A stretch of 64,000 nt of DNA from Solirubrobacterales bacterium (GTDB lineage: Bacteria; Actinomycetota; Thermoleophilia; Solirubrobacterales; Thermoleophilaceae). The stretch's first letter is position 1. Each line of letters starts with the position of its first letter. Below are positions 1 through 64,000 of the stretch, one piece after another. Under the pieces are notes generated by a model that saw only the letters and a list, made by a program, of their open reading frames with translations, had not been told where the DNA came from and did no database searches. Location of the stretch: the NCBI GenBank assembly GCA_038237685.1, contig JBBRYL010000001.1, positions 38,189 to 102,188 on the forward strand. Direction: 5' to 3'. A program made the position numbers and the translations under genes.

Positions 1-894
1 CTGCGCCGCTGGCGCGACGCCGGTCGGTTTCCCGAGCTCCGGCTCATCGAGCGCGAACACAGCGGGGTGATTGAGACCCTGAACGCGGGCCTGGCGGCGG
101 CGACCGGAGAGCTGATCGTCCAGCTCGACGGCGACGCGTCGATCGAGACGCCCGGTTGGGTCGAGAAGATGGTGGCGTTCTTCGACTGCGATGAGCGCGT
201 AGGTGTGGTCACGGCCAAGATCGTCTTCGACTGGGGTGAGCTGCACACCTGCGGAGTGGATGTAGTGGGGCCTACCGGCTTCCACGACCGTGGCGTCGCG
301 ATCACCGAGCCGGTCGGGCGGCGGACGTACCACCAGCGCATTGCGCGGCGCCGCGAAGACGACTGCCCGGCGTGCGACTCGATCGCGGAGGTCGACGGCG
401 GAATCGGCTGCTGCATGATGTACCGACGCGACGTCGCCCTCGAGCTGGGCGGATACGACCCGGGGTGGGCGCCGGTCTGGTTCGACGACCTGGACCTGAC
501 GATGTCCATCCGCCGGCACGGCCTCAAGAACTTCTATCTCCCGGATGTAAGGGTCATCCACCACGTCGGCCGCCGGCTGGAGGACGAGCCAGCCGCCGTG
601 CGGGCTCGCGTCGCCCTGCGTCGGCGTATCGGCGCGACGTTGCCGCCGACGGTTCGTCGCAGCATCTCCCAGCGCCTGAACATGGATCTTCCCCCACCCT
701 CGACTTGGGCCCGGCTTCAACACCACTACGCCTACTGGCGCGAGAAATGGGGCTTCGACATGCTCAACCCGGACATGGACGCGGTAGTCGAGCGGTGGGG
801 CGACACCGAGGTGTGCTGGCGCTACGACCGCGGGCGGCGGGAGGCCGGCGAGCAGATCGTGGCGGCCTACGAGGCGGGTCGGCGGCCGGCGTGA
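1..894 (+). CDS. Glycosyltransferase family 2 (5' end outside window)
   Basis: Frame 1 is open from base 1. The translation carries a GT2-like DxD (QLDGDAS). Stop TGA 892-894 overlaps the GTG of the next GT2 gene. Confidence 0.75.
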   Translation: MRRWRDAGRFPELRLIEREHSGVIETLNAGLAAATGELIVQLDGDASIETPGWVEKMVAFFDCDERVGVVTAKIVFDWGELHTCGVDVVGPTGFHDRGVAITEPVGRRTYHQRIARRREDDCPACDSIAEVDGGIGCCMMYRRDVALELGGYDPGWAPVWFDDLDLTMSIRRHGLKNFYLPDVRVIHHVGRRLEDEPAAVRARVALRRRIGATLPPTVRRSISQRLNMDLPPPSTWARLQHHYAYWREKWGFDMLNPDMDAVVERWGDTEVCWRYDRGRREAGEQIVAAYEAGRRPA

Positions 895-1874
895 GGGTCG
901 GCGTCCCCATCATCTCCACCAACGAGGGCGAGCTGCTGCGCGACGCGCTCCCGCCCGTGCTGGCTCAGGAGGACGTCGAGGTGGTGGTGATCGACAACGC
1001 CTCGACCGACTCCACTGCCGAGGTGGCCCGCGAGCTGGGCGTGCGCTACGTGCACCTGGAGGAGCGCCACTCCTTTGGGAGGGCGATGAACCTGGCGGTG
1101 CGCAGCGTCGACACCGAGGCGGTCCTGTTCGTGCAGCCCGACTGCTTCCTGTCGCCCGGGCTGGTGGCCGCGGCCACCGCTCACCTCGAAGACCCGACCG
1201 TCGGCTCGGTGGCCCCCAAGCTGGTGCGCACCGAGGGCCCGCGGGAGGACCAGCGCCTGGACGCCATGGACACAGCGGGCATGTCGCTCGACCGGCGGCG
1301 CAAGAACGGCCTGGTAGGCCACGGCCGCCCGGCGCTGGCCTTCGACACCGTCGCCGAGGCCTTCGGCGCCGACGGCGCGGTGGCGCTCTACCGCCGCGCG
1401 GCATTGGAGGATGCCGCGGTAGGCGGCCAGATCTTCGACGAGGACTTGGTCATGTTCCGAGACGGCGTGCCGGCCGACTGGGCCACGGACGCCGACCTGG
1501 CCTGGCGCGTGCGGCTGCTGGGCTGGCGCTGCGTGTACGAGCCGGCGGCGGTGGCCCACCACATCCGCCGCTACAGCCCCTCGACCCGTGGGCGGGTTCC
1601 CGAATGGCAACGGGTGGTGCAGTTCCGCAACCGCTACCTGATGATTGCCAAGAACGACCCGGTCGCCTCGCTGGTGCGCGACCTGCATCGGATACTGCTC
1701 TACGAGTTCCTGGCGCTCGGCTACATCGTGCTGCGCGAGCGGTTCCTGCTGCGCGGCTACGCCGAGGCGGCGCGCGCGCTTCCGCGCATGCTTGGCAAGC
1801 GCCGCGACCTCCAGCGCCGCTTCCGCGGGCGGGGTCTGGACCCGCCGCCGTACGGGCTCGAGCCGCCCCCCTGA
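891..1874 (+). CDS. Glycosyltransferase family 2
   Basis: In-frame GTG at 891 forms a GTGA overlap with the upstream stop. GT2 nucleotide-binding motif VVVIDNASTDST and TDAD are present. High GC3. Confidence 0.8.
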   Translation: MRVGVPIISTNEGELLRDALPPVLAQEDVEVVVIDNASTDSTAEVARELGVRYVHLEERHSFGRAMNLAVRSVDTEAVLFVQPDCFLSPGLVAAATAHLEDPTVGSVAPKLVRTEGPREDQRLDAMDTAGMSLDRRRKNGLVGHGRPALAFDTVAEAFGADGAVALYRRAALEDAAVGGQIFDEDLVMFRDGVPADWATDADLAWRVRLLGWRCVYEPAAVAHHIRRYSPSTRGRVPEWQRVVQFRNRYLMIAKNDPVASLVRDLHRILLYEFLALGYIVLRERFLLRGYAEAARALPRMLGKRRDLQRRFRGRGLDPPPYGLEPPP

Positions 1875-1971
1875 GTCATTACCCTGCGCGAATGAGCGTC
1901 GCCCCCGGGTCGCAGCCCGCCAGCCCGGCCTTCCCTTGTCGCGTGCTCGGCGAGCGCCGGCGGCGCAAAGC

Positions 1972-3981
1972 ATGAGCGCCGCCGCCACGGCCGGCGACCC
2001 CCGGCCACGAGCGGAACACCCGGGCGCGGGCATAGCCGCGCGCGGGTGGGGGCGCGCGTCGGCCGTCGGGGCCGCGGCGCTGGCGCTGGCCGCGCTGGCC
2101 ATCGCGGACTACGCCGGGGTGAAGGGCGTCGGGGGCGTGCCCGATGCCATCCGCGGCGTCGCCGGGGCTGCGTTGCTGGTCGCCGCGGCGGGCTACGCGC
2201 CGGCCCGGCTGCTGCTGGCGCGCACGCTGTGGCCCCACTTCGTCTTCTTCGTGCCCGCCATCGGCGCGGCGGTGGCCGGTCTGGTCCTGTCCGTGCTGGG
2301 CTTCGCAGGGTTGGCTCTGCCGGTTTCCTTGAGCCTGGTGGTGGGCGCGGGCACCCTCGCCGCCGTGGCGCTCCGCGTGACGCGGGGACCCGCACGCGCC
2401 GAGCCCGCGGCACTGGCCGGTTCCGGCGGACCCTGGCTGGCGGTTCGCTGGCCCGCCTACCTGGCCGTGCTGCTCATGGCCTTCTGCCTCATCCCGGTCT
2501 TCCGTGCCGGGTACGGCTCGGTGCCCGGCGCCAACCCCGACGGCATGCTCAGCGTGGGGGCGGCGAAGTTCCTCCAGCACGACGGTCCCCGCTCGATCGA
2601 CCCCGCCCTGCCCGTGGACCGGATGCCGCCTGTGTGGCGGTCCAAGTATCCGATCTACTACGCGCTGGCCGGCGGCTCGGAGCTCTCGGGCCTGGAGCCC
2701 GCGGCGGCCTACTCGGGCTTCGCGGCCACGATGGCGGCCGTCGCCGCGCTGGGCTTCTTCCTGCTCGCGCGCTATGGACTGGGCGCGCGGCCGGGAGCGG
2801 CGCTGCTGGCCATGGCGCTCGTGGCGCTGGATCCGATCGTCGCCTACCTGGTCCTGCACCCTTACTTCAACCAGCTGTGGGGCACGATGGCCCTGCCGTT
2901 CATGCTCCTGTTCGGGCTGCGCTTCCTCGAGGAGCCCAACCGCCGCGACGCCGCGCTGACGGCGCTGTTCCTCGCCCTCGGGCTGGCGGCCTACCCGCTG
3001 ATGGTCGTCTTCCCGGTGCTGGCCTTCGCCGGAGCCCTGGTCTCGCTGCGCCGGCGCGGGCGGCGGGGATGGATCCGGGGGCTGGACCTCCCGCGGGGAC
3101 GCCGCTCGCTGCTGCTGTGGGTGCCGCTGGGCGTGTTGGCCGTGCCGGCCGCCCTGGTAGTGGCGCTCGGGGTGATCGAGAAGTCCAGCAGCGCGGCCGA
3201 CCTCCTGGTGTCGGGCTCCAGCCTCAACCCGTGGCGAGGCGACCTGGTCCACTACCGCGGCCCGGGCTTCTACCTCGGCCCTACGGGCGTGACGGGGTAC
3301 GTGGCCGGTGCAGCGCTCGTGGTCATCGCGTTCTTCGCGCTGCGCCGCCTACCCCCGACGCCGCGGGCCGCTCTGGGCGCGGTGATCGGCGGCGGGCTGG
3401 CGCTGGGGCTCTACTTCCGCCTGCGCACCTACGGCGAGTACTTCGACTTCAAGGTGCTCGCGTTCACGGCGCCGCTGCTGCTGGTGGCCACGGCGCCGTG
3501 GCTGGGCGAGCGGCTGGAGCGACCGGGGGCGGCCGCGCGCCGAGCGGCCCTGGCGGGGGTCGTGATCCTGCTTGCGCTGCAGGTGGTCGGCATGCGCCGC
3601 GAGATCGCGCGCACCGGCCTCCAAGTGGATCGCGAGACCTCCGTGCTGACCCAGGTGGCCGGGAGACTCCCGCCTGGCAGCGTCCGCCTGGACGTGCCCC
3701 CCGACGGTAGCCAGCTGTGGGCGGGCTACTACCTGAGCGAGCGTCCGCTCAGCTCCCTGCAGCCGCTCACCGGCACCACCTACCCACACGTTCCCTACGG
3801 CCGCCGTGCGCGCTACATCCTCGCCGACCGACGGATTGGGTCCCAGCCCTGGCCCGACGCGCAGGGGCCGCCGATATGGCGAAACCGCCGCTTCAAGCTC
3901 TACCGGATGAAGCCCGGCGTACCGGGACCCGACCGCTCGTCGCGAACGATGGTCGACGACCTGAGCAAGGGCTTCGAGTGA
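1972..3981 (+). CDS. Large polytopic membrane protein, possibly a GT-C-type glycosyltransferase
   Basis: In-frame ATG at 1972 within ORF 1645-3981. Many hydrophobic segments over about 670 aa. It follows two GT2 genes. The function is inferred from context only. Confidence 0.6.
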   Translation: MSAAATAGDPRPRAEHPGAGIAARGWGRASAVGAAALALAALAIADYAGVKGVGGVPDAIRGVAGAALLVAAAGYAPARLLLARTLWPHFVFFVPAIGAAVAGLVLSVLGFAGLALPVSLSLVVGAGTLAAVALRVTRGPARAEPAALAGSGGPWLAVRWPAYLAVLLMAFCLIPVFRAGYGSVPGANPDGMLSVGAAKFLQHDGPRSIDPALPVDRMPPVWRSKYPIYYALAGGSELSGLEPAAAYSGFAATMAAVAALGFFLLARYGLGARPGAALLAMALVALDPIVAYLVLHPYFNQLWGTMALPFMLLFGLRFLEEPNRRDAALTALFLALGLAAYPLMVVFPVLAFAGALVSLRRRGRRGWIRGLDLPRGRRSLLLWVPLGVLAVPAALVVALGVIEKSSSAADLLVSGSSLNPWRGDLVHYRGPGFYLGPTGVTGYVAGAALVVIAFFALRRLPPTPRAALGAVIGGGLALGLYFRLRTYGEYFDFKVLAFTAPLLLVATAPWLGERLERPGAAARRAALAGVVILLALQVVGMRREIARTGLQVDRETSVLTQVAGRLPPGSVRLDVPPDGSQLWAGYYLSERPLSSLQPLTGTTYPHVPYGRRARYILADRRIGSQPWPDAQGPPIWRNRRFKLYRMKPGVPGPDRSSRTMVDDLSKGFE

Positions 3982-4014
3982 GCCACCCGCCGTGGCGAAG
4001 CGCGGCGAGGGCCT

Positions 4015-4611
4015 ATGAGGGGAGGCGCGCGACCGGTAGGTCGGGACTTCACCGACTGGATGGACCGACTACGGACAGGCACGCGCCAGGGGAACGAGGA
4101 CAAGCTGACGCTCCTTGCGCGGTTCGGGAGCCAGATGTTGGCCACCGCCCGGCGCTACTCGGCAAACGGCTACGACGCCGAGGACGCCTACCAGCGGGCC
4201 TCGGAGATTCTGCTCACACACGAGCCGTCGGGCACCGACGACGAGCTCTGCCGCTGGCTGCGCACCACGGTCAAGCACGAGGCGCTGGCCATCCGCCGCT
4301 GTCAGGACCGGTGCCCGCCCGCCGGCGGCCCGGAGTGCCTGCCAGTCACCGCGCCCAACCCCGCCGATACCGACGCCACGGTTGACCGCTACGAGCGCCT
4401 ACGCCACGGAGCACGCGCGGTCGCCGCGCTGAAACCGCACGAACGGCGCTGCCTGCTTCTGCGGGCGGAGGGCTTCAGCTATCGCGAGATCTGCGGGCGC
4501 ACCGGCTTCTCCTACACCAAGGTCAATCGCTGCCTCTCGGAGGGCCGCCGGGCGCTGCGGGAGCACCTGGCGGCGCTTGACTCGGGCACGGCCGTCAGCG
4601 GATGGCGTTAG
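4015..4611 (+). CDS. RNA polymerase sigma factor, ECF/sigma-70 family
   Basis: Region 2-like DAEDAYQRASEILL...RWLRTTVKHEALAIRR and region 4 HTH LKPHERRCLLLRAEGFSYREICGRTGFSYTKVNRCLSEGRRAL. Confidence 0.8.
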   Translation: MRGGARPVGRDFTDWMDRLRTGTRQGNEDKLTLLARFGSQMLATARRYSANGYDAEDAYQRASEILLTHEPSGTDDELCRWLRTTVKHEALAIRRCQDRCPPAGGPECLPVTAPNPADTDATVDRYERLRHGARAVAALKPHERRCLLLRAEGFSYREICGRTGFSYTKVNRCLSEGRRALREHLAALDSGTAVSGWR

Positions 4612-4612
4612 C

Positions 4613-5071
4613 TCACGGCTTCGGGCGAGCGCCCTGCACCCAGGTCTGCTCGCCGCCCTCGACCTCGGCCTTCCAGATGGGAGCCTCGGCCTTGACCCGG
4701 TCGATGATCTCGCGCGCGCCGGCGAACGCCTCTCCGCGATGGGCCGAGGAGGCGGCCACCACCACGCTTGGCTCCGACAGCGGCACCGAGCCCACGCGGT
4801 GCTCGACTGCCGCCGCGCACAGGCCGTGGCGCTCGACGGCGTCCGCCGCGATCCGCTCCATCCGCTCCTGCGCCATCTCGGCGTAGGCCTCGTACTCCAG
4901 CCGCTCGACGTCGCGGGTGACGCCGAGGAAGGTGACCACGGCGCCGGCGCGCGGGTCGCGCACGCGGGCGGCGACGGCATCGAGCGACAGCGGGTCGGCA
5001 GTCACGCGCGCATGCACGTGGAGCCGTTCAGGATCGGACACGATGTCCGATCCTGCTGGGGCATCCGCCAC
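4613..5071 (-). CDS. moaE: Molybdopterin synthase catalytic subunit MoaE
   Basis: MoaE-like sequence (GAVVTFLGVTRD..., SSAHRGEAFAGAREIIDRVKAEAPIWK). The GTG start overlaps the 3' end of moaD. Confidence 0.85.
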   Translation of the reverse strand: MADAPAGSDIVSDPERLHVHARVTADPLSLDAVAARVRDPRAGAVVTFLGVTRDVERLEYEAYAEMAQERMERIAADAVERHGLCAAAVEHRVGSVPLSEPSVVVAASSAHRGEAFAGAREIIDRVKAEAPIWKAEVEGGEQTWVQGARPKP

Positions 5072-5291
5072 TGACGGGCGGGATCAGCGCAAGCTCGTCA
5101 CCGGCCGCGAGCGTCTGTGACCCCGGCGCGTACTCGCGGTTGACGGCCATCACGAGCGGCATGCCGTCGGCCAGCCCGTCGAGTGCCGCGAGGGCGTCGT
5201 CGACCCGGGCGCCCTCGGCCAGCTCCAGCACGATCTCGTCCCTGCCGGCGCGCTGGCGCAGCATGGCGAACAGGCGGACGGTGACCTCCAT
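5028..5291 (-). CDS. moaD: Molybdopterin synthase sulfur-carrier subunit MoaD (ThiS/MoaD fold), with residues after the GG motif
   Basis: MEVTVRLFAMLRQRAG...GDELALIPPVSGG followed by 11 more codons. ATG at 5291, with an alternative at 5300. Confidence 0.75.
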   Translation of the reverse strand: MEVTVRLFAMLRQRAGRDEIVLELAEGARVDDALAALDGLADGMPLVMAVNREYAPGSQTLAAGDELALIPPVSGGCPSRIGHRVRS

Positions 5292-5399
5292 TGGTCGCAT
5301 GCTAGGAGGCCCGGCACAGCCGGGCCGGTCTCGCAGCCAGGATGGCGGCGCGAACATCAGAGGTGAGGCCAGGACGGCCTTACGGGGTACCCTCCCCGC

Positions 5400-7019
5400 A
5401 TGGCAACGACTCCCGATCACGAGCCCACCATCGCGCCGATCGTCGGCCCTGACGATCCGCGCCGCTTCACCGACTCGGGCATCGAGATCGAGCACCTCTA
5501 CACCGAGGCCGACGTTCGCAAGGACCTGGCGGAGAAGCTGGGCGCGCCGGGCGAGTACCCGTTCACGCGCGGCATCCACCCAGACATGTACCGCTCGCGC
5601 CAGTGGACGATGCGCCAGTACGCGGGCTACGCGTCGGCCAAGGAGACCAACGAGCGCTTCCACTACCTGATCCGCAACGGCTCGACGGGTCTGTCAATGG
5701 CCTTCGACCTGCCCACCCAGCTCGGCCGCGACTCCGACGACACACTGTGCGAGGGCGAGGTAGGCCGCACCGGCGTGGCCATCGACACGATCGACGACAT
5801 GCGCCGCGTGTTCGACGGCATCCCGCTCGACGAGGTGTCCACCTCGATGACGATCAACGCCCCTGCCGCCTGCCTCCTGCTGCTCTACGAGCTGATCGGC
5901 GAGGAGCAGGGCGTGGAGTCACATCAGCTGCGCGGCACCACGCAGAACGACATCCTGAAGGAGTACATCGCCCGCGGCAACTTCATCTTCCCGCCGGTGC
6001 CCGCCATGAGGCTGACCACCGATCTGTTCGCCTACTGCCGCGAGAACGTGCCCAAGTGGAACACGATCTCGATCTCTGGCTACCACATGCGCGAGAAGGG
6101 CTGCTCGGCGGTCCAGGAGGTTGGGTTCACGCTCGCAAACGCCATCGCCTACGTGCAGGCTGCCCTGGACGCGGGCCTCGGCGTCGACGAGTTCGGCCCG
6201 CGCCTGGCGTTCTTCTTCAACGGCCACAACAACGTCTTCCAGGAGGTGGCCAAGTTCCGGGCGGCCCGGCGAATGTGGGCGAAGATCATGAAGGAGCGCT
6301 TCGGGTCCGAGGACACCAAGTCCCAGACCATGCGCTTCCACACCCAGACCGGCGGGGTGACCCTCGCGGCCCAGCAGCCACACAACAACATCGTGCGCGT
6401 GGCATTGCAGGGCTTCGCGGCGGTGGCCGGCGGCACGCAGTCGCTGCATACGAACGGCTTCGACGAGGCGCTGGCACTCCCGAGCGAGAACGCCGCCCGG
6501 ATCGCGCTGCGCACCCAGCAGATCATCGCGGCGGAGTCCGGTGCCACCGACACGGTCGACCCGTTCGCGGGCTCCTACTTCGTCGAGAACCTGACCGACC
6601 AGATCGAGGCCGGCGCGCAGGCACTGATCGACAAGGTCGACGAGCTGGGCGGCTCGGTCGAGTGCATCCCCTTCATCCGCGCCGAGGTCGAGGAGTCGGC
6701 CTGGGGTTATGAGGAGCGCTACCGGCTCAAGCAGGACATCGTCGTCGGCGTGAACGATTTCGTGACCGATGACGTGGACGAGGTCGAGATCCTCAAGGTC
6801 GACCCCGAGTCCGAGCGCCAGCAGGTCGAGCGGCTCGAGGCATTTAAGGCCGACCGCGATCAGGACATGGTCCACAAGCGGCTCGAGGAGCTGCGCGAGG
6901 TATGCCGCGGCGATGGCAATCTGGTGCCACCGTCGCGCGCGGCGCTCAAGGACAGGGCCTCGATCGGCGAGGTGTGCGGCGTGATGCGCGAGGAGTTCGG
7001 CGAGTACTCCGAGGCCTAG
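5400..7019 (+). CDS. Methylmalonyl-CoA mutase, large catalytic subunit (no B12-binding domain)
   Basis: Acyl-CoA mutase TIM-barrel sequence RQWTMRQYAGY and TTQNDILKEYIARGNFIFPP (Arg-type, MCM-like). At 539 aa it ends before any B12-binding domain. Confidence 0.9.
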   Translation: MATTPDHEPTIAPIVGPDDPRRFTDSGIEIEHLYTEADVRKDLAEKLGAPGEYPFTRGIHPDMYRSRQWTMRQYAGYASAKETNERFHYLIRNGSTGLSMAFDLPTQLGRDSDDTLCEGEVGRTGVAIDTIDDMRRVFDGIPLDEVSTSMTINAPAACLLLLYELIGEEQGVESHQLRGTTQNDILKEYIARGNFIFPPVPAMRLTTDLFAYCRENVPKWNTISISGYHMREKGCSAVQEVGFTLANAIAYVQAALDAGLGVDEFGPRLAFFFNGHNNVFQEVAKFRAARRMWAKIMKERFGSEDTKSQTMRFHTQTGGVTLAAQQPHNNIVRVALQGFAAVAGGTQSLHTNGFDEALALPSENAARIALRTQQIIAAESGATDTVDPFAGSYFVENLTDQIEAGAQALIDKVDELGGSVECIPFIRAEVEESAWGYEERYRLKQDIVVGVNDFVTDDVDEVEILKVDPESERQQVERLEAFKADRDQDMVHKRLEELREVCRGDGNLVPPSRAALKDRASIGEVCGVMREEFGEYSEA

Positions 7020-7021
7020 GG

Positions 7022-8095
7022 GTGACCGCCTACGACCGACTTCCGCCGCTTGCCAAGGCCCAGGGCGCAGCCGCGCGCGGACTGCCGGGACTGCCCCGCG
7101 CCCTGAAGGAGCTGCTCTCGCGCGGGCTTCCCGACGAGCTGGACAGCCAGCGGCTGGATCCCGACGTCCGGGCCATGCTGGGCGGCGCAGAGCTGTACGG
7201 GCGCGACAAGCTTGGCGACCGTCCGGTCGAGCAGGCGCGGCGGCGGTTCACCGCCGAGATCGTTGCCATAGAAGGCCCGCAACCGCGCGTGTACAACGTC
7301 GAGGATCTCGTGATCCCCGGCCCCGGGGGAGCCATTGCGGCGCGGCTGTACTCGCCGCCGCCGCGTGAGGAAGGGATTGGGCTGCTCGTGCACTTCCACG
7401 GCGGCGGCCACGTGCTCGGCGACCTCGACTCATGCGAGGCGGCGTGCCGGCTGCTCGTGCGCGAGGCCGAGGTCGCGGTGCTGTCGATCGACTACCGGAT
7501 GGCGCCTGAGCACCGGTTCCCGGCGGCGCTCGATGACTGCTTGGCCGCCTTTACATTCGCGACCGAGCAGGTGGAGCGGTTCGGCGTCGATCCCGCCCGA
7601 ATCGGGGTCGGCGGCGACAGCGCCGGCGGCAACCTGGCGGCGGCGGTCAGCCTGGCGGCGCGCGACGCGGGTGGCCCTGTCCCGGCCTTCCAGCTGCTGC
7701 TCTACCCGGCGGTCGATCTGACCCGCAGCCGGCCCTCGCGCCAGCTGTTCGCCGAGCGCCTGCTTCTGACCGACGAGGACATCGAGTGGTACCGCGAGCA
7801 GTACATCCCCGACATCGCCGATCTGAAAAACCCGCTGGCCTCGCCCCTGCTGGCCGAGAATCTAGCCGGCCTGCCGCCCGCCTACGTGGCCACGGCCGGC
7901 TTCGACCCACTGCGCGACGAGGGTGAGGAGTACGCGGCGCTGCTGGCGCGGGCAGGGGTGCCCGCGGTGGTGGACCGCAGCCCGGGCCTCGTCCACGGCT
8001 TCGCCAACTACACGACGGTCGTGCCGGCGGCGCGCGAGGCGATGCTCAGGGCGGCTGGGGCACTCAAAATGGGGCTTGCCCCGCGCGGCGACTGA
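7022..8095 (+). CDS. Alpha/beta hydrolase, hormone-sensitive-lipase family esterase
   Basis: HGGG oxyanion motif (HFHGGGH), GDSAGG nucleophile elbow, and DPLRDEG...HGF. In-frame GTG at 7022. Confidence 0.85.
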   Translation: MTAYDRLPPLAKAQGAAARGLPGLPRALKELLSRGLPDELDSQRLDPDVRAMLGGAELYGRDKLGDRPVEQARRRFTAEIVAIEGPQPRVYNVEDLVIPGPGGAIAARLYSPPPREEGIGLLVHFHGGGHVLGDLDSCEAACRLLVREAEVAVLSIDYRMAPEHRFPAALDDCLAAFTFATEQVERFGVDPARIGVGGDSAGGNLAAAVSLAARDAGGPVPAFQLLLYPAVDLTRSRPSRQLFAERLLLTDEDIEWYREQYIPDIADLKNPLASPLLAENLAGLPPAYVATAGFDPLRDEGEEYAALLARAGVPAVVDRSPGLVHGFANYTTVVPAAREAMLRAAGALKMGLAPRGD

Positions 8096-8159
8096 GTTCG
8101 CTCCCGAACGGTCCATCCCGGCGGCAGGAGTCCTACCGGGGCGGGCGAAAGCGGGGGCG

Positions 8160-8657
8160 ATGCCTGATCTCTCCGTTAATCGCACCCTCGTAAAGTCGCC
8201 GCCCGAGCTGTGGGGGCAACTGAGCGAGGCGGAGAGCCTCGAGCGCCACCTCGGCGAGCTCGGCGAGATCTCGATCACGCGACTCGAGCCCGAGCACACG
8301 GTTGTCTGGGAGGGCGAGAACGCCCGCGGCACCGTGGAGCTCGAGGCGTCGGGGTGGGGCACGAAGGTGACCCTGTCGGCGGCGATCGCCGGACCGCCGG
8401 TCCACGTGGCGGATGCGATCGAGGACGAGCCCGAGCAGCAGCCAGAAGCGGTCGCGGCCCCACGCAGGAGCTGGCTGAGACGGTGGTTCTTCCGGGAGCA
8501 CGCGCCCGAGCCCGAGGAGGCGATCGCTTCCACGCTCGAGTTCCCGGCGCTCGAGCCCGACGAGCCCGCGACCGACGCCCACCGGGTCGAAGCCGTGTTC
8601 GAAGAGGTCCTCGACGCCCTCGGCGCCGCGCACCACCGGCCGTTCTCGCGCGGCTAG
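8160..8657 (+). CDS. Hypothetical protein, SRPBCC-like N-terminal half with an acidic tail
   Basis: In-frame ATG at 8160 with high GC3. The N-terminus resembles polyketide-cyclase/SRPBCC folds, a weak assignment made by eye. Confidence 0.5.
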   Translation: MPDLSVNRTLVKSPPELWGQLSEAESLERHLGELGEISITRLEPEHTVVWEGENARGTVELEASGWGTKVTLSAAIAGPPVHVADAIEDEPEQQPEAVAAPRRSWLRRWFFREHAPEPEEAIASTLEFPALEPDEPATDAHRVEAVFEEVLDALGAAHHRPFSRG

Positions 8658-8701
8658 CGGCCAATCTCACAGCCGCGCGCTCCATCGCGTTGAATGGACG
8701 C

Positions 8702-9619
8702 GTGGCCTCCGTGGATCTCAAGCCAAGCACGCCGGCGAGCGATCCGGCGACGCGCGCGACGGCGGCCGCCTTCGTCACGGTCGTGCTCTGGGCGAGCGCC
8801 TTCGTTGCCGTGCGCGCAGCCGGACACGACTTCACGGGTGGACCGCTGGCACTCGGCAGGCTCGGGGTGGCCAGCCTGGTGCTCGGCCTGGTCGTGCTGA
8901 TTCGCCGCGAGCCGCTGCCGACACGCCGCTTCGCCCCGGGACTCGTGGTGTGCGGAGTGCTGTGGTTCGGCATCTACAACGTGTCCCTGAACGAGGCCGA
9001 GCGCCGCGTTGACGCCGGGACCGCCGCGATGCTCGTGAACGTCGGGCCGATCCTGATCGCGCTGATCGCGGGGGTCGTCCTGGGTGAGGGCTTCCCGCGC
9101 AAGCTGTTCACCGGATGCGCGGTCGCGTTCGCAGGGGTCGTGACGATCGGCCTGGCCACCTCCGCCGAGGGGATCACCGCCAGCTGGGGAGCGGCCCTGT
9201 GCCTCGTCGCGGCGCTCACCTATGCCGGCGGCGTCGTGGCCCAGAAGCCGTTGCTAGACGGCAACTCGGCGCTGATGGTCACCTGGCTCGCATGCACGAT
9301 CGGCGTCGTGGTCTGTCTGCCGTTTGCGCCGAAGCTCGTCGAGCAGTCCGGCGGCGCGAGCACCAAGCACCTGGCCGCGATCGTCTACCTCGGCGTGTTC
9401 CCGACGGCCATCGCCTTCACCACCTGGGCCTACGCGCTGGCCCGCAGCAGCGCCGGGCGCACCGGATCGATGACCTACCTCGTGCCGCCGCTGGTAGTCC
9501 TGATGGGGTGGCTCGTGCTGAGCGAGACGCCGCCTCTGCTGGCGCTGCCGGGGGGCGTGCTCTGTCTGGCGGGAGCGGCGCTTGCTCGGCGCAGAACGCA
9601 GCCAAGCCCTGCCCCGTAG
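8702..9619 (+). CDS. DMT-superfamily (EamA-like) transporter
   Basis: About 10 hydrophobic helices in two EamA-like halves. Candidate starts are TTG 8690, GTG 8702 and GTG 8711. Confidence 0.8.
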
Positions 9620-9620
9620 A

Positions 9621-11198
9621 ATGCCGCGCCCCATGCGGCAGAAGTCACCGGAGACCTACGACGAGAAGCTCGCACAGCTCACCGAGCTACGCGAAGCGGC
9701 CATCCACACCAACCCGCAGGCCGAGGAGAAGCAGCACGACCGCGGCAAGCTCACCGCACGCGAGCGCGTGCTGAAGCTGCTGGACGAGGACTCCTTCGAG
9801 GAGCTCGACACCTTCGTGCGTCACCGGACGTCTGACTTCGACATGCAGAAGAACCGGCCGTGGGGCGACGCGGTGGTCACGGGCACCGGCACCATCAACG
9901 GCCGCACGGTGTGCGTGTTCAGCCAGGACTTCACGGTGTTCGGCGGCTCGCTCGGCGAGGTCATGGCCGAGAAGATGGTCAAGATCATGGACCTCGCGGC
10001 CAAGATCGGCTGCCCGGTGATCGGCATCAATGACTCCGGCGGCGCCCGCATCCAGGAGGGCGTCGTGTCGCTGGGCGCCTACGGCGATGTGTTCGTGCGC
10101 AACGTCCAGTGCTCCGGCGTGATCCCCCAGATCTCGCTGATCATGGGCCCGTGCGCCGGCGGCGCGGTGTACTCGCCAGCCATGACCGACTTCATCTTCA
10201 TGGTGAAGGAGACCTCGCACATGTTCATCACGGGTCCCGACGTGATCAAGACCGTCACGGGCGAGGAGGTCGAGTTCGAAGAGCTCGGCGGCGCGATGAC
10301 CCACAACGAGAAGTCGGGCGTGGCCCACTTCGCGGCTGAGGACGAGGAGTCGTGCCTCGAGGACGTGCGCTACTTCATGTCCTACCTGCCCCAGAACAAT
10401 CTGGAGCAGCCGCCGAAGATGGACTCCGGCGACCCGCACGACCGCAAGGATCTCGAGCTCGACTCGATCGTCCCGGACAGCCCCAACAAGCCGTATGACA
10501 TGCGCGACGTGCTCGCCCGCATCGTGGACGATGGCGACTTCTTCGAGGTGCAGGAGCACTTCGCCAAGAACATCATCATCGGCTTCTCCCGACTCGGCGG
10601 CCGACCCGTCGGCATCGTTGGCAACCAGCCCGCACAGATGGCCGGGGTGCTCGACATCGACGCCTCGGAGAAGGCCGCGCGCTTCGTGCGCTTCTGCGAC
10701 GCGTTCAACGTGCCGATCGTGACCTTCACCGACGTGCCCGGCTTCCTGCCCGGCACCGACCAGGAGTGGGGCGGGATCATCCGCCACGGCGCCAAGCTGC
10801 TGTACGCCTTCACCGAGGCGACGGTGCCCAAGCTCACGGTGGTCACGCGCAAGGCATACGGCGGCGCCTACGACGTCATGAACTCAAAGCACATGCTGGC
10901 CGACTTCAACTTCGCATGGCCCCAGGCAGAAGTGGCCGTGATGGGTCCAGAGGGCGCGGTCAACATCATCTACCGTCGCGACATCGCCGCCTCGCCGACC
11001 CCGGACGAGCGGCGCCAAAAGCTGATGGGCGACTACAAGGCGCGCTTTGCCAACCCGTACTCGGCGGCCGAGCGCGGCTATATCGACGACGTGATCGAAC
11101 CCCACGAGACGCGCCCGAAGCTCATCCGCGCCTTGCAGATGCTCGAGACAAAGCGCGTGGCCGGCCCCAAGCGCAAGCACGGCAACATCCCGCTCTAG
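9621..11198 (+). CDS. Acyl-CoA carboxylase carboxyltransferase (beta) subunit, propionyl-CoA carboxylase-like
   Basis: Full-length carboxyl-transferase sequence ([29 protein letters not shown]..., [18 protein letters not shown]). ATG at 9621. Confidence 0.9.
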
Positions 11199-11216
11199 GT
11201 CGGAGCCGGTCGCGCT

Positions 11217-12353
11217 CTAGGTGAAGCGAACGTCGTCGCGCGTGGTCTTTGCCTGGTAGAGACGCTGGTCGGCGCGGAGCGCTAGCCGGTCCGGCGAGTC
11301 GCCGGAGCCGTCCCACTCCGCGACGCCGATCGAGAGGGTGATGCGTGCGAGCACCACGTCGTCCCCACGCTCTTCGCCCACGGCACGTCGGAGCGCTTCG
11401 GCCAGCCCGACCGCGCCGTCGAGCTCAGACCCCGCGCACAGGATGGCGAACTCGTCGCCGCCGATCCGGGAGACCACGTCGCTGTCGCGTGCCCGGATGC
11501 GCAGGATGTCGGCGACGGCCTTGAGCACGGCATCGCCGGCGGCGTGGCCCAGGCGGTCGTTGACCTCCTTGAGCCGGTCGATGTCGCACAGGACGATCGA
11601 CAGCGGCCCGAGCCCGCGGCGCGCCTTGGCGCACTCACGCGTAAGCGCCTCGTCCCAGCCGCGCCGGTTGGCCAGGCCCGTGAGCGGGTCCTCCCGGCTC
11701 TGGCGGTCGAGCTCCTCGACCAGCTCGAGGCTGCGGGCCCGTTCCCGCTCGAGCTCGATTCGCGCATCGAACTCCCGCCGCGCCGTGCGTTCGCGGTGCG
11801 CCTGCCCGACGTAGGCCACGATCGATGCCGTAGCCAGGTAGAAGCCGACGGTGGTGATGCCCGACGTGTCGAGCGGCCCAGGGGCGGTGATCAGCGCAAG
11901 GCCCAGCGCAGCCCAGGTCACTCCGATCGCGATGGCCGTATACCGCGGAGGCCACACCAGCAGGAAGGCCGTGGCGTAGATCGCGATCGACATGCCGAGC
12001 GCGTAGGCCGCGTACTCACCCTCGAGACGCGGGATCATGAAGGCGATTGCGATCTCGACCGCCGAGAGGATCAGGAGTACGCACAGCTCGGGGCGTCGCT
12101 TGCCGAATGCCGTGCAGTAGGCAGCCAGGCCGGCCAGCATCGGCACGAGGGCCACCAGCCGGAAGATGGCGAACGTGCCTGCCTGCGCCGGCTCGAGCAC
12201 GTAGTCGAAGCCGATCCACGCCGGCAGGCCGACGATTGCGACCACGCCGGCGAGGATGCCCGTGGCCCGTGTGGACTCCCTGACCTCCGCGCCGAACCGC
12301 GCGTCGGCGGCGGACGTGTCCGCGACACGAGCAGACGATGGGTTCCGGGCCAC
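11217..12353 (-). CDS. Membrane-anchored diguanylate cyclase (GGDEF) with an RxxD I-site
   Basis: N-terminal multi-TM region. RDSDVVSRIGGDEF contains the GGDEF active site and RxxD at the canonical spacing. Confidence 0.85.
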   Translation of the reverse strand: MARNPSSARVADTSAADARFGAEVRESTRATGILAGVVAIVGLPAWIGFDYVLEPAQAGTFAIFRLVALVPMLAGLAAYCTAFGKRRPELCVLLILSAVEIAIAFMIPRLEGEYAAYALGMSIAIYATAFLLVWPPRYTAIAIGVTWAALGLALITAPGPLDTSGITTVGFYLATASIVAYVGQAHRERTARREFDARIELERERARSLELVEELDRQSREDPLTGLANRRGWDEALTRECAKARRGLGPLSIVLCDIDRLKEVNDRLGHAAGDAVLKAVADILRIRARDSDVVSRIGGDEFAILCAGSELDGAVGLAEALRRAVGEERGDDVVLARITLSIGVAEWDGSGDSPDRLALRADQRLYQAKTTRDDVRFT

Positions 12354-12450
12354 AGGACCAGATCGTCAGGGCGGCGCCATCCCTTGAGCATGCGGCGGGC
12401 GCAACCTTTCGCCCTCCCACTGAGGTTCCCACACGACTTAGGCTTCGAGC

Positions 12451-13470
12451 ATGCGGACGACGACCCTCGTGGCAGTGCTTGCGGCCTGCAGCCTTGGAGG
12501 CTCTGCCTCAGCGGCGGCGCAGGAGCCTCCCACGCCGGTGCCCCCGGCCGAGCGGCCCGCGCGGATCGCGGCCGGGGTGTCCTCGGCGGGGGTGGCGCTC
12601 GGCGGCCTCACGCTCGACGATGCCGCCACGGCGTTGCGTCGCCGCGCCCAGCCGAAGGCCCAGCGCCGCCTGGTGGCCAAGATCGGCCGGCGCTCCTACG
12701 TGCTCACCACCGGACGGCTGAGGCTGCGCTTCGACGAGCGCGCGACCGCCCGCCGGGCGCTGCGCGCGGGGCGCAAGGCAAAGGGCAGGCGGGTGAAGCT
12801 CGCCCCCTCGATCACGTTTCGCGCCGCCTCGCTCTCCGCGTTCGTGCGCCGCGCGACCCAGGTCACCTCGCGGGCGCCGCGGAACGCGTCGATCCGCATC
12901 ACCATCCGCAGAATCGTCGGGCGCAGGGCGATCTACGGCCACCGGATCGATCCGCGCCGGCTCGACAAGGCGCTGCGGCGGCGCATCCGCGACCCGCTCG
13001 CAGCGCGCGACGTGCGGCCAACCCTCCGGCGGGTACGCCCCGCGGTGCGCCTCATCGACCTGCGCCGAAGCAACTCGACGATCGTCACGGTCGACCGAGG
13101 CGGCCACCGGCTGCGGCTCTTCAAGCGCTTGCGCTACGACCGCTCCTACCCGATCGCCGTCGGGGCTGCGGGGTTCGAGACCCCGAGCGGCATTCGTCGG
13201 GTGCTCTCGCGTCAGGTCAACCCCGCGTGGACCGCCCCCAACCGCCCGTGGGCGGGCTCCTACGCAGGCCGCACCGTGCCGGGCGGCGCACCCGACAATC
13301 CGCTCAAGGCCCGCTTCATCGACCTCGGCGACGGCATCGGCATCCACGGCACCTCGGAGTCGTTCTCGATCGGCAGGAGCGCGTCGCACGGCTGCATCCG
13401 CATGCACGTGTCCGACGTGATCGACCTCTTTCCGCGCGTGCCGCTCGGCACGCGCGTGCTCATCCGCTGA
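12451..13470 (+). CDS. L,D-transpeptidase (YkuD domain), probable lipoprotein
   Basis: Signal peptide with lipobox VLAAC. YkuD active site SASHGCIRM. Confidence 0.85.
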   Translation: MRTTTLVAVLAACSLGGSASAAAQEPPTPVPPAERPARIAAGVSSAGVALGGLTLDDAATALRRRAQPKAQRRLVAKIGRRSYVLTTGRLRLRFDERATARRALRAGRKAKGRRVKLAPSITFRAASLSAFVRRATQVTSRAPRNASIRITIRRIVGRRAIYGHRIDPRRLDKALRRRIRDPLAARDVRPTLRRVRPAVRLIDLRRSNSTIVTVDRGGHRLRLFKRLRYDRSYPIAVGAAGFETPSGIRRVLSRQVNPAWTAPNRPWAGSYAGRTVPGGAPDNPLKARFIDLGDGIGIHGTSESFSIGRSASHGCIRMHVSDVIDLFPRVPLGTRVLIR

Positions 13471-13509
13471 CCCGGGCGGCGGCGTCGCGTCGCGCGCCCG
13501 ACGCACCGC

Positions 13510-14502
13510 TCACAGCGTGACCGCCGTGCCCTTCACCGCGCCGGCGCGATGCGCCTCCAGCACTGCGTGACAGAGGGCGAGATCCTGGATCGCGAGCCCC
13601 GTGGAGTCGAACAGCGTCGCGGCCTCCGGCCCCGAGCGCCCGGGCGCGGCGCCCGTGAGCACGGCCCCGAGCTCGGTTACATCGTCGCGACTCACCAGCC
13701 CGGCCTCCACGGCACCGGTGAGCTCACCGCCGTGTGCGGCCTGGTTCCACTCGTCGCAGAAGAGCTCGCAGCACTCGACGGCCGCTAGCTCGGCCTCGGC
13801 CTTTCCGGGCCCGTCGGCGCCCAGCATGTTCAGGTGCACGCCGGGGCGCACGAGAGCGGCGGTGACGACCGGCTCGCTGCCGGGGGTCACGCATGTGACT
13901 ATGTCGCAGGCAAGGGTGTCGTCGAGCGCGCCGGCCTCCCACCCAAGCTCTCCCGCCAGGGCGCCGGCCGCCTCCGGATCGGGGTCGACGCAGACGCCCG
14001 GCCCGAACTCCGCGGCCGCTAGGCAGCGGGCGGCCCAGGCGCCGTGCAGGCCGCAGCCGACGATTCCCACGCTGGCAGCGTCCTCGCGCCCCAGCTCCTG
14101 TGCGGCCACGGCCGCCACCGCACCGGTGCGCAGGGCTGTGATCGAGCGGACGTCGATCAGCGCGAGCGGCTCGCCGGTCTCTGAGTCAGAGACGCAGATC
14201 ATGCCCATGACCACCGGCAGGCCGGCGGCCGGATTTGCGGGAAACGACGTGACCCACTTGAGGATCGCGAGCCCGGACCCCAGCGCGGGCATCGCGCGGA
14301 AGTCCCCGCCGAGCGGAGCGTCGAGGTAGACCTTCGACGGCATCCGCCAGTTGCCGGCCGCGTACTCGACGAAGCCGTGACGCACCTGCTCGATCGCCTC
14401 GAGCGGCTCGATGGCGCCGAGCACGGCGCTCTGGTCAAAGGCGTGGATCGTCGGCACGCGTGGAGCGTAGTGCGATGGGCAGTTAGGCTGCGGGCCTTCC
14501 AT
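13510..14502 (-). CDS. Ornithine cyclodeaminase / mu-crystallin family protein
   Basis: Only the C-terminal third of the 935-aa ORF is gene-like. Rossmann motif VGIVGCGLHGAWAA. ATG at 14502, with an alternative GTG at 14457. Confidence 0.8.
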   Translation of the reverse strand: MEGPQPNCPSHYAPRVPTIHAFDQSAVLGAIEPLEAIEQVRHGFVEYAAGNWRMPSKVYLDAPLGGDFRAMPALGSGLAILKWVTSFPANPAAGLPVVMGMICVSDSETGEPLALIDVRSITALRTGAVAAVAAQELGREDAASVGIVGCGLHGAWAARCLAAAEFGPGVCVDPDPEAAGALAGELGWEAGALDDTLACDIVTCVTPGSEPVVTAALVRPGVHLNMLGADGPGKAEAELAAVECCELFCDEWNQAAHGGELTGAVEAGLVSRDDVTELGAVLTGAAPGRSGPEAATLFDSTGLAIQDLALCHAVLEAHRAGAVKGTAVTL

Positions 14503-14746
14503 GGGCGTAAACGGCAACCACCACCCACGACGGCCGCGGATCGAGGTCGCCCAGGCTGCGGCCTCTCCCGAAGAGGCCGCAGCGATAGCGGCAGCGCTGG
14601 AGCAGTTCCTGCGCGAGACGGCGCCCGCACCCGCATCGGCCGAGACCGCGGTGAACCCGTGGCTGCGCGCGGGCCTGTTCGAGAACGCCGGGCTCGATCC
14701 CGACGGCCCGAGCCCGTGGGGCGACCAGGAGTCCTGGGGCCGCTGA
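14501..14746 (+). CDS. Candidate small protein resembling acyl-CoA carboxylase epsilon subunits
   Basis: 81-aa ORF with high GC3. The motif RIEVAQAAASPEEAAAIAAALEQF plus a Trp/Arg-containing tail resembles AccE/PccE proteins as I recall them. No search was run. Confidence 0.3.
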   Translation: MGVNGNHHPRRPRIEVAQAAASPEEAAAIAAALEQFLRETAPAPASAETAVNPWLRAGLFENAGLDPDGPSPWGDQESWGR

Positions 14747-14790
14747 ACTGAATAACATGAAACCCTGCCGGATTTTGCTACTTTCACGGG

Positions 14791-16617
14791 ATGGAGCCGA
14801 CCAGCACGCCTTCCCAGAAGCCGCCGGGCCGCGAGGGCTCGCTCAACAATCCGGAGATCCTGGAGAACGTTCCGGGTCACGTGATCCCGATCCTCGAGCG
14901 CGAGTTCGACGACTTCGACAGTGAGTCGGAGGATTTCCTGGGCGGCAAGACCGAGGAGACGGAATTCATCAAGTTCCGGCTCAAGCAAGGCGTCTACGGC
15001 CAGCGCCAGGCCGATGTCCAGATGATCCGCATCAAGCTGCCGATGGGCGGCATCACACCGGGGCAGATGGACACCTTCGCCGACGTGATCGAGGAGTACG
15101 CGCCCAAGAACAAGGGCCACATCACCACCCGCCAGAACATTCAGCTCCACCACATCCCCCTGCGCGACGCGGCCGAGCTGATCCGCAAGATCTCTGACTC
15201 CGGGCTCTCCTCCCGCGAAGGCTGTGGCAACACCGTGCGCAACGTGACCGGTGATCCGTGGGCCGGCGTCTGCGAAGGCGAGCTGTTCGACATCACCCCG
15301 TGGGCCGGCGCCTACGTGCGCTACTTCGTGCGCCACCCCACCACCCAGATGATGCCGCGCAAGATCAAGACGGCCTTCACCGCCACCGACGAGGACCGTG
15401 CGATCACCGGCATTCACGACATCGCCTTCCTCCCCCGCGAGCGCGACGGGGTCAAGGGCGTCGAGGTGCGCGTGGGCGGCGGGACGTCGATCATGCCGCG
15501 CGTGGCGCCGACGCTCTATGAATTCGTAGAGCTCGAGAACGGCGACTACCTCAAGGTGTCCGAGGCGGTTCTCCGGATCTTCGACCGCCAGGACTTCCTC
15601 CGCGTGAACCGTGCCCGGGCGCGCATCAAGGTCTTGATCGACAAGATCGGCATGGATGAGTTCCGCGAGATGGTCGACAACGAGCTCGAAGGCGACTGGG
15701 TCGGCGAGCGCGACTTCGACCCGACGCCGCTGCTGCTGCTGCATGACGAGGAGGCCAACGCGCCTGCCGCGGGAGGGAATCACTCCCAGCCCAACGGCGA
15801 CCTCTCGCAGTTCGAACGCTTCGAGAGGTCCAACGTGCAGCCCCAGCGCCAGGAGGGCTTCTCCACAGTCCAGGTTCGTGTGATCCGCGGCGATCTCACG
15901 CCGGAGCAGTTTCGCGGCATCGGGCAGATCATGCGCGACTTCTCCGGCGGCTACGCCCGCATGACCGTGCACCAGAACATGGTGCTGCGGTGGGTCCGCG
16001 ACGAATCGGTCTACGACGTGTACAAGCGCCTGGAGGCGCTCGATCTGGCACAGCCGGGCGCAGACGAGATCACCGACGTGGTCAGCTGCCCCGGCACCGA
16101 TAGCTGCAAGCTCGGGATCACCGCCTCGATGGGCCTGAACCAGGCCGTGCGCGAGCGGATCGAGGCGATGAACATCGAGGACGAGCTGACCAAGAAGGTG
16201 CACGTCAAGATGTCGGGCTGCCCCAACGGCTGCAGCCAGCACCACATCGCCAACATCGGCTTCTACGGAGCGTCGATCAAGGTCGGCGACAAGACAATCC
16301 CGGCCTACATCCCGCACATCGGCGGGACCTACGAGGGTGGCGAGGTCATCTACGGCACCCGCCTGAAGTCGAGGATCCCCGCCAAGCGCGTCCCCGAGGC
16401 GGTCGAGCGGTGGATCCGTTACTACCAGGACGAGCGCTCCGACGGCGAGGAGTTCAACGACTTCGCCGAGCGCGTCGGGGCGGCCAGCTTCACCGAGAAG
16501 GTCAAGGACCTGTCGCTGCCTGTGGAGTTCAACGTCGAGAACATGGGCTTCTTCATCGACTGGCAGCGAAAAGACCTCTACGAGGTCATTCGCGGCGAGG
16601 GTGAGTGCGCCGTCTGA
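14791..16617 (+). CDS. Ferredoxin-dependent sulfite reductase (nitrite/sulfite reductase family)
   Basis: Siroheme/4Fe-4S cysteine clusters SCPGTDSCKLG and SGCPNGCSQHH. It heads the cys operon. Confidence 0.9.
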   Translation: MEPTSTPSQKPPGREGSLNNPEILENVPGHVIPILEREFDDFDSESEDFLGGKTEETEFIKFRLKQGVYGQRQADVQMIRIKLPMGGITPGQMDTFADVIEEYAPKNKGHITTRQNIQLHHIPLRDAAELIRKISDSGLSSREGCGNTVRNVTGDPWAGVCEGELFDITPWAGAYVRYFVRHPTTQMMPRKIKTAFTATDEDRAITGIHDIAFLPRERDGVKGVEVRVGGGTSIMPRVAPTLYEFVELENGDYLKVSEAVLRIFDRQDFLRVNRARARIKVLIDKIGMDEFREMVDNELEGDWVGERDFDPTPLLLLHDEEANAPAAGGNHSQPNGDLSQFERFERSNVQPQRQEGFSTVQVRVIRGDLTPEQFRGIGQIMRDFSGGYARMTVHQNMVLRWVRDESVYDVYKRLEALDLAQPGADEITDVVSCPGTDSCKLGITASMGLNQAVRERIEAMNIEDELTKKVHVKMSGCPNGCSQHHIANIGFYGASIKVGDKTIPAYIPHIGGTYEGGEVIYGTRLKSRIPAKRVPEAVERWIRYYQDERSDGEEFNDFAERVGAASFTEKVKDLSLPVEFNVENMGFFIDWQRKDLYEVIRGEGECAV

Positions 16618-17225
16618 TGACAGCTCAAGGCGTCCTAGAGCAGGCGGTCGCTGAGCACCACCCTTCGCTGGCCCTTGCGTGCTCCTTCCAGAAGGAGGAG
16701 ACGGTGCTGCTGCACATGCTGCAGCGGATCACGCCGGAGGCACGGGTCTTCACGATCGATACCGGCGTCCTCTTTCCCGAGACCACGGCGACATGGCGTG
16801 AGCTCGAGCAGCGCACGGGCGTGCGGGTCGAGGTGCACGACGCCTCGAACTCCGAGGGCGCGCCGTGGTCGGCCGACAACTGCTGCGGCCAGCACAAGGT
16901 CGCGGCGCTCGAACGGGCGCTCGACGGCCTCGACGCCTGGGTGACCGGCCTGCGCCGCGAGCAGTCGCCCACGCGCGCCGACGCCGAGCACGTCGAGTGG
17001 GACGAGCCGCATGGGCTGTGGAAGTTCAACCCGCTGGCCGAGTGGTCGGAGACGGACGTCTGGAACTACATCGCCGGGCACGACCTGCCCTACAACCCGC
17101 TGCATGATCAGCGCTACTCCTCGATCGGCTGCGCACCCTGCACGTTGCCCGGCGCGGGCCGCGAGGGCCGCTGGGCTGGGGACGCCAAGACCGAGTGCGG
17201 CCTGCACGTCGTGGAGGGCGCATGA
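16617..17225 (+). CDS. cysH: Adenylylsulfate (APS)/PAPS reductase, Fe-S type
   Basis: The ATG overlaps the upstream stop (TGATG). CC...CxxC cysteines (NCCGQHK, GCAPCT) and C-terminal ECGLH. Confidence 0.9.
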   Translation: MTAQGVLEQAVAEHHPSLALACSFQKEETVLLHMLQRITPEARVFTIDTGVLFPETTATWRELEQRTGVRVEVHDASNSEGAPWSADNCCGQHKVAALERALDGLDAWVTGLRREQSPTRADAEHVEWDEPHGLWKFNPLAEWSETDVWNYIAGHDLPYNPLHDQRYSSIGCAPCTLPGAGREGRWAGDAKTECGLHVVEGA

Positions 17226-18151
17226 TCGAGACTGCTCCCCCGGCCGCGGGCCGCGAGCTGACCCACCTCGAGGCGCTCGAGTCCGAGGCCATCCACGTGT
17301 TCCGCGAGGTCGCGGCCGAGCTCGAGAGCCCGGTGCTGCTGTTTAGCGGCGGCAAGGACTCGATCGTCCTGCTGCGACTGGCCGAGAAGGCCTTCCGGCC
17401 CGGGAAGTTCCCGTTCCCGGTGATGCACGTGGACACCGGCCACAACTTCGACGAGGTGCTCGAGTTTCGCGATCGGCGCATGGCCGAGATCGACGAGCGC
17501 CTGATCGTGGCGTCGGTGCAGAAGTCGATCGACACCGGCCGCGCCACCGAGGAGACGGGACCGCGCGCTTCGCGCAACCGCCTCCAGACCGTCACCCTCC
17601 TCGATGCCATCGAGCAGCACGGCTTCGACGCCGCCTTCGGAGGCGCCCGCCGCGACGAGGAGCGAGCCCGCGCCAAGGAGCGGATGTTCAGCTTCCGCGA
17701 CGACTTCGGCCAGTGGGATCCCAAGGCCCAGCGCCCCGAGCTGTGGTCGCTCTACAACGGCCGGATCCGCAAGGGCGAGCACGTGCGCGTCTTTCCGCTG
17801 AGCAACTGGACCGAGCTCGACGTGTGGCAGTACATCGCGCAGGAGCGGCTCGAGCTGCCTACGATCTACTACGCGCACGAGCGAGAGGTGTTCGAGCGCG
17901 ACGGCATGCTCTACGCCGCGTCGCCGTTCGTGCAGCTGCAGGAAGGCGAGGCGATCGTGCCGGAGTGGGTGCGCTACCGGACGGTCGGAGATCTCACCGT
18001 CACCGGCGCCGTGCGCTCCCGTGCCACGACGCTCGACGACGTGGTCTCAGAGATCGCCGCCACCCGGGTCACCGAGCGCGGCGAGACGCGCGCCGACGAC
18101 CGCGTTACGGAAGCCGCCATGGAGGACCGCAAGAAGGAAGGCTATTTCTAG
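17222..18151 (+). CDS. cysD: Sulfate adenylyltransferase subunit 2
   Basis: ATGA overlap with cysH. PP-loop LLFSGGKDS. Confidence 0.9.
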   Translation: MIETAPPAAGRELTHLEALESEAIHVFREVAAELESPVLLFSGGKDSIVLLRLAEKAFRPGKFPFPVMHVDTGHNFDEVLEFRDRRMAEIDERLIVASVQKSIDTGRATEETGPRASRNRLQTVTLLDAIEQHGFDAAFGGARRDEERARAKERMFSFRDDFGQWDPKAQRPELWSLYNGRIRKGEHVRVFPLSNWTELDVWQYIAQERLELPTIYYAHEREVFERDGMLYAASPFVQLQEGEAIVPEWVRYRTVGDLTVTGAVRSRATTLDDVVSEIAATRVTERGETRADDRVTEAAMEDRKKEGYF

Positions 18152-18155
18152 CGCC

Positions 18156-19430
18156 ATGGCGATCGCGCAGGCACCCATGCTGCGCCTGGCCACCTCCGGG
18201 TCGGTCGACGACGGCAAGTCGACCCTCATCGGCCGGCTGCTCTATGACTCCAAGCAGGTGCTCACAGACCAGCTCGAGCACGTCGAGCGCGTATCGGAGA
18301 AACGCGGCGATGGCTATGTGAATCTGGCGCTGCTCACCGACGGCCTGCGCGCCGAGCGCGAGCAGGGCATCACGATCGACGTCGCCTACCGCTACTTCCA
18401 GACCGCGCGGCGCAAGTTCATAATCGCCGACACCCCGGGCCACGTGCAGTACACGCGCAACATGGTCACCGGCGCCTCGACCGCCGACCTGTCGATCGTG
18501 CTGGTGGACGCCCGCGCCGGCGTGGTGGAGCAGTCCAAGCGCCACGCCTACATCGCCTCGCTGCTGCGCATCCCCCACCTCGTGGTGGCCGTGAACAAGA
18601 TGGACCTCGTCGACTTCGACGAGGCCGCATACGACCGCATCCGCGCGGAGTTCCTCGACTTCGCGTCCGGCCTCGAGTTCACCGAGCTGACCTTCATCCC
18701 GGTGAGCGCGCTGGACGGCGACAACGTGGTCGACGCCTCGGATCGCACACCCTGGTACAGGGGCCCCTCGCTGCTCGAGCACCTCGAACAGGTCGAGGTG
18801 GCCACCGACCGCAACCTCGACGACCTCCGCCTGCCCGTGCAGTGGGTGATCCGACCCCAGTCCAACGATCACCACGACTTCCGCGGATACGCCGGTCGGC
18901 TGGCCGGGGGGGTGCTCACCCCCGGCGACGAGGTGGTGGTACAGCCGTCAGGTCGGCGCACGCTAATCGAGGCCGTCGACGGCCAGGACGGCCCGGTGCA
19001 GGAGGCGATCACACCGATGTCGGTCACCGTCCAGCTCGAGGACGAGCTCGACGTGTCCCGCGGCGACCTGATCTGCGACGTCGCGAGCGCGCCCGAGCCC
19101 GTCCGCGAGCTGACCGCCGACATCTGCTGGATGGCCGACGCGCCGCTCACCCCTCGTGGGCGCTATGCGATCAAGCACACCACCCGCACCGCCAGAGCCA
19201 TCGTCGATGCGATCGAGCACCGCGTGGAGATCCATGCGCTCGAGCCCGAGCCCGCCTCCGAGCTCGGGCTGAACGACATCGGCAGGGTGCGGCTGCGCCT
19301 GTCCACGCCGCTGGTCGTCGATCCCTACGCGCGCAACCGCGACACCGGCAGCTTCATCCTGATCGACGAAGCCTCAAACGACACGGTCGGCGCCGGCATG
19401 GTTGTCGATCCTTCGGCGGCAGCAAGCTGA
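18156..19430 (+). CDS. cysN: Sulfate adenylyltransferase subunit 1 (GTPase), no fused APS kinase
   Basis: G1 GSVDDGKST, DTPGH and NKMD. At 424 aa there is no CysC domain. Confidence 0.9.
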   Translation: MAIAQAPMLRLATSGSVDDGKSTLIGRLLYDSKQVLTDQLEHVERVSEKRGDGYVNLALLTDGLRAEREQGITIDVAYRYFQTARRKFIIADTPGHVQYTRNMVTGASTADLSIVLVDARAGVVEQSKRHAYIASLLRIPHLVVAVNKMDLVDFDEAAYDRIRAEFLDFASGLEFTELTFIPVSALDGDNVVDASDRTPWYRGPSLLEHLEQVEVATDRNLDDLRLPVQWVIRPQSNDHHDFRGYAGRLAGGVLTPGDEVVVQPSGRRTLIEAVDGQDGPVQEAITPMSVTVQLEDELDVSRGDLICDVASAPEPVRELTADICWMADAPLTPRGRYAIKHTTRTARAIVDAIEHRVEIHALEPEPASELGLNDIGRVRLRLSTPLVVDPYARNRDTGSFILIDEASNDTVGAGMVVDPSAAAS

Positions 19431-20356
19431 TGGACCCTGCCCTCGCGGGGTTCGGGCTCGGTGTCGGGGTGTTGGTCGGAATGACCGGCATCGGTGGCGG
19501 ATCACTGATGACCCCACTGCTCATCCTGGTATTCGGCATCAAGCCGGTGACGGCGGTGGGCACCGACCTCGCCTACGGGGCGGTCACCAAGACCGTCGGC
19601 GGGCTGAAGCACTTCCGCCAGAAGACCGTCGACCTCCCGTTGTCCCTCTGGATGGGGGTCGGCTCGGTGCCCTCGGCCATCGGGGGCGTCTACGTGCTCG
19701 GCGCGATCGAGCGCTCGTACGGCGACGCGTTCGACAGCGTCCTGCTGCTCGCCCTCGCGGTCACCCTGCTGTTCTGCGGGATCATGACGCTGGCGCGCGC
19801 GCTGTTCCTCAAGCGCATCGCCGGACGCGAACGCGACAGCGTCGAGATGGGGCACTCGGAGAAGGTGCGGGCCGTGTTCCTCGGTGTCGTGGTCGGCTTC
19901 GTGCTCGGAGTCACCTCAGCAGGGAGCGGGGCCTTGATCGCGGTCGGACTGATCATGGCGTTCCGCCTGGTGCCGCAACGCGTGGTGGGCACCGACGTGT
20001 TTCACGCAGCCATCCTGCTGTGGGCCGCTGCGCTCGCCCACGTCGTGGCGGGAAACGTGGACTTCGTGCTGGCGGGCAACATCCTGCTGGGCTCCGTGCC
20101 GGGCGTGTGGGTGGGCAGCCACCTGTCGGTGCGGATACCGGTGGCCACACTGCGGACGGTCCTCGCGGTGGTGTTGATCGGATCGGGGCTAGGACTGCTC
20201 ACCAAAGCGGGCGTGGGCGTGCCAGGTGAGGTGCTGGCGGTCTTTCCCGTGACCGTCGGGCTCCTGCTGATCGCCCAGGCGGTGTTCAGGCGCGGACGCT
20301 CTGGCGGAGCGGAAGCGATCGGCGGGCAGCGCTCGCCGTCGCCGTCGCGACCGTAG
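19430..20356 (+). CDS. TauE/SafE (TSUP) family anion permease
   Basis: The ATG overlaps the cysN stop (TGATG). About 8 TM helices with the typical GIGGG motif (MTGIGGGSL). Confidence 0.85.
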   Translation: MDPALAGFGLGVGVLVGMTGIGGGSLMTPLLILVFGIKPVTAVGTDLAYGAVTKTVGGLKHFRQKTVDLPLSLWMGVGSVPSAIGGVYVLGAIERSYGDAFDSVLLLALAVTLLFCGIMTLARALFLKRIAGRERDSVEMGHSEKVRAVFLGVVVGFVLGVTSAGSGALIAVGLIMAFRLVPQRVVGTDVFHAAILLWAAALAHVVAGNVDFVLAGNILLGSVPGVWVGSHLSVRIPVATLRTVLAVVLIGSGLGLLTKAGVGVPGEVLAVFPVTVGLLLIAQAVFRRGRSGGAEAIGGQRSPSPSRP

Positions 20357-20386
20357 CGTCACCGGCGACACCGCTGTATGACTTCG

Positions 20387-21724
20387 TCAGGTCAGCCGCG
20401 AGCCGGATTCGATCTCGGTGGGCCCCACGATCTCGACCGCACCCGTGACGGTGACGTCGGCGCCGAAGGTCACGTCACCGCGCACCACGAGCCGCTCGGC
20501 CCCGAGCAGCGATGGCGGCCCTTCGGGGAAGCGCTCCTCGAAGTCCGGCAGGAGCTTGAAGTAGTCGGGGTCGAGATCGACACGGGGCTGGGCGTCCCGC
20601 CCTCCCGCGAGGATCACGCGGCAGTCATCGGTGACCTCGTAGCAGTCGGAGCGCAGCACCAGCAGATCGTTGGTGGTCTTGACCGGTGCGAACCGCTCGC
20701 GCCCGACCTCGATCGCCTGGGCACCCTCGAAGACGCCGATGGCGGCGCCCATCGCCGTCTCGATCTGGACCACTTCGGGCGACTTGGGGTCGGCCGGGTC
20801 GACCGTCTTGTGGTTGACGATCAACGGCAGCGGGAGCGCGCCGCCCTCGGCCTCGAGCTTGTCGGCCAGTGCCCGCAGGTCGATCCACAGCGAGTTGGTA
20901 TTGAAGAAGCCGTGGCGGGTGATGTCCTGAAAGGCCTCCTCGTCATCGTCGGCGGTCTGGGCCGACTCACGCAGCACCAGCTGTCCGTCCTCACGCCGGC
21001 GAGCGATGTGGCCACCCTTGCGGTCGTTCTCACCGCGACGCGACACCTCCATCACGAACGGAAGCCGCTCAGCCCGGAACCAGCTGAGAATCCGCGGGTC
21101 GAGCACCGCGCCGAGATTGTCGGAGTTCGACACAAAGGCGGTCTCGTACCCCTGCTCGAGCAGCTGATCGAGCAGCCCGGAGGCCACCAGCGCCGGGTAG
21201 ATGTCGCCGTGCCCCGGCGGGCACCACTCGAGGTCGCGATCGGCCTCCCAGCTGACCGGCTCGAGCGAGTCGGCCTCGAGCTTGGGCTCCTTGTTCTGGA
21301 CGAAGTCGGGAGGCAGATCGCCCCTCAGGTCCGGGTAGTTCTCGAGCACTGCCAGCGAGTCGTCGCGGGTGCGGAAGCTGTCCATGAGCAGCAGCGGCAC
21401 ACCCGATCGCTGCGCCTGGCGAGCGATCAGGTCGAGAAACGTAAGCCCCGGCTTGACCTCGACCAGCGATTTGGCCTTGGTCATGCCCATACTGGTCCCC
21501 AGGCCGCCGTTGAGCTTTAAGATCACCGCCTTCTCGAGGTCGGCGGGATCCCCCTCGGCCAGATCGCTTGCGGCCGGCACATCGTCGACGGGCTCGATGT
21601 CTGCCTCGGCGAGCATGCCCGTGTCCCCGGCGTCGAACGCCTCGTAGGCGTGGGTGAACGCGGCGATCGCGGCATCGTGGACGCCGGCGTTGCGCATCTT
21701 GTCGGTGCTGCTCTCGAGAGCCAT
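20387..21724 (-). CDS. UTP--glucose-1-phosphate uridylyltransferase, UDPGP (eukaryote-like) family
   Basis: UDPGP signature LKLNGGLGTSMG. 445 aa. Confidence 0.85.
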   Translation of the reverse strand: MALESSTDKMRNAGVHDAAIAAFTHAYEAFDAGDTGMLAEADIEPVDDVPAASDLAEGDPADLEKAVILKLNGGLGTSMGMTKAKSLVEVKPGLTFLDLIARQAQRSGVPLLLMDSFRTRDDSLAVLENYPDLRGDLPPDFVQNKEPKLEADSLEPVSWEADRDLEWCPPGHGDIYPALVASGLLDQLLEQGYETAFVSNSDNLGAVLDPRILSWFRAERLPFVMEVSRRGENDRKGGHIARRREDGQLVLRESAQTADDDEEAFQDITRHGFFNTNSLWIDLRALADKLEAEGGALPLPLIVNHKTVDPADPKSPEVVQIETAMGAAIGVFEGAQAIEVGRERFAPVKTTNDLLVLRSDCYEVTDDCRVILAGGRDAQPRVDLDPDYFKLLPDFEERFPEGPPSLLGAERLVVRGDVTFGADVTVTGAVEIVGPTEIESGSRLT

Positions 21725-21764
21725 AGAAGGATCCTATGAGCGCCCGATGTAATCTCCCCGCCGC

Positions 21765-23543
21765 ATGTTCTCCAAGGTCCTGGTCGCAAACCGCGGCGAA
21801 ATCGCCATCCGTGTCATGAGAACGCTCGAGGAGCTGGGCGTCGACTCCGTGGCGGTCTACTCCGAGCCCGATCGCGAGGCTCCGCACGTCCGGCGCGCCG
21901 ACGAGGCCTACCTCCTCGGTGGCGGCCCGGCGGCCGAGAGCTACCTCAACGTGGACAAGATCATCGAGGTGGCCAAGCAGGCCGGGGCCGAGGCGATCCA
22001 TCCCGGGTACGGCTTCCTGGCCGAGAACGCCGCGTTCGTCCGAGCTTGCGACGACGCCGGAATCGTGTTCATCGGCCCACCGGCCGACGCGATCGACGCG
22101 ATGGGCTCGAAGACCAAGGCCCGCGAGCTGATGAAGGCCGCCGGGGTGCCGATCGTGCCCGGCACCACCGACCCCGTGGACACGGTCGAGGACGCCAGGA
22201 AGATCATCGACGATTCGATCGGCTACCCGGTGGCGATCAAGGCCGCCGGAGGCGGCGGCGGCAAGGGCTTCCGCGTCGCGCTCGAGGAGAAAGAGCTCGA
22301 AGGTGCCTTCGAGGGCGCCGCTCGCGAAGGCGAGAAGTTCTTCTCCGACGCCACGGTGTACATCGAGCGCTACCTGCCCGACCCCCGCCACGTCGAGGTC
22401 CAGGTGCTGGCCGACCGCTCGGGCAACACGGTGCACCTGTTCGAGCGCGACTGCTCGGTGCAGCGCCGCCATCAGAAGCTGATCGAGGAGAGCCCCGCTC
22501 CCGCCGTCTCCCCGGAGCTGCGCGAGCAGATCGGCAGGATCGGCATCGACGCCGCGAAGGCCGTCGGCTACTTCAGCGCCGGCACCATCGAGGGGCTGCT
22601 CCAGGGCGATGAGTACTTCTTCCTCGAGATGAACACCCGTGTGCAGGTCGAGCACTGCGTGACCGAGATGGTCACCGGCATCGACATCGTGCGCGAGCAG
22701 TTGAAGATCGCCGCGGGCGAGGACCTACAGTTCGGCCAGGACGACATCCAGCTGCGCGGCCACGCGATCGAGTGTCGTATCAACGCCGAGACGGCGGCCA
22801 CCAACTTCGCCCCGGCGCCGGGCCAGATCACCCACTACGTGGAACCCAGCGGCCCCGGGGTGCGCGTGGATTCGGGCGCCCGCGAAGGGTATGAGGTGCT
22901 GCCGCTGTATGACCCGATGATCGCCAAGCTGATCGTCTGGGACTCCGACCGCGAAGCCTCGACCCGACGGATGATCCGCGCGCTCAGCGAGTACGAGATC
23001 GGCGGCCTCACCACACTGATTCCCTTCCATACCGCGCTGATGGACACCGACCAGTGGCGCGCCGGCGAGACCTGCCGCGACCTGGTCGAGGACAAGGACT
23101 GGCTGAAGGCGCTGGCCACACCGCTGCCCGAGCCGGCCGACGACGACGAGCCCGACAAGGTCGAGCGCGACTACTCCGTCGAGGTGTCCGGCCGTCGGTT
23201 CGACGTCAAGGTGATCGGCGAGGCGTTCGCGGGCGGGGGCGCCCCCGCTCCCGCCAACGGCGCGGCGCCCCCAAAGCGCAAGGAACGCAAAAAGGCCGCG
23301 GGCGGCGGCGCGGACCAGATCTCCTCGCCCCTGCAGGGCAACATGTGGAAGGTCGTGGTCGCCAAGGGCGATGACGTCGAAGAGGGCCAGCTGCTGTGCA
23401 TCATCGAGGCGATGAAGATGGAGAACGAGATCACCGCCCACAAGGCGGGCACCATCGCCGAACTGCCAATCACCGAGGGTGAGCCGATCAAGGCGGGCGA
23501 CCCGATCGCCACCATCACCTCCTCGGCGGCCGCCGAGGTTTGA
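21765..23543 (+). CDS. Acyl-CoA carboxylase alpha subunit (biotin carboxylase + BCCP)
   Basis: ATP-grasp biotin carboxylase N-terminus (MFSKVLVANRGEIAIRV) and a C-terminal biotinyl motif EAMKMENE. Confidence 0.9.
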   Translation: MFSKVLVANRGEIAIRVMRTLEELGVDSVAVYSEPDREAPHVRRADEAYLLGGGPAAESYLNVDKIIEVAKQAGAEAIHPGYGFLAENAAFVRACDDAGIVFIGPPADAIDAMGSKTKARELMKAAGVPIVPGTTDPVDTVEDARKIIDDSIGYPVAIKAAGGGGGKGFRVALEEKELEGAFEGAAREGEKFFSDATVYIERYLPDPRHVEVQVLADRSGNTVHLFERDCSVQRRHQKLIEESPAPAVSPELREQIGRIGIDAAKAVGYFSAGTIEGLLQGDEYFFLEMNTRVQVEHCVTEMVTGIDIVREQLKIAAGEDLQFGQDDIQLRGHAIECRINAETAATNFAPAPGQITHYVEPSGPGVRVDSGAREGYEVLPLYDPMIAKLIVWDSDREASTRRMIRALSEYEIGGLTTLIPFHTALMDTDQWRAGETCRDLVEDKDWLKALATPLPEPADDDEPDKVERDYSVEVSGRRFDVKVIGEAFAGGGAPAPANGAAPPKRKERKKAAGGGADQISSPLQGNMWKVVVAKGDDVEEGQLLCIIEAMKMENEITAHKAGTIAELPITEGEPIKAGDPIATITSSAAAEV

Positions 23544-23593
23544 GCTACCGCGAGCTCCGTCCTCCGGCGCGGGACATGGGCCATGATCGAGGC

Positions 23594-23851
23594 ATGCTCA
23601 CCGACATGCCAAACATTGGCCCGAAGGTCGCGGCCAAGCTGCAGTCGATCGGCATCGACGCACCTGATGACCTCCGCGGCCGCGACGGCGAGGAGCTGTT
23701 CGAGCAGCTCTGCGCCAAAGACGGCCGCCGCCACGACCCGTGCCTGCTCGACACCTTCGTCGCCGCGGTCGCCTATGCCGACGGGGGCCCCGACCTGCCC
23801 TGGTGGCACTACTCGCGCGAGCGCAAGGCGCGCAAGGCGGTGGCGTCATGA
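23594..23851 (+). CDS. Helix-hairpin-helix protein (Cdd1 / TfoX-C-like)
   Basis: NIGPKVAAKLQSIGIDAPDDL resembles an HhH motif. The start is uncertain (TTG 23540, ATG 23576, 23594 or 23606). The stop overlaps the next ATG. Confidence 0.55.
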   Translation: MLTDMPNIGPKVAAKLQSIGIDAPDDLRGRDGEELFEQLCAKDGRRHDPCLLDTFVAAVAYADGGPDLPWWHYSRERKARKAVAS

Positions 23852-24246
23852 GCGCCCGGCTGGGCTGGGTGATCGTCTACGTGCCCGACGTGCAGGCGGC
23901 CGTGGAGCTCTACGGCCGTGCCTTCGGCCTGGAGCCGCGCTTCGCGATGGAGGGTTTCGCCGAGATGGAGACCGGCGCCACCACGCTCGGCTTCGCCTCC
24001 GACGACACGGCGCGCTCCAATGCCGGCCACGACTTCCATCGACCGGGCCTGGATGAGCCGCCCGGCAACATCGAGATCGCGCTTGTCTTCGACGATGTCG
24101 ACGCCGCGTACGCGCGAGCGGTCGAGGCGGGCTGCGCCGGACTCACGGAGCCCAGCTACAAGCCGCAGGGCCAGACGGTGTCCTACGTGCGCGATCCCTG
24201 GGGCACGCTGGTGGAGGTCTGCTCGCCGGTCGTGCCGCCCGAGTAG
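23848..24246 (+). CDS. VOC family protein (glyoxalase / bleomycin-resistance fold)
   Basis: ATGA overlap with the upstream gene. Typical VOC beta-alpha-beta pattern (LGWVIVYVPDVQAAVELY..., VRDPWGTLVEV). Confidence 0.8.
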   Translation: MSARLGWVIVYVPDVQAAVELYGRAFGLEPRFAMEGFAEMETGATTLGFASDDTARSNAGHDFHRPGLDEPPGNIEIALVFDDVDAAYARAVEAGCAGLTEPSYKPQGQTVSYVRDPWGTLVEVCSPVVPPE

Positions 24247-24605
24247 CTCCTGGCCAGATAGGCCGTGAGCACCACCAAGGCGGCCCCCTCGGCCACGACC
24301 GCGATGACCACCGCGGCGCGCCAGTCGGGCTCTTGGTAACCGAAGATGCCGCCGCCCCTGGCCAGCAGGATCGACACCAGCGATCCCAGACACAACGGGA
24401 TCGAGCCCAGCGCCCCGAGTGCGTTGAGCGTGCGGTCCTTCCACAGCAGCATGACCGTGAGCGCGAAGCCGCCCGCGGCGTTCAGCAGGAACAGCACGCC
24501 GATGGTCTTGACCTCGCTGAGCACGGCGATGTACTGCTGAAAGTGCACGGCGCCCACCACGAACACCAGCGCGGCGGCCACGTACCTCGGGGCGGTGGCG
24601 GTCAC
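24183..24605 (-). CDS. Four-TM membrane protein of unknown function
   Basis: Four hydrophobic helices. 4-nt overlap with the upstream cupredoxin gene. The 3' tail overlaps the convergent VOC gene by 64 nt. Confidence 0.6.
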   Translation of the reverse strand: MTATAPRYVAAALVFVVGAVHFQQYIAVLSEVKTIGVLFLLNAAGGFALTVMLLWKDRTLNALGALGSIPLCLGSLVSILLARGGGIFGYQEPDWRAAVVIAVVAEGAALVVLTAYLARSYSGGTTGEQTSTSVPQGSRT

Positions 24606-24985
24606 TGGGTGACCTTGACGTCGCCCGTCATGAACGCGTGGAACTGGCAGTAGTACTTGAAGTCGCCGGCCTTCTTGAACGTGACGACCTTGGTCTGGCC
24701 CTTGGTCAGCTTGCCGGTGTCAAAGGCGCCCGAGGTCTTCGAGGTGGCCGTATGGGGCGCGGTGTCCTGGTTGGTGAACGCGACCTTGGTGCCAACCTTC
24801 ACGGTGAAGTTCGGAGGCTTGAACTTGAAGTTGGCGATGTCGACCTTGCCGCCCTTGAGGGTCGCGCCGCCGCCGGACTTGGCCTGGGAGCTGCCCGACT
24901 TCGAACCGCCGCCACCGGCGAGGAGAAGGGCTGCTGCTCCGACGACGATCGCCACGACCGTGGCGGCTATGAGTCCGTTGCGCAT
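24602..24985 (-). CDS. Cupredoxin (amicyanin/plastocyanin-like blue copper protein), membrane-anchored or secreted
   Basis: N-terminal hydrophobic anchor. Type-1 Cu ligands H (DTAPHTA) and C-x2-H-x2-M (YYCQFHAFM). Confidence 0.8.
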   Translation of the reverse strand: MRNGLIAATVVAIVVGAAALLLAGGGGSKSGSSQAKSGGGATLKGGKVDIANFKFKPPNFTVKVGTKVAFTNQDTAPHTATSKTSGAFDTGKLTKGQTKVVTFKKAGDFKYYCQFHAFMTGDVKVTQ

Positions 24986-25018
24986 TACGGGGTGTTCGGG
25001 GCCCGGTGGGCGCGCGGA

Positions 25019-25165
25019 TCATCGACCCAAGTGAGTGTCCACCGGTCGCCGCGGCACCAGGGACGACTGCACGATCGAAGTCGTAGTCGCGCCGTAGGCC
25101 ATGAACAGGTCGATCACCAGTAGGGCGAGAGCCGCACACAGGACGAGCGCGAAGCATCGGCCCAT
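25019..25165 (-). CDS. Candidate 48-aa single-TM protein upstream of the cupredoxin gene
   Basis: MGRCFALVLCAALALLVIDLFMAY..., preceded by a purine-rich AGAGGGG. No homology evidence. Confidence 0.3.
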   Translation of the reverse strand: MGRCFALVLCAALALLVIDLFMAYGATTTSIVQSSLVPRRPVDTHLGR

Positions 25166-25230
25166 GAGCCCCTCTTGTGGCACCGCGACCACATCCGCCC
25201 ACCTACGCGCCAAAGGCCGCAGGCGCCAAT

Positions 25231-26793
25231 TCAGGGCCGCAGTCCGCGTCCCTTGGGCCCCTGCCCCAGTTCTTGAGCCACGAGCTCGTGCGCCCGTACC
25301 GCCCAGTCGCACAGCAGCCGGCGCGTGTCGCGCGGGTCGATGATCTCCTCGACCATGAACTTCTCCGCGGTGCGAAACGGCGACCGGACGGCGTTCAGGC
25401 GGTCCTCGATGTCCTGGCGGAGGGCGCCGGGATCGTCGGCCGCCTCGAGGTCTCGCCGGTAGGCCGCCTCGATGCCGCCCTCGATGGGGAGCGACCCCCA
25501 GTCGCCCGACGGCCAGGCGTAGCGCAGGTTCAGCGCCGAGTGGTTGCCGTGCGCGGCCCCGGCCACACCGAAGACCTTGCGGACGAGCACCGCGGCCGTG
25601 GGCACCGATGCCTGGTAGATGGCCACCATCGCGCGAGTGCCGTGGCGGATGGTGCCGCGCCGCTCGGATTCCGTGCCGATCACGAAGCCGGGCTGGTCGA
25701 CCATGTTCACCAGCGGCAGGCGGAACTGGTCGCACAGGTCGACGAAACGGGTGGCCTTCTCGGAGGCGTCGGCGGTCAGGCCGCCGCCGTAGTGCTTGGG
25801 GTCCGATGCCATCACTCCGACCGGCCGGCCGTCCAGCCGCGCCAGCCCGGTGATCAGCGAGCGGCCGTAAAAGCGGCCCATATCGAACACGCTGTCGCGG
25901 TCGAACACCAGCTCGAGGATGCGCCGCGCGTCGTAGGGCTTTCGCCGATCGCGTGGCACGATTGCCAGCAGTTCCTCCTCGCGGCGGTCGACGGCATCGG
26001 CACTGGCGACGATCGGCGCTGCCTCCCACACGCTCGTGGGCAGGTAGGAGAGGAAACGCTTGATCTGCGCGAGGGCGTCGTCGTCGTCGGCGGCGATGTT
26101 GTCGACCGCCCCGGCCTTGGCCTGCGCACGCGCGCCGCCGAGCTCCTCCTTGTCGGGTGTCTCGCCCATGGCGGCGGCCACGACGGGCGGGCCGGCCACG
26201 AACAGCTGGGCGGTGCCCTTGACGATCACCGAGAAGTGCGAGGCCACCACGCGCGCGGCGCCAAGTCCCGCAACCGGTCCCATCGCGGCGGTGGCCACCG
26301 GCACGCGCGAGAGGTTGGCCGCCGTCAGCTCGAAGCCCGGCACGAACGGGACGTAGGTGAAGCCCATCGTCTCCAGCGACTTGACGCTGCCACCACCCCC
26401 GGTGCCGTCGACCAGCCGGACCAGCGGGAGCCGGAGGTCGTGGGCCATGCGCTCGGCGTAGACCATCTTCTGCCAGATGGCGGCATCCGCGGCGCCGCCG
26501 CGGACGGTGAAGTCGTCGCCCTGCACGACCGCGCGCCGGCCGTCGATCCGGCCCTGGCCGACAACCATGTTGGCGGGCAGGAAGTCGGTCAGCTCACCGT
26601 GCTCGTCATAAGTGGCGGCGCCGGCAAGCTCGCCGGTCTCGTGGAAGCTGCCGTCGTCGAACAGCCGGTCCAAACGCTCACGGACGTTCAGCCGACCGCT
26701 CGCGTGCTGACGCGCGACGCGCTCGGTGCCACCCATCCGGTGGGCCAGCTCGCGCCGCCGGCGCAGCTCTTCGAGCTCGGGGTCCCAGGACAT
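25231..26793 (-). CDS. Acyl-CoA carboxylase carboxyltransferase subunit (second paralogue)
   Basis: Full-length carboxyl-transferase-domain protein (RIDGRRAVVQGDDFTVRGGA..., VLVRKVFGVAGAAH). Confidence 0.9.
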   Translation of the reverse strand: MSWDPELEELRRRRELAHRMGGTERVARQHASGRLNVRERLDRLFDDGSFHETGELAGAATYDEHGELTDFLPANMVVGQGRIDGRRAVVQGDDFTVRGGAADAAIWQKMVYAERMAHDLRLPLVRLVDGTGGGGSVKSLETMGFTYVPFVPGFELTAANLSRVPVATAAMGPVAGLGAARVVASHFSVIVKGTAQLFVAGPPVVAAAMGETPDKEELGGARAQAKAGAVDNIAADDDDALAQIKRFLSYLPTSVWEAAPIVASADAVDRREEELLAIVPRDRRKPYDARRILELVFDRDSVFDMGRFYGRSLITGLARLDGRPVGVMASDPKHYGGGLTADASEKATRFVDLCDQFRLPLVNMVDQPGFVIGTESERRGTIRHGTRAMVAIYQASVPTAAVLVRKVFGVAGAAHGNHSALNLRYAWPSGDWGSLPIEGGIEAAYRRDLEAADDPGALRQDIEDRLNAVRSPFRTAEKFMVEEIIDPRDTRRLLCDWAVRAHELVAQELGQGPKGRGLRP

Positions 26794-26912
26794 GCCGCGC
26801 TGACGCTACCGAGGAGCGCAGCCCGGGCGCCGGATAGGCGCGCACCGTAGAGCCCCCTGCCGGAGGAGCGCCGGCCGGGCGAGCAACGTAGGGCCCCATT
26901 ACGATCGCCGGC

Positions 26913-27407
26913 ATGACGAGTGAGAGCGGCACAGCCCGCGTATGGCAGGCAGGGCCCGAGGAGGCGGAGGCGGTCGCGCGGCTGATCGTCGCCTTCCGCG
27001 ACCACAACGGGCGCGACTGGCCGTCTGACAACGCCATGCTCGCAGGGGTCGAAAGGCTGATCGAGCGTCCGGAGACCGTCTATCTCTTGGCGGCCCCGGA
27101 TGCGGACTCGGCGCCCGCCGGCGTCTGCCAGCTGCGCTTTCGCCACTCCCTGTGGACCGCGGCGCTTGACTGCTGGCTCGAGGATCTCTACGTCGCTCCG
27201 GAGGCACGCCGGCGCGGAGTTGGTGACGCGCTGGTGGCATTCGTCCTGGAGATCGCGACCGGCCGCGGGGCGCGCCGGGTCGAGCTGGACACCAGCGAGG
27301 ACAACACCAGCGCGCGGGCGCTGTATGAAAGCCACGGCTTCTCCGACCACTCCAAGGGCGGCGGTCGCGACCTGCTGCTCGGCGTCCTCCTGCCCGAGCC
27401 GGAATAG
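26913..27407 (+). CDS. GNAT family N-acetyltransferase
   Basis: Acetyl-CoA motif A: LYVAPEARRRGVGDALV...ALYESHGF. Confidence 0.85.
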   Translation: MTSESGTARVWQAGPEEAEAVARLIVAFRDHNGRDWPSDNAMLAGVERLIERPETVYLLAAPDADSAPAGVCQLRFRHSLWTAALDCWLEDLYVAPEARRRGVGDALVAFVLEIATGRGARRVELDTSEDNTSARALYESHGFSDHSKGGGRDLLLGVLLPEPE

Positions 27408-27423
27408 AGCCTTGCTGCGGTAG

Positions 27424-27627
27424 CTACTGCACCCACCGCTTGAAGACGAGCATATGGCCGTCCTTCTCGCGGTGGAGGTTCACATCGAGGAACACCGTCG
27501 CGAGCTCCCAGCCGTCTTCGCCGAGCTCGTTCATCGAGGCCTGTAGCTCCTCGCGATTCAGCTCGTCGGACTGGCGGCCCATGAAGCCGTGCGTGATCAC
27601 GCTGGTGGTGTATTCCCACTTGGCCAT
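27424..27627 (-). CDS. DUF4177-like small protein
   Basis: 67 aa; MAKWEYTT...LGEDGWELATV... matches my recollection of DUF4177. Confidence 0.7.
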   Translation of the reverse strand: MAKWEYTTSVITHGFMGRQSDELNREELQASMNELGEDGWELATVFLDVNLHREKDGHMLVFKRWVQ

Positions 27628-27644
27628 AGACGCGGCAGTATGTC

Positions 27645-27673
27645 ACGCATCAGTGCGTTACGCATAGCTGCGT
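27645..27673. promoter_or_regulatory. Dual palindromic operator (ACGCA-N4-TGCGT, two copies) upstream of the DUF4177 gene
   Basis: ACGCATCAGTGCGT T ACGCATAGCTGCGT, 18-46 nt upstream of the ATG at 27627, in locally AT-richer DNA. Confidence 0.6.
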
Positions 27674-27682
27674 AACGTTTTC

Positions 27683-28831
27683 TCAGGCTTCGAGCCGGCG
27701 CACCCACTCCGCAAAAAAGGGCTCCGCGATCCAGGAGTCGCCCCCGCTGCGCGCCACCAGCTCCTGGCGCTCCAGGGTCTCGAGCGCGCGCTGCACCGAC
27801 GAAGCACCGGGCAGGCTGTGAAAGCGGCGGTAGTTGTTGGTCAGAGGGCGGCCGGGCTCGGCGGCGAGCGCCTGCAGCAGCTGGCGCTGGGCGCCGGCGG
27901 CACGCTCCCAGATGAGTCCGAAGTGCGAGTCCTCCGACGCCAGGACGCGACCCACCGCCTGATCGAGCCGGGCGGTCTCGGCCTCGTCTCCCTCGGGGGT
28001 CTCCTGCCACAGGAAGTACGCCAGCTCCTGCGTGGCGTATGGGTGCCCGCCCGTGACCTCCAGCAGCTGGTCAAGGCATTCCGGGGCAATCGTGCGGCCG
28101 GTGCTCTTGAAGCGGCGCCGGATGAACGGCCGGAACTTCGCCGGATCGATCACCCCCAGCTCGATGCGCTTTGCGCTGCGCCAGAAGGGCTCGTTCTCAT
28201 CGCTGAAGATGCGCTCCATCATGTGCCGCTTGCTGCCCAGGTAGACGTGGGCGACCTCGGGCTGGGCCTGGAACACGGCGCGCATGAGCTTGGGCAGGTC
28301 GCGATCGATGTCGACGATCTCCTGGAACTCGTCGAGCACCAGCGCGACTGGACGCCCGCGCTCGGTGGCCAGCCGCCCGGGCAGCTCGAACAACCGCTCG
28401 AGCGTCGCGTCCATGTCGGCCGGCGCGCGGCTGGCCGAGAACGAGAACGACATCGTGCCGTCGTCGGGATCGACGGTGACCGTCGGGCGCACGCGCAGGC
28501 CCTGGAAGATCCGCATCCGCTCCTTGGCGCGGAACAGCACCGAGGCCACGTCCTCGTAGATGGTCTGAGCCAGTTTCTCGGCCAGCTTCTCCTTGGTGGG
28601 CGTCGTCATCAGGTCGATCTGGGCAACCAGTACGTCATGGCTGCCCACGAGCTCCTGCGCGGCTTTCCACACGAGCGATGACTTGCCGTAGCGGCGCGGG
28701 GCGAAGACCACCACATCCTGGCCGTTGCCGACGTCGGCCACCAGCTCGGCCAGCTCGGCCTCGCGGTTGGTGAAAGAGTCGTCCAGGGCGAGGGCGCCGT
28801 AGCGGAAGGGGTTGGTGCGGGGCCCGGCCAC
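27683..28831 (-). CDS. AAA-type ATPase of the Arch_ATPase (PF01637-like) family with a C-terminal winged helix
   Basis: NPFRYG...FTNREAELAEL...VFAPRRYGKSSL (Walker A), LVLDEFQ (Walker B), and a C-terminal wHTH-like SSVQRALETLERQELVARSGG. GTG start. Confidence 0.8.
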   Translation of the reverse strand: MAGPRTNPFRYGALALDDSFTNREAELAELVADVGNGQDVVVFAPRRYGKSSLVWKAAQELVGSHDVLVAQIDLMTTPTKEKLAEKLAQTIYEDVASVLFRAKERMRIFQGLRVRPTVTVDPDDGTMSFSFSASRAPADMDATLERLFELPGRLATERGRPVALVLDEFQEIVDIDRDLPKLMRAVFQAQPEVAHVYLGSKRHMMERIFSDENEPFWRSAKRIELGVIDPAKFRPFIRRRFKSTGRTIAPECLDQLLEVTGGHPYATQELAYFLWQETPEGDEAETARLDQAVGRVLASEDSHFGLIWERAAGAQRQLLQALAAEPGRPLTNNYRRFHSLPGASSVQRALETLERQELVARSGGDSWIAEPFFAEWVRRLEA

Positions 28832-28843
28832 GGCATTTATTGT

Positions 28844-28872
28844 ACGCAGAGTTGCGTTACGCGTTAGTGCGT
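28844..28872. promoter_or_regulatory. Dual palindromic operator (ACGCA-N4-TGCGT, two copies) abutting a TACAAT -10 box of the ATPase gene
   Basis: ACGCAGAGTTGCGT T ACGCGTTAGTGCGT. On the minus strand, TACAAT (28839-28844) lies 7 nt from the GTG at 28831, a leaderless-type arrangement. Confidence 0.6.
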
Positions 28873-29034
28873 AGTGTCGGCGCGACTGCTGGTGCGGCGG
28901 CCAGGCGGGCGATCACGGCGTACGGATCGGTGCGGATGCCGCACGGATCGGTACTTCGATCGGATGGAAGAGCGGCAGTTGTACCCAGGTGTGCGCACGC
29001 CTCTCCGAGGCCTCGCGCCCCACAGCCTCGCCCC

Positions 29035-29808
29035 CTACAAGCGCGTCAGATTCTCCGAATGAATCCGGCGCTGCTCAACCGAGTCTCGCCCGCGCGGCAG
29101 CTTGACCCGCTCGTCGCCGCGTTCGAGCGCGTCGAGGTAGACCGTGTCCTCCTCGAGGAGGACGCAAGCGCGCTCGCGGTCTGACGGCACGCCATGCCCC
29201 GGCACCACCACGTCGGCTAGCGCCACCAGCTCCGTCAGCGCCGAGAGCGTCGACCGGTACTCGGCCACCGAGCCCCCCGCCGAGATCATCGGGATCTCCA
29301 CGTCGGAGAGGTAGTCGCCCACCACGAGCACGCCCATCCAAGGCGCGAACACGATCATGCCGTCAGCGGTATGCCCACCGGCGTGGTGCAGCTCCATCTC
29401 CTGGTCGCCGAGGTCGAGCCGCCCGGGCACGGGCAGCGACTGGGTCTGGCCAAGCGACAGGGGCTTGGCGCGGGCGACGTATTGCTCAGCATCGGCGGCG
29501 CGCAACGCGCGCTGGGCGCCGCCCGGCTCGGCGCGGATGCGCAACATGGTGGACTCGGCCACGCCCAACGAGAGGTCGGGAAAAGCCATCCGCCCCAGCA
29601 GGTGGTCGTAGTCGCCGTGGGTGGCCAACAGTGCGACGGGCCGAAAGCCCGACTGCTCGAGCACCGTCGGGAGCAGCTCCAGCTCATCCGGGAAGTAGGG
29701 CGAGTCGATCAGCATCGCCTCGTCGCCGGCGCGTAGCGCGATCGCGTTGACCTGCCACAGCAGGCTGGTGACCACGATCGCGCCCTCGTTTACCGAGACC
29801 GCCCTCAT
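29035..29808 (-). CDS. MBL-fold metallo-hydrolase
   Basis: THGDYDH (HxHxDH-type), HHAGGHT and PGHG. Confidence 0.8.
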   Translation of the reverse strand: MRAVSVNEGAIVVTSLLWQVNAIALRAGDEAMLIDSPYFPDELELLPTVLEQSGFRPVALLATHGDYDHLLGRMAFPDLSLGVAESTMLRIRAEPGGAQRALRAADAEQYVARAKPLSLGQTQSLPVPGRLDLGDQEMELHHAGGHTADGMIVFAPWMGVLVVGDYLSDVEIPMISAGGSVAEYRSTLSALTELVALADVVVPGHGVPSDRERACVLLEEDTVYLDALERGDERVKLPRGRDSVEQRRIHSENLTRL

Positions 29809-29853
29809 AGTGCTACGACCGCGGGAGGAGCGGAGCCGAACCGACGTTTCCCC

Positions 29854-30546
29854 CTACGCCGCGTCGAGCAGCTGGCCCGCCTCGCGGAAGGACTTGACCT
29901 CCGCGGTGGGCTTCTTCATGCCCGACTCCAGCTCGTAGCCGTGCCGGTTGACCCAGATCACGGGCACCTTCTGGCGCAGGCACTCGGCGACGTCGGTCGG
30001 GTAGCCACAAGCGATGTGCACCCAGTTCTTCCTGCGCTTCTCGATCCGTCGCGCGCACTCCTTGAAATGGGCGGGATCCGGCTTGTAGCTGCGCACCTGC
30101 TGGGCGGTGACCACCAGGTCGAAGTCGGTGCGGATGTGCCGTCGCGTGGCGCCGAGGAGCTTGTCGTCGATGTTGGAGAGGATCCCGATCTCGTACTTCT
30201 TGGCGAACCGCTCGATCTGCGCGTTGGTCTCGCGGAAGGGCATCCACCGCGGCACGCTGTCGGGTAGAAACTGGGCGCGCGAGGACTCCAGCTGCCACTC
30301 GAGCTCCCCGGCCACCTTCACCGCCGAGCGGCGCAGCACCTCGGCGTAAAGCTCGTAGCTGCCGCTCTGGATCTCGCGCTGGACGTCGATGAAGCGGGGC
30401 ACCAGGACGTCGCGGTCGATCGTGAAGCCGTCGCGGTCGGCCTCCTTCTGGAAGGCCTCATAGACCCCCGTCTCCCAGTCGATCAGGGTTCCGTAACAGT
30501 CGAACGTGACGAACTGGATGTCTTTAGGAAGGGGCATGCGGCGCAT
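29854..30546 (-). CDS. HAD-superfamily hydrolase, haloacid dehalogenase type II-like
   Basis: FDCYGTLID nucleophile motif, SNID, YKPD. ATG at 30546 or 30537. The rest of the 403-aa ORF is antisense to sucC. Confidence 0.8.
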   Translation of the reverse strand: MRRMPLPKDIQFVTFDCYGTLIDWETGVYEAFQKEADRDGFTIDRDVLVPRFIDVQREIQSGSYELYAEVLRRSAVKVAGELEWQLESSRAQFLPDSVPRWMPFRETNAQIERFAKKYEIGILSNIDDKLLGATRRHIRTDFDLVVTAQQVRSYKPDPAHFKECARRIEKRRKNWVHIACGYPTDVAECLRQKVPVIWVNRHGYELESGMKKPTAEVKSFREAGQLLDAA

Positions 30547-30612
30547 GAGTTTACGTGGCGCCGCGCAAAACCGGCATCGCGCGTCACTTCCGGTAGGGTT
30601 CCGCGCCGCTTC

Positions 30613-31752
30613 ATGGACCTCCTCGAGTACCAGGGCAAGCAGCTCTTCGCCAAGCACGGTGTGCCCGTGCCCGAGGGCGCACCCGCAAAGACGGTCGAAG
30701 AGGCGGTCGCCGCCGCGGACGAGCTGGGCTATCCCTGCGTGGTGAAAGCCCAGGTGCACGTGGGCGGCCGCGGCAAGGCTGGCGGCATCAAGGTGGCCAA
30801 CGACCGCCAGGAGGCCGAGGAGCACGCCCGCGGGATCCTCGAGATGGACATCAAGGGCTTCACCGTGCACGAGCTCTACATGGAGCAGGCCTCGGACATC
30901 GATGAGGAGTACTACGCCGCCTTCGTGTTCGACCGCAGCGCCAAGAAGCCGATTGCGATGTTCTCCAAGATGGGCGGCATGGACGTCGAGGCGATCGTCG
31001 ACGAAGACCCCGACGCGATGCGCCACGTCCACATCGATCCGCTGATCGGCTTCCAGGACTTCCACGGCCGGCGGCTGGCCTTCGAGGCCGGCATCGCCGC
31101 CGACGTGATCCGCCCGGTCGGGGCGCTGCTCTCAAAGCTCTACGACGCGTTCGTGAACGAGGACGCCCTGCTGGTCGAGGTCAACCCCCTCCTGGTGACC
31201 AAGGGCCGCGACGTCGTCGCGCTTGACGCCAAGGTCACCGTGGACGACAACGCGCTCTACCGGCACAAGGACACGGCCGAGTTCCGCAGCGAGTCAGACC
31301 AGGACCCGCAGGAGCAGATGGCCCACGAGCGCGGCCTGACCTACGTGAAGCTGGACGGCAACGTCGGCATCCTCGGAAACGGCGCCGGGCTCGTGATGAG
31401 CACGCTGGACGTGGTCGCCCAGGCCGGTGGCGCCCCCGCCAACTTCCTCGACGCCGGCGGTGGCTCGAAGGCCGACGCGATCACGAACGCGGTCGAGGTG
31501 ATCCTCTCCGACGACAAGGTCACCGCCGTGCTGTTCAACATCTTCGGCGGCATCACCCGCTGCGACGAGGTGGCCAGGGGCCTGATCGAGGCGTTCGCCC
31601 AGATCGAGCCGACCGTGCCGTTCGTGGTGCGCCTGGACGGCACCAACGACAAGGAGGGCCGCGCGCTGCTTGCCGAGGCGAACCTGCCGAACGTGCATAC
31701 CGAGTCGACCATGCTCGGCGCCGCTCAGAAAGTCGTGGAGCTCGCGGGCTGA
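30613..31752 (+). CDS. sucC: Succinyl-CoA synthetase beta subunit
   Basis: MDLLEYQGKQLFAKHGVPVP... ATP-grasp N-terminus. Full length. Confidence 0.95.
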   Translation: MDLLEYQGKQLFAKHGVPVPEGAPAKTVEEAVAAADELGYPCVVKAQVHVGGRGKAGGIKVANDRQEAEEHARGILEMDIKGFTVHELYMEQASDIDEEYYAAFVFDRSAKKPIAMFSKMGGMDVEAIVDEDPDAMRHVHIDPLIGFQDFHGRRLAFEAGIAADVIRPVGALLSKLYDAFVNEDALLVEVNPLLVTKGRDVVALDAKVTVDDNALYRHKDTAEFRSESDQDPQEQMAHERGLTYVKLDGNVGILGNGAGLVMSTLDVVAQAGGAPANFLDAGGGSKADAITNAVEVILSDDKVTAVLFNIFGGITRCDEVARGLIEAFAQIEPTVPFVVRLDGTNDKEGRALLAEANLPNVHTESTMLGAAQKVVELAG

Positions 31753-32624
31753 TGGCCATTCTCGTCGACACCGAGACGAAGCTGTGCGTCGCGGGCATCA
31801 CCGGCCGCGAGGGCACCTTCCACGCGCTGAACAACCGCAGCTACGGCACCCAGGTGGTCTCGGGCGTCACACCCGGCAAGGGCGGCCAGGACGTCGAGGG
31901 CATTCCAGTATTCGACACCTTCCATGCGGCGGTCGAAGAGACCGGCGCCAACACCGCGATGGTGTTCGTGCCCCCGCGGTTCGCCGCCGATTCGATCCTC
32001 GAGGCCGAGGATGCCGGCATCGATCTGATCATCGCCATCACCGAGGGCGTCCCCGCCCACGACGAGATGACGGTCTACAACCACCTGGCGCGCGGCAGCT
32101 CGCGGCTGGTGGGGCCCAACTGCCCCGGCATCCTGTCGCCCGGCAAGGCAAGCGTGGGCATCATTCCCGCCTCCTTCTTCAAGGAGGGCAACGTCGGCGT
32201 GGTGTCGCGCTCGGGCACGCTGACCTACCAGATCGGCAACGAGCTGGCCCAGCGCGGTTTCGGCAACTCCTCGATCGTGGGAATCGGGGGCGACCCCGTG
32301 CCGGGCTCCAGCTTCATCGACATCATCGAGCTGTTCGAGGCCGACCCCCAGACCGAGCTGATCGTGCTTTCGGGCGAGATCGGCGGCGACGCCGAGGAGC
32401 AGGCGGCCGACTACATCTTCGAGCACGTGAAAAAGCCGGTCGTTGCCTATATCGCCGGGTTCACCGCTCCCCCCGGCAAGACGATGGGCCATGCCGGCGC
32501 CATCGTCTCGGGCTCCGCGGGCACCGCGGCCGCAAAGGCCGACGCGCTCGAGTCCCGTGGAGTGAAGGTCGGACGCACCCCCACCGCGGTGGCCGACATC
32601 GCGGTCGAGATCCTCGGCGGCTAG
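31752..32624 (+). CDS. sucD: Succinyl-CoA synthetase alpha subunit
   Basis: The ATG overlaps the sucC stop. GITGREG, MGHAGAIV (catalytic His). Confidence 0.95.
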   Translation: MAILVDTETKLCVAGITGREGTFHALNNRSYGTQVVSGVTPGKGGQDVEGIPVFDTFHAAVEETGANTAMVFVPPRFAADSILEAEDAGIDLIIAITEGVPAHDEMTVYNHLARGSSRLVGPNCPGILSPGKASVGIIPASFFKEGNVGVVSRSGTLTYQIGNELAQRGFGNSSIVGIGGDPVPGSSFIDIIELFEADPQTELIVLSGEIGGDAEEQAADYIFEHVKKPVVAYIAGFTAPPGKTMGHAGAIVSGSAGTAAAKADALESRGVKVGRTPTAVADIAVEILGG

Positions 32625-32636
32625 CGGGAGCCGACA

Positions 32637-32659
32637 GGGAGGACGCCGCATGTCCTCCC
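32637..32659 (+). terminator. Stem-loop, candidate terminator after sucD
   Basis: GGGAGGAC-GCCGCAT-GTCCTCCC (8-bp stem) 13 nt after the sucD stop. No U-tract. Confidence 0.45.
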
Positions 32660-32750
32660 CCGAAGGCTTCGACGAGCCGCCGCGTCATTCGGCGCGCAAG
32701 CTCGAAGCGCGCCGGGCGACGGGAGTCGCTTGCCGTCCTGCTGGCGACGA

Positions 32751-33545
32751 TCAGTTCTGGCCGGCGACCCTGAGCGAGGCCAGCGGCACGCGCAGGACGC
32801 TCTGGCCGCTGTGGTTGCGATTGCCGTCAGCCGGCTCGCGTGAGATGTCGAGGTAGCGATAGCGCCTGTATCCGCGCGGCAGCGGCATGTCGACCTTGAA
32901 GTTGCCCTTGAGTGACCCGGTGAGCGACCGGGCGTCGCTGACCGAGTCATAGAGCCAGATCACGTACCCACCGGCAGATGGGGTCGGCAACCCTCGCACC
33001 GACAGCTTGAGACTCACCACGCCGCCCTGGTTCACAAGCCGCGCCGCGCCGCGTGCCGGGCCTCCGGCGAGCGGCTTCAGTGTCGCAGCCGGCGCTCGGG
33101 CCGGTGGCGCCGGGGCAGCGGCGTCCCCGGTGGGCGCGGAGTCGCCGCGGTGGCGCAGCGAGACAACCAGGGCCGCTGTCACGGCCAGCAGCGCGGCACC
33201 GATGAGCAGGGGTCGGAGCATCCGGCGCCGCGGTTGGCGCTCGGGCTCGGGGGCCGGCTCTCCTACCGCGTCGGGCACCCGCTCGCGCTCCGCCACCATC
33301 GGCGCGGCTTCGTCCCCGCGCAGGTGCGCCACGACCCGTCGGCGCCCAGCCTCGGACCCGTCGCCGGACGCGGTTGCCACGGCGTGCAGCGCCGCTTCAC
33401 GTCGTTCACGCACGAGCCCCGGATCGATGCCGAGGTAGCCCGCGATCTCCTCGTCGCTCACGCCGCGCACCATCGACAACTCGATCAGGGCACGTTGCTC
33501 GTCCCCCAGCTGGCGCATCGCACCCTCGACCCCGTCGCCGGTCAC
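32751..33545 (-). CDS. Anti-sigma-factor-like membrane protein (sigma region-4-like HTH, TM, RskA-like C-terminal domain)
   Basis: N-terminal LGDEQRALIELSMVRGVSDEEIAGYLG, a central TM (LLIGAALLAVTAALVV), and a C-terminus resembling anti-sigma-K RskA. Confidence 0.65.
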   Translation of the reverse strand: MTGDGVEGAMRQLGDEQRALIELSMVRGVSDEEIAGYLGIDPGLVRERREAALHAVATASGDGSEAGRRRVVAHLRGDEAAPMVAERERVPDAVGEPAPEPERQPRRRMLRPLLIGAALLAVTAALVVSLRHRGDSAPTGDAAAPAPPARAPAATLKPLAGGPARGAARLVNQGGVVSLKLSVRGLPTPSAGGYVIWLYDSVSDARSLTGSLKGNFKVDMPLPRGYRRYRYLDISREPADGNRNHSGQSVLRVPLASLRVAGQN

Positions 33546-33563
33546 GGGCTAATCTTCTCCCGT

Positions 33564-34367
33564 ATGCGCTCGAGCACACGAGTTTCACGGCCCGCAGGCT
33601 TCGTCGTCACCGGCGCGATCCTACTTTCGTTGGTCGGCGCGAGCGACGCTACCGCTTCCACGCGCATCCGCTTCCTGCATGCCGTACCAGGCGGTCCGGG
33701 CGCGAATCTCACCGTGGCGGGCGCCAAGGGCTCCAGGGCTGACATCAAGAACGTGACCTTTGGCCACGCGTCCGGCTACGCGACGGGACCCCACGGCAAG
33801 GTGTCGCTGACCCTGAGCGCCGGCGGCAAGAAGCTCGCGAGCGCGCCCGCGACCCTCGTCGACAAACACCACTACACGGTCGTCGCCGAGAAGGACAAGA
33901 GCGGCATCGACTTCAAGGTCTACCGCGCGGGCAAGGCCGTGCCCGGCAAGGCGCGGCTGCGCGCCGTGCACGCCGCTCCCGAGCTCGGCAAAGTCGACAT
34001 GACCGTCGGCTCCAAGAAGTGGGGCACGATCGGCTTCGGCCAGACCACCGGCTACGAGCGAACGACCCCGGGCACCTTCGACGTCGCCGCGCGCATGCCC
34101 GCCAAGCAGTCCGTGCTCGTGCAGGCAAAGGGCGTGAACCTCGCCGCCGGCACCGCTTCCACCGCATACGCCATAGGCAGCTCCGGTGAGCGCACCCGGA
34201 TTGTCCTGGTACAGGACTCCGTGGCCGCGCCGAAAGGGGCGCCCGAGACCGGACTGGGTGGGATGTCACAACCCGCCGGCGGGACGCCCTGGCTCGCCGC
34301 GCTGATCGCGGCGCTTGCGGCCGGAACCCTCGGCGGGGTTGCCTACTCGCGTCGTGGCCACGCCTGA
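33564..34367 (+). CDS. Secreted DUF4397-like protein with a C-terminal sortase-type sorting signal
   Basis: Signal peptide. Two repeats of the IRFLHAVPG / LRAVHAAPE type. The C-terminus reads APETG + 13 aa + hydrophobic helix + SRRGHA. Confidence 0.7.
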   Translation: MRSSTRVSRPAGFVVTGAILLSLVGASDATASTRIRFLHAVPGGPGANLTVAGAKGSRADIKNVTFGHASGYATGPHGKVSLTLSAGGKKLASAPATLVDKHHYTVVAEKDKSGIDFKVYRAGKAVPGKARLRAVHAAPELGKVDMTVGSKKWGTIGFGQTTGYERTTPGTFDVAARMPAKQSVLVQAKGVNLAAGTASTAYAIGSSGERTRIVLVQDSVAAPKGAPETGLGGMSQPAGGTPWLAALIAALAAGTLGGVAYSRRGHA

Positions 34368-35052
34368 GCGGCCCGCGCGCAGCCGGCGCGGGCTGATCGT
34401 CGCGGTGCTGGTCCCGGCTCTCGTAGCCGGGGTCGCGGTGAGCTTCCTGGGCGGCCGCCATGGTCGACCCGACGGTCCGTCGGGATCGGCCGCCGCACTG
34501 GCTCGCAGAGCCGACAGCACGCGCGATCTCGGCGACAGCGCGAGCCGCTCACTTCAAGGAGCCTCGACCCGCGACCGTTCCAGCGGGGCCGCCTTGAACG
34601 ACGGAGGGCCCCGGCCGGGCGTGCCTGTGCACATCTCGATTCCCAGCGCCGATGTGAACACGGCCGTGAAGGCGGTGGGCAGCGACGGCGGAGCGATCGC
34701 GGTTCCTGCCATCGGTTTGGCGGGCTGGTGGAAAGGCGGGCCGCGACCGGGCGAACGCGGTCGGGCGGTGATCATCGGACACCTCGACACCGCCCGCGGG
34801 CCGGGCCTGTTCGCAAAGGTGCCCGGCCTGAAGCGCCACACGCTCGTGGACGTGACCGACAAGCGGGGCGCCAAGCACCGCTACCGCGTGGTGGGCCGTG
34901 TTCAGGTGCGCAAGGACCGCTTTCCAACCGAGGAGGTCTATGGCGGCGGAGACGCTCCCGTGCTCGTGCTGGTGACCTGCGGCGGCCCGTACGTGCAGGG
35001 CAAGGGCTACCGCGACAACGTCCTGATCTACGCGCGGGCCGCCACGACCTAG
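34354..35052 (+). CDS. Sortase (class E/F-like)
   Basis: TM anchor, catalytic His (IIGHLDT), LVTCGG cysteine motif and a downstream Arg. GTG 34354 overlaps the upstream stop; TTG 34315 is an alternative. Confidence 0.75.
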   Translation: MATPERPARSRRGLIVAVLVPALVAGVAVSFLGGRHGRPDGPSGSAAALARRADSTRDLGDSASRSLQGASTRDRSSGAALNDGGPRPGVPVHISIPSADVNTAVKAVGSDGGAIAVPAIGLAGWWKGGPRPGERGRAVIIGHLDTARGPGLFAKVPGLKRHTLVDVTDKRGAKHRYRVVGRVQVRKDRFPTEEVYGGGDAPVLVLVTCGGPYVQGKGYRDNVLIYARAATT

Positions 35053-35096
35053 GACGAGGTGCCGCTGAAGATCCTACCCCCGTTATCTTCGGGGGC

Positions 35097-36185
35097 GTGA
35101 CCCCACCGGACAGCATCACCCTCACCCGCGGCGCGCCGTCGCTTGACATCATCGCCGTCGATGACCTGCGCGCCGCCGCCGGGAACGCGTTCTCAAAGGA
35201 TCCCGCGGGCACGTTCGCCTACGGCACCTCCGCGGGCTACAAGCCGCTGGTCGAGTGGATCGCCAAGCGCCAGGACCTGGCGCCCGAGCAGGTGATCGCC
35301 ACCAACGGCTCGATGCAGGCCGACGCGTTTCTGTTCCAGTCGCGGGTGTCTCAGGGCGACGTGGTGGTGGTCGAAGCCCCGACGTATGACCGCACGCTGC
35401 TCTCCCTTCGCCAGCTTGGCGCGGAGATCCTCGCGATCCCGCTCGAGGACGACGGGATCGACGTCGATGCGCTCGAGAACGCGCTCGAGGCCGGCGCCCG
35501 GCCCAAGCTCGTCCACATCATCCCCAACTTCCACAACCCCGCCGGCTGCACGCTGTCGCAGGCAAAGCGCGAGCGGCTGGTGGCACTGGCCGAGCAGTAC
35601 GACTTCATCCTGTTCGAGGACGATCCCTACGTCGAGCTGCGCTTCGCGGGTGAGTCGCTGCCCACGATGCTCTCAATGGACCGCAGCGACCACGTGGTCT
35701 ATGCGTCCTCGTTCTCGAAGACCGTGTGCCCCGGGATCCGGGTCGGATACCTCGCGGGCCCGACCGAGCTGATCGGTGGCATCCGGCGCGTCGCCACCAG
35801 CACCTACATCTCGCCGAACATGGTGGCCCAGTCGATCGTGGCCGAGTTCTGCACCTCGGGCGCCATCGACCGGTCGATCGAGACGGTCAAGAACGCGCTG
35901 CGCGAGCGTCGCGACGTGCTGTGCGCCGCGCTCGAGCGCGATCTGCCGGACGCCCGCTTCGTAGTGCCCCAGGGCGGCTACTTCCTGTGGGTCGACATGC
36001 CGGAGGGCACCGACGTGGCGGCCATGGGCGAGATCGCCAAGGAGAAGGGCGTGGCCTTCGTCAAGGGCACCGACTTCCTGCTCGAGGGTGGCGAGAACTC
36101 GTTCCGGATCGCCTACTCGGGCGTGCCGGCGGACCAGATCGACGAGGCCGTGGCCCGGCTGGCCGGGGCGTACTCCGAGCTCTAG
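35097..36185 (+). CDS. PLP-dependent aminotransferase, class I/II
   Basis: NPAG, YASSFSKTVCPGIRVGY (PLP lysine). GTG at 35097 is the first in-frame start. Confidence 0.85.
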   Translation: MTPPDSITLTRGAPSLDIIAVDDLRAAAGNAFSKDPAGTFAYGTSAGYKPLVEWIAKRQDLAPEQVIATNGSMQADAFLFQSRVSQGDVVVVEAPTYDRTLLSLRQLGAEILAIPLEDDGIDVDALENALEAGARPKLVHIIPNFHNPAGCTLSQAKRERLVALAEQYDFILFEDDPYVELRFAGESLPTMLSMDRSDHVVYASSFSKTVCPGIRVGYLAGPTELIGGIRRVATSTYISPNMVAQSIVAEFCTSGAIDRSIETVKNALRERRDVLCAALERDLPDARFVVPQGGYFLWVDMPEGTDVAAMGEIAKEKGVAFVKGTDFLLEGGENSFRIAYSGVPADQIDEAVARLAGAYSEL

Positions 36186-36194
36186 GGGGAGGAG

Positions 36195-36908
36195 CTAACG
36201 GCCCCAGTGCTCTTTTGCGAGCACGAGGTGCTCGGGCAACGCCACGCGCTTGGGCGGTGACGGGTCGGCCACCACGCTGACGGTCTCGGCGACGCTGCGC
36301 GTGACCGAGTAGCGGTTGCCCGCCGCTTCGAACGACACCTCGTCGTCGCCGCTAACGGCCAGCTCGCCCTGGAGGCCCGGCCGCAGGCCGGCGTCCATCA
36401 GATAGTGCAGGAGATCCTCGGCCTCGTTCTCGAAGCGCAGGATGGTGAGCTTGGCTCCCGGCTCGACATCGGCCAGCGGCACGCCCTGCTCGCGTTGCTC
36501 GGTGAAGATCGGATGGCCGTGGGGGCAGGTGGTGGCGTCGCCGATGGCCCTGAGCATGCGCTCCTCGACGGTGGGCGACATCCAGTGCTCGAGCCGCTCG
36601 GCCTCCTCGTGCACCTGATCCCAGGGAATGTCGAAGACGTCGGTTAAGAAGCGCTCGATCAGACGGTGGCGACGCACGATGCCCTCGGCGTGGTCCTTGC
36701 CGATCTCCGTGAACGCCAGCGCCTTGTCCGAGCCGCGCGTAACGTAGCCGTCCTTCTCCAGCCGGCCGATCATCTCGTGCACGGTGGGCGCCGAGACCTG
36801 CATGGCGCGGGCGACGTTGGCGCCGGTCATCGGCAGGCCCGCCTCCTCCAGCCAGAAGATGGTTTGCAGATACTCCTCTTCGGCGACCGTCGCCTGATCC
36901 TCACTCAT
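36195..36908 (-). CDS. DtxR/IdeR/MntR-family metal-dependent regulator with a FeoA/SH3-like domain
   Basis: N-terminal wHTH (EEYLQTIFWLEE...VSAPTVHEMIGRLEKDGYV), metal-site residues (RRHRLIERFL, HEEAERLEH) and a C-terminal SH3-like domain. Confidence 0.85.
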   Translation of the reverse strand: MSEDQATVAEEEYLQTIFWLEEAGLPMTGANVARAMQVSAPTVHEMIGRLEKDGYVTRGSDKALAFTEIGKDHAEGIVRRHRLIERFLTDVFDIPWDQVHEEAERLEHWMSPTVEERMLRAIGDATTCPHGHPIFTEQREQGVPLADVEPGAKLTILRFENEAEDLLHYLMDAGLRPGLQGELAVSGDDEVSFEAAGNRYSVTRSVAETVSVVADPSPPKRVALPEHLVLAKEHWGR

Positions 36909-36955
36909 GGCCTCACTCTAACCTCCGACTCTTCCCGGACTAGGATCACGGCCCG

Positions 36956-37915
36956 ATGGCTCTCGCGCTCAAGCCGCCGCTCAAGCCGCAGCTCGCGCGC
37001 TCGGCGAAGGAGCTTCCCGAGGGGGACGAGTGGCGCTACGAGCCCAAGTGGGACGGCTTTCGCATCGTCGCGTTTCGCGATGGCCAAGACGTGCACCTGC
37101 AGAGCCGCGGGGGCAAGCCGATGGACCGCTACTTCCCCGAGGTCGTCGAGCAGGTCCTGGCGATGCCCGAGGCGCGAGTGGTTCTAGACGGCGAGGTGGT
37201 GATCGAGATCGACGGCGTGCAGGAGTTCGACCTGCTGAGCCAACGGATCCATCCCGCGGCATCCCGCGTGGAGAAGCTGTCGCAGGAGACCCCGGCGCGG
37301 TTCGTGGCCTTCGACGTGCTCGCCATTGACGACGAGTCGCTGCTCGAGCATGACTACGATGCCCGGCGCGCCCGGCTCGTCGAGCTCGACCTCGGTCCCG
37401 TCGACGTCTCGCCCAGCGTGTCGACCACAGATGACGCCGCGCAATGGCTCACCGGGAGCTCCGAGGGGGTCGTCGCAAAGCAGGGCGACGCCCGCTACCT
37501 GCCCGGCGAGCGCAAAGGCATGGTCAAGATCAAGCGCGTGCGCACCGCCGACGTCGTGGTGGTGGCTTACCGTGAGGGCAAGGAGAAGGACACCGTCGGC
37601 TCGCTGATCCTGGGCCTGTACGACGAGGACGGCGACCTGCACGTGGTTGGCCACACCTCTGGCTTCAAGGCCCAGGAGAAGCGCGACCTGGTGGGCTTCC
37701 TCGCCCCCTACCGCACCGACGAGCGCGGCTCGGGCGGCCCGTCGCGCTGGAAGCCCGAGGAGGAGCTGATGTGGGAGGGGCTGCGCCCCGAGCTCGTGTG
37801 CGAGATCGCGTTCGACCACATCACCGGCGACCGCATCCGCCATGGCACCAAGCTGCTGCGCTGGCGTGAGGACAAGGCGCCGGCGGAGTGCTCGATGGAC
37901 CAGCTGCGGGTCTGA
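36956..37915 (+). CDS. ATP-dependent DNA ligase (LigD ligase-domain / LigC-like)
   Basis: Motif I EPKWDGFR (KxDG). About 320 aa with adenylation plus OB domains. Confidence 0.85.
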   Translation: MALALKPPLKPQLARSAKELPEGDEWRYEPKWDGFRIVAFRDGQDVHLQSRGGKPMDRYFPEVVEQVLAMPEARVVLDGEVVIEIDGVQEFDLLSQRIHPAASRVEKLSQETPARFVAFDVLAIDDESLLEHDYDARRARLVELDLGPVDVSPSVSTTDDAAQWLTGSSEGVVAKQGDARYLPGERKGMVKIKRVRTADVVVVAYREGKEKDTVGSLILGLYDEDGDLHVVGHTSGFKAQEKRDLVGFLAPYRTDERGSGGPSRWKPEEELMWEGLRPELVCEIAFDHITGDRIRHGTKLLRWREDKAPAECSMDQLRV

Positions 37916-37990
37916 GCAATCGTGCTAATTGGCCCAGGATCATGGTAATTTGGGCTTCTTTATCACGATTTATGACCAGGGACTAGCACG

Positions 37991-38191
37991 ATGCAGAGCT
38001 TCGTGAACCTAGAGCGAAGCTTCAGCCGGGCAACCGCGAGAACTCAAGCAGCGATCCTCGCGAGAATCGACACGGGAGCCTTGTCCGACGTGAGTCCGGC
38101 GACGGTCCGGGTCGTGCTGAACGAGTTGCGCGATGCGGGCCGAATCGAGACGCACGGCGGGGGCCCGAGCGCTAACTGGCGCCGCCTCTGA
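37991..38191 (+). CDS. Orphan 66-aa winged-helix-like ORF (possible gene remnant)
   Basis: ATVRVVLNELRDAGRIETHGGGPSANWRRL resembles the C-terminal wHTH of larger regulator or Fic-type proteins. More A/T-ending codons than its neighbours, and preceded by a 75-bp AT-richer spacer. Confidence 0.4.
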   Translation: MQSFVNLERSFSRATARTQAAILARIDTGALSDVSPATVRVVLNELRDAGRIETHGGGPSANWRRL

Positions 38192-38228
38192 TCCTGGCCG
38201 CCCGTCACCCGCCATATGCTCCGCGCCG

Positions 38229-39287
38229 ATGGCCAAGAGCGACGCCACCACGGTCGAGGTCGACGGGCGCGAGGTGCGGGTGTCGAGCCCGGGCCGCGTG
38301 ATCTTTCCCGCCACCGGGCGCACGCCGGAGATCACGAAGGTGCAGGTGGTCGAGTACTACGTGGCGGTGGGCGGCGGCATCCTGCGTGCGCTGCTTGACC
38401 GGCCGACCACGCTGGAGCGCTGGCCCAAAGGCGTGCACGAGGGCATGAGCCTGTCCACGCGGGAGGGCCACAAGGGCGAGGCCTTCTACCAGAAGCGGGT
38501 ACCTAAGGGCGCCCCTGACTACCTGGAGACGGCACGGATCGAATTTCCCTCCGGCCGGCACGCCGACGAGATCTGCCCGACCGAGCTTGCCGTGGTGGCG
38601 TGGTGTGGGCACATGGGCACGATCACCTTCCACCCGTGGCCGGTGCGCAGCTCTGATGTCGACCACCCCGACGAGCTGCGAATCGACCTCGACCCCCAGG
38701 AGGGCACCGACTTCGCCGACGCGCAGGTGGTGGCGGCGGAGGCGAAGGTGTTGCTCGAGGAGCTGGGCTATCGCGGCTTCCCGAAGACCTCCGGCGGGCG
38801 TGGCATCCACATCTACGTGCGCATCGAGCCGAAGTGGACCTTCACCGACGTGCGCCACGCCGCCATCGCGTTCGGGCGTGAGCTCTCGCGCCGGATGCCC
38901 GACCAGGTGACCACCAAGTGGTGGAAGGAAGAGCGCGGCGAGCGCGTGTTCATCGACTACAACCAGAATGCGCGCGACCGCACCATCGCCTCGCCCTACT
39001 CGATACGCGCCAAGCCGGGCGCTCCGGTCTCGGCCCCGCTGCTGTGGGACGAGGTGGCCCAGGTGAAGCCCGAGGACTTCGCCGTCGCCACCATGCCGGC
39101 GCGCTTCGCCGAGGTGGGCGACCGCTTCGCCGAGATCGACGCGGTCGCACACTCCCTACAGCCGCTGCTCGACATGTACGCGGCAGACGTCGAGGGCGAC
39201 ATGCCCTACCCGCCCGACTATCCGAAGATGCCGGGCGAACCCAAACGGGTGCAGCCGTCGCGCGACACCGACCGCAAGGAGTCGTAG
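38229..39287 (+). CDS. ligD: NHEJ DNA polymerase/primase (LigD polymerase domain)
   Basis: AEP primase-polymerase motifs DELRIDLDP and KTSGGRGIHIY. In-frame ATG at 38229. Confidence 0.85.
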   Translation: MAKSDATTVEVDGREVRVSSPGRVIFPATGRTPEITKVQVVEYYVAVGGGILRALLDRPTTLERWPKGVHEGMSLSTREGHKGEAFYQKRVPKGAPDYLETARIEFPSGRHADEICPTELAVVAWCGHMGTITFHPWPVRSSDVDHPDELRIDLDPQEGTDFADAQVVAAEAKVLLEELGYRGFPKTSGGRGIHIYVRIEPKWTFTDVRHAAIAFGRELSRRMPDQVTTKWWKEERGERVFIDYNQNARDRTIASPYSIRAKPGAPVSAPLLWDEVAQVKPEDFAVATMPARFAEVGDRFAEIDAVAHSLQPLLDMYAADVEGDMPYPPDYPKMPGEPKRVQPSRDTDRKES

Positions 39288-39321
39288 CCGTGCGGTTGGA
39301 GGCGTTGCAAGCGGACGCCGC

Positions 39322-40289
39322 GTGAGCCTGCCCGCTCTGGTCGCTCCCGACAGCTTCAAGGGCACGTTCTCGGCGGCCGAGGTCGCACACGCAATCGCCA
39401 CCGGGCTGCGGTCCGGCGGCCGTGAGGCCACCGAGCTGCCGGTGGCCGACGGCGGTGAGGGCACGATGGACGTGCTGCTGGCCACGCTCGACGGAGAGCG
39501 GCACACCGTGGAGGTCAGCGACCCGCTCGGCCGTTCGGTGGAGGCGACCTTCGCCCTGCTTGCCGACGGCACCGGCGTGGTCGAGTGCGCCCAGGCGAGC
39601 GGTCTCGGCCTGGTGGCGCAGGACGAACGGGATCCGATCGGGGCGTCTACTCGTGGCACCGGCGAGCTGATCGTGGCGGCCTGCGAGGCGGGCGCCGAGG
39701 TCGTGATGGTGGCTGTTGGGGGAAGCGCCACGACCGATGGCGGGCAGGATGTGGTGGCCCAGGCCGGCCTGCGACCGCGGCTCGAAGTCGTTTGTGACGT
39801 GCGTACGCCATTCGAGGACGCGCCGCGCGTGTTCGCGCCCCAGAAAGGCGCTTCGCGCGAACAGGTCGCCGAGCTGGAGCGGCGCCAGCAATCCCTGGCG
39901 GAGGCTGCGCCGAAGGACCCGCGGGGGGAGCCGATGACCGGCGCTGCCGGCGGCCTGTCCGGCGGCCTCTGGGCCCACTTCGGCGCGCGGCTCGTGCCCG
40001 CGCCCCCTACGTGCTCGACCGCCTGGGCTACGACGCGTTGATGCGCGCCAGCGCGTTCGTGGTCACAGGCGAGGGCCGGCTGGATCGCCAGACGCTGCAG
40101 GGAAAGATCGTCGGCGAGGTGGCCACCCGGGCTCGCCAGGCGGGTGTGCGCTGCAACGCCATCGTCGGCAGCCGCGCGCTCAGTCCATTCGAAGCTCGCA
40201 TCATCGACCTGGAGACCGTGACGGAGGCCACGACCGTCCGCGAGCTCGAGGCGGCCGGTCGCGAACTGGCGCAGGGGGCCGGTGACTAG
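39322..40289 (+). pseudogene. Glycerate kinase, interrupted by a -1/+1 frameshift near 39995-40010
   Basis: ORF 39322-40041 carries APDSFKG and ADGGEGT. ORF 40011-40289 in another frame carries VVTGEGRLDRQTLQGK. The junction lies at a C-run (GCGCCCCCTACG). Confidence 0.8.
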
Positions 40290-40645
40290 GAGTCTGTTGG
40301 GGAATTGCTCGTTGGTCGGGGTGGTTCAGCCGGGGTTGTGGGCGCCGCACAAATTCCGAAGTCGATGCCGGTGGCATCGGCGAGGATTTGGGGGGCGATC
40401 CACAGCCGCGGATGGGCCGCAGCCGGCCCCGAGCAATTTTTCAACAGGCTCCTAGGCCGCTCTCCTCGCCAACTGGAGTCACGTCGAGGACGGCAAGCTC
40501 ACCCGGATCCGGGTGACCTTCGACGCGAGCCCTTTCAGGGACTGACTCCGCATCGGCGGGCACTTCTCAGAGTTCTCACAAGAGAGCCCGTGACGATCGA
40601 CGACAGCCGACGACCGCGCCGGACACCGATCGAGAAGGAGACAGC

Positions 40646-41194
40646 GTGAGAAACACAAGAGTTGTTGTGGTGGTGCTAGGCGTGGTGGTTGCGGCGCTCG
40701 CGGCCTCGAGCGCCCTGGCCGTGACCGGCAACCCCCTGGCAAAAAAGGACGCAAACGACCGGCAGCAGCGTCAGGCCGCGGCGCTCGGCAAGAAGCTCGG
40801 CATCGCCCCGTCGAAGGTGAGCAAGGCGCTGAGTGCGATCCATGCCGACCGCCGCGAGGCGCGGCAGACACGGCGGGCCTCCGAGCTTGCCAAGCGCCTC
40901 GGGGTCTCACCCACGGCCGCGAGGAACGCCCTCGCCAAGGGCAGGGACGCGGCACAGGCCGCAGGCAAGGGCAACAAGCCGGGCAAGGCCTTCCGCGCCG
41001 CCGTGGCCAAGGAGCTGAGCAAGAGCCCCGCTGCGGTCGGCAAGGCACTGAAGGGCATGCGCAAGGCGAAGCTGACCGAGCGCCTGTCCGCCGCAGAGCA
41101 CAACGGCACGATCACCAAGAAGCGCGCCGACAAGCTGCGCAAGAGGATCGCGTCGGGCAAGCTCGGCCCAAAGGTCGCGGGCGCGCTGCGGTGA
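40646..41194 (+). CDS. Secreted, basic Ala/Lys/Arg-rich protein with three internal repeats
   Basis: Strong RBS GAAGGAGA 5 nt before the GTG. Signal peptide. Three repeats of the K-x-LG-x-x-P-x-x-x-x-x-AL type. The stop overlaps the response-regulator start. Confidence 0.6.
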
Positions 41195-41877
41195 GACCCG
41201 GCCGCACCCCGCGGGTGCTGGTGGTCGATGACGAGGAGTCGATCCGGGTCGCCCTCGAGCGCGCGTTGCGGCTCGAGGGCTTCTCCGTGGGCTTGGCCGT
41301 GGATGGCGCCGACGCGCTGGCGCAGATGGAGAGCGAATCCCACGACATCGTCGTGCTCGACGTGGCCATGCCCGGCATGAGCGGCGTGCGCGTGACCGAG
41401 CGTTTGCGCGAGCGCGGTGAGCGCGTGCCGGTGTGCATGCTCTTGGCCCGCGACGAAGTGGCCGACCGGGTGGCGGGGCTGCGGGCGGGAGCTGACGACT
41501 ACCTGGTCAAGCCGTTCGCGCTCCAGGAGCTCGTGGCTCGCCTGCACGCCCTGCTCCGGCGCACGCCGGAAGGCGATCCCGCGCCGCTGGCCGTGGGCGA
41601 CCTCACCGTCGACCCGGGCCGCCGCACCGTCCACCGCGGCGCGCGGCCGGTCACGCTCACCGGCCGCGAGTTCGATCTGCTCGAGGCCCTGGCACGCCAT
41701 CCGTCCATCGTGCTGTCGCGCGCCCAGCTGCTCGAGCAGGTCTGGGGCTATGACTTCGAGGTCGATGGCAACGTCGTCGACGTCTTCGTGTCCTACCTCC
41801 GACGAAAGCTCGAGGCCGGCGGAGAGCCGCGGATGCTGCATACGGTCCGTGGCGTGGGCTTCAGCCTCCGCCCGTGA
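41191..41877 (+). CDS. OmpR/PhoB-family response regulator
   Basis: Receiver domain ([21 protein letters not shown]) plus a winged-helix output domain (TVRGVGF). Confidence 0.9.
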
Positions 41878-43220
41878 GGGCGCCGCGCTCACTGCGCGCT
41901 CGCGTGGCCGGGCTCGTGGTTGTGGCCGTTGCCGTCGCTCTGGCCGTGGTGGGTCTCGTGGTGACTGGATCCTTCGCCGCCAGGGAGCGCGAGGCTGTCG
42001 ACGCGCGCCTCTCCGAGCGGCCCGCCCCGGCGCTGGCGCGCGCGCTCAGGCGCGCGAAGGCGGCTGGACCGGAACGCGCGCTGCCGCCGCTGCTGCGCTT
42101 CGACGACGGCTTCGCGCGTCTAACCCGCGGAGGTGAGACGGTGGCATCGCTCGACGCGCCCGCCGGGATCTCGGCGCCCGGCCGCACGGGTATCGCAACG
42201 GTTGAGGCCGGAGACGACCGCTACCGCACCCTGACCCGGCGCACGCGCGGCGGGGCCCTGGTCCAGGTCGGGACCACCCTCGGACCCACCGAGCAGCGCA
42301 TAGGCAGCCTGCGCCGACGGGTGCTGGCGCTCTCGCTCGCCGCCGTCGCGCTGGCCGGGCTGGCCGCCTGGTGGCTCGCCGGCCTGGCGCTCGCGCCGCT
42401 TCGCGGCCTGCGCGCCGGTGCCGCTCGGGTGTCCTCGACGCGAGATCTGTCCACCCGGCTGGCCGCGGACGGGGGTATCGAGGAGCTCGATGCGCTGGCC
42501 GCGAGCGTGAACGCGATGCTTGCGCGACTCGAGCACTCCGCCGCCGACACCGACCGTGCGCTCGCGGCCACCAAGCGCTTCGCCGCCGACGCGGGGCACG
42601 AGATCCGCACACCGCTCACGGCGCTGCGCACCACGCTCGCGACCCTGGCGCGCAACCCCGACATCCCCGCCGCGGAACGCCGGGTCGCGCTCGACGAGGC
42701 CGAAGCCGAGGCGGACCGCTGCGCGCGCTTGCTCGACGCGCTGCAAACGCTGGCCCGGGGCGACGCCGGCGCCGCGCTGCCGGTGGAGCGGATCGACCTG
42801 GCCCCCCTGGTGGACGCCGCCGTGGAGCGCGCCCGCCGGCGGCATCCCGAGGACGTGTTCGCACTGGACGCCGCCGACGGCGAGGCCGCGATGGATGGCT
42901 GGCCCGACGGCGTGGCCACCCTGGTTGACAACCTGCTCGAGAACGCGACCCGCCACGGGGCGGAGCACTCACGCGTCCAGGTCGCGCTGGCTCCCTGCGC
43001 AAGCGGCATGTGGCGCCTGACCGTGGACGACGACGGGCCGGGCATCGCCGAGGCCGACCGCGACCGGTTGTTCGGTCGCTTCGAGCGAGGCAACCACCGC
43101 GCGCACGGGTCGGGGCTCGGACTCGCGCTCGTGCGCCAGCAGGCACGGCTGCACGGCGGCGACGCGCTCATCGAAACCTCGCCCCTTGGCGGAGCGCGAG
43201 TAGTCGTGACGGTGGGCTGA
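41874..43220 (+). CDS. Sensor histidine kinase (TM, HAMP, HisKA, HATPase_c)
   Basis: H-box [15 protein letters not shown] boxes ([19 protein letters not shown]). 4-nt overlap with the regulator gene. Confidence 0.9.
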
Positions 43221-43227
43221 CCGTCGC

Positions 43228-43995
43228 TCAAGCCATCAGCGAGGCGACTACGGCCTCGTAGAAGCCTTCGCCGTGGCCCGACTCGGTGCGCTCGACGTTC
43301 GCGTGGCCGCCGCCGTGGGCGTCGGAGTTGGCCACGAGGAAGAACCGCCCGACCGCGTCGGCCATCGCCAGGTCCTCGGCCGAGTCACCGACCGCGACGC
43401 ACTCGTCCACCGCGTATCCGCGCGCCTGCATGTGCAGCGCGACGGCGGCGACCTTCGACGTCTGGACGGGCACCAGGTGGAAGATGCTGCTCGCGGGGTC
43501 GGGCGAGCCGTTGTCGAGCAGGCGCAGCCCGGTCAAGCCCTCGCGCTGCAGGACCGCATTTGCCTCGGCGGCGTCTACCGTGCCCCTGAAGAGGTGCGAG
43601 ACGAACCGATCGCGGTGGTAGGGATGCAGATACTCAAGGCGGCCTGCGAACTCCTCGAGCAGCAGGGCCGGTGCGCCGGAGTCCGCGATCAACTGGTGGG
43701 GGGTGCGGTCGTCGGTGGGGATGAACTCGCCGCAGAGCAGGTGCTCCTCGCCCCCGACCACCACGCCCGACCCGACCTCGTACACGTAGGAGTCCTGGCC
43801 GAGCAGCCGTGCGTCCTCCATCACCTGCGCCTTGCGGCGGCCCGACACACAGACCACCTCGACCCCGGCCCTGTGACAGGCCTCGAGCGCGCGAGCGGGA
43901 AGCAGCGTGAACTCGCCCTCGCCGGTCCGAAACAGCGAGGCGCCGGCGCCCAGCAGGGTGCCGTCGAGATCGGTGTAGACGCAGCGCAACGCCAT
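43228..43995 (-). CDS. HAD-IIB (Cof/MpgP-like) phosphatase, candidate glucosyl-3-phosphoglycerate phosphatase
   Basis: YTDLDGTLL and VGDSAEDLAM motifs. Sits immediately downstream of gpgS. The function is a context inference. Confidence 0.75.
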   Translation of the reverse strand: MALRCVYTDLDGTLLGAGASLFRTGEGEFTLLPARALEACHRAGVEVVCVSGRRKAQVMEDARLLGQDSYVYEVGSGVVVGGEEHLLCGEFIPTDDRTPHQLIADSGAPALLLEEFAGRLEYLHPYHRDRFVSHLFRGTVDAAEANAVLQREGLTGLRLLDNGSPDPASSIFHLVPVQTSKVAAVALHMQARGYAVDECVAVGDSAEDLAMADAVGRFFLVANSDAHGGGHANVERTESGHGEGFYEAVVASLMA

Positions 43996-44007
43996 CGGCG
44001 AGCGAGC

Positions 44008-44856
44008 CTAGGCCGGCACGAGCGTTGCGAACGGCGGCCGCACGATGACCGGGCTCGCGGCGGGCGGCCCGAGCAGCCGGCCGTCGTGGTGCAGACGGTC
44101 GGTAATCACCGCGAGCACCGACTCGGCCATCGGCCTGAGGGCTTCGAGCGACTGGTGCGCGTTGCGGCGCTCCCCGAGGTGGACCTGGGCGATCGCGTCC
44201 GCGCCGATCACGTCGCGCAGCTCGAGCAACATGGCCGCCTCGACTGAGTAACCGGTGGCGAACGGAATGCGCTGCAACAGCGCTCGCGACGCCGCGACCT
44301 CGCCTGCCAGTGGCTGGACGAGATCCGCGAGGTCGGGGTAGAAGGCCGCGAGCAGGGGCCGCGCTGTCAGCTGGCTCACGCGCCCGCCGCCGTTGGCCAC
44401 CTCGTGGCCGCCGACCACATATGGGCGGTTGTAGGTGGCCTTGACGAACTCCGCGCCTGAGTCGGTCAGGAGCGGCCCGAGCAGACCGGTGACGAACGCG
44501 GGTGAGAAGTCGCGCGTGTCGGCATCGATGTAGACCACGAGATCGCACCGCACCGCGGCCAGCGCCCGCCACATGGCGTCGCCCTTGCCGAGCACCGGCC
44601 CGGCCTCGGGTACCAGCGAGCCCTGCTGGAGTACCTCTGCCCCCGCCGCGAACGCCACCTCGACGGTGGCGTCCCGCGAGCCACCGTCGACCACCAGGAT
44701 TTGGTCCACGAGCTCGCCTAGCCCGCGAATCCGCTCCACGATGAAGCCCACGGTGTCGGCCACCTCGAGTGCGGGAAGCACCACCGAGACCGTCTGGCTC
44801 TTGCGCTGCAGCAACTGCGCCGGCGCGAAGTCGGAGTGGTCGAAGGTCGTGGTCAT
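44008..44856 (-). CDS. gpgS: Glucosyl-3-phosphoglycerate synthase (GT81)
   Basis: VSVVLPAL..., GKGDAMWRALAA, YIDADTRDF, GGGRVSQLTARPLL match mycobacterial GpgS blocks as I recall them. ATG at 44856 lies inside the repeat described in the findings. Confidence 0.8.
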   Translation of the reverse strand: MTTTFDHSDFAPAQLLQRKSQTVSVVLPALEVADTVGFIVERIRGLGELVDQILVVDGGSRDATVEVAFAAGAEVLQQGSLVPEAGPVLGKGDAMWRALAAVRCDLVVYIDADTRDFSPAFVTGLLGPLLTDSGAEFVKATYNRPYVVGGHEVANGGGRVSQLTARPLLAAFYPDLADLVQPLAGEVAASRALLQRIPFATGYSVEAAMLLELRDVIGADAIAQVHLGERRNAHQSLEALRPMAESVLAVITDRLHHDGRLLGPPAASPVIVRPPFATLVPA

Positions 44857-44943
44857 CGCGGGCCTACTATGGCTGTCCGCGTCGGTGACTCCCGAAACCC
44901 GTGGCCGTGGGAGTCCATTCAGCAGCGCGGCGAGGGCGAGCAG
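44844..44943. repeat. Dispersed repeat, copy 1 (about 96% identical to 59913-60010)
   Basis: Direct comparison of the two segments shows 2 substitutions and a 2-nt indel over about 100 nt. Contains hairpin GACTCCC-N15-GGGAGTC (44887-44915) and TACTAT (44865-44870). Confidence 0.85.
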
Positions 44944-45085
44944 ACGTCCGACGTGTCGGAGCGCCGCGTCGACCGTGGCGCTCAGCCCGGTGTGCCAAGC
45001 TCCTCCCGCGCGAGCGCCAGCACCTCTAACGCGATCCCAACCTTCGGACCTCACCCGCCAACCGGACGGGCGTCACGGTGACGGC

Positions 45086-46840
45086 ATGAGCGCGATTGCG
45101 GGTCTTCCCGCCTCACGATCCTGGCGAGCCCCCGCGGCATTGTCGTGGCGCTTCCTCGCGGGCAGCACGCTCGCTGCCCTGGGCGCCGGCGAGCTTGTGG
45201 CGATGCTGTTCCCGGCCACTGACCTTTCCCCGTTCGTACCATTGACCCCGGGCGTCGGCCCGTTCGCCCTGGCGAACGTGCTCGTCGTCTGCCTCGGCCT
45301 CTGTTCCCTGATCCTGAGCCACGGACTGTGGCGCGGACGGCGTCGGGCGCTGCACGCCGCAGTGCTGGTGTCGATCGTGATCGCCCTCGCCTCCGCGGCG
45401 GCGGGCTCCACCATCTGGACGGCGTTCGCGTCCCTGGCGACCGCCGCGCTGCTGGCCAATCGGGGCGCCTTCCAGCGCGGCAGCTACCGCCCGCCTGACC
45501 GCGCGACGATCGGCCTGGCGGCGCTGGCGGGCATCGCCGGCGCGGGGGTCTACGCACTGCTCGCGCTCCCGCCGCTGCTTGCCGACCGGGTGTCGGGGCT
45601 CGGAAGCGCCCTCGACCTGGCCGCCGCCCGGATCGCCGCAGGAACCTGGTGGCTGGCCTCCGCCGCCCCGCTGTCGCTCGCCCTCGACGCGCTCGTGGCG
45701 GTGGCGGTCGTCTCGGCCGCGGTCTATCTCTTCAAGCTCCTGCGCCCTGCGCCCGCGGCGGACGGCCACACAGAGGCCGAGCACATCAGGGCTCGCGCGA
45801 TTCTCGCCGACCACTGCACCGACTCGCTCGACCCGTTCGCGCTGCGCGAGGACAAGGCCTTTCACTTCCACGACGGTGCCTTCCTGGCATACCGCACGTT
45901 GCGGGGCACGGCCGTCGTGTCGGGAGACCCCGTTGGCCCGCCCGGCAGCGGCCCCGGGGTGATGGCAAGCTTCCTGCACTTTGCCGTCGAGCGCGACTGG
46001 GAGGTCGTCGTGACGGGCGCCTCCGGCGAGTGCCTGAACGACTACCGCGCGCTGGGCCTGAGGTCGCTGCACATCGGCGACGAAGCGGTCGTCGACCCGC
46101 GCGGATTCTCGCTCGAGGGGCGCGCGATACGCAAGATTCGCCAGTCGGTGAACCGGATCGACCGGCGCGGGTGGTCGATCGAGTGCGTGGAGGCGGACCG
46201 CCTGGACCCGGAACTGATCGAGGGCCTCGGGCGCATCGATCGGGAATGGCGCGCGGCCCAGCCGCGGCTGCAGGGCTTTGCGATGACGCTCGGCCGTCTC
46301 TGGGGCGCCTCGGAGGACGCCGACGCGCTGTATGTCGTGGCGCGCTCTCCAGAGGGGGCCGTCGAGTCGTTCATGCGCTTCTCGACCTTCCGCGGTGGCC
46401 TGTCGCTCGATGTGACGCGCCGGCTCGGCGACGAGCCCAACGGACTCAGCGAGGCGATGGTCGTGGCCACGCTGGGGTGGGCGCGTGACCGCAACCTGTC
46501 GGCCGTCAGCCTGAACTTCGCCGGCTTCGCCCACCTGATGGCGGCGGATGCGGTGCTCACCCGCGGCCAGCGGCTGATGCGCCGTGCCCTGCGAGCGACG
46601 CACGGCCGCTTCCAGCTCGAGCGCCTGATGAGCTTCTGCGCGAAGTTCGGGCCCAGCTGGAAACCGCGCTATCTCCTCTACGGCGGGCGCACTCGACTAC
46701 CGCGCGCAGGCTTGCGCGTCCTGCAGGCCGAGGCGTATGTCCGCCCGCCACGGAACCGGACTGCTCAGCCACACTGGCAGCCGGGGCCTGATCCCGTTTG
46801 CCCCGTGGTCGCCGGCCTGGCCCCTGGAGTCGGCCTGTGA
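45086..46840 (+). CDS. MprF-like aminoacyl-lipid synthase homologue (TM region + DUF2156/LPG-synthase C domain)
   Basis: About 6 N-terminal TM helices. C-domain blocks LREDKAFHFHDGAFLAYR...VSGDPVGP and FCAKFGPSWKPRYLLY. Confidence 0.8.
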   Translation: MSAIAGLPASRSWRAPAALSWRFLAGSTLAALGAGELVAMLFPATDLSPFVPLTPGVGPFALANVLVVCLGLCSLILSHGLWRGRRRALHAAVLVSIVIALASAAAGSTIWTAFASLATAALLANRGAFQRGSYRPPDRATIGLAALAGIAGAGVYALLALPPLLADRVSGLGSALDLAAARIAAGTWWLASAAPLSLALDALVAVAVVSAAVYLFKLLRPAPAADGHTEAEHIRARAILADHCTDSLDPFALREDKAFHFHDGAFLAYRTLRGTAVVSGDPVGPPGSGPGVMASFLHFAVERDWEVVVTGASGECLNDYRALGLRSLHIGDEAVVDPRGFSLEGRAIRKIRQSVNRIDRRGWSIECVEADRLDPELIEGLGRIDREWRAAQPRLQGFAMTLGRLWGASEDADALYVVARSPEGAVESFMRFSTFRGGLSLDVTRRLGDEPNGLSEAMVVATLGWARDRNLSAVSLNFAGFAHLMAADAVLTRGQRLMRRALRATHGRFQLERLMSFCAKFGPSWKPRYLLYGGRTRLPRAGLRVLQAEAYVRPPRNRTAQPHWQPGPDPVCPVVAGLAPGVGL

Positions 46841-47745
46841 GCGCGCTGGTTCTCGGGCTCGCCCTCGCCGTCGGAGCCGCGGTGGCGCTCAACGGCAGCT
46901 ATCTGCTCCAGCACGTAGGTGCGGCGGGGGCGCCCGCGATCAGCGCATTGCGGCCGATTGCGACCATACGCGGGCTGCTCGGCTCGCGGCTGTGGGCGAT
47001 TGGCGCAGCGGCGGGGATGCTTGGCTGGGGGATGCATGTGCTGGCCCTGTCAAAGGCTCCGCTCTCGCTGGTGCAGGCCTTCGTGGCCGGTGGCCTGGCG
47101 CTCACGGTGCCTCTCTCGGCGCGCATCCTTCACCGCAGATCGACTTCAGGCGAGAACCGCGCGGTGGCGGCGATGGCGCTGGGCCTCGCCGTACTCGCCA
47201 TCGGCACCGGCGGCGACGCCGCGACCGCCTTCGCGCCCGGGGCCCTCGTGGGCTATCTGGGCGGTGCGGCCGCGCTGGCAGCGATAGTCGCGCTGCTCCC
47301 GCTGGGATCGGGTCGCGCGAACGCACTCGCCCTCGCGGGCGGCACCCTCTACGGTGCGGCGGACGCGGCGATCAAGGCTCTCACGGGCGTGGCGACGCAC
47401 GGGGGGGTCATGGCCGTGCTCACCTCCCCCTGGCTCGCGATCGCAGTCCTGACCACGTGCGGTGCCTTCTTCTGCTTCCAGCGTGGGCTCCAGAGCGGAG
47501 CAGCGATCTCGGTCATCGCGCTCATGACAGCGGCGACAAACGTGGTGTCGATCGGCGCGGGCTTCGTGGTCTTTCACGACTCCTTGGGCGCCACTCCGCT
47601 GCTCGCGGCGCTGCACGCGGCCGCCTTCGGCCTGACCCTCCTGGGTGCGTGGCGGCTCGCCCCCGCGCAGGCGACGCTGCTCGCCGAGCCCGCCGACGGT
47701 CTCCCGTCGGCCAGGGGTATCGTGCCCGTTCCCAGCCACCGCTGA
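46837..47745 (+). CDS. Polytopic membrane protein (DMT-like, about 10 TM)
   Basis: GTGA overlap with the upstream MprF-like gene. Hydrophobic throughout. Confidence 0.65.
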   Translation: MSALVLGLALAVGAAVALNGSYLLQHVGAAGAPAISALRPIATIRGLLGSRLWAIGAAAGMLGWGMHVLALSKAPLSLVQAFVAGGLALTVPLSARILHRRSTSGENRAVAAMALGLAVLAIGTGGDAATAFAPGALVGYLGGAAALAAIVALLPLGSGRANALALAGGTLYGAADAAIKALTGVATHGGVMAVLTSPWLAIAVLTTCGAFFCFQRGLQSGAAISVIALMTAATNVVSIGAGFVVFHDSLGATPLLAALHAAAFGLTLLGAWRLAPAQATLLAEPADGLPSARGIVPVPSHR

Positions 47746-47850
47746 AACAGCGCGTGGGTGCCTCTCACTTCCAGCTCACCGTCTCACAGTCCGATCATCG
47801 GCCGTTCCTATGGTCCGTGGCGAATAGATCCGACGAAAAGGAGACCCAGG

Positions 47851-48252
47851 ATGTTCGACATGACCAAGATCAAGAGGTCCGGAATCGTTCTCGGTGCGGC
47901 AGCCGTGACCGCCCTCGGCGTGGGTGGCGTAGCGGTCGCTCAGAATGCCGGGCAGGCACAGAAGCCGGCCCAGGTGAAGAAGGCCGCGGAGCCCAAGGGC
48001 CCCGACCGGGACAACATCCAGAGCGGCGACCAGACCACGCCCGACGTGAAGGGGTCTGCGAGCGAGGCTCCGGGAACCGAGACCAAGGACGGCCCTGGCA
48101 AGGCCGAGGCTCCGGGAACCGAGACCAAGGACGGCCCTGGCAAGGCCGAGGCTCCCGGCAGCGAGACCAAGGCCGACAGCGATGGCCCCGGTGGCCACGC
48201 CGACGAGCCCGGCAACTCCAACGCCGACCACCAGTTCCAGGGCAATGAGTAG
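47851..48252 (+). CDS. Secreted low-complexity protein with tandem EAPGTETKDGPGKA repeats
   Basis: RBS AAGGAGA 8 nt upstream of the ATG. Signal peptide. A 42-bp in-frame tandem repeat. Confidence 0.65.
   Translation: MFDMTKIKRSGIVLGAAAVTALGVGGVAVAQNAGQAQKPAQVKKAAEPKGPDRDNIQSGDQTTPDVKGSASEAPGTETKDGPGKAEAPGTETKDGPGKAEAPGSETKADSDGPGGHADEPGNSNADHQFQGNE
48064..48175 (+). repeat. 42-bp in-frame tandem repeat, about 2.6 copies
   Basis: GAGGCTCCGGGAACCGAGACCAAGGACGGCCCTGGCAAGGCC occurs twice identically, followed by a diverged partial copy. Confidence 0.85.
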
Positions 48253-48309
48253 CGTCTAGATAAATCCGTCGGACACGACGCATAGCCGCGAAAGCGGCAG
48301 GCGAGCACA

Positions 48310-48335
48310 GATGGCCCCGCTCCGGCGGGGCCATC
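48310..48335 (+). terminator. Stem-loop, candidate intrinsic terminator after the secreted repeat-protein gene
   Basis: Perfect 11-bp stem GATGGCCCCGC-TCCG-GCGGGGCCATC about 58 nt after the stop. No U-tract, as is common in high-GC genomes. Confidence 0.55.
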
Positions 48336-48829
48336 TCGCGTCGCAGGGCTCTGTCGCGTGTGCACTCAGTCTTCAGCTCTGAATGTGACAATGCAGAACC
48401 TCACAAGACCCGCGACTGGCTTGGTTGTGCTGCTGGCACTGACGCTTGGCGCCACGGCTTGCGGCGGATCCTCACCACCCCCTGACGGCCAGGGAGCCCT
48501 CACGCCGATTCGAGCGGTACCTTCCCCCGCCCCGGGCGGGTAGCCGTGCTGGTGCTCGAGGAACAGGAGCTATCGCCAGGTGATCGGCAGCCCCAGGGCG
48601 CCCTGCTTGAACGGGCTCGCGCCATCAGCCTCAGCAGCGATCCTGCCGAGCTGCGGCGCCGCGGCCGCGCGATCGAATGACCGAGCTCGTGACCGGGAGC
48701 GGCGCCACGCGCAGCCATTTCTAACCGCAGGTAGGACGGCGCGAGTTCCGCTGCCGCCGCTGAGCCGCGCCGCGCTCGGCCGCCGAGTCCAGTCGGCCAG
48801 GGACCGCAACTTTGAGGCCACCGAGCTAT

Positions 48830-48990
48830 TACTACCGGCATAACACGTGTAAAGAGCCGAGTTCCCGGGCCGCCAGGCCGGGGGATCGGGGGACCCACGC
48901 GGCCCAAGGCCGCAGGGGCGAATCGCAGCCGGAGAGCTGCGTAGCGCACTTCCAGCGCGAGCCCGACAGCTAACCCCGAAGGCCATAAGG
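48830..48990 (+). promoter_or_regulatory. Cyclic-di-AMP riboswitch (ydaO/yuaA-type leader) upstream of the M23 peptidase
   Basis: Conserved blocks in order: CGGGGGACCCA (~48888-48898), hairpin GCGGCC-CAA-GGCCGC, GGGGCGAAUC (~48916-48925), hairpin GCAGC-N6-GCUGC, GUAGCG, CCCGACAGCUAACCCCGAAGG (~48963-48983). The SD and GTG follow. The 5' boundary is approximate. Confidence 0.75.
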
Positions 48991-49008
48991 AAGAGGAGAG
49001 CCCGTCCC

Positions 49009-50568
49009 GTGATCCCCGCCCAGCGAGACCTTGCCCTACCCGAGCCCTGGGAGAAGTCCCTCGAACGATCCCGCCGCAAGCGGATACTCATTCCCGAGGT
49101 GCGAAGGAGGCAGAACCGCCGTCGCCGCGCCTCCGCGGCGCTCAGCACGCTGATGGTGGCCGGGCCGGCGAGCCAGGTCTTCGCCGCGGCCACGGCCAGC
49201 GGGGCGGCCGCCGCACCCGGACCGAGCTCGTCCTCGACGCGGGCGATTGGCCAGGTCCCGACGGGCACGTTCTTCCGCCTCGGGAGCACGGGTGAGGCGG
49301 TCAGGGCGATCCAGGCCCGGCTCGGCGTGCCGGCCGATGGCATGTACGGCGTGGCCACCGAGCGCGCGCTGCGTGCCTTCCAGGCCCGCAGCGGCCTGGA
49401 AGTCGACGGCGTCGTCGGGCCCGTAACCTGGACGAGGCTGATGGGGCTGGGCAAGGCCGCCCTGCGTGCCGGCGCCGGCGAGGGCGAGGTCGCGGTGATC
49501 GTGCGTGAGCGCCCGACCGCCCCGGGTGACGTGGCGCGGGCGCCTGCATCGAAGCAGCCGGCGTCCACGAGCGTCGCCGGCCTGGGCCCATCCGACGAGC
49601 ACGCGCCCGATGCGGTCCAGCGCAAGGCCGACCAGACCCCGACGGCACCCGTCGCCCCCACGCCGCGGACGCGCCCCGTGGCAATTCCGGCGCCTGCTCC
49701 CGACGTCGGCTCCGGGGCGTGCGGCGAGCTGCGACTCTCCGCGCCGGTCAAGGGAGTCAGGACGTCGCCGTTCGGCCCGCGCGGCGGGCGCAACCACGAC
49801 GGCATCGACATCGCGGCCCCGACCGGCACGCCGATCCACGCCGCCGAGTGCGGCATTGTCAGCTTCAGCGGCGTACAGGGCGGCTACGGGAACATGGTCT
49901 GCGTCGACCACTCGAGCGCGCTGCAGACGTGCTACGCCCACATGTCCCGCACAGCCGCGAGCAACGGCCAGACCGTGCGCAAGGGCCAGGTGATCGGCTA
50001 CGTCGGCACCACGGGCCACTCGACCGGCCCCCACGTGCATTTCGAGACGAGGGTCAACGGCCGGGCTCGCGATCCCGAGCCCTACCTGCGCGGTGGGGCG
50101 GTCCCGGGCGAGCCGAAGGCGCGGCAAGCCGCGGTGAGGGGCGCGAGCAGGGCGGCCCTCGCTCCGGCGAGGACCCGGGCCGTCTCGTCGCGCGCCCCGT
50201 CTGTAATAACCGCGCGCGCCCCACGGGCCACCACAGCCCGGCCGGCTGCGGTTGCCCAGCCGGCTCCGGTGGCCGGCCCCGCCCGACCGGCTCAGTCGGC
50301 TCGGCCCGCTCCTGTGCCCCAGCCCGCTCCTGTGCCCCAGCCCGCTCCTGTGGCTCAGCCCGCTCCGGTAGCCGAACCGGCACCGGCAGCTCAGCCCGCT
50401 CCTGTGGCTCAGCCGGCTCCGGTAGCCGAACCGGCACCTGCAGCTCAGCCGGCTCCGTCATCGCCTCAGCTGACGGCCGCCGATCCGCAAGCGGCTCCGC
50501 CGGCACCGTCGGCGGGGACTGCCCCCGCCCTCGCGCCCGTCGAAGCGCCCCCTGTCGGAGCCAACTGA
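49009..50568 (+). CDS. M23 peptidase with a peptidoglycan-binding domain and a Pro/Ala-rich tail
   Basis: PG_binding_1-like (GEAVRAIQARLG...DGVVGPVTW). M23 motifs HDGIDI and GPHVHFE. SD GGAAGAGGAGAG upstream. Confidence 0.85.
   Translation: MIPAQRDLALPEPWEKSLERSRRKRILIPEVRRRQNRRRRASAALSTLMVAGPASQVFAAATASGAAAAPGPSSSSTRAIGQVPTGTFFRLGSTGEAVRAIQARLGVPADGMYGVATERALRAFQARSGLEVDGVVGPVTWTRLMGLGKAALRAGAGEGEVAVIVRERPTAPGDVARAPASKQPASTSVAGLGPSDEHAPDAVQRKADQTPTAPVAPTPRTRPVAIPAPAPDVGSGACGELRLSAPVKGVRTSPFGPRGGRNHDGIDIAAPTGTPIHAAECGIVSFSGVQGGYGNMVCVDHSSALQTCYAHMSRTAASNGQTVRKGQVIGYVGTTGHSTGPHVHFETRVNGRARDPEPYLRGGAVPGEPKARQAAVRGASRAALAPARTRAVSSRAPSVITARAPRATTARPAAVAQPAPVAGPARPAQSARPAPVPQPAPVPQPAPVAQPAPVAEPAPAAQPAPVAQPAPVAEPAPAAQPAPSSPQLTAADPQAAPPAPSAGTAPALAPVEAPPVGAN
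50305..50455 (+). repeat. In-frame Pro/Ala-rich tandem repeats (18-bp unit twice, then 54-bp unit twice)
   Basis: CCCGCTCCTGTGCCCCAG occurs twice, then a 54-bp unit occurs twice with 3 substitutions. These encode the QPAPVP/QPAPVAEPAPAA repeats of the M23 protein tail. Confidence 0.8.
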
Positions 50569-50636
50569 AGGCGGGCTGGGCGCCCGGCTAACGCGACGCT
50601 AACTCGACGCCAACCGGGCGAAGTGACTCCGCCGCC

Positions 50637-51914
50637 ATGGTGGGGGACATGAAGCAGCTCGCCTCGATCGATTCCCCGCCGATTGCACCCCGCCCTCCGG
50701 CACAGCCGGCGGTGCGGGATGCACCTGGCTCCGCGCTCGACCATCCAGACCTCTTGCCCGGCCTCTCGATTGTGATGGCCTGCCGCGACGACGCCGCGAC
50801 GGTCGCCGCGGCCATTCGCAACGCGGCCGACGCCGCGAGCCGCGTCAGCTATCGCCACGAGATCCTCGTAGTTGACGACGGCAGCACGGACCTGAGCGCC
50901 GAGCGAGCGGCGCCGTTCGTGACCGGTGACGGACACGTGCAGCTGCTGCTGCACCCCCACCCGCGTGGGTCCGGCGAAGCGCTGCGCGCGGGAATCGCGG
51001 TCGCCAGGAATCCGTGGGTGGTCCTGACCGACGCCGCTTTCGAGCTCGACCTCTGCCAGCTGGAGGACTTCCTTGCCCTCGCCCCGGATCACGACCTGCT
51101 GATCGGCTGGAGGGTGCTGCGGCGGGCACCGGTCCGCGCGCGCTTGCGCGCGGCCGTGTGGAGCGGGCTCGTGAGCCGGCGACTGGGCGTTCCGGTACGC
51201 GACGTGGACTGTCCGCTCAAGCTCGTCCGGCGTGATCTGCTCGAGCGGGTCACGCTCACGAGGCGTGGCTCGACCCTCGGCGCGGAGCTCCTGGCGCGAG
51301 CGTGCGCTCAGGGCGCGCGGGTCACCGAGGTCGCGGTTCGCCAGCGCCCAGACGTCCCCGCCGCGGCAGTCACGAGCATCGGCCCTCACCTCGGAGCACG
51401 CAACCTCGGCGCGCTGGCGGCCATGTCGCGGCCCCGGCAGCGCCGCTCGTCTGCATCACCGCGTCCGCGGCGCCGGCCTTGGCGCGCGCCGGGTGCGGCG
51501 GCCGTGGCGGTCGCGGCGGTCTTCGCGGGCCTGGGCTGGCTCTACCTGCTGTTCAAGGCCGGGCTCGTCGGGTGGGGACCTGATCTAGGCGGCGCGCTGC
51601 CGCTCCAGCAGCTCGCCGGTAGTGCCGACCAACCGGTCGTACGCCTCGCCGCTGCGTGGCTGCCCGCCGGGGCGATTGTCGGCGTTGTGCTCGCGCGGCT
51701 CACCTCGTGGCGCCACCCCGGTGTCGTCGCCGGCGTGATCGCGGCGCTGCTGCTCACGCTGACGGGCGCCGCGTCGGACGCGGTTGCCAACTCACAGGCC
51801 CTGGCTCCCCACCTTCTGGCCCAGTTGGGCCACCCCGGCCTGATCGCCTCCGTGCTTCTGATGGCCGCCGCTGTCGCGGTGGCGTCACACTTGACCAGAG
51901 CGCGCGGGCAATGA
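50637..51914 (+). CDS. GT2 glycosyltransferase fused to a C-terminal multi-TM domain
   Basis: LVVDDGSTD plus LTDAAFE (DxD-like). The C-terminal roughly 150 aa is hydrophobic. Confidence 0.8.
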   Translation: MVGDMKQLASIDSPPIAPRPPAQPAVRDAPGSALDHPDLLPGLSIVMACRDDAATVAAAIRNAADAASRVSYRHEILVVDDGSTDLSAERAAPFVTGDGHVQLLLHPHPRGSGEALRAGIAVARNPWVVLTDAAFELDLCQLEDFLALAPDHDLLIGWRVLRRAPVRARLRAAVWSGLVSRRLGVPVRDVDCPLKLVRRDLLERVTLTRRGSTLGAELLARACAQGARVTEVAVRQRPDVPAAAVTSIGPHLGARNLGALAAMSRPRQRRSSASPRPRRRPWRAPGAAAVAVAAVFAGLGWLYLLFKAGLVGWGPDLGGALPLQQLAGSADQPVVRLAAAWLPAGAIVGVVLARLTSWRHPGVVAGVIAALLLTLTGAASDAVANSQALAPHLLAQLGHPGLIASVLLMAAAVAVASHLTRARGQ

Positions 51915-52822
51915 AGCGCCTGCTCGCGGTTGGACTCGTCTGCTGGCTGGTGGCCGGGGCAGCGGGCGCCGGAGCCTACGTACACGACTACTCGCTCTAC
52001 CGGGGCTTTCCGCCGCCCCAGACTCCCGCGGGCGTGAAGCAGGGTCGACTCGTCACCAAGCACTTCTACTCCCACGCGCTGCACCAGCGGCGCAGCTACC
52101 TGGCCTACCTGCCGCCGGGATACGCGTCCGCCGCAGCCCACGGCAAGCGCTTTCCCGTGCTCTACCTGCTGCACGCCCCGCCGGGGCGCCCCATGGGCTA
52201 CGTGCTCGCCGGGGCGATCAACGCCCGCGCCGACGTGCTGATCTCCCACAAGCGCATCAAGCCGTTCATCATCGTGATGCCCGACGGCAGGAGCGGAACC
52301 TTCGGAAACGACACGGAGTGGGCAAACGCCCGCGCGGGACGCTACGAGAGCTTCGTGCTCGACACCGTGCGCGCGGTCGATGCGCGCTTCTCGACCCAGG
52401 CAACCCGCGGGCACCGAGCGATCGGGGGCCTGTCGGCTGGGGCCTACGGAGCGACCAACATCGCGCTGCACAACCCAAAGGCCTTTAGCGTTTTCGAAAG
52501 CTGGTCGGGTTACTTCACCCAGACGCCCACCTATGCCTTCAAGGGAACCTCGACCGCCGCGCTGCGAGCCAACAGCCCGAGCAGCTATGTGGCCTCGCTG
52601 GGCCCCACCCTGCACCGCCTTCCGATCCGCGCCTACCTCTACCAGGGTCGCCAGGACGGCAACCCCATTCCGCAGATGCAGTCGTTCGCCCGCCAGCTGC
52701 GGGGCGCCGGCGGCCGCGTGCGCTACAGCGTCTATCCGGGCAGCCACAGCTGGAAGCTGTGGCGCGCCCAGCTTCCGCACATGCTGGAGTTCGCCAGCCA
52801 CTCGTTCGGCAAGACGCGATGA
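51911..52822 (+). CDS. Membrane-anchored esterase (PF00756-like putative esterase family)
   Basis: ATGA overlap upstream. FPVLYLLH, nucleophile elbow GLSAG, and a conserved His region. Confidence 0.8.
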   Translation: MKRLLAVGLVCWLVAGAAGAGAYVHDYSLYRGFPPPQTPAGVKQGRLVTKHFYSHALHQRRSYLAYLPPGYASAAAHGKRFPVLYLLHAPPGRPMGYVLAGAINARADVLISHKRIKPFIIVMPDGRSGTFGNDTEWANARAGRYESFVLDTVRAVDARFSTQATRGHRAIGGLSAGAYGATNIALHNPKAFSVFESWSGYFTQTPTYAFKGTSTAALRANSPSSYVASLGPTLHRLPIRAYLYQGRQDGNPIPQMQSFARQLRGAGGRVRYSVYPGSHSWKLWRAQLPHMLEFASHSFGKTR

Positions 52823-53754
52823 CGGCGGGCCGCGCCGCGCGCCTGCGCCGTCTCACACTGGCGCTGGTGCTCGCCGGCTGGACGCTGGGAGGCGTAGCGG
52901 GCGCCGGCGCCTACGTGCATGACTACTCCACCTACCGCGGCTATCCACCTCCGCGGCATCCGCCGGGCGTGGCGCCCGGCCGCCTGCAGACCGTCCGCTT
53001 CCACTCGGCCGCGCTGGGCCGCGAGCGCTCCTATCTCGTCTCGCTGCCCCCGGGCTATGAGCGGGGCGCCGCGCACGGCCGCCGCTTTCCGGTCCTGTAC
53101 CTGCTCCACGGGACCTCGGGCTCCCCCCGGCTGCTCAACCGCGTGGGCGGAGTGCAGGTGGCGCTCGACGTATTGGCCGGAAAGCCCACAGGTGGGAAGT
53201 TCCTGGTGGTGATGGTCGACGGTCGCGACGGCACGCCTCGCAGCGACACCGAGTGGGCCAACACGCGCCACGGCCGCTACGAGAACCTGGTGCTCGACAC
53301 CGTGCGCGCCGTCGATGCGCGCTTCTCCACGGTCCAGACTCCCGAGGCGCGCGCAATCGGTGGCCTGTCCGAGGGGGGCTACGGCGCCCTGAACATCGCG
53401 CTGCACCATCTCGACACCTTCTCGACGGTCGAGAGCTGGTCGGGCTACTTCACCCAGACGGCGAGCGGTCCCTTCCGGGGTGCCTCGGGGGCCCAGCTGC
53501 GGGCCAACAGCCCCGCCTCGTACGCCGGCGGCCTGGGCCCGAGGTTGCGGCGGGCGCCGCTGCATGTCTTCCTCTACGGGGGCAATCGTGATCGCGACAC
53601 GACGCCCATGCCGGGCTTTGCCGCCGGTCTGCGCGCGGCCGGCGCGGACGTGACCTACCGCGTCTATCCCGGCGGTCACGACTGGAGGCTGTGGCGCGCC
53701 CAGGTGCCACAGATGCTGCGCTACGCCGGTGCCCAGATCGGTGCCCGCCCGTGA
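52819..53754 (+). CDS. Membrane-anchored esterase, tandem paralogue of the preceding gene
   Basis: ATGA overlap. Collinear with the previous protein (YVHDYS.YRG.PPP, FPVLYLLH, GLSEG, ESWSGYFTQT). Confidence 0.8.
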   Translation: MTAGRAARLRRLTLALVLAGWTLGGVAGAGAYVHDYSTYRGYPPPRHPPGVAPGRLQTVRFHSAALGRERSYLVSLPPGYERGAAHGRRFPVLYLLHGTSGSPRLLNRVGGVQVALDVLAGKPTGGKFLVVMVDGRDGTPRSDTEWANTRHGRYENLVLDTVRAVDARFSTVQTPEARAIGGLSEGGYGALNIALHHLDTFSTVESWSGYFTQTASGPFRGASGAQLRANSPASYAGGLGPRLRRAPLHVFLYGGNRDRDTTPMPGFAAGLRAAGADVTYRVYPGGHDWRLWRAQVPQMLRYAGAQIGARP

Positions 53755-53763
53755 TCGCGCACC

Positions 53764-54522
53764 GTGAGATCCACCGGGCTGTTGCGGCCGCCCGCGCCGG
53801 CTGCGACAGTCCGTCCGCCCGTGTGCGCTGAGACCACCCTCGACATCCTCGTCGTCGACGACGACTCGGACCTGCGCGAGCTCCTCTCGCGCTCGTTCAC
53901 ACGCGAGGGGCATCGAGTCGTGACCGTCGCCGATGGACGTGGCGCCGTCGACCGCGCCAGCACCGGCCACTTCGACATCGTGCTGCTCGACGTCGGCCTA
54001 GGCGCCGGCCCCGACGGCTACGAGGTGTGCCGCACCCTTCGCGCCCGCCGCAACGTCGTTCCGATCGTGATGCTCACAGCGCTGGACAGCGAGGCCGATG
54101 CGGTGCTGGGCCTGGAAGCCGGTGCCGACGACTATGTAACGAAGCCCTTCGGCCCCGCCGAGCTGCGCAGCCGCATCCGCGCGGTGTTACGCCGCGCCGG
54201 GCCGAGGGCCCTGGGGGAAGACGTGCTGGCCGCGGGGCCGATCGTGCTGGATCGCAGCAGGCGGCGGGTGACCGTCCAAGGAGCGGACGCCGACCTGACC
54301 TTCTCCGAGTTCGAGCTGCTGCAGGCCCTGATGGCCGAGCCCGGCAGGGTGTTCAGCCGCGAGGACCTGCTCCGCGCGATCTGGGACGAGGGCGCCTACC
54401 GCGACCCGCGTGGGGTCGACGTACACGTGAGGCACCTACGGCAGAAGCTCGAGGCGGAGCCCGAACGGCCCCAGATGATCCAGACCGTGCGGGGCGCCGG
54501 CTACCGGCTGAGCTCCGGCTGA
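53764..54522 (+). CDS. OmpR/PhoB-family response regulator
   Basis: ILVVDDDSDLR, LLDVGLG, KPF, TVRGAGY. The start may be the internal GTG at 53821. Confidence 0.85.
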   Translation: MRSTGLLRPPAPAATVRPPVCAETTLDILVVDDDSDLRELLSRSFTREGHRVVTVADGRGAVDRASTGHFDIVLLDVGLGAGPDGYEVCRTLRARRNVVPIVMLTALDSEADAVLGLEAGADDYVTKPFGPAELRSRIRAVLRRAGPRALGEDVLAAGPIVLDRSRRRVTVQGADADLTFSEFELLQALMAEPGRVFSREDLLRAIWDEGAYRDPRGVDVHVRHLRQKLEAEPERPQMIQTVRGAGYRLSSG

Positions 54523-54526
54523 AGGG

Positions 54527-55951
54527 GTGGCTGGCCCAAGCGCGCTGGCGGGTCTGCGTCCGCGTCTGATCGGCGCGTTGGCTGCCACCAGCGCAATCAC
54601 GCTGGTGGTAGCGGCCGTGGCGCTGCTGTCTCCGCTCGAGCAACGGCTGCGAACCGAGCGGATCGACTCCCTCACCGCCGACTTGAAGGCCGACGGGTCG
54701 GCCTTCGAGGAGCTTCCGCGAGCGGAGGTCCGGGCCGGTGGGAAGCGGATCGGCGGCCTGGCCCGCGCCCTGCGCCGGCGCACCGGCGCGGACATCGCGG
54801 TTGTCGGTGGCGATGGTCAGACGCTGGTGGCCACCGATCCCGGGGAGGCCCGCAGAGCGGGAGACGTTGCACGCGCGCTGCGCACCGGCCGCGTGGTGAC
54901 CCAGACGGCGAGCGACGAGGGCGACCCCGAGGTTCGTGTGGCGGTGCCCGTGCGCTCGCGCGTGGGCCCGATCGTGATCTCCGCCCAGAAGCCCCTGGAC
55001 GCGGCCCAGCCGGCGGTGGGAGTGGTCGAGCGCGCCTTGGTGGAGGCCGCGCTGATAGCCCTGGTGATCGCGACTCTGATTGGCGTCTTCATCACCACCC
55101 GCCTGATCAGGCGCCTGCGCCTCCTTCGCGACACGGCGCTCCGGGTTGCGGAGCTGGGGCCGTCGGTCGAGGTGCGTCCCGACACGGCCCGCGACGAGGT
55201 GGGGGATCTGACGCGCGCGCTGGCCACGATGCAGGGCCGCCTCCACGAACAGGAGCAGGCGCGGCGCGCCTTCGTGTCCACTGCTTCCCACGAGCTGCGA
55301 ACGCCGCTCACCTCGTTGCAGCTCGTGCTCGGGCTCCTGGGCGAGGACCTGCGTAGTGGCACCATCGACTTGGACGAGGCACGCCGCCAGGTGACCCGCG
55401 CCGAGGCCCAGACGGAGAACCTGTCCCAGCTGGCCGCCGACCTGCTCGATCTGAGCCGGATCGACGCCGGGATCCCGATGCGACACGAGGGTGTGGAGCT
55501 TCGAGATCTCTGCGAGTCCGTGATCGCCGAGTTCAGCGGGCGCCTGAAGGAGACCAGCCAGGCGGTCGAGCTCGTGGCCCCGGACGCCTGCGTGGTCATG
55601 GCCGACCCTTCGGGCACGGCGAGGGTCGTCCGCCTCCTGCTGGACAACGCGCTCCGGTTCTCGCCACCCGATCGGCCCGTGACGGTCTCCCTGACCCGGG
55701 TGGGCGAGGGCGGGCGCGTGACCGTCTCTGACCATGGGCCCGGCGTGCCCGCCACCGAGCACGAGGTGGTGTTCGAGCGCTTCCGCCGGGGAACCCAGAC
55801 GGGCGGCGAGGGCGGCTTCGGTCTGGGCCTGGCGATCGGTCGCGAGCTCGCCCGGCGCATGGGCGGCGGGCTGCAGCTCGATCCGGTGGAGCACGGCGCG
55901 TCCTTCACGCTCGAGCTGGGCCTCGCCGAGGAAGGCAGGGACGCCGACTAG
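54527..55951 (+). CDS. Sensor histidine kinase
   Basis: H-box ASHELRTPL and HATPase_c G-boxes (GFGLGLAI). Confidence 0.9.
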   Translation: MAGPSALAGLRPRLIGALAATSAITLVVAAVALLSPLEQRLRTERIDSLTADLKADGSAFEELPRAEVRAGGKRIGGLARALRRRTGADIAVVGGDGQTLVATDPGEARRAGDVARALRTGRVVTQTASDEGDPEVRVAVPVRSRVGPIVISAQKPLDAAQPAVGVVERALVEAALIALVIATLIGVFITTRLIRRLRLLRDTALRVAELGPSVEVRPDTARDEVGDLTRALATMQGRLHEQEQARRAFVSTASHELRTPLTSLQLVLGLLGEDLRSGTIDLDEARRQVTRAEAQTENLSQLAADLLDLSRIDAGIPMRHEGVELRDLCESVIAEFSGRLKETSQAVELVAPDACVVMADPSGTARVVRLLLDNALRFSPPDRPVTVSLTRVGEGGRVTVSDHGPGVPATEHEVVFERFRRGTQTGGEGGFGLGLAIGRELARRMGGGLQLDPVEHGASFTLELGLAEEGRDAD

Positions 55952-56789
55952 CGTCGGCGGTCGAGCACCTTCTCGACCTCGCGGGCGATCACGCGGTAGC
56001 CCGCCGTGTTGGTGTGGTCGTCGTCCTTGTCCGAGCAGCTCCACGTCCAACGGCACACCCGTGCGACCGCGAGAGGGATGCGACCGTAGGGCTTGAGCTG
56101 GACATAGCGGTCCAGCTGGTCGGTCGCAAAGGCGTCCTCCACGTTCGCGATCGGAACGTGGGCCTTCCGTAGACCCGGTCGAGCGTAGCGTTGATGCGCC
56201 GTTCGACGGAGACCGACCGGCGCGCCAGCAGCCGGCCGGCCCGGCCGTGCACCCAGCTGCCTAGAAAGGAGTTGTAGTAGTTGATGCCGACGAGCGGTAG
56301 GTGGCCGCGGCCTGCTGCTCGCAGGCGCCGGATCACCTCTGGGAGGCTCTGGCGCAGCGAGACGAGGGCGCGATCCACGCAGCCGCCGTCGAAGCCGTTT
56401 CCGCGGTGGCAGCGCTCGACCTCGTTCGCACCGATGTCGAGCGTGACAAGTGCGGTTCGCCGGCTCTTTATGACTTCCTCGGCCCGCTCGAGCTGGCTCG
56501 GCCCCGGACGGTCCCTGTGGATCAGGCTCGCGCCGGTCTCGCCGCCTCGGCCGAGCTTGACGAGGACCAGGTCTTGGATCTGCGCGGCACGCTGATGCCA
56601 GATCGCCTCGGCGTAGCCCTGGTCGGAGGGCCTGTCGGGCTGAATGCCGGCCGCGAGGGAGTCACCCAGAGCGAGGTAGCGCGGCGCGTCGGGCGCCGGG
56701 CTCGCGGTGCCCCCGCCTCTCGCTCCGCCTACAACTGCTCCCAGGATCACCGCGAGCAGCACGGCTGCCGGATGGCGCACGCGTCGCAC
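55948..56789 (-). pseudogene. SGNH/GDSL hydrolase, interrupted by a frameshift near 56143-56172
   Basis: ORF 55989-56789 has a signal peptide plus block I ALGDSLAAG. Block V DHTNTAGY lies in ORF 55948-56142 in a different frame. The two read continuously (…DRVYG / RKAHVPIANVEDAF…) if 1 nt is corrected. Confidence 0.7.
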
Positions 56790-56926
56790 TGCCCTGACCG
56801 TAGCGAAGCGGTTGGGTCAGTGGATGCAGGGGAAGCCCGGGCGGCCGCGAGCCGGCTGGAATTCCTCCGTCAGGGCACAAGGGGACCGCGTAGGCGACCA
56901 GATCTTGCTGGGCGGAAGCCATCGCG

Positions 56927-58795
56927 TCAGGCCGCTCTCGGCGCCAGATCGGCAACGGGCTTGAACTTCAGATCTCTCCGGAGTGCTCCGGGCAGACGGG
57001 GCTTTGGCAGCTGGCCCTCGGCCCACAGCGCGGCGAGCGCCGCTCGTGGCAGCCCCAGCCGCCCCTCGTACAGCAGGTAACGCGGCTGCCAGCGCGGCCC
57101 GAGCTTGGCGTTGAACGAGTACAGGCTCTCGATCTGGAAGAACGGGTCCGCGAGCGCCACCAGGCGTCCGAGCAGCCGCTCGGCCCGCGTGGCGGGAGCA
57201 TGTACCAGACGGGCGAAGGCGGCGAAGTTCAGCGAGAGCTCCTCCACGCCACGCGCTCCGAACAGCTCGATCGCGCGTACCAACATGAACTCGGTGACCC
57301 CGTTCGGCGCGGCGCAGTCGCGGCGCATCGCGCTCAGCGAGGCGCGCGGGCTGCCGTAGGAGGGCACGAAGTGCAAAAAGCCGCGGATCCTGCCGTCCTC
57401 GTCGCGGGCGATCAGCACGGTCGAGTCGCCCAGGTACCGGCCACGCAGGCCGTCCATGGCCATCGAGAAGCCGCGCTCGGGCTCTCCGCCCAGCCAGCGC
57501 TCGGAGATCTCCTCGAGCACTGCGAGCTCCGCCGGCCCGACCTCGCTCAGCGTGCTCAGCTCGGTGGTGTAGCCGGCCTTCACGAGGCGAGTCACTGACT
57601 GGCGCACCTTGCGGATCGCCCGTCCCTCGAGCGAGAAGGCGCCGGTATCCACGATCGCCTCGTCGCCGATGTAGAGCGCGCGCAACCCGGCGTCGGCGGC
57701 GAGCTCACGCAGAAGCTCGCCGCCGCCAACGACTCCGAGCCGCAGGCCGCGCTCCTCCGCGAACGAGCAGACCTCTGACAACAGGCTCGGGATCGCCTCG
57801 GGCGGACCGACCGGGTCTCCGGAGCACAGGAGCACCCCGTTCTCCACTCGGTAGGAGAGGAAGGCCCGCCCGTCGCCGCTGATGAAGTGCTGGAGGTCTC
57901 CCCGGAGCTTGAAGAAGCTGAGGGTGTCCGAGCCGTTGGCCTGCACAAGCCGACGCGCCGCGCAACGCTGCGCTTCCGGCGGTGGCCGGCTCGGGGCGGC
58001 CAGGGGCCGGAAGGCCAGGCGAGCGACTGCAAGAGCCACGAGGAACCCCACGCCGACCGTCACGGTCGGCGCCGTCCACAGGTCGGCCACCAGCGCGGCA
58101 AGGCCGGCCGCCAGGGCAGTCGTGGCAGGGGCGAGCAGAGAGCGCAGGGCCGCGCGGGGCGCCAAGCGCTCGTGGGCTACGCAGAAGGCGTCCCGACCCC
58201 AGGTCAGCACGCCGGCGAGGGCCCAGCTCGCAACTGCCTCCTCGACGTCGAGACCCTTCAGCAGGTTGAGTGCGCCCACGCCCACAAGCAGCACGATCGC
58301 GAGCTGCAGGGCCCTGCGCCGGCGGCGAGCCAGGTAGGGCGCGAGCACGAGCAGCGCCAAGCCGGCCGGCAGCGCCAACGCATGCGCGAGCAGCGGGGCG
58401 TGGACTCCGGTGATTCGAGTGAGCACGGCGAGGCGGTCGTGGGCCCCCGGAGTGAGCGCAGAGATCACGTTGAACGCTCCCACCGCTCCCGTGAGCCAGC
58501 CGGCGGCCGCGGGCAGGGACTCGCCGCGGTAGGCCCGCCGCAGCGCGGCCGGAGCGCGGTGAATGCCAAGCCGCCATGCTGCCGTGTCCCGCCGGGACGG
58601 AACCAGGTCGTGCCAGTCCTTGGCCACGAGCCACGCCCCCGTCAGCGCGAGCGCGGAGGCGAGCAGGGCGGGAGCATCCATCGCCACGGCTGCCACCGCG
58701 GCGACCAGCGTGGCCAGCCCCAGGTGCCACTCGTGCACGCGAAGGCCGGCCACGAAGCATCGTGGACCGAGCGCATGGCTCTCGACTCGGATCAT
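56927..58795 (-). CDS. MprF-like aminoacyl-lipid synthase homologue (second paralogue)
   Basis: N-terminal TM region. DUF2156 blocks FFKLRGDLQHF...LLCSGDPVGP and FNAKLGPRWQPRYLLY. Confidence 0.8.
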   Translation of the reverse strand: MIRVESHALGPRCFVAGLRVHEWHLGLATLVAAVAAVAMDAPALLASALALTGAWLVAKDWHDLVPSRRDTAAWRLGIHRAPAALRRAYRGESLPAAAGWLTGAVGAFNVISALTPGAHDRLAVLTRITGVHAPLLAHALALPAGLALLVLAPYLARRRRRALQLAIVLLVGVGALNLLKGLDVEEAVASWALAGVLTWGRDAFCVAHERLAPRAALRSLLAPATTALAAGLAALVADLWTAPTVTVGVGFLVALAVARLAFRPLAAPSRPPPEAQRCAARRLVQANGSDTLSFFKLRGDLQHFISGDGRAFLSYRVENGVLLCSGDPVGPPEAIPSLLSEVCSFAEERGLRLGVVGGGELLRELAADAGLRALYIGDEAIVDTGAFSLEGRAIRKVRQSVTRLVKAGYTTELSTLSEVGPAELAVLEEISERWLGGEPERGFSMAMDGLRGRYLGDSTVLIARDEDGRIRGFLHFVPSYGSPRASLSAMRRDCAAPNGVTEFMLVRAIELFGARGVEELSLNFAAFARLVHAPATRAERLLGRLVALADPFFQIESLYSFNAKLGPRWQPRYLLYEGRLGLPRAALAALWAEGQLPKPRLPGALRRDLKFKPVADLAPRAA

Positions 58796-59784
58796 GGGGA
58801 GGGTGAGGGCTTGATGAGGCCGGCCAGCAGCGGCGTGGAGGACGCCCCCGCATGCGCCAGCGCGGGCAGTGCGAAGTTGGCCTCGATCGTCCGCAACAGG
58901 GCGTAGTGATTCGCGGGGACCGCGCTGGTGGCGCCCTTCCTGGCTGCGCCGCCGGCCGCGATCAACGCCACTCGTCCTCCGCCCTTGACTCCGTTGACTC
59001 CGCGGGTGTCCTTGCGCGCGCCTTCGTCCCAGGTCAGGTACAACACCCCGTGCGGGCCCAATGCGTGAAGCACCTTGGGCACGAGCCGGGAGGCGTAGCG
59101 ATCACTCTGGCGGAGCGAGCCGTTGTGGCCGTCGTGGCGCACGCCGGGAGCGATCCACGAGAACCGCGGAAGCTGGCCCCGGCGCAGATCGCGGTGCAGC
59201 TTTTTGAACCCGACGATCTTGGACCTTGCGGTGGCGCTCGTGGTGACCGCATCGTGGTAGACGAACGGGTTGTAGTGGGGGTTGTAGGTGGAGGTGATAC
59301 CCCCGGGACGGGTGTTGGACGTCAGGCCCTCGAAGTAGGCCTTCCAGGACACGCCGGCCTTGTCGAGCTGCCCGACCAGGTTCTGACCCGGCGTGTCGCA
59401 GCTCGTGCAGTTGCGGGTGATCTCGCCCGTGGAGCCCCCTGTGAGCGCGACGTAGTTGGGCAGGGACGGGTGCGACACCGCGTAGTAGCGGGTGGCAAGC
59501 GCGTTCTGTCGAGCGAGGTGGTTCAGATACGGCGCCTTGCGGTTGCCGATCACCTGCCCGAAGCTCTTGTTCTCGAGCGCGAGCACGGCCACCTTCGAAG
59601 GGTGGGGAAACCGTCCGCTCGGGGCGGCCAGCGCGGACGCGGGGCCGGGGCCTGGTCCCGCTGCGGGCAACCCGGCGGCGCCGACCAGTGCCACGCCGAG
59701 CGCGCCCACGGCCGCGACCGAAAGCCCGCGTCCCCTTCCCAGGAAGCGGCGGTAGGGGCGATTCGGTTCGTCTCGGCAGTTCAT
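58792..59784 (-). CDS. Tat-secreted phosphoesterase (acid phosphatase / phospholipase C family)
   Basis: Twin-arginine motif YRRFLGR plus an h-region. Phosphoesterase block SHPSLPNYVALTGG. 4-nt overlap with the downstream MprF-like gene. ATG 59784 is preceded by GGTGAGG. Confidence 0.8.
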   Translation of the reverse strand: MNCRDEPNRPYRRFLGRGRGLSVAAVGALGVALVGAAGLPAAGPGPGPASALAAPSGRFPHPSKVAVLALENKSFGQVIGNRKAPYLNHLARQNALATRYYAVSHPSLPNYVALTGGSTGEITRNCTSCDTPGQNLVGQLDKAGVSWKAYFEGLTSNTRPGGITSTYNPHYNPFVYHDAVTTSATARSKIVGFKKLHRDLRRGQLPRFSWIAPGVRHDGHNGSLRQSDRYASRLVPKVLHALGPHGVLYLTWDEGARKDTRGVNGVKGGGRVALIAAGGAARKGATSAVPANHYALLRTIEANFALPALAHAGASSTPLLAGLIKPSPSP

Positions 59785-59912
59785 GGACCTCACCCTCACA
59801 CCGGACCTGTTGCGGCGGACGGGGGCTGCGTTGGGATGCTGTTAGAGGTGGGCGCGCTGCGCCTCGAAGGCTTCGTCGTCGTGGCTCTCGAGCTTCGAGC
59901 TGTGGGAGCGCG

Positions 59913-60010
59913 AGGTCGTGGTCATCGCGGGCCTACTATGGCTGTCCGTGTCGGTGACTCCCGAAACCCTGCCGTGGGAGTCCATTCTGCAGCGCGGCGA
60001 GGGCGAGCAG
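59913..60010. repeat. Dispersed repeat, copy 2 (same orientation as copy 1)
   Basis: See copy 1. Hairpin GACTCCC-N13-GGGAGTC (59956-59982). Overlaps the 5' end of the helicase ORF. Confidence 0.85.
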
Positions 60011-62215
60011 CTGGTGGCCCGCTCGACCGAGCGCCGCCAGGACGCCCTCGTAGAGCCGATCCCTGACACGCTGCACCCCGAGCTGCTCGAAGCGCTTCAC
60101 CGGACCGGGGTCGAGGGCCTCTACACCCATCAGACCGACGCGCTGGCCGCGGCGATGCAGGGCCACACGATCGTGACCACCGGCACCGCCAGCGGAAAGT
60201 CGCTGGCGTTCAACCTGCCGGTGCTCGACACCCTGTGCCGCGACCGATCGGCACGCGCGCTGTACCTCTACCCGACCAAGGCGCTGGCCCAGGACCAAGC
60301 CCGGGCCCTGCACACCCTGCGCCTGCCCCACCTGCGCGCCGCGATCTATGACGGCGACACCCCAAAGGAGGAACGCCGCGCCATCCGCGGGCGCTCGAAC
60401 CTGATCCTCACCAACCCCGACATGCTGCACGTCGGGGTGCTGCCCAACCATCAGCAGTGGGGCGACCTGCTGGCCAACCTGGCGTGGATCGTGGTCGACG
60501 AGGCCCACACCTATCGCGGCGTGTTCGGCTCCCACGTGGCAAACGTCCTGCGCCGGCTGCGTCGCCTCGCGCTCGCCTACGGCACCGAGCCGCGCTTCGT
60601 GATGGCCAGCGCCACCATCGCCAACCCGGTCGAGCTGGCGGAGAAGCTGGTGGGCGACCAGGTCACGCTGGTGGCCCGCGACGGCGCTCCCAAGGCCGAG
60701 CGGCGGATCGCCATGTGGAACCCCCCGCTGGTGGACGAGCGCACCGGCGCCCGCGCCTCGGCGCTCGGCGAGGCCGCCGACCTGCTGGCAGATCTGGTGG
60801 AGAGCGGAACGCGCACGATCTGCTTCCTCAGATCGAGACGCGGCGTCGAGCTGATCCAGCGCTTCACCCAGCTTCGCCTCGAGGACCGCGGCCGCGCCGA
60901 TCTGGCCGAGCTGGTGGCGCCCTATCGGGCCGGCTACACGCCGGCACAGCGGCGCGAGATCGAGCAGCGGCTGGTGAACGGCGACCTCCGCGCGGTCGTG
61001 ACCACCGACGCCCTCGAGCTCGGCATCGACGTCGGCGACCTGGACGCCGCGATCTGTGTCACGTTCCCGGGCACCGTGGCCAGCCTGCGCCAGATGTGGG
61101 GCCGCGCGGGGCGGCGCAACACCGGGCTCGCTCTGTACGTGGCCGGCGCCGACGCGCTCGACCAGTTCTTCTGCCGCCACCCCGACGAGTTCCTCGGGCG
61201 GCCCGTGGAGTCGGCCATCCTCGATCACGAATCCGAGGAGATCTTCCTGGCACACCTGTGCGCGGCCGCGTATGAGATGCCCCTCTCGCCCGGCGACGAG
61301 GAGTTCCTCGGTGACCGCTGGGAGCCGGCCGCGCGCCGGCTCGTTGGCCTCGGCCAGCTGCGCGAGCGCGGCGGGCACTACCTGCCGCGCGGGGAGGGCT
61401 ACCCCGCCGGGCGGATCGCGTTGCGGTCCTCCTCGCCCGACTCGGTCGCGGTGATCGAGTCCGAGGGCGGCGAGGTGATCGGCTCGGTGGAGACCGCCCG
61501 CTCGCACGGCTCGGTGCACCCCGGCGCGATCTACCTCCACATGGGTCGCTCCTACCAGGTCGAACATCTCGATCTGGACAACCGTCGTGCCCTGGTCACC
61601 CCGTTTCACGGAGACTTTTACACCCAGGCCAAGCAGGACACCGACACCTTCATCGAGGAGGTCGTCGAGCGCCGCGAGATCGGCGACTCGCTGCTGTCGT
61701 TCGGCACCGTGAACGTGACCGAGCAGGTGACCGCCTTCCAGCGCAAGCGGGTGTCAGACCACGAGGTGCTCGACCTGCTGGCCCTCGACATGCCCGAACA
61801 GCATTTCGCCACCCAGGCGCTGTGGTGGGAGCTGCCCGAGCAGGCCCTCGCCGAGGATTTCCCGCTCGACGTGCTCCAGGGTGCGCTGCACGCCGCCGAG
61901 CACGCGCAGATCGCGGTGCTGCCGCTGATCGCGATGTGCGACCGCTGGGACATCGGCGGTCTGTCCACCGCCTTTCACGGCCAGACCGGGCGACCCACCG
62001 TGTTCATCTACGACGGCCATCCCGGTGGGGTGGGCATCACCCGGGTGGGCTTCGAGCGCTTCGAACGGCTGGTTGGCGACGCCCTGAGGCTTGTTCGCGA
62101 ATGCCCGTGCCGGAGCGGCTGCCCGTCATGCGTGCAGTCGCCCAAGTGCGGCAACCTGAACGAGCCGCTGAACAAGAACGGCGCGATCGAGTTGCTCACG
62201 CGGCTGACGGTCTAG
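59948..62215 (+). CDS. MrfA/YprA-like DEAH helicase with a C-terminal DUF1998 zinc domain
   Basis: Q-motif LYTHQ, Walker A TGTASGKS, DEAH (VVDEAHTY), four-Cys CPCRSGCPSCVQSPKCGN. The start is uncertain (GTG 59918, 59948, 59954 or 60014). Confidence 0.85.
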   Translation: MSVTPETLPWESILQRGEGEQLVARSTERRQDALVEPIPDTLHPELLEALHRTGVEGLYTHQTDALAAAMQGHTIVTTGTASGKSLAFNLPVLDTLCRDRSARALYLYPTKALAQDQARALHTLRLPHLRAAIYDGDTPKEERRAIRGRSNLILTNPDMLHVGVLPNHQQWGDLLANLAWIVVDEAHTYRGVFGSHVANVLRRLRRLALAYGTEPRFVMASATIANPVELAEKLVGDQVTLVARDGAPKAERRIAMWNPPLVDERTGARASALGEAADLLADLVESGTRTICFLRSRRGVELIQRFTQLRLEDRGRADLAELVAPYRAGYTPAQRREIEQRLVNGDLRAVVTTDALELGIDVGDLDAAICVTFPGTVASLRQMWGRAGRRNTGLALYVAGADALDQFFCRHPDEFLGRPVESAILDHESEEIFLAHLCAAAYEMPLSPGDEEFLGDRWEPAARRLVGLGQLRERGGHYLPRGEGYPAGRIALRSSSPDSVAVIESEGGEVIGSVETARSHGSVHPGAIYLHMGRSYQVEHLDLDNRRALVTPFHGDFYTQAKQDTDTFIEEVVERREIGDSLLSFGTVNVTEQVTAFQRKRVSDHEVLDLLALDMPEQHFATQALWWELPEQALAEDFPLDVLQGALHAAEHAQIAVLPLIAMCDRWDIGGLSTAFHGQTGRPTVFIYDGHPGGVGITRVGFERFERLVGDALRLVRECPCRSGCPSCVQSPKCGNLNEPLNKNGAIELLTRLTV

Positions 62216-62325
62216 CGGGAGGAGCGGAGCCCGGGCATCGGCCGAGCGAGCACCGCACCGATGTCTTCCCCAACTTCCGTTGCACGGGGTTGAGTTCCGG
62301 CCGCGACGGCCCGACAGGGCGAGGG

Positions 62326-63237
62326 ATGCGTAGCCGACTGCTCACCTTCGCCGCCGCCGCAGCCGTCGCGCTCGCCGCGCCGGCGCACGCCGTGGCATCG
62401 TCGCCGTCGGGCGGGGCCGCCGTGCCGTCGGAGGGTGGCGCCCACTACGGCGAGACGCCCAAGATCCACGGCCTGGCCTCGCTGCCGCGGTTGACGCTGT
62501 TCCGGCTGTCCTCGCGCACGCTGACCGCCACGGCCAGCTACCGGTTCGCCGGCCCGCACACCGTTCGCGACGTGCGGGTGCAGCTGCTTGTCGCCACCGG
62601 CACCAAGGTCGTCAAGACCTTCAAGCTCGGCAACCGCGAGCCCGGAACCATGCAGAACCTCAAGGTGACCGGCACCGGTCTTCCGCCCGGCCGCTACCGC
62701 GTCCGCATCCGGGCTACGGGCCTGCGCACCGCTGGCGTGAGCTCGGTGGCACAGGTCACGGTGCCGGCCCCCAAGCCGGCGGCGCCGCCGCCGGCACCGG
62801 TGCCTTCCGGAGACCACATCTTCCCCGTGCGCGGGCCGTTCACGTTCGGCCAGGCCGGCAGCCGCTTCGGCGCCAAGCGCAGCGGACACACCCATCAAGG
62901 TCAGGACGTGGCCGCAGCAGAGGGCACCCCACTTGTCGCGCCCCACGCGGGCCGCGTCAAGGCAGTGCGCTATCAAGCCAGTGGAGCGGGCTACTACATC
63001 GTGATCGCCAGCTCGGGCGAGGGACGCGACTACGCGTTCATGCACCTGCGCGCGGGCTCGACCGTGGTCGCGGAGGGTCAGGCGGTGCGCGCAGGCCAGC
63101 AGATCGGGCAGGTCGGCAACACCGGCGATTCCCAGGGCGCCCACCTGCATTTCGAGATCTGGACCGGCGGCGGCTGGTACTCGGGTGGCAAGCCCGTGGA
63201 CCCGCTGCCGTATCTGCGGGCTTGGGCCGGGCTCTAA
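62326..63237 (+). CDS. Secreted M23 peptidase
   Basis: Signal peptide (AAPAHA). M23 motifs HTHQGQD and GAHLHFE. Confidence 0.85.
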   Translation: MRSRLLTFAAAAAVALAAPAHAVASSPSGGAAVPSEGGAHYGETPKIHGLASLPRLTLFRLSSRTLTATASYRFAGPHTVRDVRVQLLVATGTKVVKTFKLGNREPGTMQNLKVTGTGLPPGRYRVRIRATGLRTAGVSSVAQVTVPAPKPAAPPPAPVPSGDHIFPVRGPFTFGQAGSRFGAKRSGHTHQGQDVAAAEGTPLVAPHAGRVKAVRYQASGAGYYIVIASSGEGRDYAFMHLRAGSTVVAEGQAVRAGQQIGQVGNTGDSQGAHLHFEIWTGGGWYSGGKPVDPLPYLRAWAGL

Positions 63238-63240
63238 CCG

Positions 63241-64000
63241 CTACTTGAAGCTAAGCGAGAAGTTGCCGGTAACTCCGCTGGTGTCGGCCTTGGCCGAGCC
63301 GCTGATGTCGCCGAGCGGGCCGGTGAACAGTGCTCCGCCAAGCACGCCGCCGAGTCCGAGCTGGCCTCCGCCGACACCTGACCGGGTGGCGCGGCGGATG
63401 CCCTGGTTGACCAGCTGCGCGGCGTCGGCGCGCATTGAAAGCGCGCCCGCGGCTCCCTCGACCTTGCTCGTGGGCGCGGTCGCGGCCTGCCGGGCGTTGG
63501 CGGGAGTGTCGGACAGCACGAAGTTGCCGTCGATCACGCCGTAGGCCAGACTCTGGCGGGCACTGACCAGCGAGTACAACCCGTTGGAACCCTTGGCGGC
63601 CTTGTACTTCGGTGCCTGGCCCGTCGAGCTCTGAATGATGGCCGGAAGCACCTTGCCGAGCTTGGCCAGCGTCTTTTTGAACGCCGCCTCGTCCTTGACC
63701 TTGGCCTTGAGGCCGAACTTGCCATCCACGCTGCTGCTCAGGGAGATGTCGCCCGAGAGCTGTGCGAACAGATCCTTGCCCACGTCGATGTTGAGCTGCT
63801 TCTCGACCGTCTGCTTGGCGGTCTCGTATGAGCTGAACTGATTCGGATCGACCGCCTGGGCGGCATTCTCGCCGAACGTGTAGATCCGGTCGAGACCGCG
63901 CAGTCCGAAGCCGACCTCGCCGGGCTTGTCGATGACCGCAGGGCTCTCGTCACCGGACGCAAGCGGAAGGTCGGCGTCGGTGAGGCCGCTCGAGTCGGTG
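63241..64000 (-). CDS. Hypothetical secreted protein (5' end outside window)
   Basis: The reading frame is open from 64000 down to the stop at 63241. The GTG at 63783 in the ORF track is internal. High GC3. The family is not recognised with confidence (possibly DUF3352-like). Confidence 0.6.
   Translation of the reverse strand, partial: TDSSGLTDADLPLASGDESPAVIDKPGEVGFGLRGLDRIYTFGENAAQAVDPNQFSSYETAKQTVEKQLNIDVGKDLFAQLSGDISLSSSVDGKFGLKAKVKDEAAFKKTLAKLGKVLPAIIQSSTGQAPKYKAAKGSNGLYSLVSARQSLAYGVIDGNFVLSDTPANARQAATAPTSKVEGAAGALSMRADAAQLVNQGIRRATRSGVGGGQLGLGGVLGGALFTGPLGDISGSAKADTSGVTGNFSLSFK

Follow-up and report, generated by a model that had tools for sequence, protein, structure and literature searches.

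The closest described relatives of the ATPase considered here are SSO1545 (PDB 2FNA) and PABY2304 (PDB 2QEN), two members of the same Pfam family that have the same AAA+ domain, lid and winged helix. Both are archaeal and ~16% identical to it, and their only labels are hypothetical protein and Walker-type ATPase, with no assigned function or DNA site, whereas the bacterial ATPase comes with a defined cis-element. A further likeness is to Orc1/Cdc6 (2QBY, 2V1U), whose AAA+, lid and winged-helix architecture aligns with the ATPase over its full length. Orc1 binds ORB as a monomer, using its winged helix together with an initiator-specific motif. The resemblance to Orc1/Cdc6 and ORB would also include a sequence-specific protein whose gene lies beside repeated dyad sites. 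However, the ATPase has no sequence-level membership of that group (no Cdc6/ORC Pfam domains), and unlike ORB its sites are 14-bp palindromes in a 15-bp phase, located at a promoter and with no AT-rich unwinding element.

DnaA is likewise an AAA+ protein with a DNA-binding domain, and clusters of its boxes before and after dnaA repress its own promoter. It resembles the ATPase in having box clusters on both sides of its own gene (bipartite oriC and dnaA autoregulation), but belongs to another clade with another DNA-binding domain, and DnaA boxes are asymmetric 9-mers. The C proteins of restriction-modification systems bind as tandem dimers to two adjacent palindromic operators, are encoded by leaderless genes and autoregulate in a concentration-dependent manner. 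C proteins and their C-boxes offer the closest analogy for how the array upstream of the ATPase gene may work, although they are Xre-type helix-turn-helix (HTH) proteins of ~80 aa that lack an NTPase domain and control a linked endonuclease gene. Finally, NTPase transcription factors of the STAND/AAA+ type (MalT, AfsR, IniR) resemble the ATPase in that an NTPase module is fused to a DNA-binding domain, and the ATPase domain of IniR has been modelled on SSO1545 (PMC5760070). These regulators differ in their size (800-1000 aa), sensor repeats, LuxR- or OmpR-type HTH and activation of other operons, whereas the ATPase is a minimal protein that apparently targets its own locus.

Paired palindromes at the ATPase locus

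The locus lies in a 64-kb (64,000-nt) stretch of DNA from a Solirubrobacterales bacterium, here called the window. Two pairs of palindromes, to which no strand is assigned, flank the minus-strand ATPase gene (27683..28831). The upstream pair, ACGCAGAGTTGCGT-T-ACGCGTTAGTGCGT (28844-28872), comprises two 14-bp palindromes of the form ACGCA-N4-TGCGT with a 1-nt junction, and all four half-sites of the downstream pair, ACGCATCAGTGCGT-T-ACGCATAGCTGCGT (27645-27673), are perfect. Within each pair the palindromes have a 15-bp spacing. When the sequence was re-read, the letters and coordinates of both pairs proved to be exactly those given in a preliminary description of this DNA, as did its count of seven perfect half-sites in eight (the odd one is ACGCG). 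It had also placed the pairs in AT-richer spacers, and both are indeed intergenic, with 51-53% GC vs 69% in the flanking genes. The downstream pair is 9 nt past the ATPase stop codon and 17 nt ahead of the start of a DUF4177 gene. Single 14-mers with up to one mismatch number 5 in the window vs 2.9 expected and hence are not rare. The 29-mer tandem arrangement, with up to two mismatches allowed, occurs in the 64-kb window only at 27645-27673 and 28844-28872, and both pairs have the top two scores among tandem half-site arrays across the whole window. The proposal that the boxes are operators was borne out as very probable.

Family and fold of the ATPase

Pfam agreed with the identities first given to the two genes, an Arch_ATPase-type protein of 382 aa and a DUF4177 protein of 67 aa. 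Pfam, profile, AlphaFold and Foldseek analyses together describe the former as an ATPase_2/nSTAND1-type AAA+ NTPase with a C-terminal winged helix. Its Pfam matches are ATPase_2 (PF01637, formerly Arch_ATPase; 47.7 bits vs a cut-off of 33.2, residues 20-268), AAA_16 and nSTAND1 (PF20703; 31.1 bits vs 27.1, residues 18-361); the nSTAND1 match overlaps that to ATPase_2 and thus reflects the same clan, not an extra domain. Walker A is PRRYGKSS (residues 45-52; 28676..28699, minus strand), with R46, R47, G49 and K50 invariant in alignment A1, and 101 family representatives share the form PRRxGK[ST]S. Walker B is LDEFQ (residues 166-170; 28322..28336, minus strand), in which D167, E168 and Q170 are invariant in the same alignment, and nearly all representatives of the set of 101 have DEFQ. 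The short-form ATPase_2 family divides into 1,505 or more clusters at 50% identity (E <= 1e-30) from many bacterial phyla. A search of the literature turned up neither the box sequence nor a function for PF01637, in keeping with the earlier remark that no characterised regulon has this box.

A single-sequence search of the PDB with the ATPase gave no match, and the best matches of a profile search were 2FNA (E = 1e-19) and 2QEN (E = 3e-16), with human Cdc6 at only E = 0.59. The AlphaFold model (pLDDT 81) retrieved 2FNA and 2QEN as the top two whole-chain Foldseek matches (E = 9e-11 and 2e-10; TM-scores 0.54-0.60), together with dozens of ORC/Cdc6 chains over at least 400 columns (E = 1e-9 to 1e-7; TM-scores 0.43-0.50). 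On this model the fold is closest to 2QEN and 2FNA and next closest to Orc1/Cdc6. The ATPase has no match to the Cdc6/ORC AAA+ and Cdc6_C Pfam families, nor to DUF234 (PF03008), the domain that follows the winged helix in the canonical ATPase_2 + DUF234 architecture, and the chain stops ~15 residues past the wing; a 487-aa paralogue in locus L034 has DUF234. A paralogue of the ATPase was found neither in the window nor on the same contigs, and apparent second matches in L038, L099 and L103 were traced to a GAF-repeat extension in the profile, contributed by one read-through ORF.

The C-terminal winged-helix domain (residues ~311-382; 27686..27901, minus strand) is confidently modelled, with a pLDDT of ~95 in this region. 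Its modelled elements are helices at 313-324, 332-337 and 343-355 and a wing at 359-368, and the region has weak matches to MarR, IclR and GntR HTH families and a profile match to the wHTH regulator 3R0A. The predicted recognition helix is formed by residues 343-355 (27767..27805, minus strand), in which A-S-S-V-Q-R-A at 343-349 constitutes the specificity stretch; residues 344-348 (S-S-V-Q-R) begin this third helix in the AlphaFold model.

Promoter geometry

A -10-like hexamer read from the sequence, TACAAT (28839..28844, minus strand), overlaps the proximal box by that box's last T, and a gap of 7 nt separates it from the GTG start of the ATPase gene (28831). With this gap the mRNA would be leaderless, and the promoter looks leaderless accordingly in its arrangement. 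The upstream pair would then span roughly -12 to -40. A TAnnnT element 5-10 nt before an in-frame start was found in 72/99 high-GC family members vs 72/425 control genes, and in 72/99 high-GC members the boxes run into the TAnnnT that precedes the start codon. The abutment of the proximal box on a leaderless-type -10 element, pointed out earlier for the window, is therefore a recurrent feature of the family. Palindromic sites that overlap the core promoter of the protein's own gene, as here, are a trait of autoregulated winged-helix repressors.

By analogy with the ATPase promoter, CATACT (27637..27642, minus strand) is a possible -10 element of the DUF4177 gene, 2 nt past the downstream pair and 9 nt before the ATG. 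A scan with the strict sigma-70 consensus predicted no promoter at either site, and a match at -35 is not expected in this organism.

Distribution of the boxes across genomes

The exact 29-mer architecture (20 specified bases) was found at no fewer than 119 loci in 596 Gb of sequence, vs ~1 by chance. The preliminary description had named a random-expectation frequency as the outcome that would speak against the motif pair, and the observed frequency is far from it. An ATPase homologue directly adjoins ~80 of these at least 119 loci, with 25-88% identity, from more than 10 phyla and at 31-75% GC. The bacteria concerned include Actinomycetota, Acidobacteriota, Bacteroidota, Ignavibacteria, Cloacimonadota, Verrucomicrobiota, Marinimicrobia, Aminicenantes and Gemmatimonadota. 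Among the matches listed, the arrays at these ~80 loci are 2-115 bp upstream of the ATPase homologue, and no other gene consistently adjoins the boxes. A large regulon looks unlikely, given one locus per complete chromosome among the matches listed, and almost no box sites were seen away from the ATPase's own gene. Loci without the ATPase, considered as regulon members, were mostly accounted for by the ends of 8-kb chunks, by the Solirubrobacteraceae hotspot again (see below) or by empty sites.

For a separate sample, homologues were picked by protein similarity alone, with no regard to boxes. ACGCA boxes were upstream in 10/76 of these and nowhere else in 350 kb. Tandem palindromes of any sequence were upstream in 24/75, compared with 0.026 per 150-bp background window. 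By half-site similarity score, 44/75 exceeded the 95th percentile of the background and 20/75 the 99.9th, and these 44 carry the same tandem architecture with other half-sites too. An upstream array was undetected in ~40% of the protein-selected homologues. Orthologues had been expected to keep the box, and all of the closest relatives (79-89% identity) do retain the upstream pair.

Co-variation of the recognition helix and the half-site

The ATPase motifs are invariant, whereas the specificity stretch is hypervariable across the family. S[ST]xQR is conserved among proteins with ACGCA boxes (~60 proteins), and this motif pairs with ACGCA in 17 protein clusters. Proteins 55-65% identical to one another differ in their boxes where the helix differs. 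Replacement of Q347 by A or H accompanies TCGCA half-sites, and R348 to K accompanies ACGCC/T and ATACC; T-N/H at 344-345 goes with ATAC-type half-sites, and R348 to T or G with ATGTT/ACAT-type half-sites. This suggests an apparent residue-to-base code in which residues 344/345, 347 and 348 would correspond to half-site positions 2-3, 1 and 5, respectively. Shared ancestry is a partial confounder of the co-variation, and there are exceptions: in L150, where residue 347 is Q, ACGCA and TCGCA half-sites are mixed, and L155 and L161 have R at 348 yet carry ATACG and ATACT.

The DUF4177 gene and the neighbourhood

The DUF4177 gene (27424..27627, minus strand; PF13783, 29.1 bits vs a cut-off of 25) is a lineage-specific downstream neighbour of the ATPase gene. 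Its match to NCBIfam Sp36 (33.8) is below the cut-off of 50, and the protein is therefore not assigned to that family. The two genes had been proposed as a co-regulated module whose linkage could be checked across genomes. In that form the proposal found little support: DUF4177 is next to the ATPase only in the nearest clade (L001, which is the window sequence, L101 and L205), is missing in L203 and L204 and beside ~160 other family members examined, and in L205 lies 9 bp after the ATPase without boxes of its own. What the downstream box pair accompanies is the 3' end of the ATPase gene rather than DUF4177. Even so, DUF4177 is probably co-controlled with the ATPase in this genome.

As described earlier, no dedicated regulator is adjacent, with zero transcription-factor genes within ~7 kb. 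No effector domain, fused or adjacent, of the sort that marks nSTAND1 conflict or defence systems is present, and the neighbouring genes are metabolic and variable. A defence system was considered and rejected, with non-significant PADLOC matches and none to PHROGs. Among 2.9 million viral contigs there were only 2 distant ATPase homologues, neither of which had boxes. An integration hotspot at the window locus was also rejected, with no tRNA gene or recombinase nearby; the locus shows no transposase or target-site duplication. With regard to a possible replication origin, it has no AT-rich tract beyond the boxes and, over the 64-kb window, no GC-skew switch.

Downstream arrays and empty sites

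A second array behind the ATPase gene is frequent in the ACGCA class and occurs in a minority of the protein-selected sample. At many ACGCA-class loci (Solirubrobacterales, Bacteroidales, Ignavibacteria and Acidobacteria) such an array is placed between -16 and +60 bp relative to the stop codon, and L143, of an ATCCT-type specificity class, has a downstream array of its own type. The downstream array is missing in the closest relatives of the window. In other genomes these arrays often separate the ends of convergent genes, a position that offers no promoter to control, and simple operator logic does not explain them.

Solo arrays without an ATPase gene are present in L114, L005 and L118. The two boxes of the Acidobacteria solo array correspond to the outermost boxes of the two arrays at the occupied site, and empty sites also occur in Solirubrobacterales and Cloacimonadota. 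Decayed remnants of the ATPase lie between arrays in L115 and L050. Gene contexts differ even at 79-89% identity. At the Solirubrobacteraceae hotspot, the place and orientation of the ATPase gene are constant in many species, a pattern that resembles vertical inheritance punctuated by occasional loss.

Proposed mechanism and alternative readings

Autoregulation by the ATPase through its C-terminal winged helix, raised as conceivable in the preliminary description, is the best-supported reading in view of the linkage, the structure model and the helix-box co-variation. We consider it likely that the adjacent 382-aa ATPase_2 protein recognises the boxes as its cognate sites. Points that weigh against this reading are the shared ancestry and exceptions in the co-variation, the ~40% of protein-selected homologues in which no upstream array was detected, the near-absence of box sites away from the gene, the downstream arrays at convergent genes, the solo arrays where the ATPase gene is missing and the negative sigma-70 scan. 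A dimer would recognise each 14-bp palindrome with the N-terminal end of the recognition helix (residues 344-348), and two to four such dimers would line up next to one another every 15 bp. The upstream array would lie on the -10 to -35 region of the leaderless promoter, so its occupancy is proposed to shut the ATPase gene off; that is, negative autoregulation would be favoured over activation. The AAA+ domain, with Walker A and B intact, probably couples nucleotide state to oligomerisation and hence to occupancy. The downstream array would be a recurrent accessory site of the same ATPase that may cooperate with the upstream one, for instance through a ~1.2 kb loop, or act as a roadblock. In this genome it would also lie on the DUF4177 promoter and co-repress that gene.

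It is improbable that DUF4177 and the ATPase form a dedicated, conserved two-gene regulon whose products act together. Both genes of the window have a box pair directly before a -10-like element, and the nearest relatives (L205, L101) have DUF4177 beside the ATPase or a short way off, but its absence beside ~160 other members and the box-free copy in L205 weigh against such a regulon, as do downstream arrays that adjoin unrelated genes or convergent gene ends. Solo arrays without an adjacent ATPase would suit an unlinked transcription factor for which the ATPase is merely one target. This is very unlikely, since the ATPase is the sole gene consistently beside the boxes across phyla among the matches listed, the box sequence changes together with the ATPase's recognition helix, and the window encodes no transcription factor within 7 kb. 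Hardly credible is the reading in which the palindromes form RNA hairpins, in a 5' element or a terminator, or are chance or REP-like repeats. The downstream region follows directly on a stop codon and folds somewhat better than shuffled sequences (z = -2.9), but the stems are sequence-invariant across phyla with no compensatory change, while their 4-nt centres vary freely. The stems are also only 5-6 bp long with no U-tract, the upstream array precedes the predicted transcription start, and Rfam gave no match at E <= 1. With only two copies in 64 kb, the box pair is not a dispersed repeat.

A different kind of explanation treats the arrays as loading or recombination sites that bracket the gene, with an ORC/Cdc6-like protein marking, insulating, moving or replicating a semi-autonomous or selfish cassette. 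The ATPase gene and its two flanking arrays could on this account be a self-contained nucleoprotein cassette, in which the protein assembles on phased palindromes at both ends, the arrays are points of gain and loss, solo arrays are empty sites, and the hypervariable helix keeps co-resident or competing cassettes orthogonal. Bracketing by arrays in several phyla and two specificity classes points this way, as do the solo arrays kept at empty sites (Acidobacteria, Solirubrobacterales and Cloacimonadota), the decayed remnants, the differing contexts of close relatives, the whole-chain Orc1/Cdc6-like fold and a specificity helix that is hypervariable in the manner of the immunity or incompatibility determinants of mobile elements. 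We nonetheless regard both the bracketing-site account and this fuller cassette model as unlikely. The window locus has no recombinase, transposase, tRNA gene, target-site duplication or GC-skew switch, the Solirubrobacteraceae hotspot looks vertically inherited, downstream arrays are a minority in the protein-selected sample, and the tight fit between upstream array and promoter is more simply explained by regulation. Autoregulation by the ATPase remains the preferred reading.

Implications for the ATPase_2 family

Tying the family to a defined DNA site gives short-form ATPase_2 proteins a first testable activity. Its testability comes from a fixed architecture on a leaderless promoter together with an apparent residue-to-base code, and the family offers a natural set of orthogonal protein-operator pairs. 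A further question then arises: why would an ORC-like NTPase bind chiefly at either end of the gene that encodes it?

Box pairs and genes in the window

Two tandem pairs of a 14-bp palindrome (the box; consensus ACGCA-N4-TGCGT) flank the gene of a 382-aa ATPase (27683-28831, minus strand; Pfam ATPase_2, AAA_16 and nSTAND1). Read from the sequence, the upstream pair is ACGCAGAGTTGCGT-T-ACGCGTTAGTGCGT (28844-28872) and the downstream pair is ACGCATCAGTGCGT-T-ACGCATAGCTGCGT (27645-27673), the latter lying ahead of the gene of a 67-aa DUF4177 protein (27424-27627, minus strand; Pfam DUF4177). Both tandem palindromes agree with the preliminary description, as do the AT-richer spacers that hold them (51-53% GC, vs 69% in genes) and the TACAAT hexamer at the ATPase promoter, whose first T is the last T of the proximal upstream box on the coding strand, with GTG 7 nt on.

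A lone box with one mismatch is no rarity in the window, which is 70% GC (5 found vs 2.9 expected), and by these counts one of them, ACGAAGCTGTGCGT at 31776-31789, within the succinyl-CoA ligase alpha gene 24 nt from its start, is consistent with chance. Allowing up to two mismatches, the window has the tandem 29-mer only at 27645-27673 and 28844-28872, which are also the two top tandem half-site arrays across the whole 64 kb; the observed pairs are confirmed and far from chance. The genes around the ATPase are metabolic, including a carboxyltransferase, a GNAT acetyltransferase, a metallo-beta-lactamase-fold protein and succinyl-CoA ligase. As had been stated, no regulator adjoins them, none being encoded within ~7 kb.

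Distribution and linkage to the ATPase gene

An exact-pattern scan for ACGCA-N4-TGCGT-N-ACGCA-N4-TGCGT across one genome per species (596 Gb) returned at least 119 loci, vs ~1 expected by chance, and at ~80 of these an ATPase homologue directly adjoins the boxes. Among the matches listed, the homologues share 24-88% identity with the window protein, and their hosts (genomic GC 31-75%) include Solirubrobacterales, Gaiellales, Acidobacteriota, Bacteroidales, Ignavibacteria, Cloacimonadota, Verrucomicrobiota, Marinimicrobia, Aminicenantes and Gemmatimonadales; the upstream arrays lie 2-115 bp ahead of the start codon, and many loci carry a second array -16 to +60 bp from the stop codon. Across 356 boxes, arrays consist of 2, 3 or 4 boxes, 181 of the 196 spacings between adjacent boxes are 15 bp, and the four central bases are nearly free.

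The scan also caught 15-bp tandem direct repeats, such as TTTGTGTCACGCAGT x4.7 and ACGCATGAATGCGTC x3.8, in Litorilinea (loci L044, L084, L086), a Clostridiales MAG (L019, L030, L071) and Anaerolineales (L091, L110). These have G/C junctions, identical spacers, several loci per genome and no ATPase close by, and represent a different, minisatellite-like phenomenon whose period merely coincides with that of the arrays.

A motif-unbiased sample comprised 80 metagenome loci picked by protein similarity only. ACGCA-type pairs were present upstream in 10/76 and downstream in 2/63, and none occurred elsewhere in these loci (350 kb). Other upstream half-sites share the same architecture, among them ATACC-N4-GGTAT, TCGCA-N4-TGCGA (three in a row), ATGCx-N4-TGCAT, ACGCT/ACGCC, ATCCT and more. 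A sequence-blind detector, requiring only two 5-N4-5 palindromes 15 bp apart, fired upstream in 24/75 loci vs 0.026 per 150-bp background window. When the mutual likeness of the four half-sites was ranked against background, 44/75 upstream regions exceeded the 95th percentile and 20/75 the 99.9th; downstream the figures were 9/63 and 3/63. Phased tandem palindromes before the gene are therefore a majority trait of the family. On these sequence comparisons the ACGCA box reads as one specificity class among several, and an array behind the gene as a minority trait that recurs in at least one other class (locus L143 has ATCCT-type arrays on both sides of the gene).

At L168 (1230-1330), the region upstream of an ATPase homologue holds a 45-bp perfect palindrome of three 15-bp units with mixed half-sites (ATACT..GGCGT / ACGCT..AGCGT / ACGCC..AGTAT) and TATAAG at its end, just before the start codon; the whole array is palindromic, single units are not.

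The DUF4177 gene and the downstream array

The proposed co-regulated module of DUF4177 and ATPase is not supported. DUF4177 was found only in L001 (the window's own sequence), L101 and L205, and in L205 it lies 9 bp after the ATPase and has no boxes of its own. The close relatives L203 (89% identity) and L204 (79%) lack DUF4177, and of the two box pairs, L203, L204 and L205 have all retained just the upstream one. Outside the window clade, unrelated genes come after the downstream array, which in about half of cases sits between convergent gene ends (ATPase, boxes, then an opposed MeaB-like gene in L018, L023, L047, L058 and L083), so it cannot generally be the downstream gene's operator. The boxes go with the ATPase, and the module is a local peculiarity. 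Co-control within the window genome is nonetheless plausible, since the layout ahead of DUF4177 (boxes, 2 nt, CATACT, 9 nt, ATG) is the same as that of the ATPase promoter.

Against NCBIfam Sp36_fam, the DUF4177 protein reaches 33.8 bits, below the cut-off of 50 and a lead only; the Sp36 family is that of a small protein from Methanosarcina for which inhibition of ammonium transport has been reported (PMC10714827).

The ATPase family and its predicted recognition helix

The family profile hits two archaeal ATPase_2 structures, 2FNA (E = 1e-19) and 2QEN (E = 3e-16), and has a weak match to the wHTH regulator 3R0A. With the ATPase model, Foldseek ranks 2QEN and 2FNA first, followed by many Orc1/Cdc6 and ORC chains whose alignments span AAA+ domain, lid and winged helix in full, with Avs3, RFC and MalT lower down. 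Canonical longer ATPase_2 proteins carry DUF234, whereas the window ATPase does not. The short subfamily comprises at least 1,505 clusters at 50% identity (E <= 1e-30), almost all of 370-390 aa. The window ATPase matched no defence-system or phage family, and neither an RNA-family match nor a skew switch was found at the locus. The earlier remark that no characterised regulon has this box agrees with a literature search, which found no paper describing the box or giving the family a function.

A canonical 485-492-aa paralogue (ATPase_2, wHTH and DUF234; 487 aa in L034:4398-5999; also L055:4255-5895) fills the short ATPase's slot between acyl-CoA dehydrogenase and MeaB-like genes, with three ACGCA boxes 90-110 bp upstream despite its different helix-turn-helix sequence. 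At L099 (4457-7999), the N-terminal 250 residues of a homologue continue in frame as a long ORF of GAF repeats, which probably arose by deletion or frameshift.

Across a 32-sequence cross-phylum alignment, Walker A (PRRxGK[ST]S) and Walker B (DEFQ) are invariant and a C-terminal S344-S/T-x-Q347-R348 is nearly so. The AlphaFold model (mean pLDDT 81, ~95 in the winged-helix domain) has helices at 313-324, 332-337 and 343-355 and a hairpin wing at 359-368, and residues 344-348 begin the third helix, which in the winged-helix fold is the recognition helix. Half-site ACGCA goes with S[ST]xQR in ~60 proteins (17 identity clusters). TCGCA accompanies Q347 to A or H (L153, L149), ACGCC/ACGCT R348 to K (L126, L133, L137; distant L168, L190, L195), ATACC the helix T-N/H-V-Q-K (L128, L136, L145), ATACA T-N-V-Q-R (L144), and the ATGTT/ACAT type R348 to T or G. 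Among actinobacterial ATPases 55-65% identical to one another, the box differs where the helix differs. The pattern, its counts inflated by relatedness and with exceptions at L150, L155 and L161, is bidirectional, in that distant proteins with the same helix have the same box and close ones with different helices different boxes. The ATPase motifs do not change across 101 family representatives, in contrast to the five-residue motif, of which more than 60 versions occur; just 9% are S[ST]xQR, in agreement with ACGCA boxes in only 10/76 homologues. The ATPase is thus the predicted reader of its own box, through residues 344-348.

Solo arrays and proposed autoregulation

Some arrays stand alone where relatives carry the ATPase gene. 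At an occupied acidobacterial site (L016) the order is F37, box pair, ATPase gene reading towards F37, box pair and, further on, another box pair and then F36, convergent with F37. At L005, an empty site flanked by these two genes, there is a single pair: box one reproduces the outermost downstream box of L016 exactly, down to the spacer, and box two is similar to the outermost upstream box. At L114 in Solirubrobacteraceae, one pair sits between the acyl-CoA dehydrogenase and MeaB-like genes, a position that in most species is taken by boxes, ATPase and boxes. In Cloacimonadota, L118 lacks the gene, and the pair it keeps shares 95% identity with the one in L075, where the boxes-ATPase segment is bracketed by two imperfect ~50-bp direct repeats (2286-2409 and 4007-4302; 79-85% identity) duplicating the region upstream of the next gene, of which L118 has one copy. 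In L115 and L050, arrays enclose decayed remnants of the ATPase. Solo arrays in these three groups and the remnants are compatible with the gene having simply been lost when repeated arrays recombined; they would also allow a semi-autonomous cassette that uses the arrays for recombination or loading, which we regard as improbable.

In Solirubrobacteraceae (e.g., L007, L013, L029, L083, L098), the stretch between the conserved acyl-CoA dehydrogenase and MeaB-like genes is variable, holding the ATPase, F5 (fatty-acid-hydroxylase-like) and F6 (DDN/F420-reductase-like) in shifting order with arrays at the junctions. Some species have arrays in front of F5 or F6, which may thus be local targets, like DUF4177 in the window.

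Autoregulation by the ATPase's own winged helix, a side remark in the preliminary description, is the best-supported explanation and a likely one. In 72/99 high-GC family members, vs 72/425 neighbouring control genes, an in-frame start has 5-10 nt ahead of it a TAnnnT element (TATACT, TATAAT, TATGAT, TACAAT and similar) that directly follows the last box or overlaps it; the test was laxer for the ATPase genes, for which several candidate start codons were permitted. By this geometry two boxes would cover about -12 to -40 of a predicted leaderless promoter, and occupancy of the array would, as the simplest consequence, repress it. The ATPase is an ATPase_2 member, and sequence and structural model together suggest that it acts as an autoregulated winged-helix repressor with tandem operators and an ORC-like NTPase. 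The closest analogy for such tandem-operator autoregulation is offered by the controller proteins of restriction-modification systems, to which the ATPase would add the ORC-like NTPase.

Follow-up and report, generated by a model that had tools for sequence, protein, structure and literature searches.

Transposon target-site duplications are typically 2-14 bp long. Longer direct duplications that bracket an insert have been studied as Dup-In structures, in which duplications of 100-210 bp disappear at no more than the background rate (Nasvall et al. 2017, PMC5389514), and tandem duplication combined with random loss has been found experimentally to rearrange bacterial gene order (Brandis and Hughes 2022, PMC9016547). 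With regard to transcription, TANNNT hexamers are located 7-12 bp upstream of transcription starts, genes are termed leaderless when transcription begins within 5 bp of the start codon, and divergent promoters in close juxtaposition are said to be common (Cortes et al. 2013, PMC3898074). Among divergent transcription starts, a separation of 18-19 bp is the commonest spacing, actinobacteria included (Warman et al., bioRxiv 10.1101/2020.01.31.928960).

In the 64-kb stretch of Solirubrobacterales DNA analysed here (hereafter, the window), a segment of about 100 bp occurs on either side of a 15-kb block of envelope-lipid genes (Table 1). The repeat is an evolutionary footprint and not a new RNA, gene or mobile element. 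In all likelihood, it is a target-site duplication around the insertion of that gene block between gpgS and a helicase gene, two genes that appear to share a bidirectional promoter.

Table 1. Features of the duplicated gpgS-helicase junction and of the inserted block, in window coordinates
Feature	Position	Strand	Remarks
gpgS (glucosyl-3-phosphoglycerate synthase)	44008..44856	-	NCBIfam equivalog NF010496; served by copy 1
Repeat copy 1	44844..44943		gpgS codons 1-4 plus 1 nt, 22-nt gap with -10 core, decaying stub of helicase codons 1-21
Copy 1 -10 core	44865..44871		TACTAT (+, 44865-44870) overlapping CATAGT (-, 44871-44866); predicted transcription starts ~44877 (+) and ~44859 (-)
Helicase 5'-end relic in copy 1	44879..44943	+	GTG>GCG (44880), +2 nt frameshift (~44901-44904), CTG>CAG (44921)
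Inserted block, 14,969 bp	44944..59912		Envelope-lipid genes between gpgS and helicase
82-nt segment	44944..45025		Between copy 1 and first base homologous to the L088 cluster
Inserted-block genes			MprF-like 1, DMT-like protein, unknown protein, c-di-AMP riboswitch plus M23 peptidase, GT2
MprF-like gene 1	45086..46840	+	LPG_synthase_C domain; first gene at island left end, reads inward
Inserted-block genes, continued			Two esterases, OmpR-type response regulator plus histidine kinase, GDSL lipase, MprF-like 2, phosphoesterase
Phosphoesterase plus MprF-like 2 operon	56927..59799	-	Island right end, reads inward
Repeat copy 2	59913..60010		13-nt gpgS-start relic, 22-nt gap with -10 core, functional helicase codons 1-21
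gpgS-start relic in copy 2	59913..59925	-	ATGACCACGACCT; opens 27-codon ORF into island DNA
Copy 2 -10 core	59934..59940		TACTAT (+, 59934-59939) overlapping CATAGT (-, 59940-59935); predicted transcription starts ~59946 (+) and ~59928 (-)
MrfA-type DEAH helicase	59948..62215	+	DEAD, Helicase_C, WHD and MrfA Zn-binding domains; GTG start; served by copy 2

The gpgS-helicase junction and its candidate promoter

The gene to the left of the repeat bears out the name gpgS given to it in a preliminary description of the window, as it matches the equivalog model at 319.5 bits, above the cutoff of 262; orthologues are present in L001 and at 30 other loci. The helicase to the right was aligned at its N-terminus with 82 orthologues, and its reading frame begins at the GTG and not at the ATG within TACTATG. 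Among the comparison contigs, which are MAG or metagenome contigs, the two genes are divergent and 20-23 nt apart in 24 related Solirubrobacterales loci (25 with L004). At the empty site L001, whose helicase is 94% identical at the amino acid level, the gap is 21 nt and both flanks are syntenic with the window, which continues as gpgS to the left of copy 1 and as the helicase gene to the right of copy 2. In relatives the empty junction has a single copy of the repeat, and the 15-kb block is missing there. Divergent adjacency of gpgS and the helicase gene, across a gap of about 22 nt, is the ancestral state.

Within the gap lies a TACTAT hexamer, correctly placed by the preliminary description, that occurs only twice in the window, each time inside the repeat. 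Though non-coding, it is at least 90% conserved over 24 aligned junctions at which the identity of gpgS is 52-77%; it stands at a fixed distance, 8 nt upstream of the helicase GTG, in 32 loci, and is kept even where HAD, not gpgS, is the neighbour of the helicase gene. In both copies, the hexamers of opposite strands overlap with positions 2 and 6 base-pairing, as in symmetric promoters. The spacing from hexamer to start codon is 8 nt for the helicase gene and 9 nt for gpgS, and a leader would not fit into the 22-nt gap. Scans for E. coli-type promoters and terminators around both copies returned no matches, a result that is uninformative at 71% GC. Judged by sequence, the conserved hexamer is arranged as a symmetric bidirectional promoter between two near-leaderless genes would be, its activity and the leaderless starts being predictions. 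Since both mRNAs are predicted to be essentially leaderless, the upstream promoter DNA of each gene would sit in the first codons of the other.

A separate candidate was considered in the first codons of the helicase gene, where TGTCGGTG resembles a motif of RecA-independent DNA-damage promoters; it was rejected, having no TANNNT at the needed spacing and no conservation in relatives.

The two copies and the block between them

The near-identical, same-orientation segments that had drawn attention to the locus are real. Their local alignment scores 94.5 (shuffle maximum, 21.5), a 35-mer from the repeat occurs exactly twice in the window where shuffles expect no occurrence, and the window contains only these two copies. 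The copies, of 100 and 98 nt, differ by two substitutions and one 2-nt indel: the A/T difference at 44921 and the indel (~44901-44904) are as originally listed, and the C/T difference is at 44880, not 44879. The repeated unit of about 98 bp is composed of 13 nt of gpgS, the 22-nt gap and 63 nt of the helicase gene, and it holds, as had been stated, the minus-strand gpgS ATG at 44856 with the first four codons and a plus-strand ATG at 44869. All three changes in the helicase stub of copy 1 are derived, being missing from the sister strain L089 and from outgroups. At the other end, the 27-codon ORF opened by the gpgS relic of copy 2 has 5 of its 27 residues altered in the sister strain L084. The left junction is spanned by L089 (a JGI contig) and the right junction by L084 (a Logan contig); these come from other samples and independent assemblies, and have about 96% nucleotide identity to the window and identical breakpoints. 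A third contig, L003, runs from gpgS into copy 1. Beyond the repeat, the GAGCGCCGC echo reported on its right aligns locally no better than shuffles do (p ~0.38), and a marginal similarity of the left flanks (p = 0.035) is taken as chance, L087 showing that stretch to be native to the island.

Island genes are found neither at this junction nor within 10 kb of the helicase gene in 82 relatives. A homologous cluster exists in L088 and in L085/L090, with other flanks and with an orthologous histidine kinase on the left in common; in relatives the cluster is rearranged and chromosomal, and in the window it is present in a single copy. The 82-nt segment that precedes the first base of this homology is common to L089 and is therefore part of the same event. 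Searches for exact matches to MprF2 and to P0121, a protein of the source contig, gave none; no donor site was found, and there is no clear microhomology at either breakpoint of the island. The only inverted similarity near the island ends, CTAAC-N6-CCAAC, was rejected as a pair of transposon ends, for it lies 54-82 nt inside the ends and is found upstream of an internal operon too, as well as upstream of the homologous genes where these have other surroundings. As to the supposed link between the repeat and the MprF-like genes, both operons read inward from the island ends and have a conserved upstream motif of their own that occurs in relatives without the repeat as well; their adjacency to the repeat copies is a consequence of the layout of the island.

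Routes to a duplicated junction

In the window lineage, a gene block was inserted into the junction, the junction was duplicated, the stub in copy 1 decayed and the hexamer was conserved. The starting state would have been divergent gpgS (minus strand) and helicase (plus strand) genes around one compact TACTAT/CATAGT core, with predicted transcription starts 2-3 nt from the start codons. The 15-kb envelope-lipid cluster, which is placed elsewhere in relatives, would then have come between them, and about 98 bp across the junction would have become present on both sides of the island. Copy 1 would have retained the start codon and promoter of gpgS as its helicase stub decayed, and copy 2 the start codon and promoter of the helicase gene, with a gpgS stub of 13 nt. 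Insertion without duplication of the core would have severed at least one gene from its promoter, which would account for the duplication that is observed. The physical route would have been either a one-step duplicative insertion or a duplication followed by loss. Of the options in the preliminary description, a recent and partial copying of the 5' region of the helicase gene comes closest to this history and is incomplete, the unit being the whole gpgS/helicase junction on the flanks of a 15-kb insertion. The shared promoter proposed there survives as a predicted, conserved bidirectional -10 core, one that would be ancestral to gpgS and the helicase gene and not a device linking these two to the MprF-like genes.

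Based on comparison across relatives, this junction has received at least three independent insertions: 15 kb in the window lineage, 6.1 kb in L010 and 2.5 kb in L002. The unrelated insert of L010 lies at the same promoter and is flanked by a junction duplication of 113-133 nt (score 45.5 vs a shuffle maximum of 20.5). That of L002, also unrelated, has CGCGTACTAT on both sides, a duplication of only 10-14 nt that may possibly match by convergence, and its first inserted gene starts exactly at the position expected of the helicase gene (TACTAT-N7-ATG). This outcome in three lineages suggests that selection filtered strongly or that the mechanism is specific to the site. It is conceivable, if doubtful, that the compact, doubly leaderless promoter (as predicted) is a recurrent landing site for unrelated non-mobile blocks, with duplication of 10-130 bp of the core. 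Were that so, a specific process would operate at such promoters, beyond the selective filtering of random insertions, and the duplication would supply incoming genes with a ready-made promoter; examples of a route might be staggered breaks at a stably opened or bidirectionally transcribed core followed by end-joining with fill-in, or replication template switching.

The alternative that survives best is a multi-step one, in which a large tandem duplication, joined where the island ends and the repeat starts, was followed by losses (the SNAP model), with no one-step insertion. Such a course has the experimental precedent cited above, needs no special enzyme and leaves it to selection alone to fix the breakpoints so that both promoters survive. 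It is nonetheless unlikely, for the inserted genes of all three events lie nowhere within 10 kb of the helicase gene in about 80 relatives, so that the duplication would need to be large and then resolved by several clean deletions, and neither another island copy nor partial duplicates of genes on the helicase side are seen in the window.

An integrative island with the copies as its attL and attR, formed by a site-specific recombinase at an att site of about 100 bp, is very unlikely, even though direct repeats do bound a 15-kb block that is missing from this site in relatives. Searches of every island gene against Pfam and NCBIfam revealed no integrase, excisionase, transposase or conjugation gene, and the island has no gene-free gap big enough for an integrase or transposase; the original remark that nothing else suggested mobile DNA holds. 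There are no tRNA or tmRNA genes in the 64 kb to act as a target, the target being instead a junction made up of a promoter and gene starts. The block is an ordinary chromosomal cluster that has other flanks in relatives, without a compositional island signal (GC of 0.70-0.75 both inside and outside), and the repeat is host junction sequence whose extent fits the gene starts and not a recombinase core. Moreover, L010 and L002 carry unrelated cargo.

Also very improbable is a reading of the repeat as a cis-regulatory RNA, a structured 5' leader or a small protein gene, kept at two loci so that the helicase gene is co-regulated with lipid and compatible-solute genes. It is possible to draw a 7-bp stem, the minimum free energy (MFE) structure of copy 1 uses it and MprF-like genes lie near both copies, but the MFE structure of copy 2 is without it and fold energies are no better than those of shuffles for either strand, in the two copies as in the L001 orthologue (z = +0.1 to +0.85). 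The stem is unconserved in 24 relatives, in which only the P-W-E codons are conserved, and a scan of the whole window at Rfam gathering thresholds yielded no match at the repeat, its only match being the c-di-AMP riboswitch at 48845-48999. The conserved hairpin envisaged at first is accordingly not upheld. Nor is the 70-aa ORF a gene, its start, frame and stop differing between the window and the 96%-identical L089; its likeness to the helicase N-terminus can be seen, as had been pointed out, but it arises solely from the +2 insertion that shifts the frame in copy 1. Co-regulation of the MprF operons is opposed by the upstream motif of their own that they have in relatives without the repeat.

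A gene-conversion tract had been another of the early proposals. In this reading, about 100 bp would have been converted or copied ectopically between long-standing gpgS-MprF1 and phosphoesterase-helicase loci, with no insertion. High identity and sharp edges would suit it, as would the slightly greater likeness of the two window copies (3 changes) than of copy 2 between the two strains (6 changes); yet it needs those adjacencies to be ancestral, and in 25 relatives gpgS and the helicase gene are 20-23 nt apart with no island here. [quoted passage not shown] An assembly artefact, be it chimerism of the contig or an overlap of reads that was collapsed or duplicated, can be dismissed despite the metagenome-type source contig, as L089 and L084 differ by about 4% in sequence yet have the same breakpoints, each junction was recovered in an independent assembly and L003 covers the passage from gpgS to copy 1.

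Significance and comparison with known systems

With the repeat explained in this way, it can be struck from the lists of candidate RNAs, small genes and mobile elements. The annotation is also to be corrected, in that GTG 59948 is the start of the helicase gene and the junction gives rise to the 70/81-aa and 27-aa ORFs as by-products. More broadly, the locus offers a natural example of what may be a general constraint: leaderless genes that share a core with an offset of about 18 bp are each predicted to hold the promoter of the other, and because each promoter would lie inside the other gene, new DNA would enter between them only with duplication of the core. Duplication is predicted to create two spare, outward-firing promoter halves aimed at both MprF-like operons, and these halves may now transcribe into the two inward-reading operons of the island, a possible route by which newly placed envelope-lipid genes could come to be co-expressed with gpgS or the helicase gene.

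Among insertion structures, transposon target-site duplications are likewise host direct repeats that abut an insert, with one copy at the empty site; the present locus differs in its repeat length of 98-100 bp, its lack of a transposase and of terminal inverted repeats at the ends, the single copy of the inserted DNA and its cargo, an ordinary chromosomal operon cluster. Islands bounded by attL and attR have direct repeats of tens to hundreds of bp around a block that is missing in relatives, as here, whereas the present locus has no integrase, tRNA target or compositional shift, and in relatives its cluster is chromosomal at other places. SNAP (Brandis and Hughes 2022) could also move a block and leave it bordered by what remains of the duplicated sequence; in contrast to that model, a large intermediate duplication has left no trace found here, and relatives do not have the inserted genes in the vicinity. 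Dup-In structures (Nasvall et al. 2017) have the same topology, with an insert at the join of a directly duplicated target and each copy continuous with one ancestral flank. Those structures were engineered with lambda Red and designed homologies and are formed when incoming DNA bridges sister chromosomes that recombine, whereas this one is natural and its insert is a 15-kb chromosomal cluster; a stable 100-bp repeat would fit the loss rates of Dup-In duplications of 100-210 bp.

Among promoters, the leaderless TANNNT promoters of Cortes et al. (2013) have the same hexamer, here 8-9 nt before ATG or GTG with no room for a Shine-Dalgarno sequence, although the present case, with predicted transcription starts, belongs to another class (Thermoleophilia/Solirubrobacterales). 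The symmetric bidirectional promoters of Warman et al. likewise have overlapping -10 hexamers with pairing of positions 2 and 6, and the predicted starts here are about 18 bp apart, inside the range of 7-25 bp expected of the class. Unlike those promoters, both sides here appear to be leaderless protein-coding genes, such that the predicted upstream promoter DNA of each is the coding sequence of the other. The finding at this locus is the duplication of a predicted symmetric bidirectional promoter, not the promoter as such.

Ancestral junction and its duplication

The two direct repeats of the window (copy 1, 100 nt; copy 2, 98 nt) are borne out as first described, save for one detail of how they differ: the 2-nt indel (near 44901-44904) and the A/T at 44921 stand, and the C/T difference lies at 44880 rather than 44879. 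Their local alignment scores 94.5 (shuffle maximum, 21.5), and a 35-mer of the repeat has exactly two occurrences in the window, where shuffles predict none. Similarity to the left of the repeat is marginal (p = 0.035), and the 'echo' reported to its right is at chance level (p = 0.38). The duplicated unit comprises 13 nt of gpgS (ATGACCACGACCT, minus strand), a 22-nt gap and 63 nt of helicase coding sequence. The naming of gpgS, which reads from the ATG at 44856 on the minus strand, is upheld by NCBIfam equivalog NF010496 (319.5 bits against a cutoff of 262); the helicase starts at GTG 59948 (V-S-V-T-P-E-T-L-P-W-E-S-I-L...) and not at the ATG within TACTATG.

An assembly artefact is rejected, since each junction, with identical breakpoints, recurs in a contig from a sister strain. 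L089, a JGI metagenome contig with 96% nt identity to the window over 44410-48705, covers gpgS, copy 1 and MprF1, and L084, a Logan contig with ~96% identity, covers the phosphoesterase, copy 2 and the helicase; the structure is therefore older than the ~4% strain split. The two copies are ~3-4% apart and the repeat region differs by ~17% from that of L001, a related Solirubrobacterales locus, which makes the event recent on the scale of the clade.

Related loci were obtained by a genome-collection scan with GpgS (two Solirubrobacterales MAGs) and a metagenome scan with the helicase (80 further loci), and the window proteins were then mapped onto every locus. Within L001 (helicase 94%, HAD 86% and GpgS 77% aa identity to the window), gpgS and the helicase gene are divergent and 21 nt apart, and both flanks are syntenic with the window. 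Alignment of L001 with the two copies shows that leftwards from copy 1 the window runs on into gpgS, and rightwards from copy 2 into the helicase. The gap between these genes is 20-23 nt in 24 loci, or 25 when L004 is included by allowing for its longer helicase N-terminus, and no island gene lies within 10 kb at any mapped helicase locus of the metagenome and MAG set. The ancestral state is therefore gpgS next to the helicase, and the 15-kb block was inserted in the lineage of the window only.

The inserted block and its source

Features of the window around the envelope-lipid island (44944-59912, 14,969 bp), in order from left to right
Feature	Position	Strand	Remark
Histidine kinase, HAD phosphatase, gpgS		-	left flank
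Copy 1	44844-44943		
CTAAC-N6-CCAAC site	45026-45041	+	40-45 nt upstream of MprF1 operon start
MprF-like protein (MprF1)	45086-46840	+	island gene 1
DMT-like protein, unknown protein			
c-di-AMP riboswitch (ydaO-type, Rfam RF00379)	48845-48999	+	61.6 bits against gathering score of 38
M23/PG-binding peptidase	49009-50568		directly downstream of riboswitch
CTAAC-N6-CCAAC site	50588-50614	+	40-45 nt upstream of GT2 operon start
GT2 glycosyltransferase			
Two tandem esterases	51656-52822 and 52759-53754		paralogues, 56% aa
OmpR-type response regulator	53764-54522		
Histidine kinase			
GDSL lipase		-	
Second MprF-like protein (MprF2)	56927-58795	-	
Phosphoesterase		-	last island gene
CTAAC-N6-CCAAC site	59830-59845	-	40-45 nt upstream of phosphoesterase-MprF2 operon start
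Copy 2	59913-60010		
MrfA-type DEAH helicase			right flank; DEAD, Helicase_C, winged-helix and MrfA Zn-binding domains
M23-like and unknown genes			right flank

The island contains neither an integrase nor a transposase, nor any unassigned gap big enough for one; there are no tRNA genes in the 64-kb window, and the GC content of the island equals that of its flanks. Homologues of the island's end genes place the cluster in other neighbourhoods in relatives. In L088 (MprF1 89% aa, 86% nt), homology to the window begins at 45026 and extends rightwards only, and the cluster is preceded on its left by a histidine kinase and other genes. In L087 (phosphoesterase-MprF2, 81% nt), which lacks the repeat or helicase upstream, homology fades at ~59870. 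These limits place the island boundaries at 44944-45026 on the left and ~59870-59912 on the right; comparison with the cluster homologues identified no origin for the 82 nt at 44944-45025. The whole cluster is rearranged in L085 and L090 (66-78% nt, other flanks), with L085, L090 and L091 having an equal gene set in altered order. Orthologous histidine kinases (66-77% aa) flank the cluster on its left in L088 and L090, suggesting a native context that is missing from the window's copy.

The MprF-like genes at the opposite ends of the island are old paralogues (39-41% aa), inverted relative to one another. The association of the repeat with MprF, put forward in the preliminary description, is a consequence of this layout, both operons reading inward from the island ends. 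CACCTCTAAC-N3-ATCCCAAC is located about 45 nt before the ATG of each MprF-like operon, as well as before the island's internal GT2 operon and the homologous genes in L087, L088, L090 and L091, all of which are without the repeat. The form CTAAC-N6-CCAAC has three exact matches in the window, all inside the island (0.32 expected), and is kept upstream of homologous genes in L084, L087, L088, L089, L090 and L091; the GT2 site has three half-sites 11 bp apart (GCTAAC-N5-GCTAAC-N5-GCCAAC). It may be the site to which the OmpR-type response regulator encoded in the island binds.

Several smaller features were also observed within the island. One gene has in-frame tandem repeats (48063-48188; three 42-nt units, two identical), and the C-terminus of the M23 peptidase has nine in-frame 18-nt units (50218-50457) encoding a Pro/Ala-rich stretch. 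The gap before the riboswitch holds a phosphoesterase-like fragment of ~110 nt (48510-48622, plus strand; 72-75% nt to 59513-59621 and L085, and 56% over 39 aa in L089), probably left over from an earlier rearrangement within the cluster. L084 lacks ~1.3 kb of MprF2 (relative to window 57035-58338) and a further ~70 nt near 56850-56920, and so this paralogue appears to be dispensable or being lost there.

A predicted bidirectional promoter and the fate of its copies

Across 24 aligned junctions, the non-coding gap carries a near-invariant CGTACTAT, with the helicase GTG 8 nt later. TACTAT is at the same distance from the helicase start in 32 loci, including those with HAD instead of gpgS as the divergent neighbour, and is otherwise rare, with two occurrences in the 64-kb window, both within the repeat. 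Its opposite strand, CATAGT, lies 9 nt before the gpgS start, and position 2 of each hexamer pairs with position 6 of the other, the same configuration as in symmetric bidirectional promoters, for which 2/6-paired hexamers are reported with divergent transcription starts 18 bp apart. The commonest divergent start spacing in proteobacteria and actinobacteria is 18-19 bp (bioRxiv 10.1101/2020.01.31.928960). Mycobacterium has TANNNT 7-12 bp upstream of its transcription starts and commonly has juxtaposed divergent promoters; mRNAs starting <=5 bp from the start codon are leaderless (PMC3898074). We infer promoter activity and leaderless starts for both gpgS and the helicase, with transcription predicted to begin at ~59946 and ~59928 (copy 2) and at ~44877 and ~44859 (copy 1), 2-3 nt from the start codons. 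Such positions would account for the conserved 20-23 nt gap and would place each gene's upstream promoter DNA within the first codons of the other.

Two variants of the junction were observed. Copy 2 of L084 (window 59934-59941) has TACCAT as its helicase-side hexamer, with a spacer shorter by 1 nt; the core tolerates a change at position 4, with T1, A2 and T6 kept. In L030 (~2860-2966), HAD is only ~105 nt from the helicase start, with the opening gpgS-like codons and the TACTAT core still in place; gpgS seems to have been deleted, leaving the 5' stub that is the helicase's predicted upstream promoter DNA.

Copy 1 keeps 84 nt upstream of the predicted gpgS transcription start and copy 2 keeps 33 nt upstream of that of the helicase, and the 'spare' halves of both are relics. 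All three differences between the window's copies are derived in the helicase stub of copy 1, which has decayed by a GTG start to GCG change, a +2 frameshift and a CTG to CAG change, the alternative state being found at all 3 sites in copy 2, L084, L089 and L001. In L089, this stub is intact and opens a 59-codon ORF (21 helicase codons and 38 unrelated); the 70-aa ORF earlier noted in the window differs from it in frame, start and stop, and is therefore a by-product of the junction. The gpgS relic of copy 2 opens a 27-codon ORF, with 5/27 residues altered in L084. Read-in to the MprF-like operons from the predicted spare promoter halves may occur; an E. coli-type scan, which says little at 71% GC, gave no terminator-like site between halves and operons.

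The hairpin once proposed for the repeat did not hold: for both copies and both strands, folding was no better than in shuffles (z = +0.1 to +0.85), the MFE structure of copy 2 is without the stem, the stem is not conserved in relatives (P-W-E codons only), and Rfam has no structured RNA match there. A new RNA, a small gene and a mobile element are all rejected as identities of the repeat, which is real and fully explicable as a duplicated gene-start junction, with its predicted bidirectional promoter, marking a 15-kb insertion.

Recurrence and routes of insertion

A second copy of the helicase-proximal junction was sought systematically at each locus, and this search picked out L010, in which 6.1 kb encoding a PAS histidine kinase, a LuxR-type regulator, a type III PKS, a sulfotransferase and ThiC lie between HAD and the helicase. 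The insert is flanked by a direct duplication of 113-133 nt (3813-3925 and 9878-10010; alignment score 45.5, shuffle maximum 20.5), whose unit consists of ~73 nt of the HAD 5' end, the gap with TACTAT or TACCAT, and ~37 nt of the helicase 5' end. This duplication is older and decayed, and the insert is independent of the window's. Another independent insert is found in L002, where 2.5 kb between gpgS and the helicase encode a methylaspartate ammonia-lyase and an amidase. There, CGCGTACTAT is present on either side, TACTAT occurs at 7469 and 9980 (locus coordinates) and nowhere else in 20.8 kb, and the start of the first inserted gene is TACTAT-N7-ATG, at the usual helicase start position. None of the three cargoes (window, L010, L002) contains mobility genes, and in other relatives no such cargo lies close to the helicase. 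It is somewhat unusual for so long a duplication to occur without mobility machinery, and for it to recur at one promoter in three lineages; we infer that selection is the reason the duplication is seen.

One candidate route is a one-step duplicative insertion, whether by a staggered break with fill-in, by template switching or by Dup-In-like bridging of sister chromosomes (PMC5389514). The other candidate, a large tandem duplication followed by losses (PMC9016547), is the less parsimonious of the two, as none of the cargoes is local. In the Dup-In experiments, a 100-bp repeat proved too short for efficient loss by homologous recombination (PMC5389514), which fits the persistence of the window's repeat.
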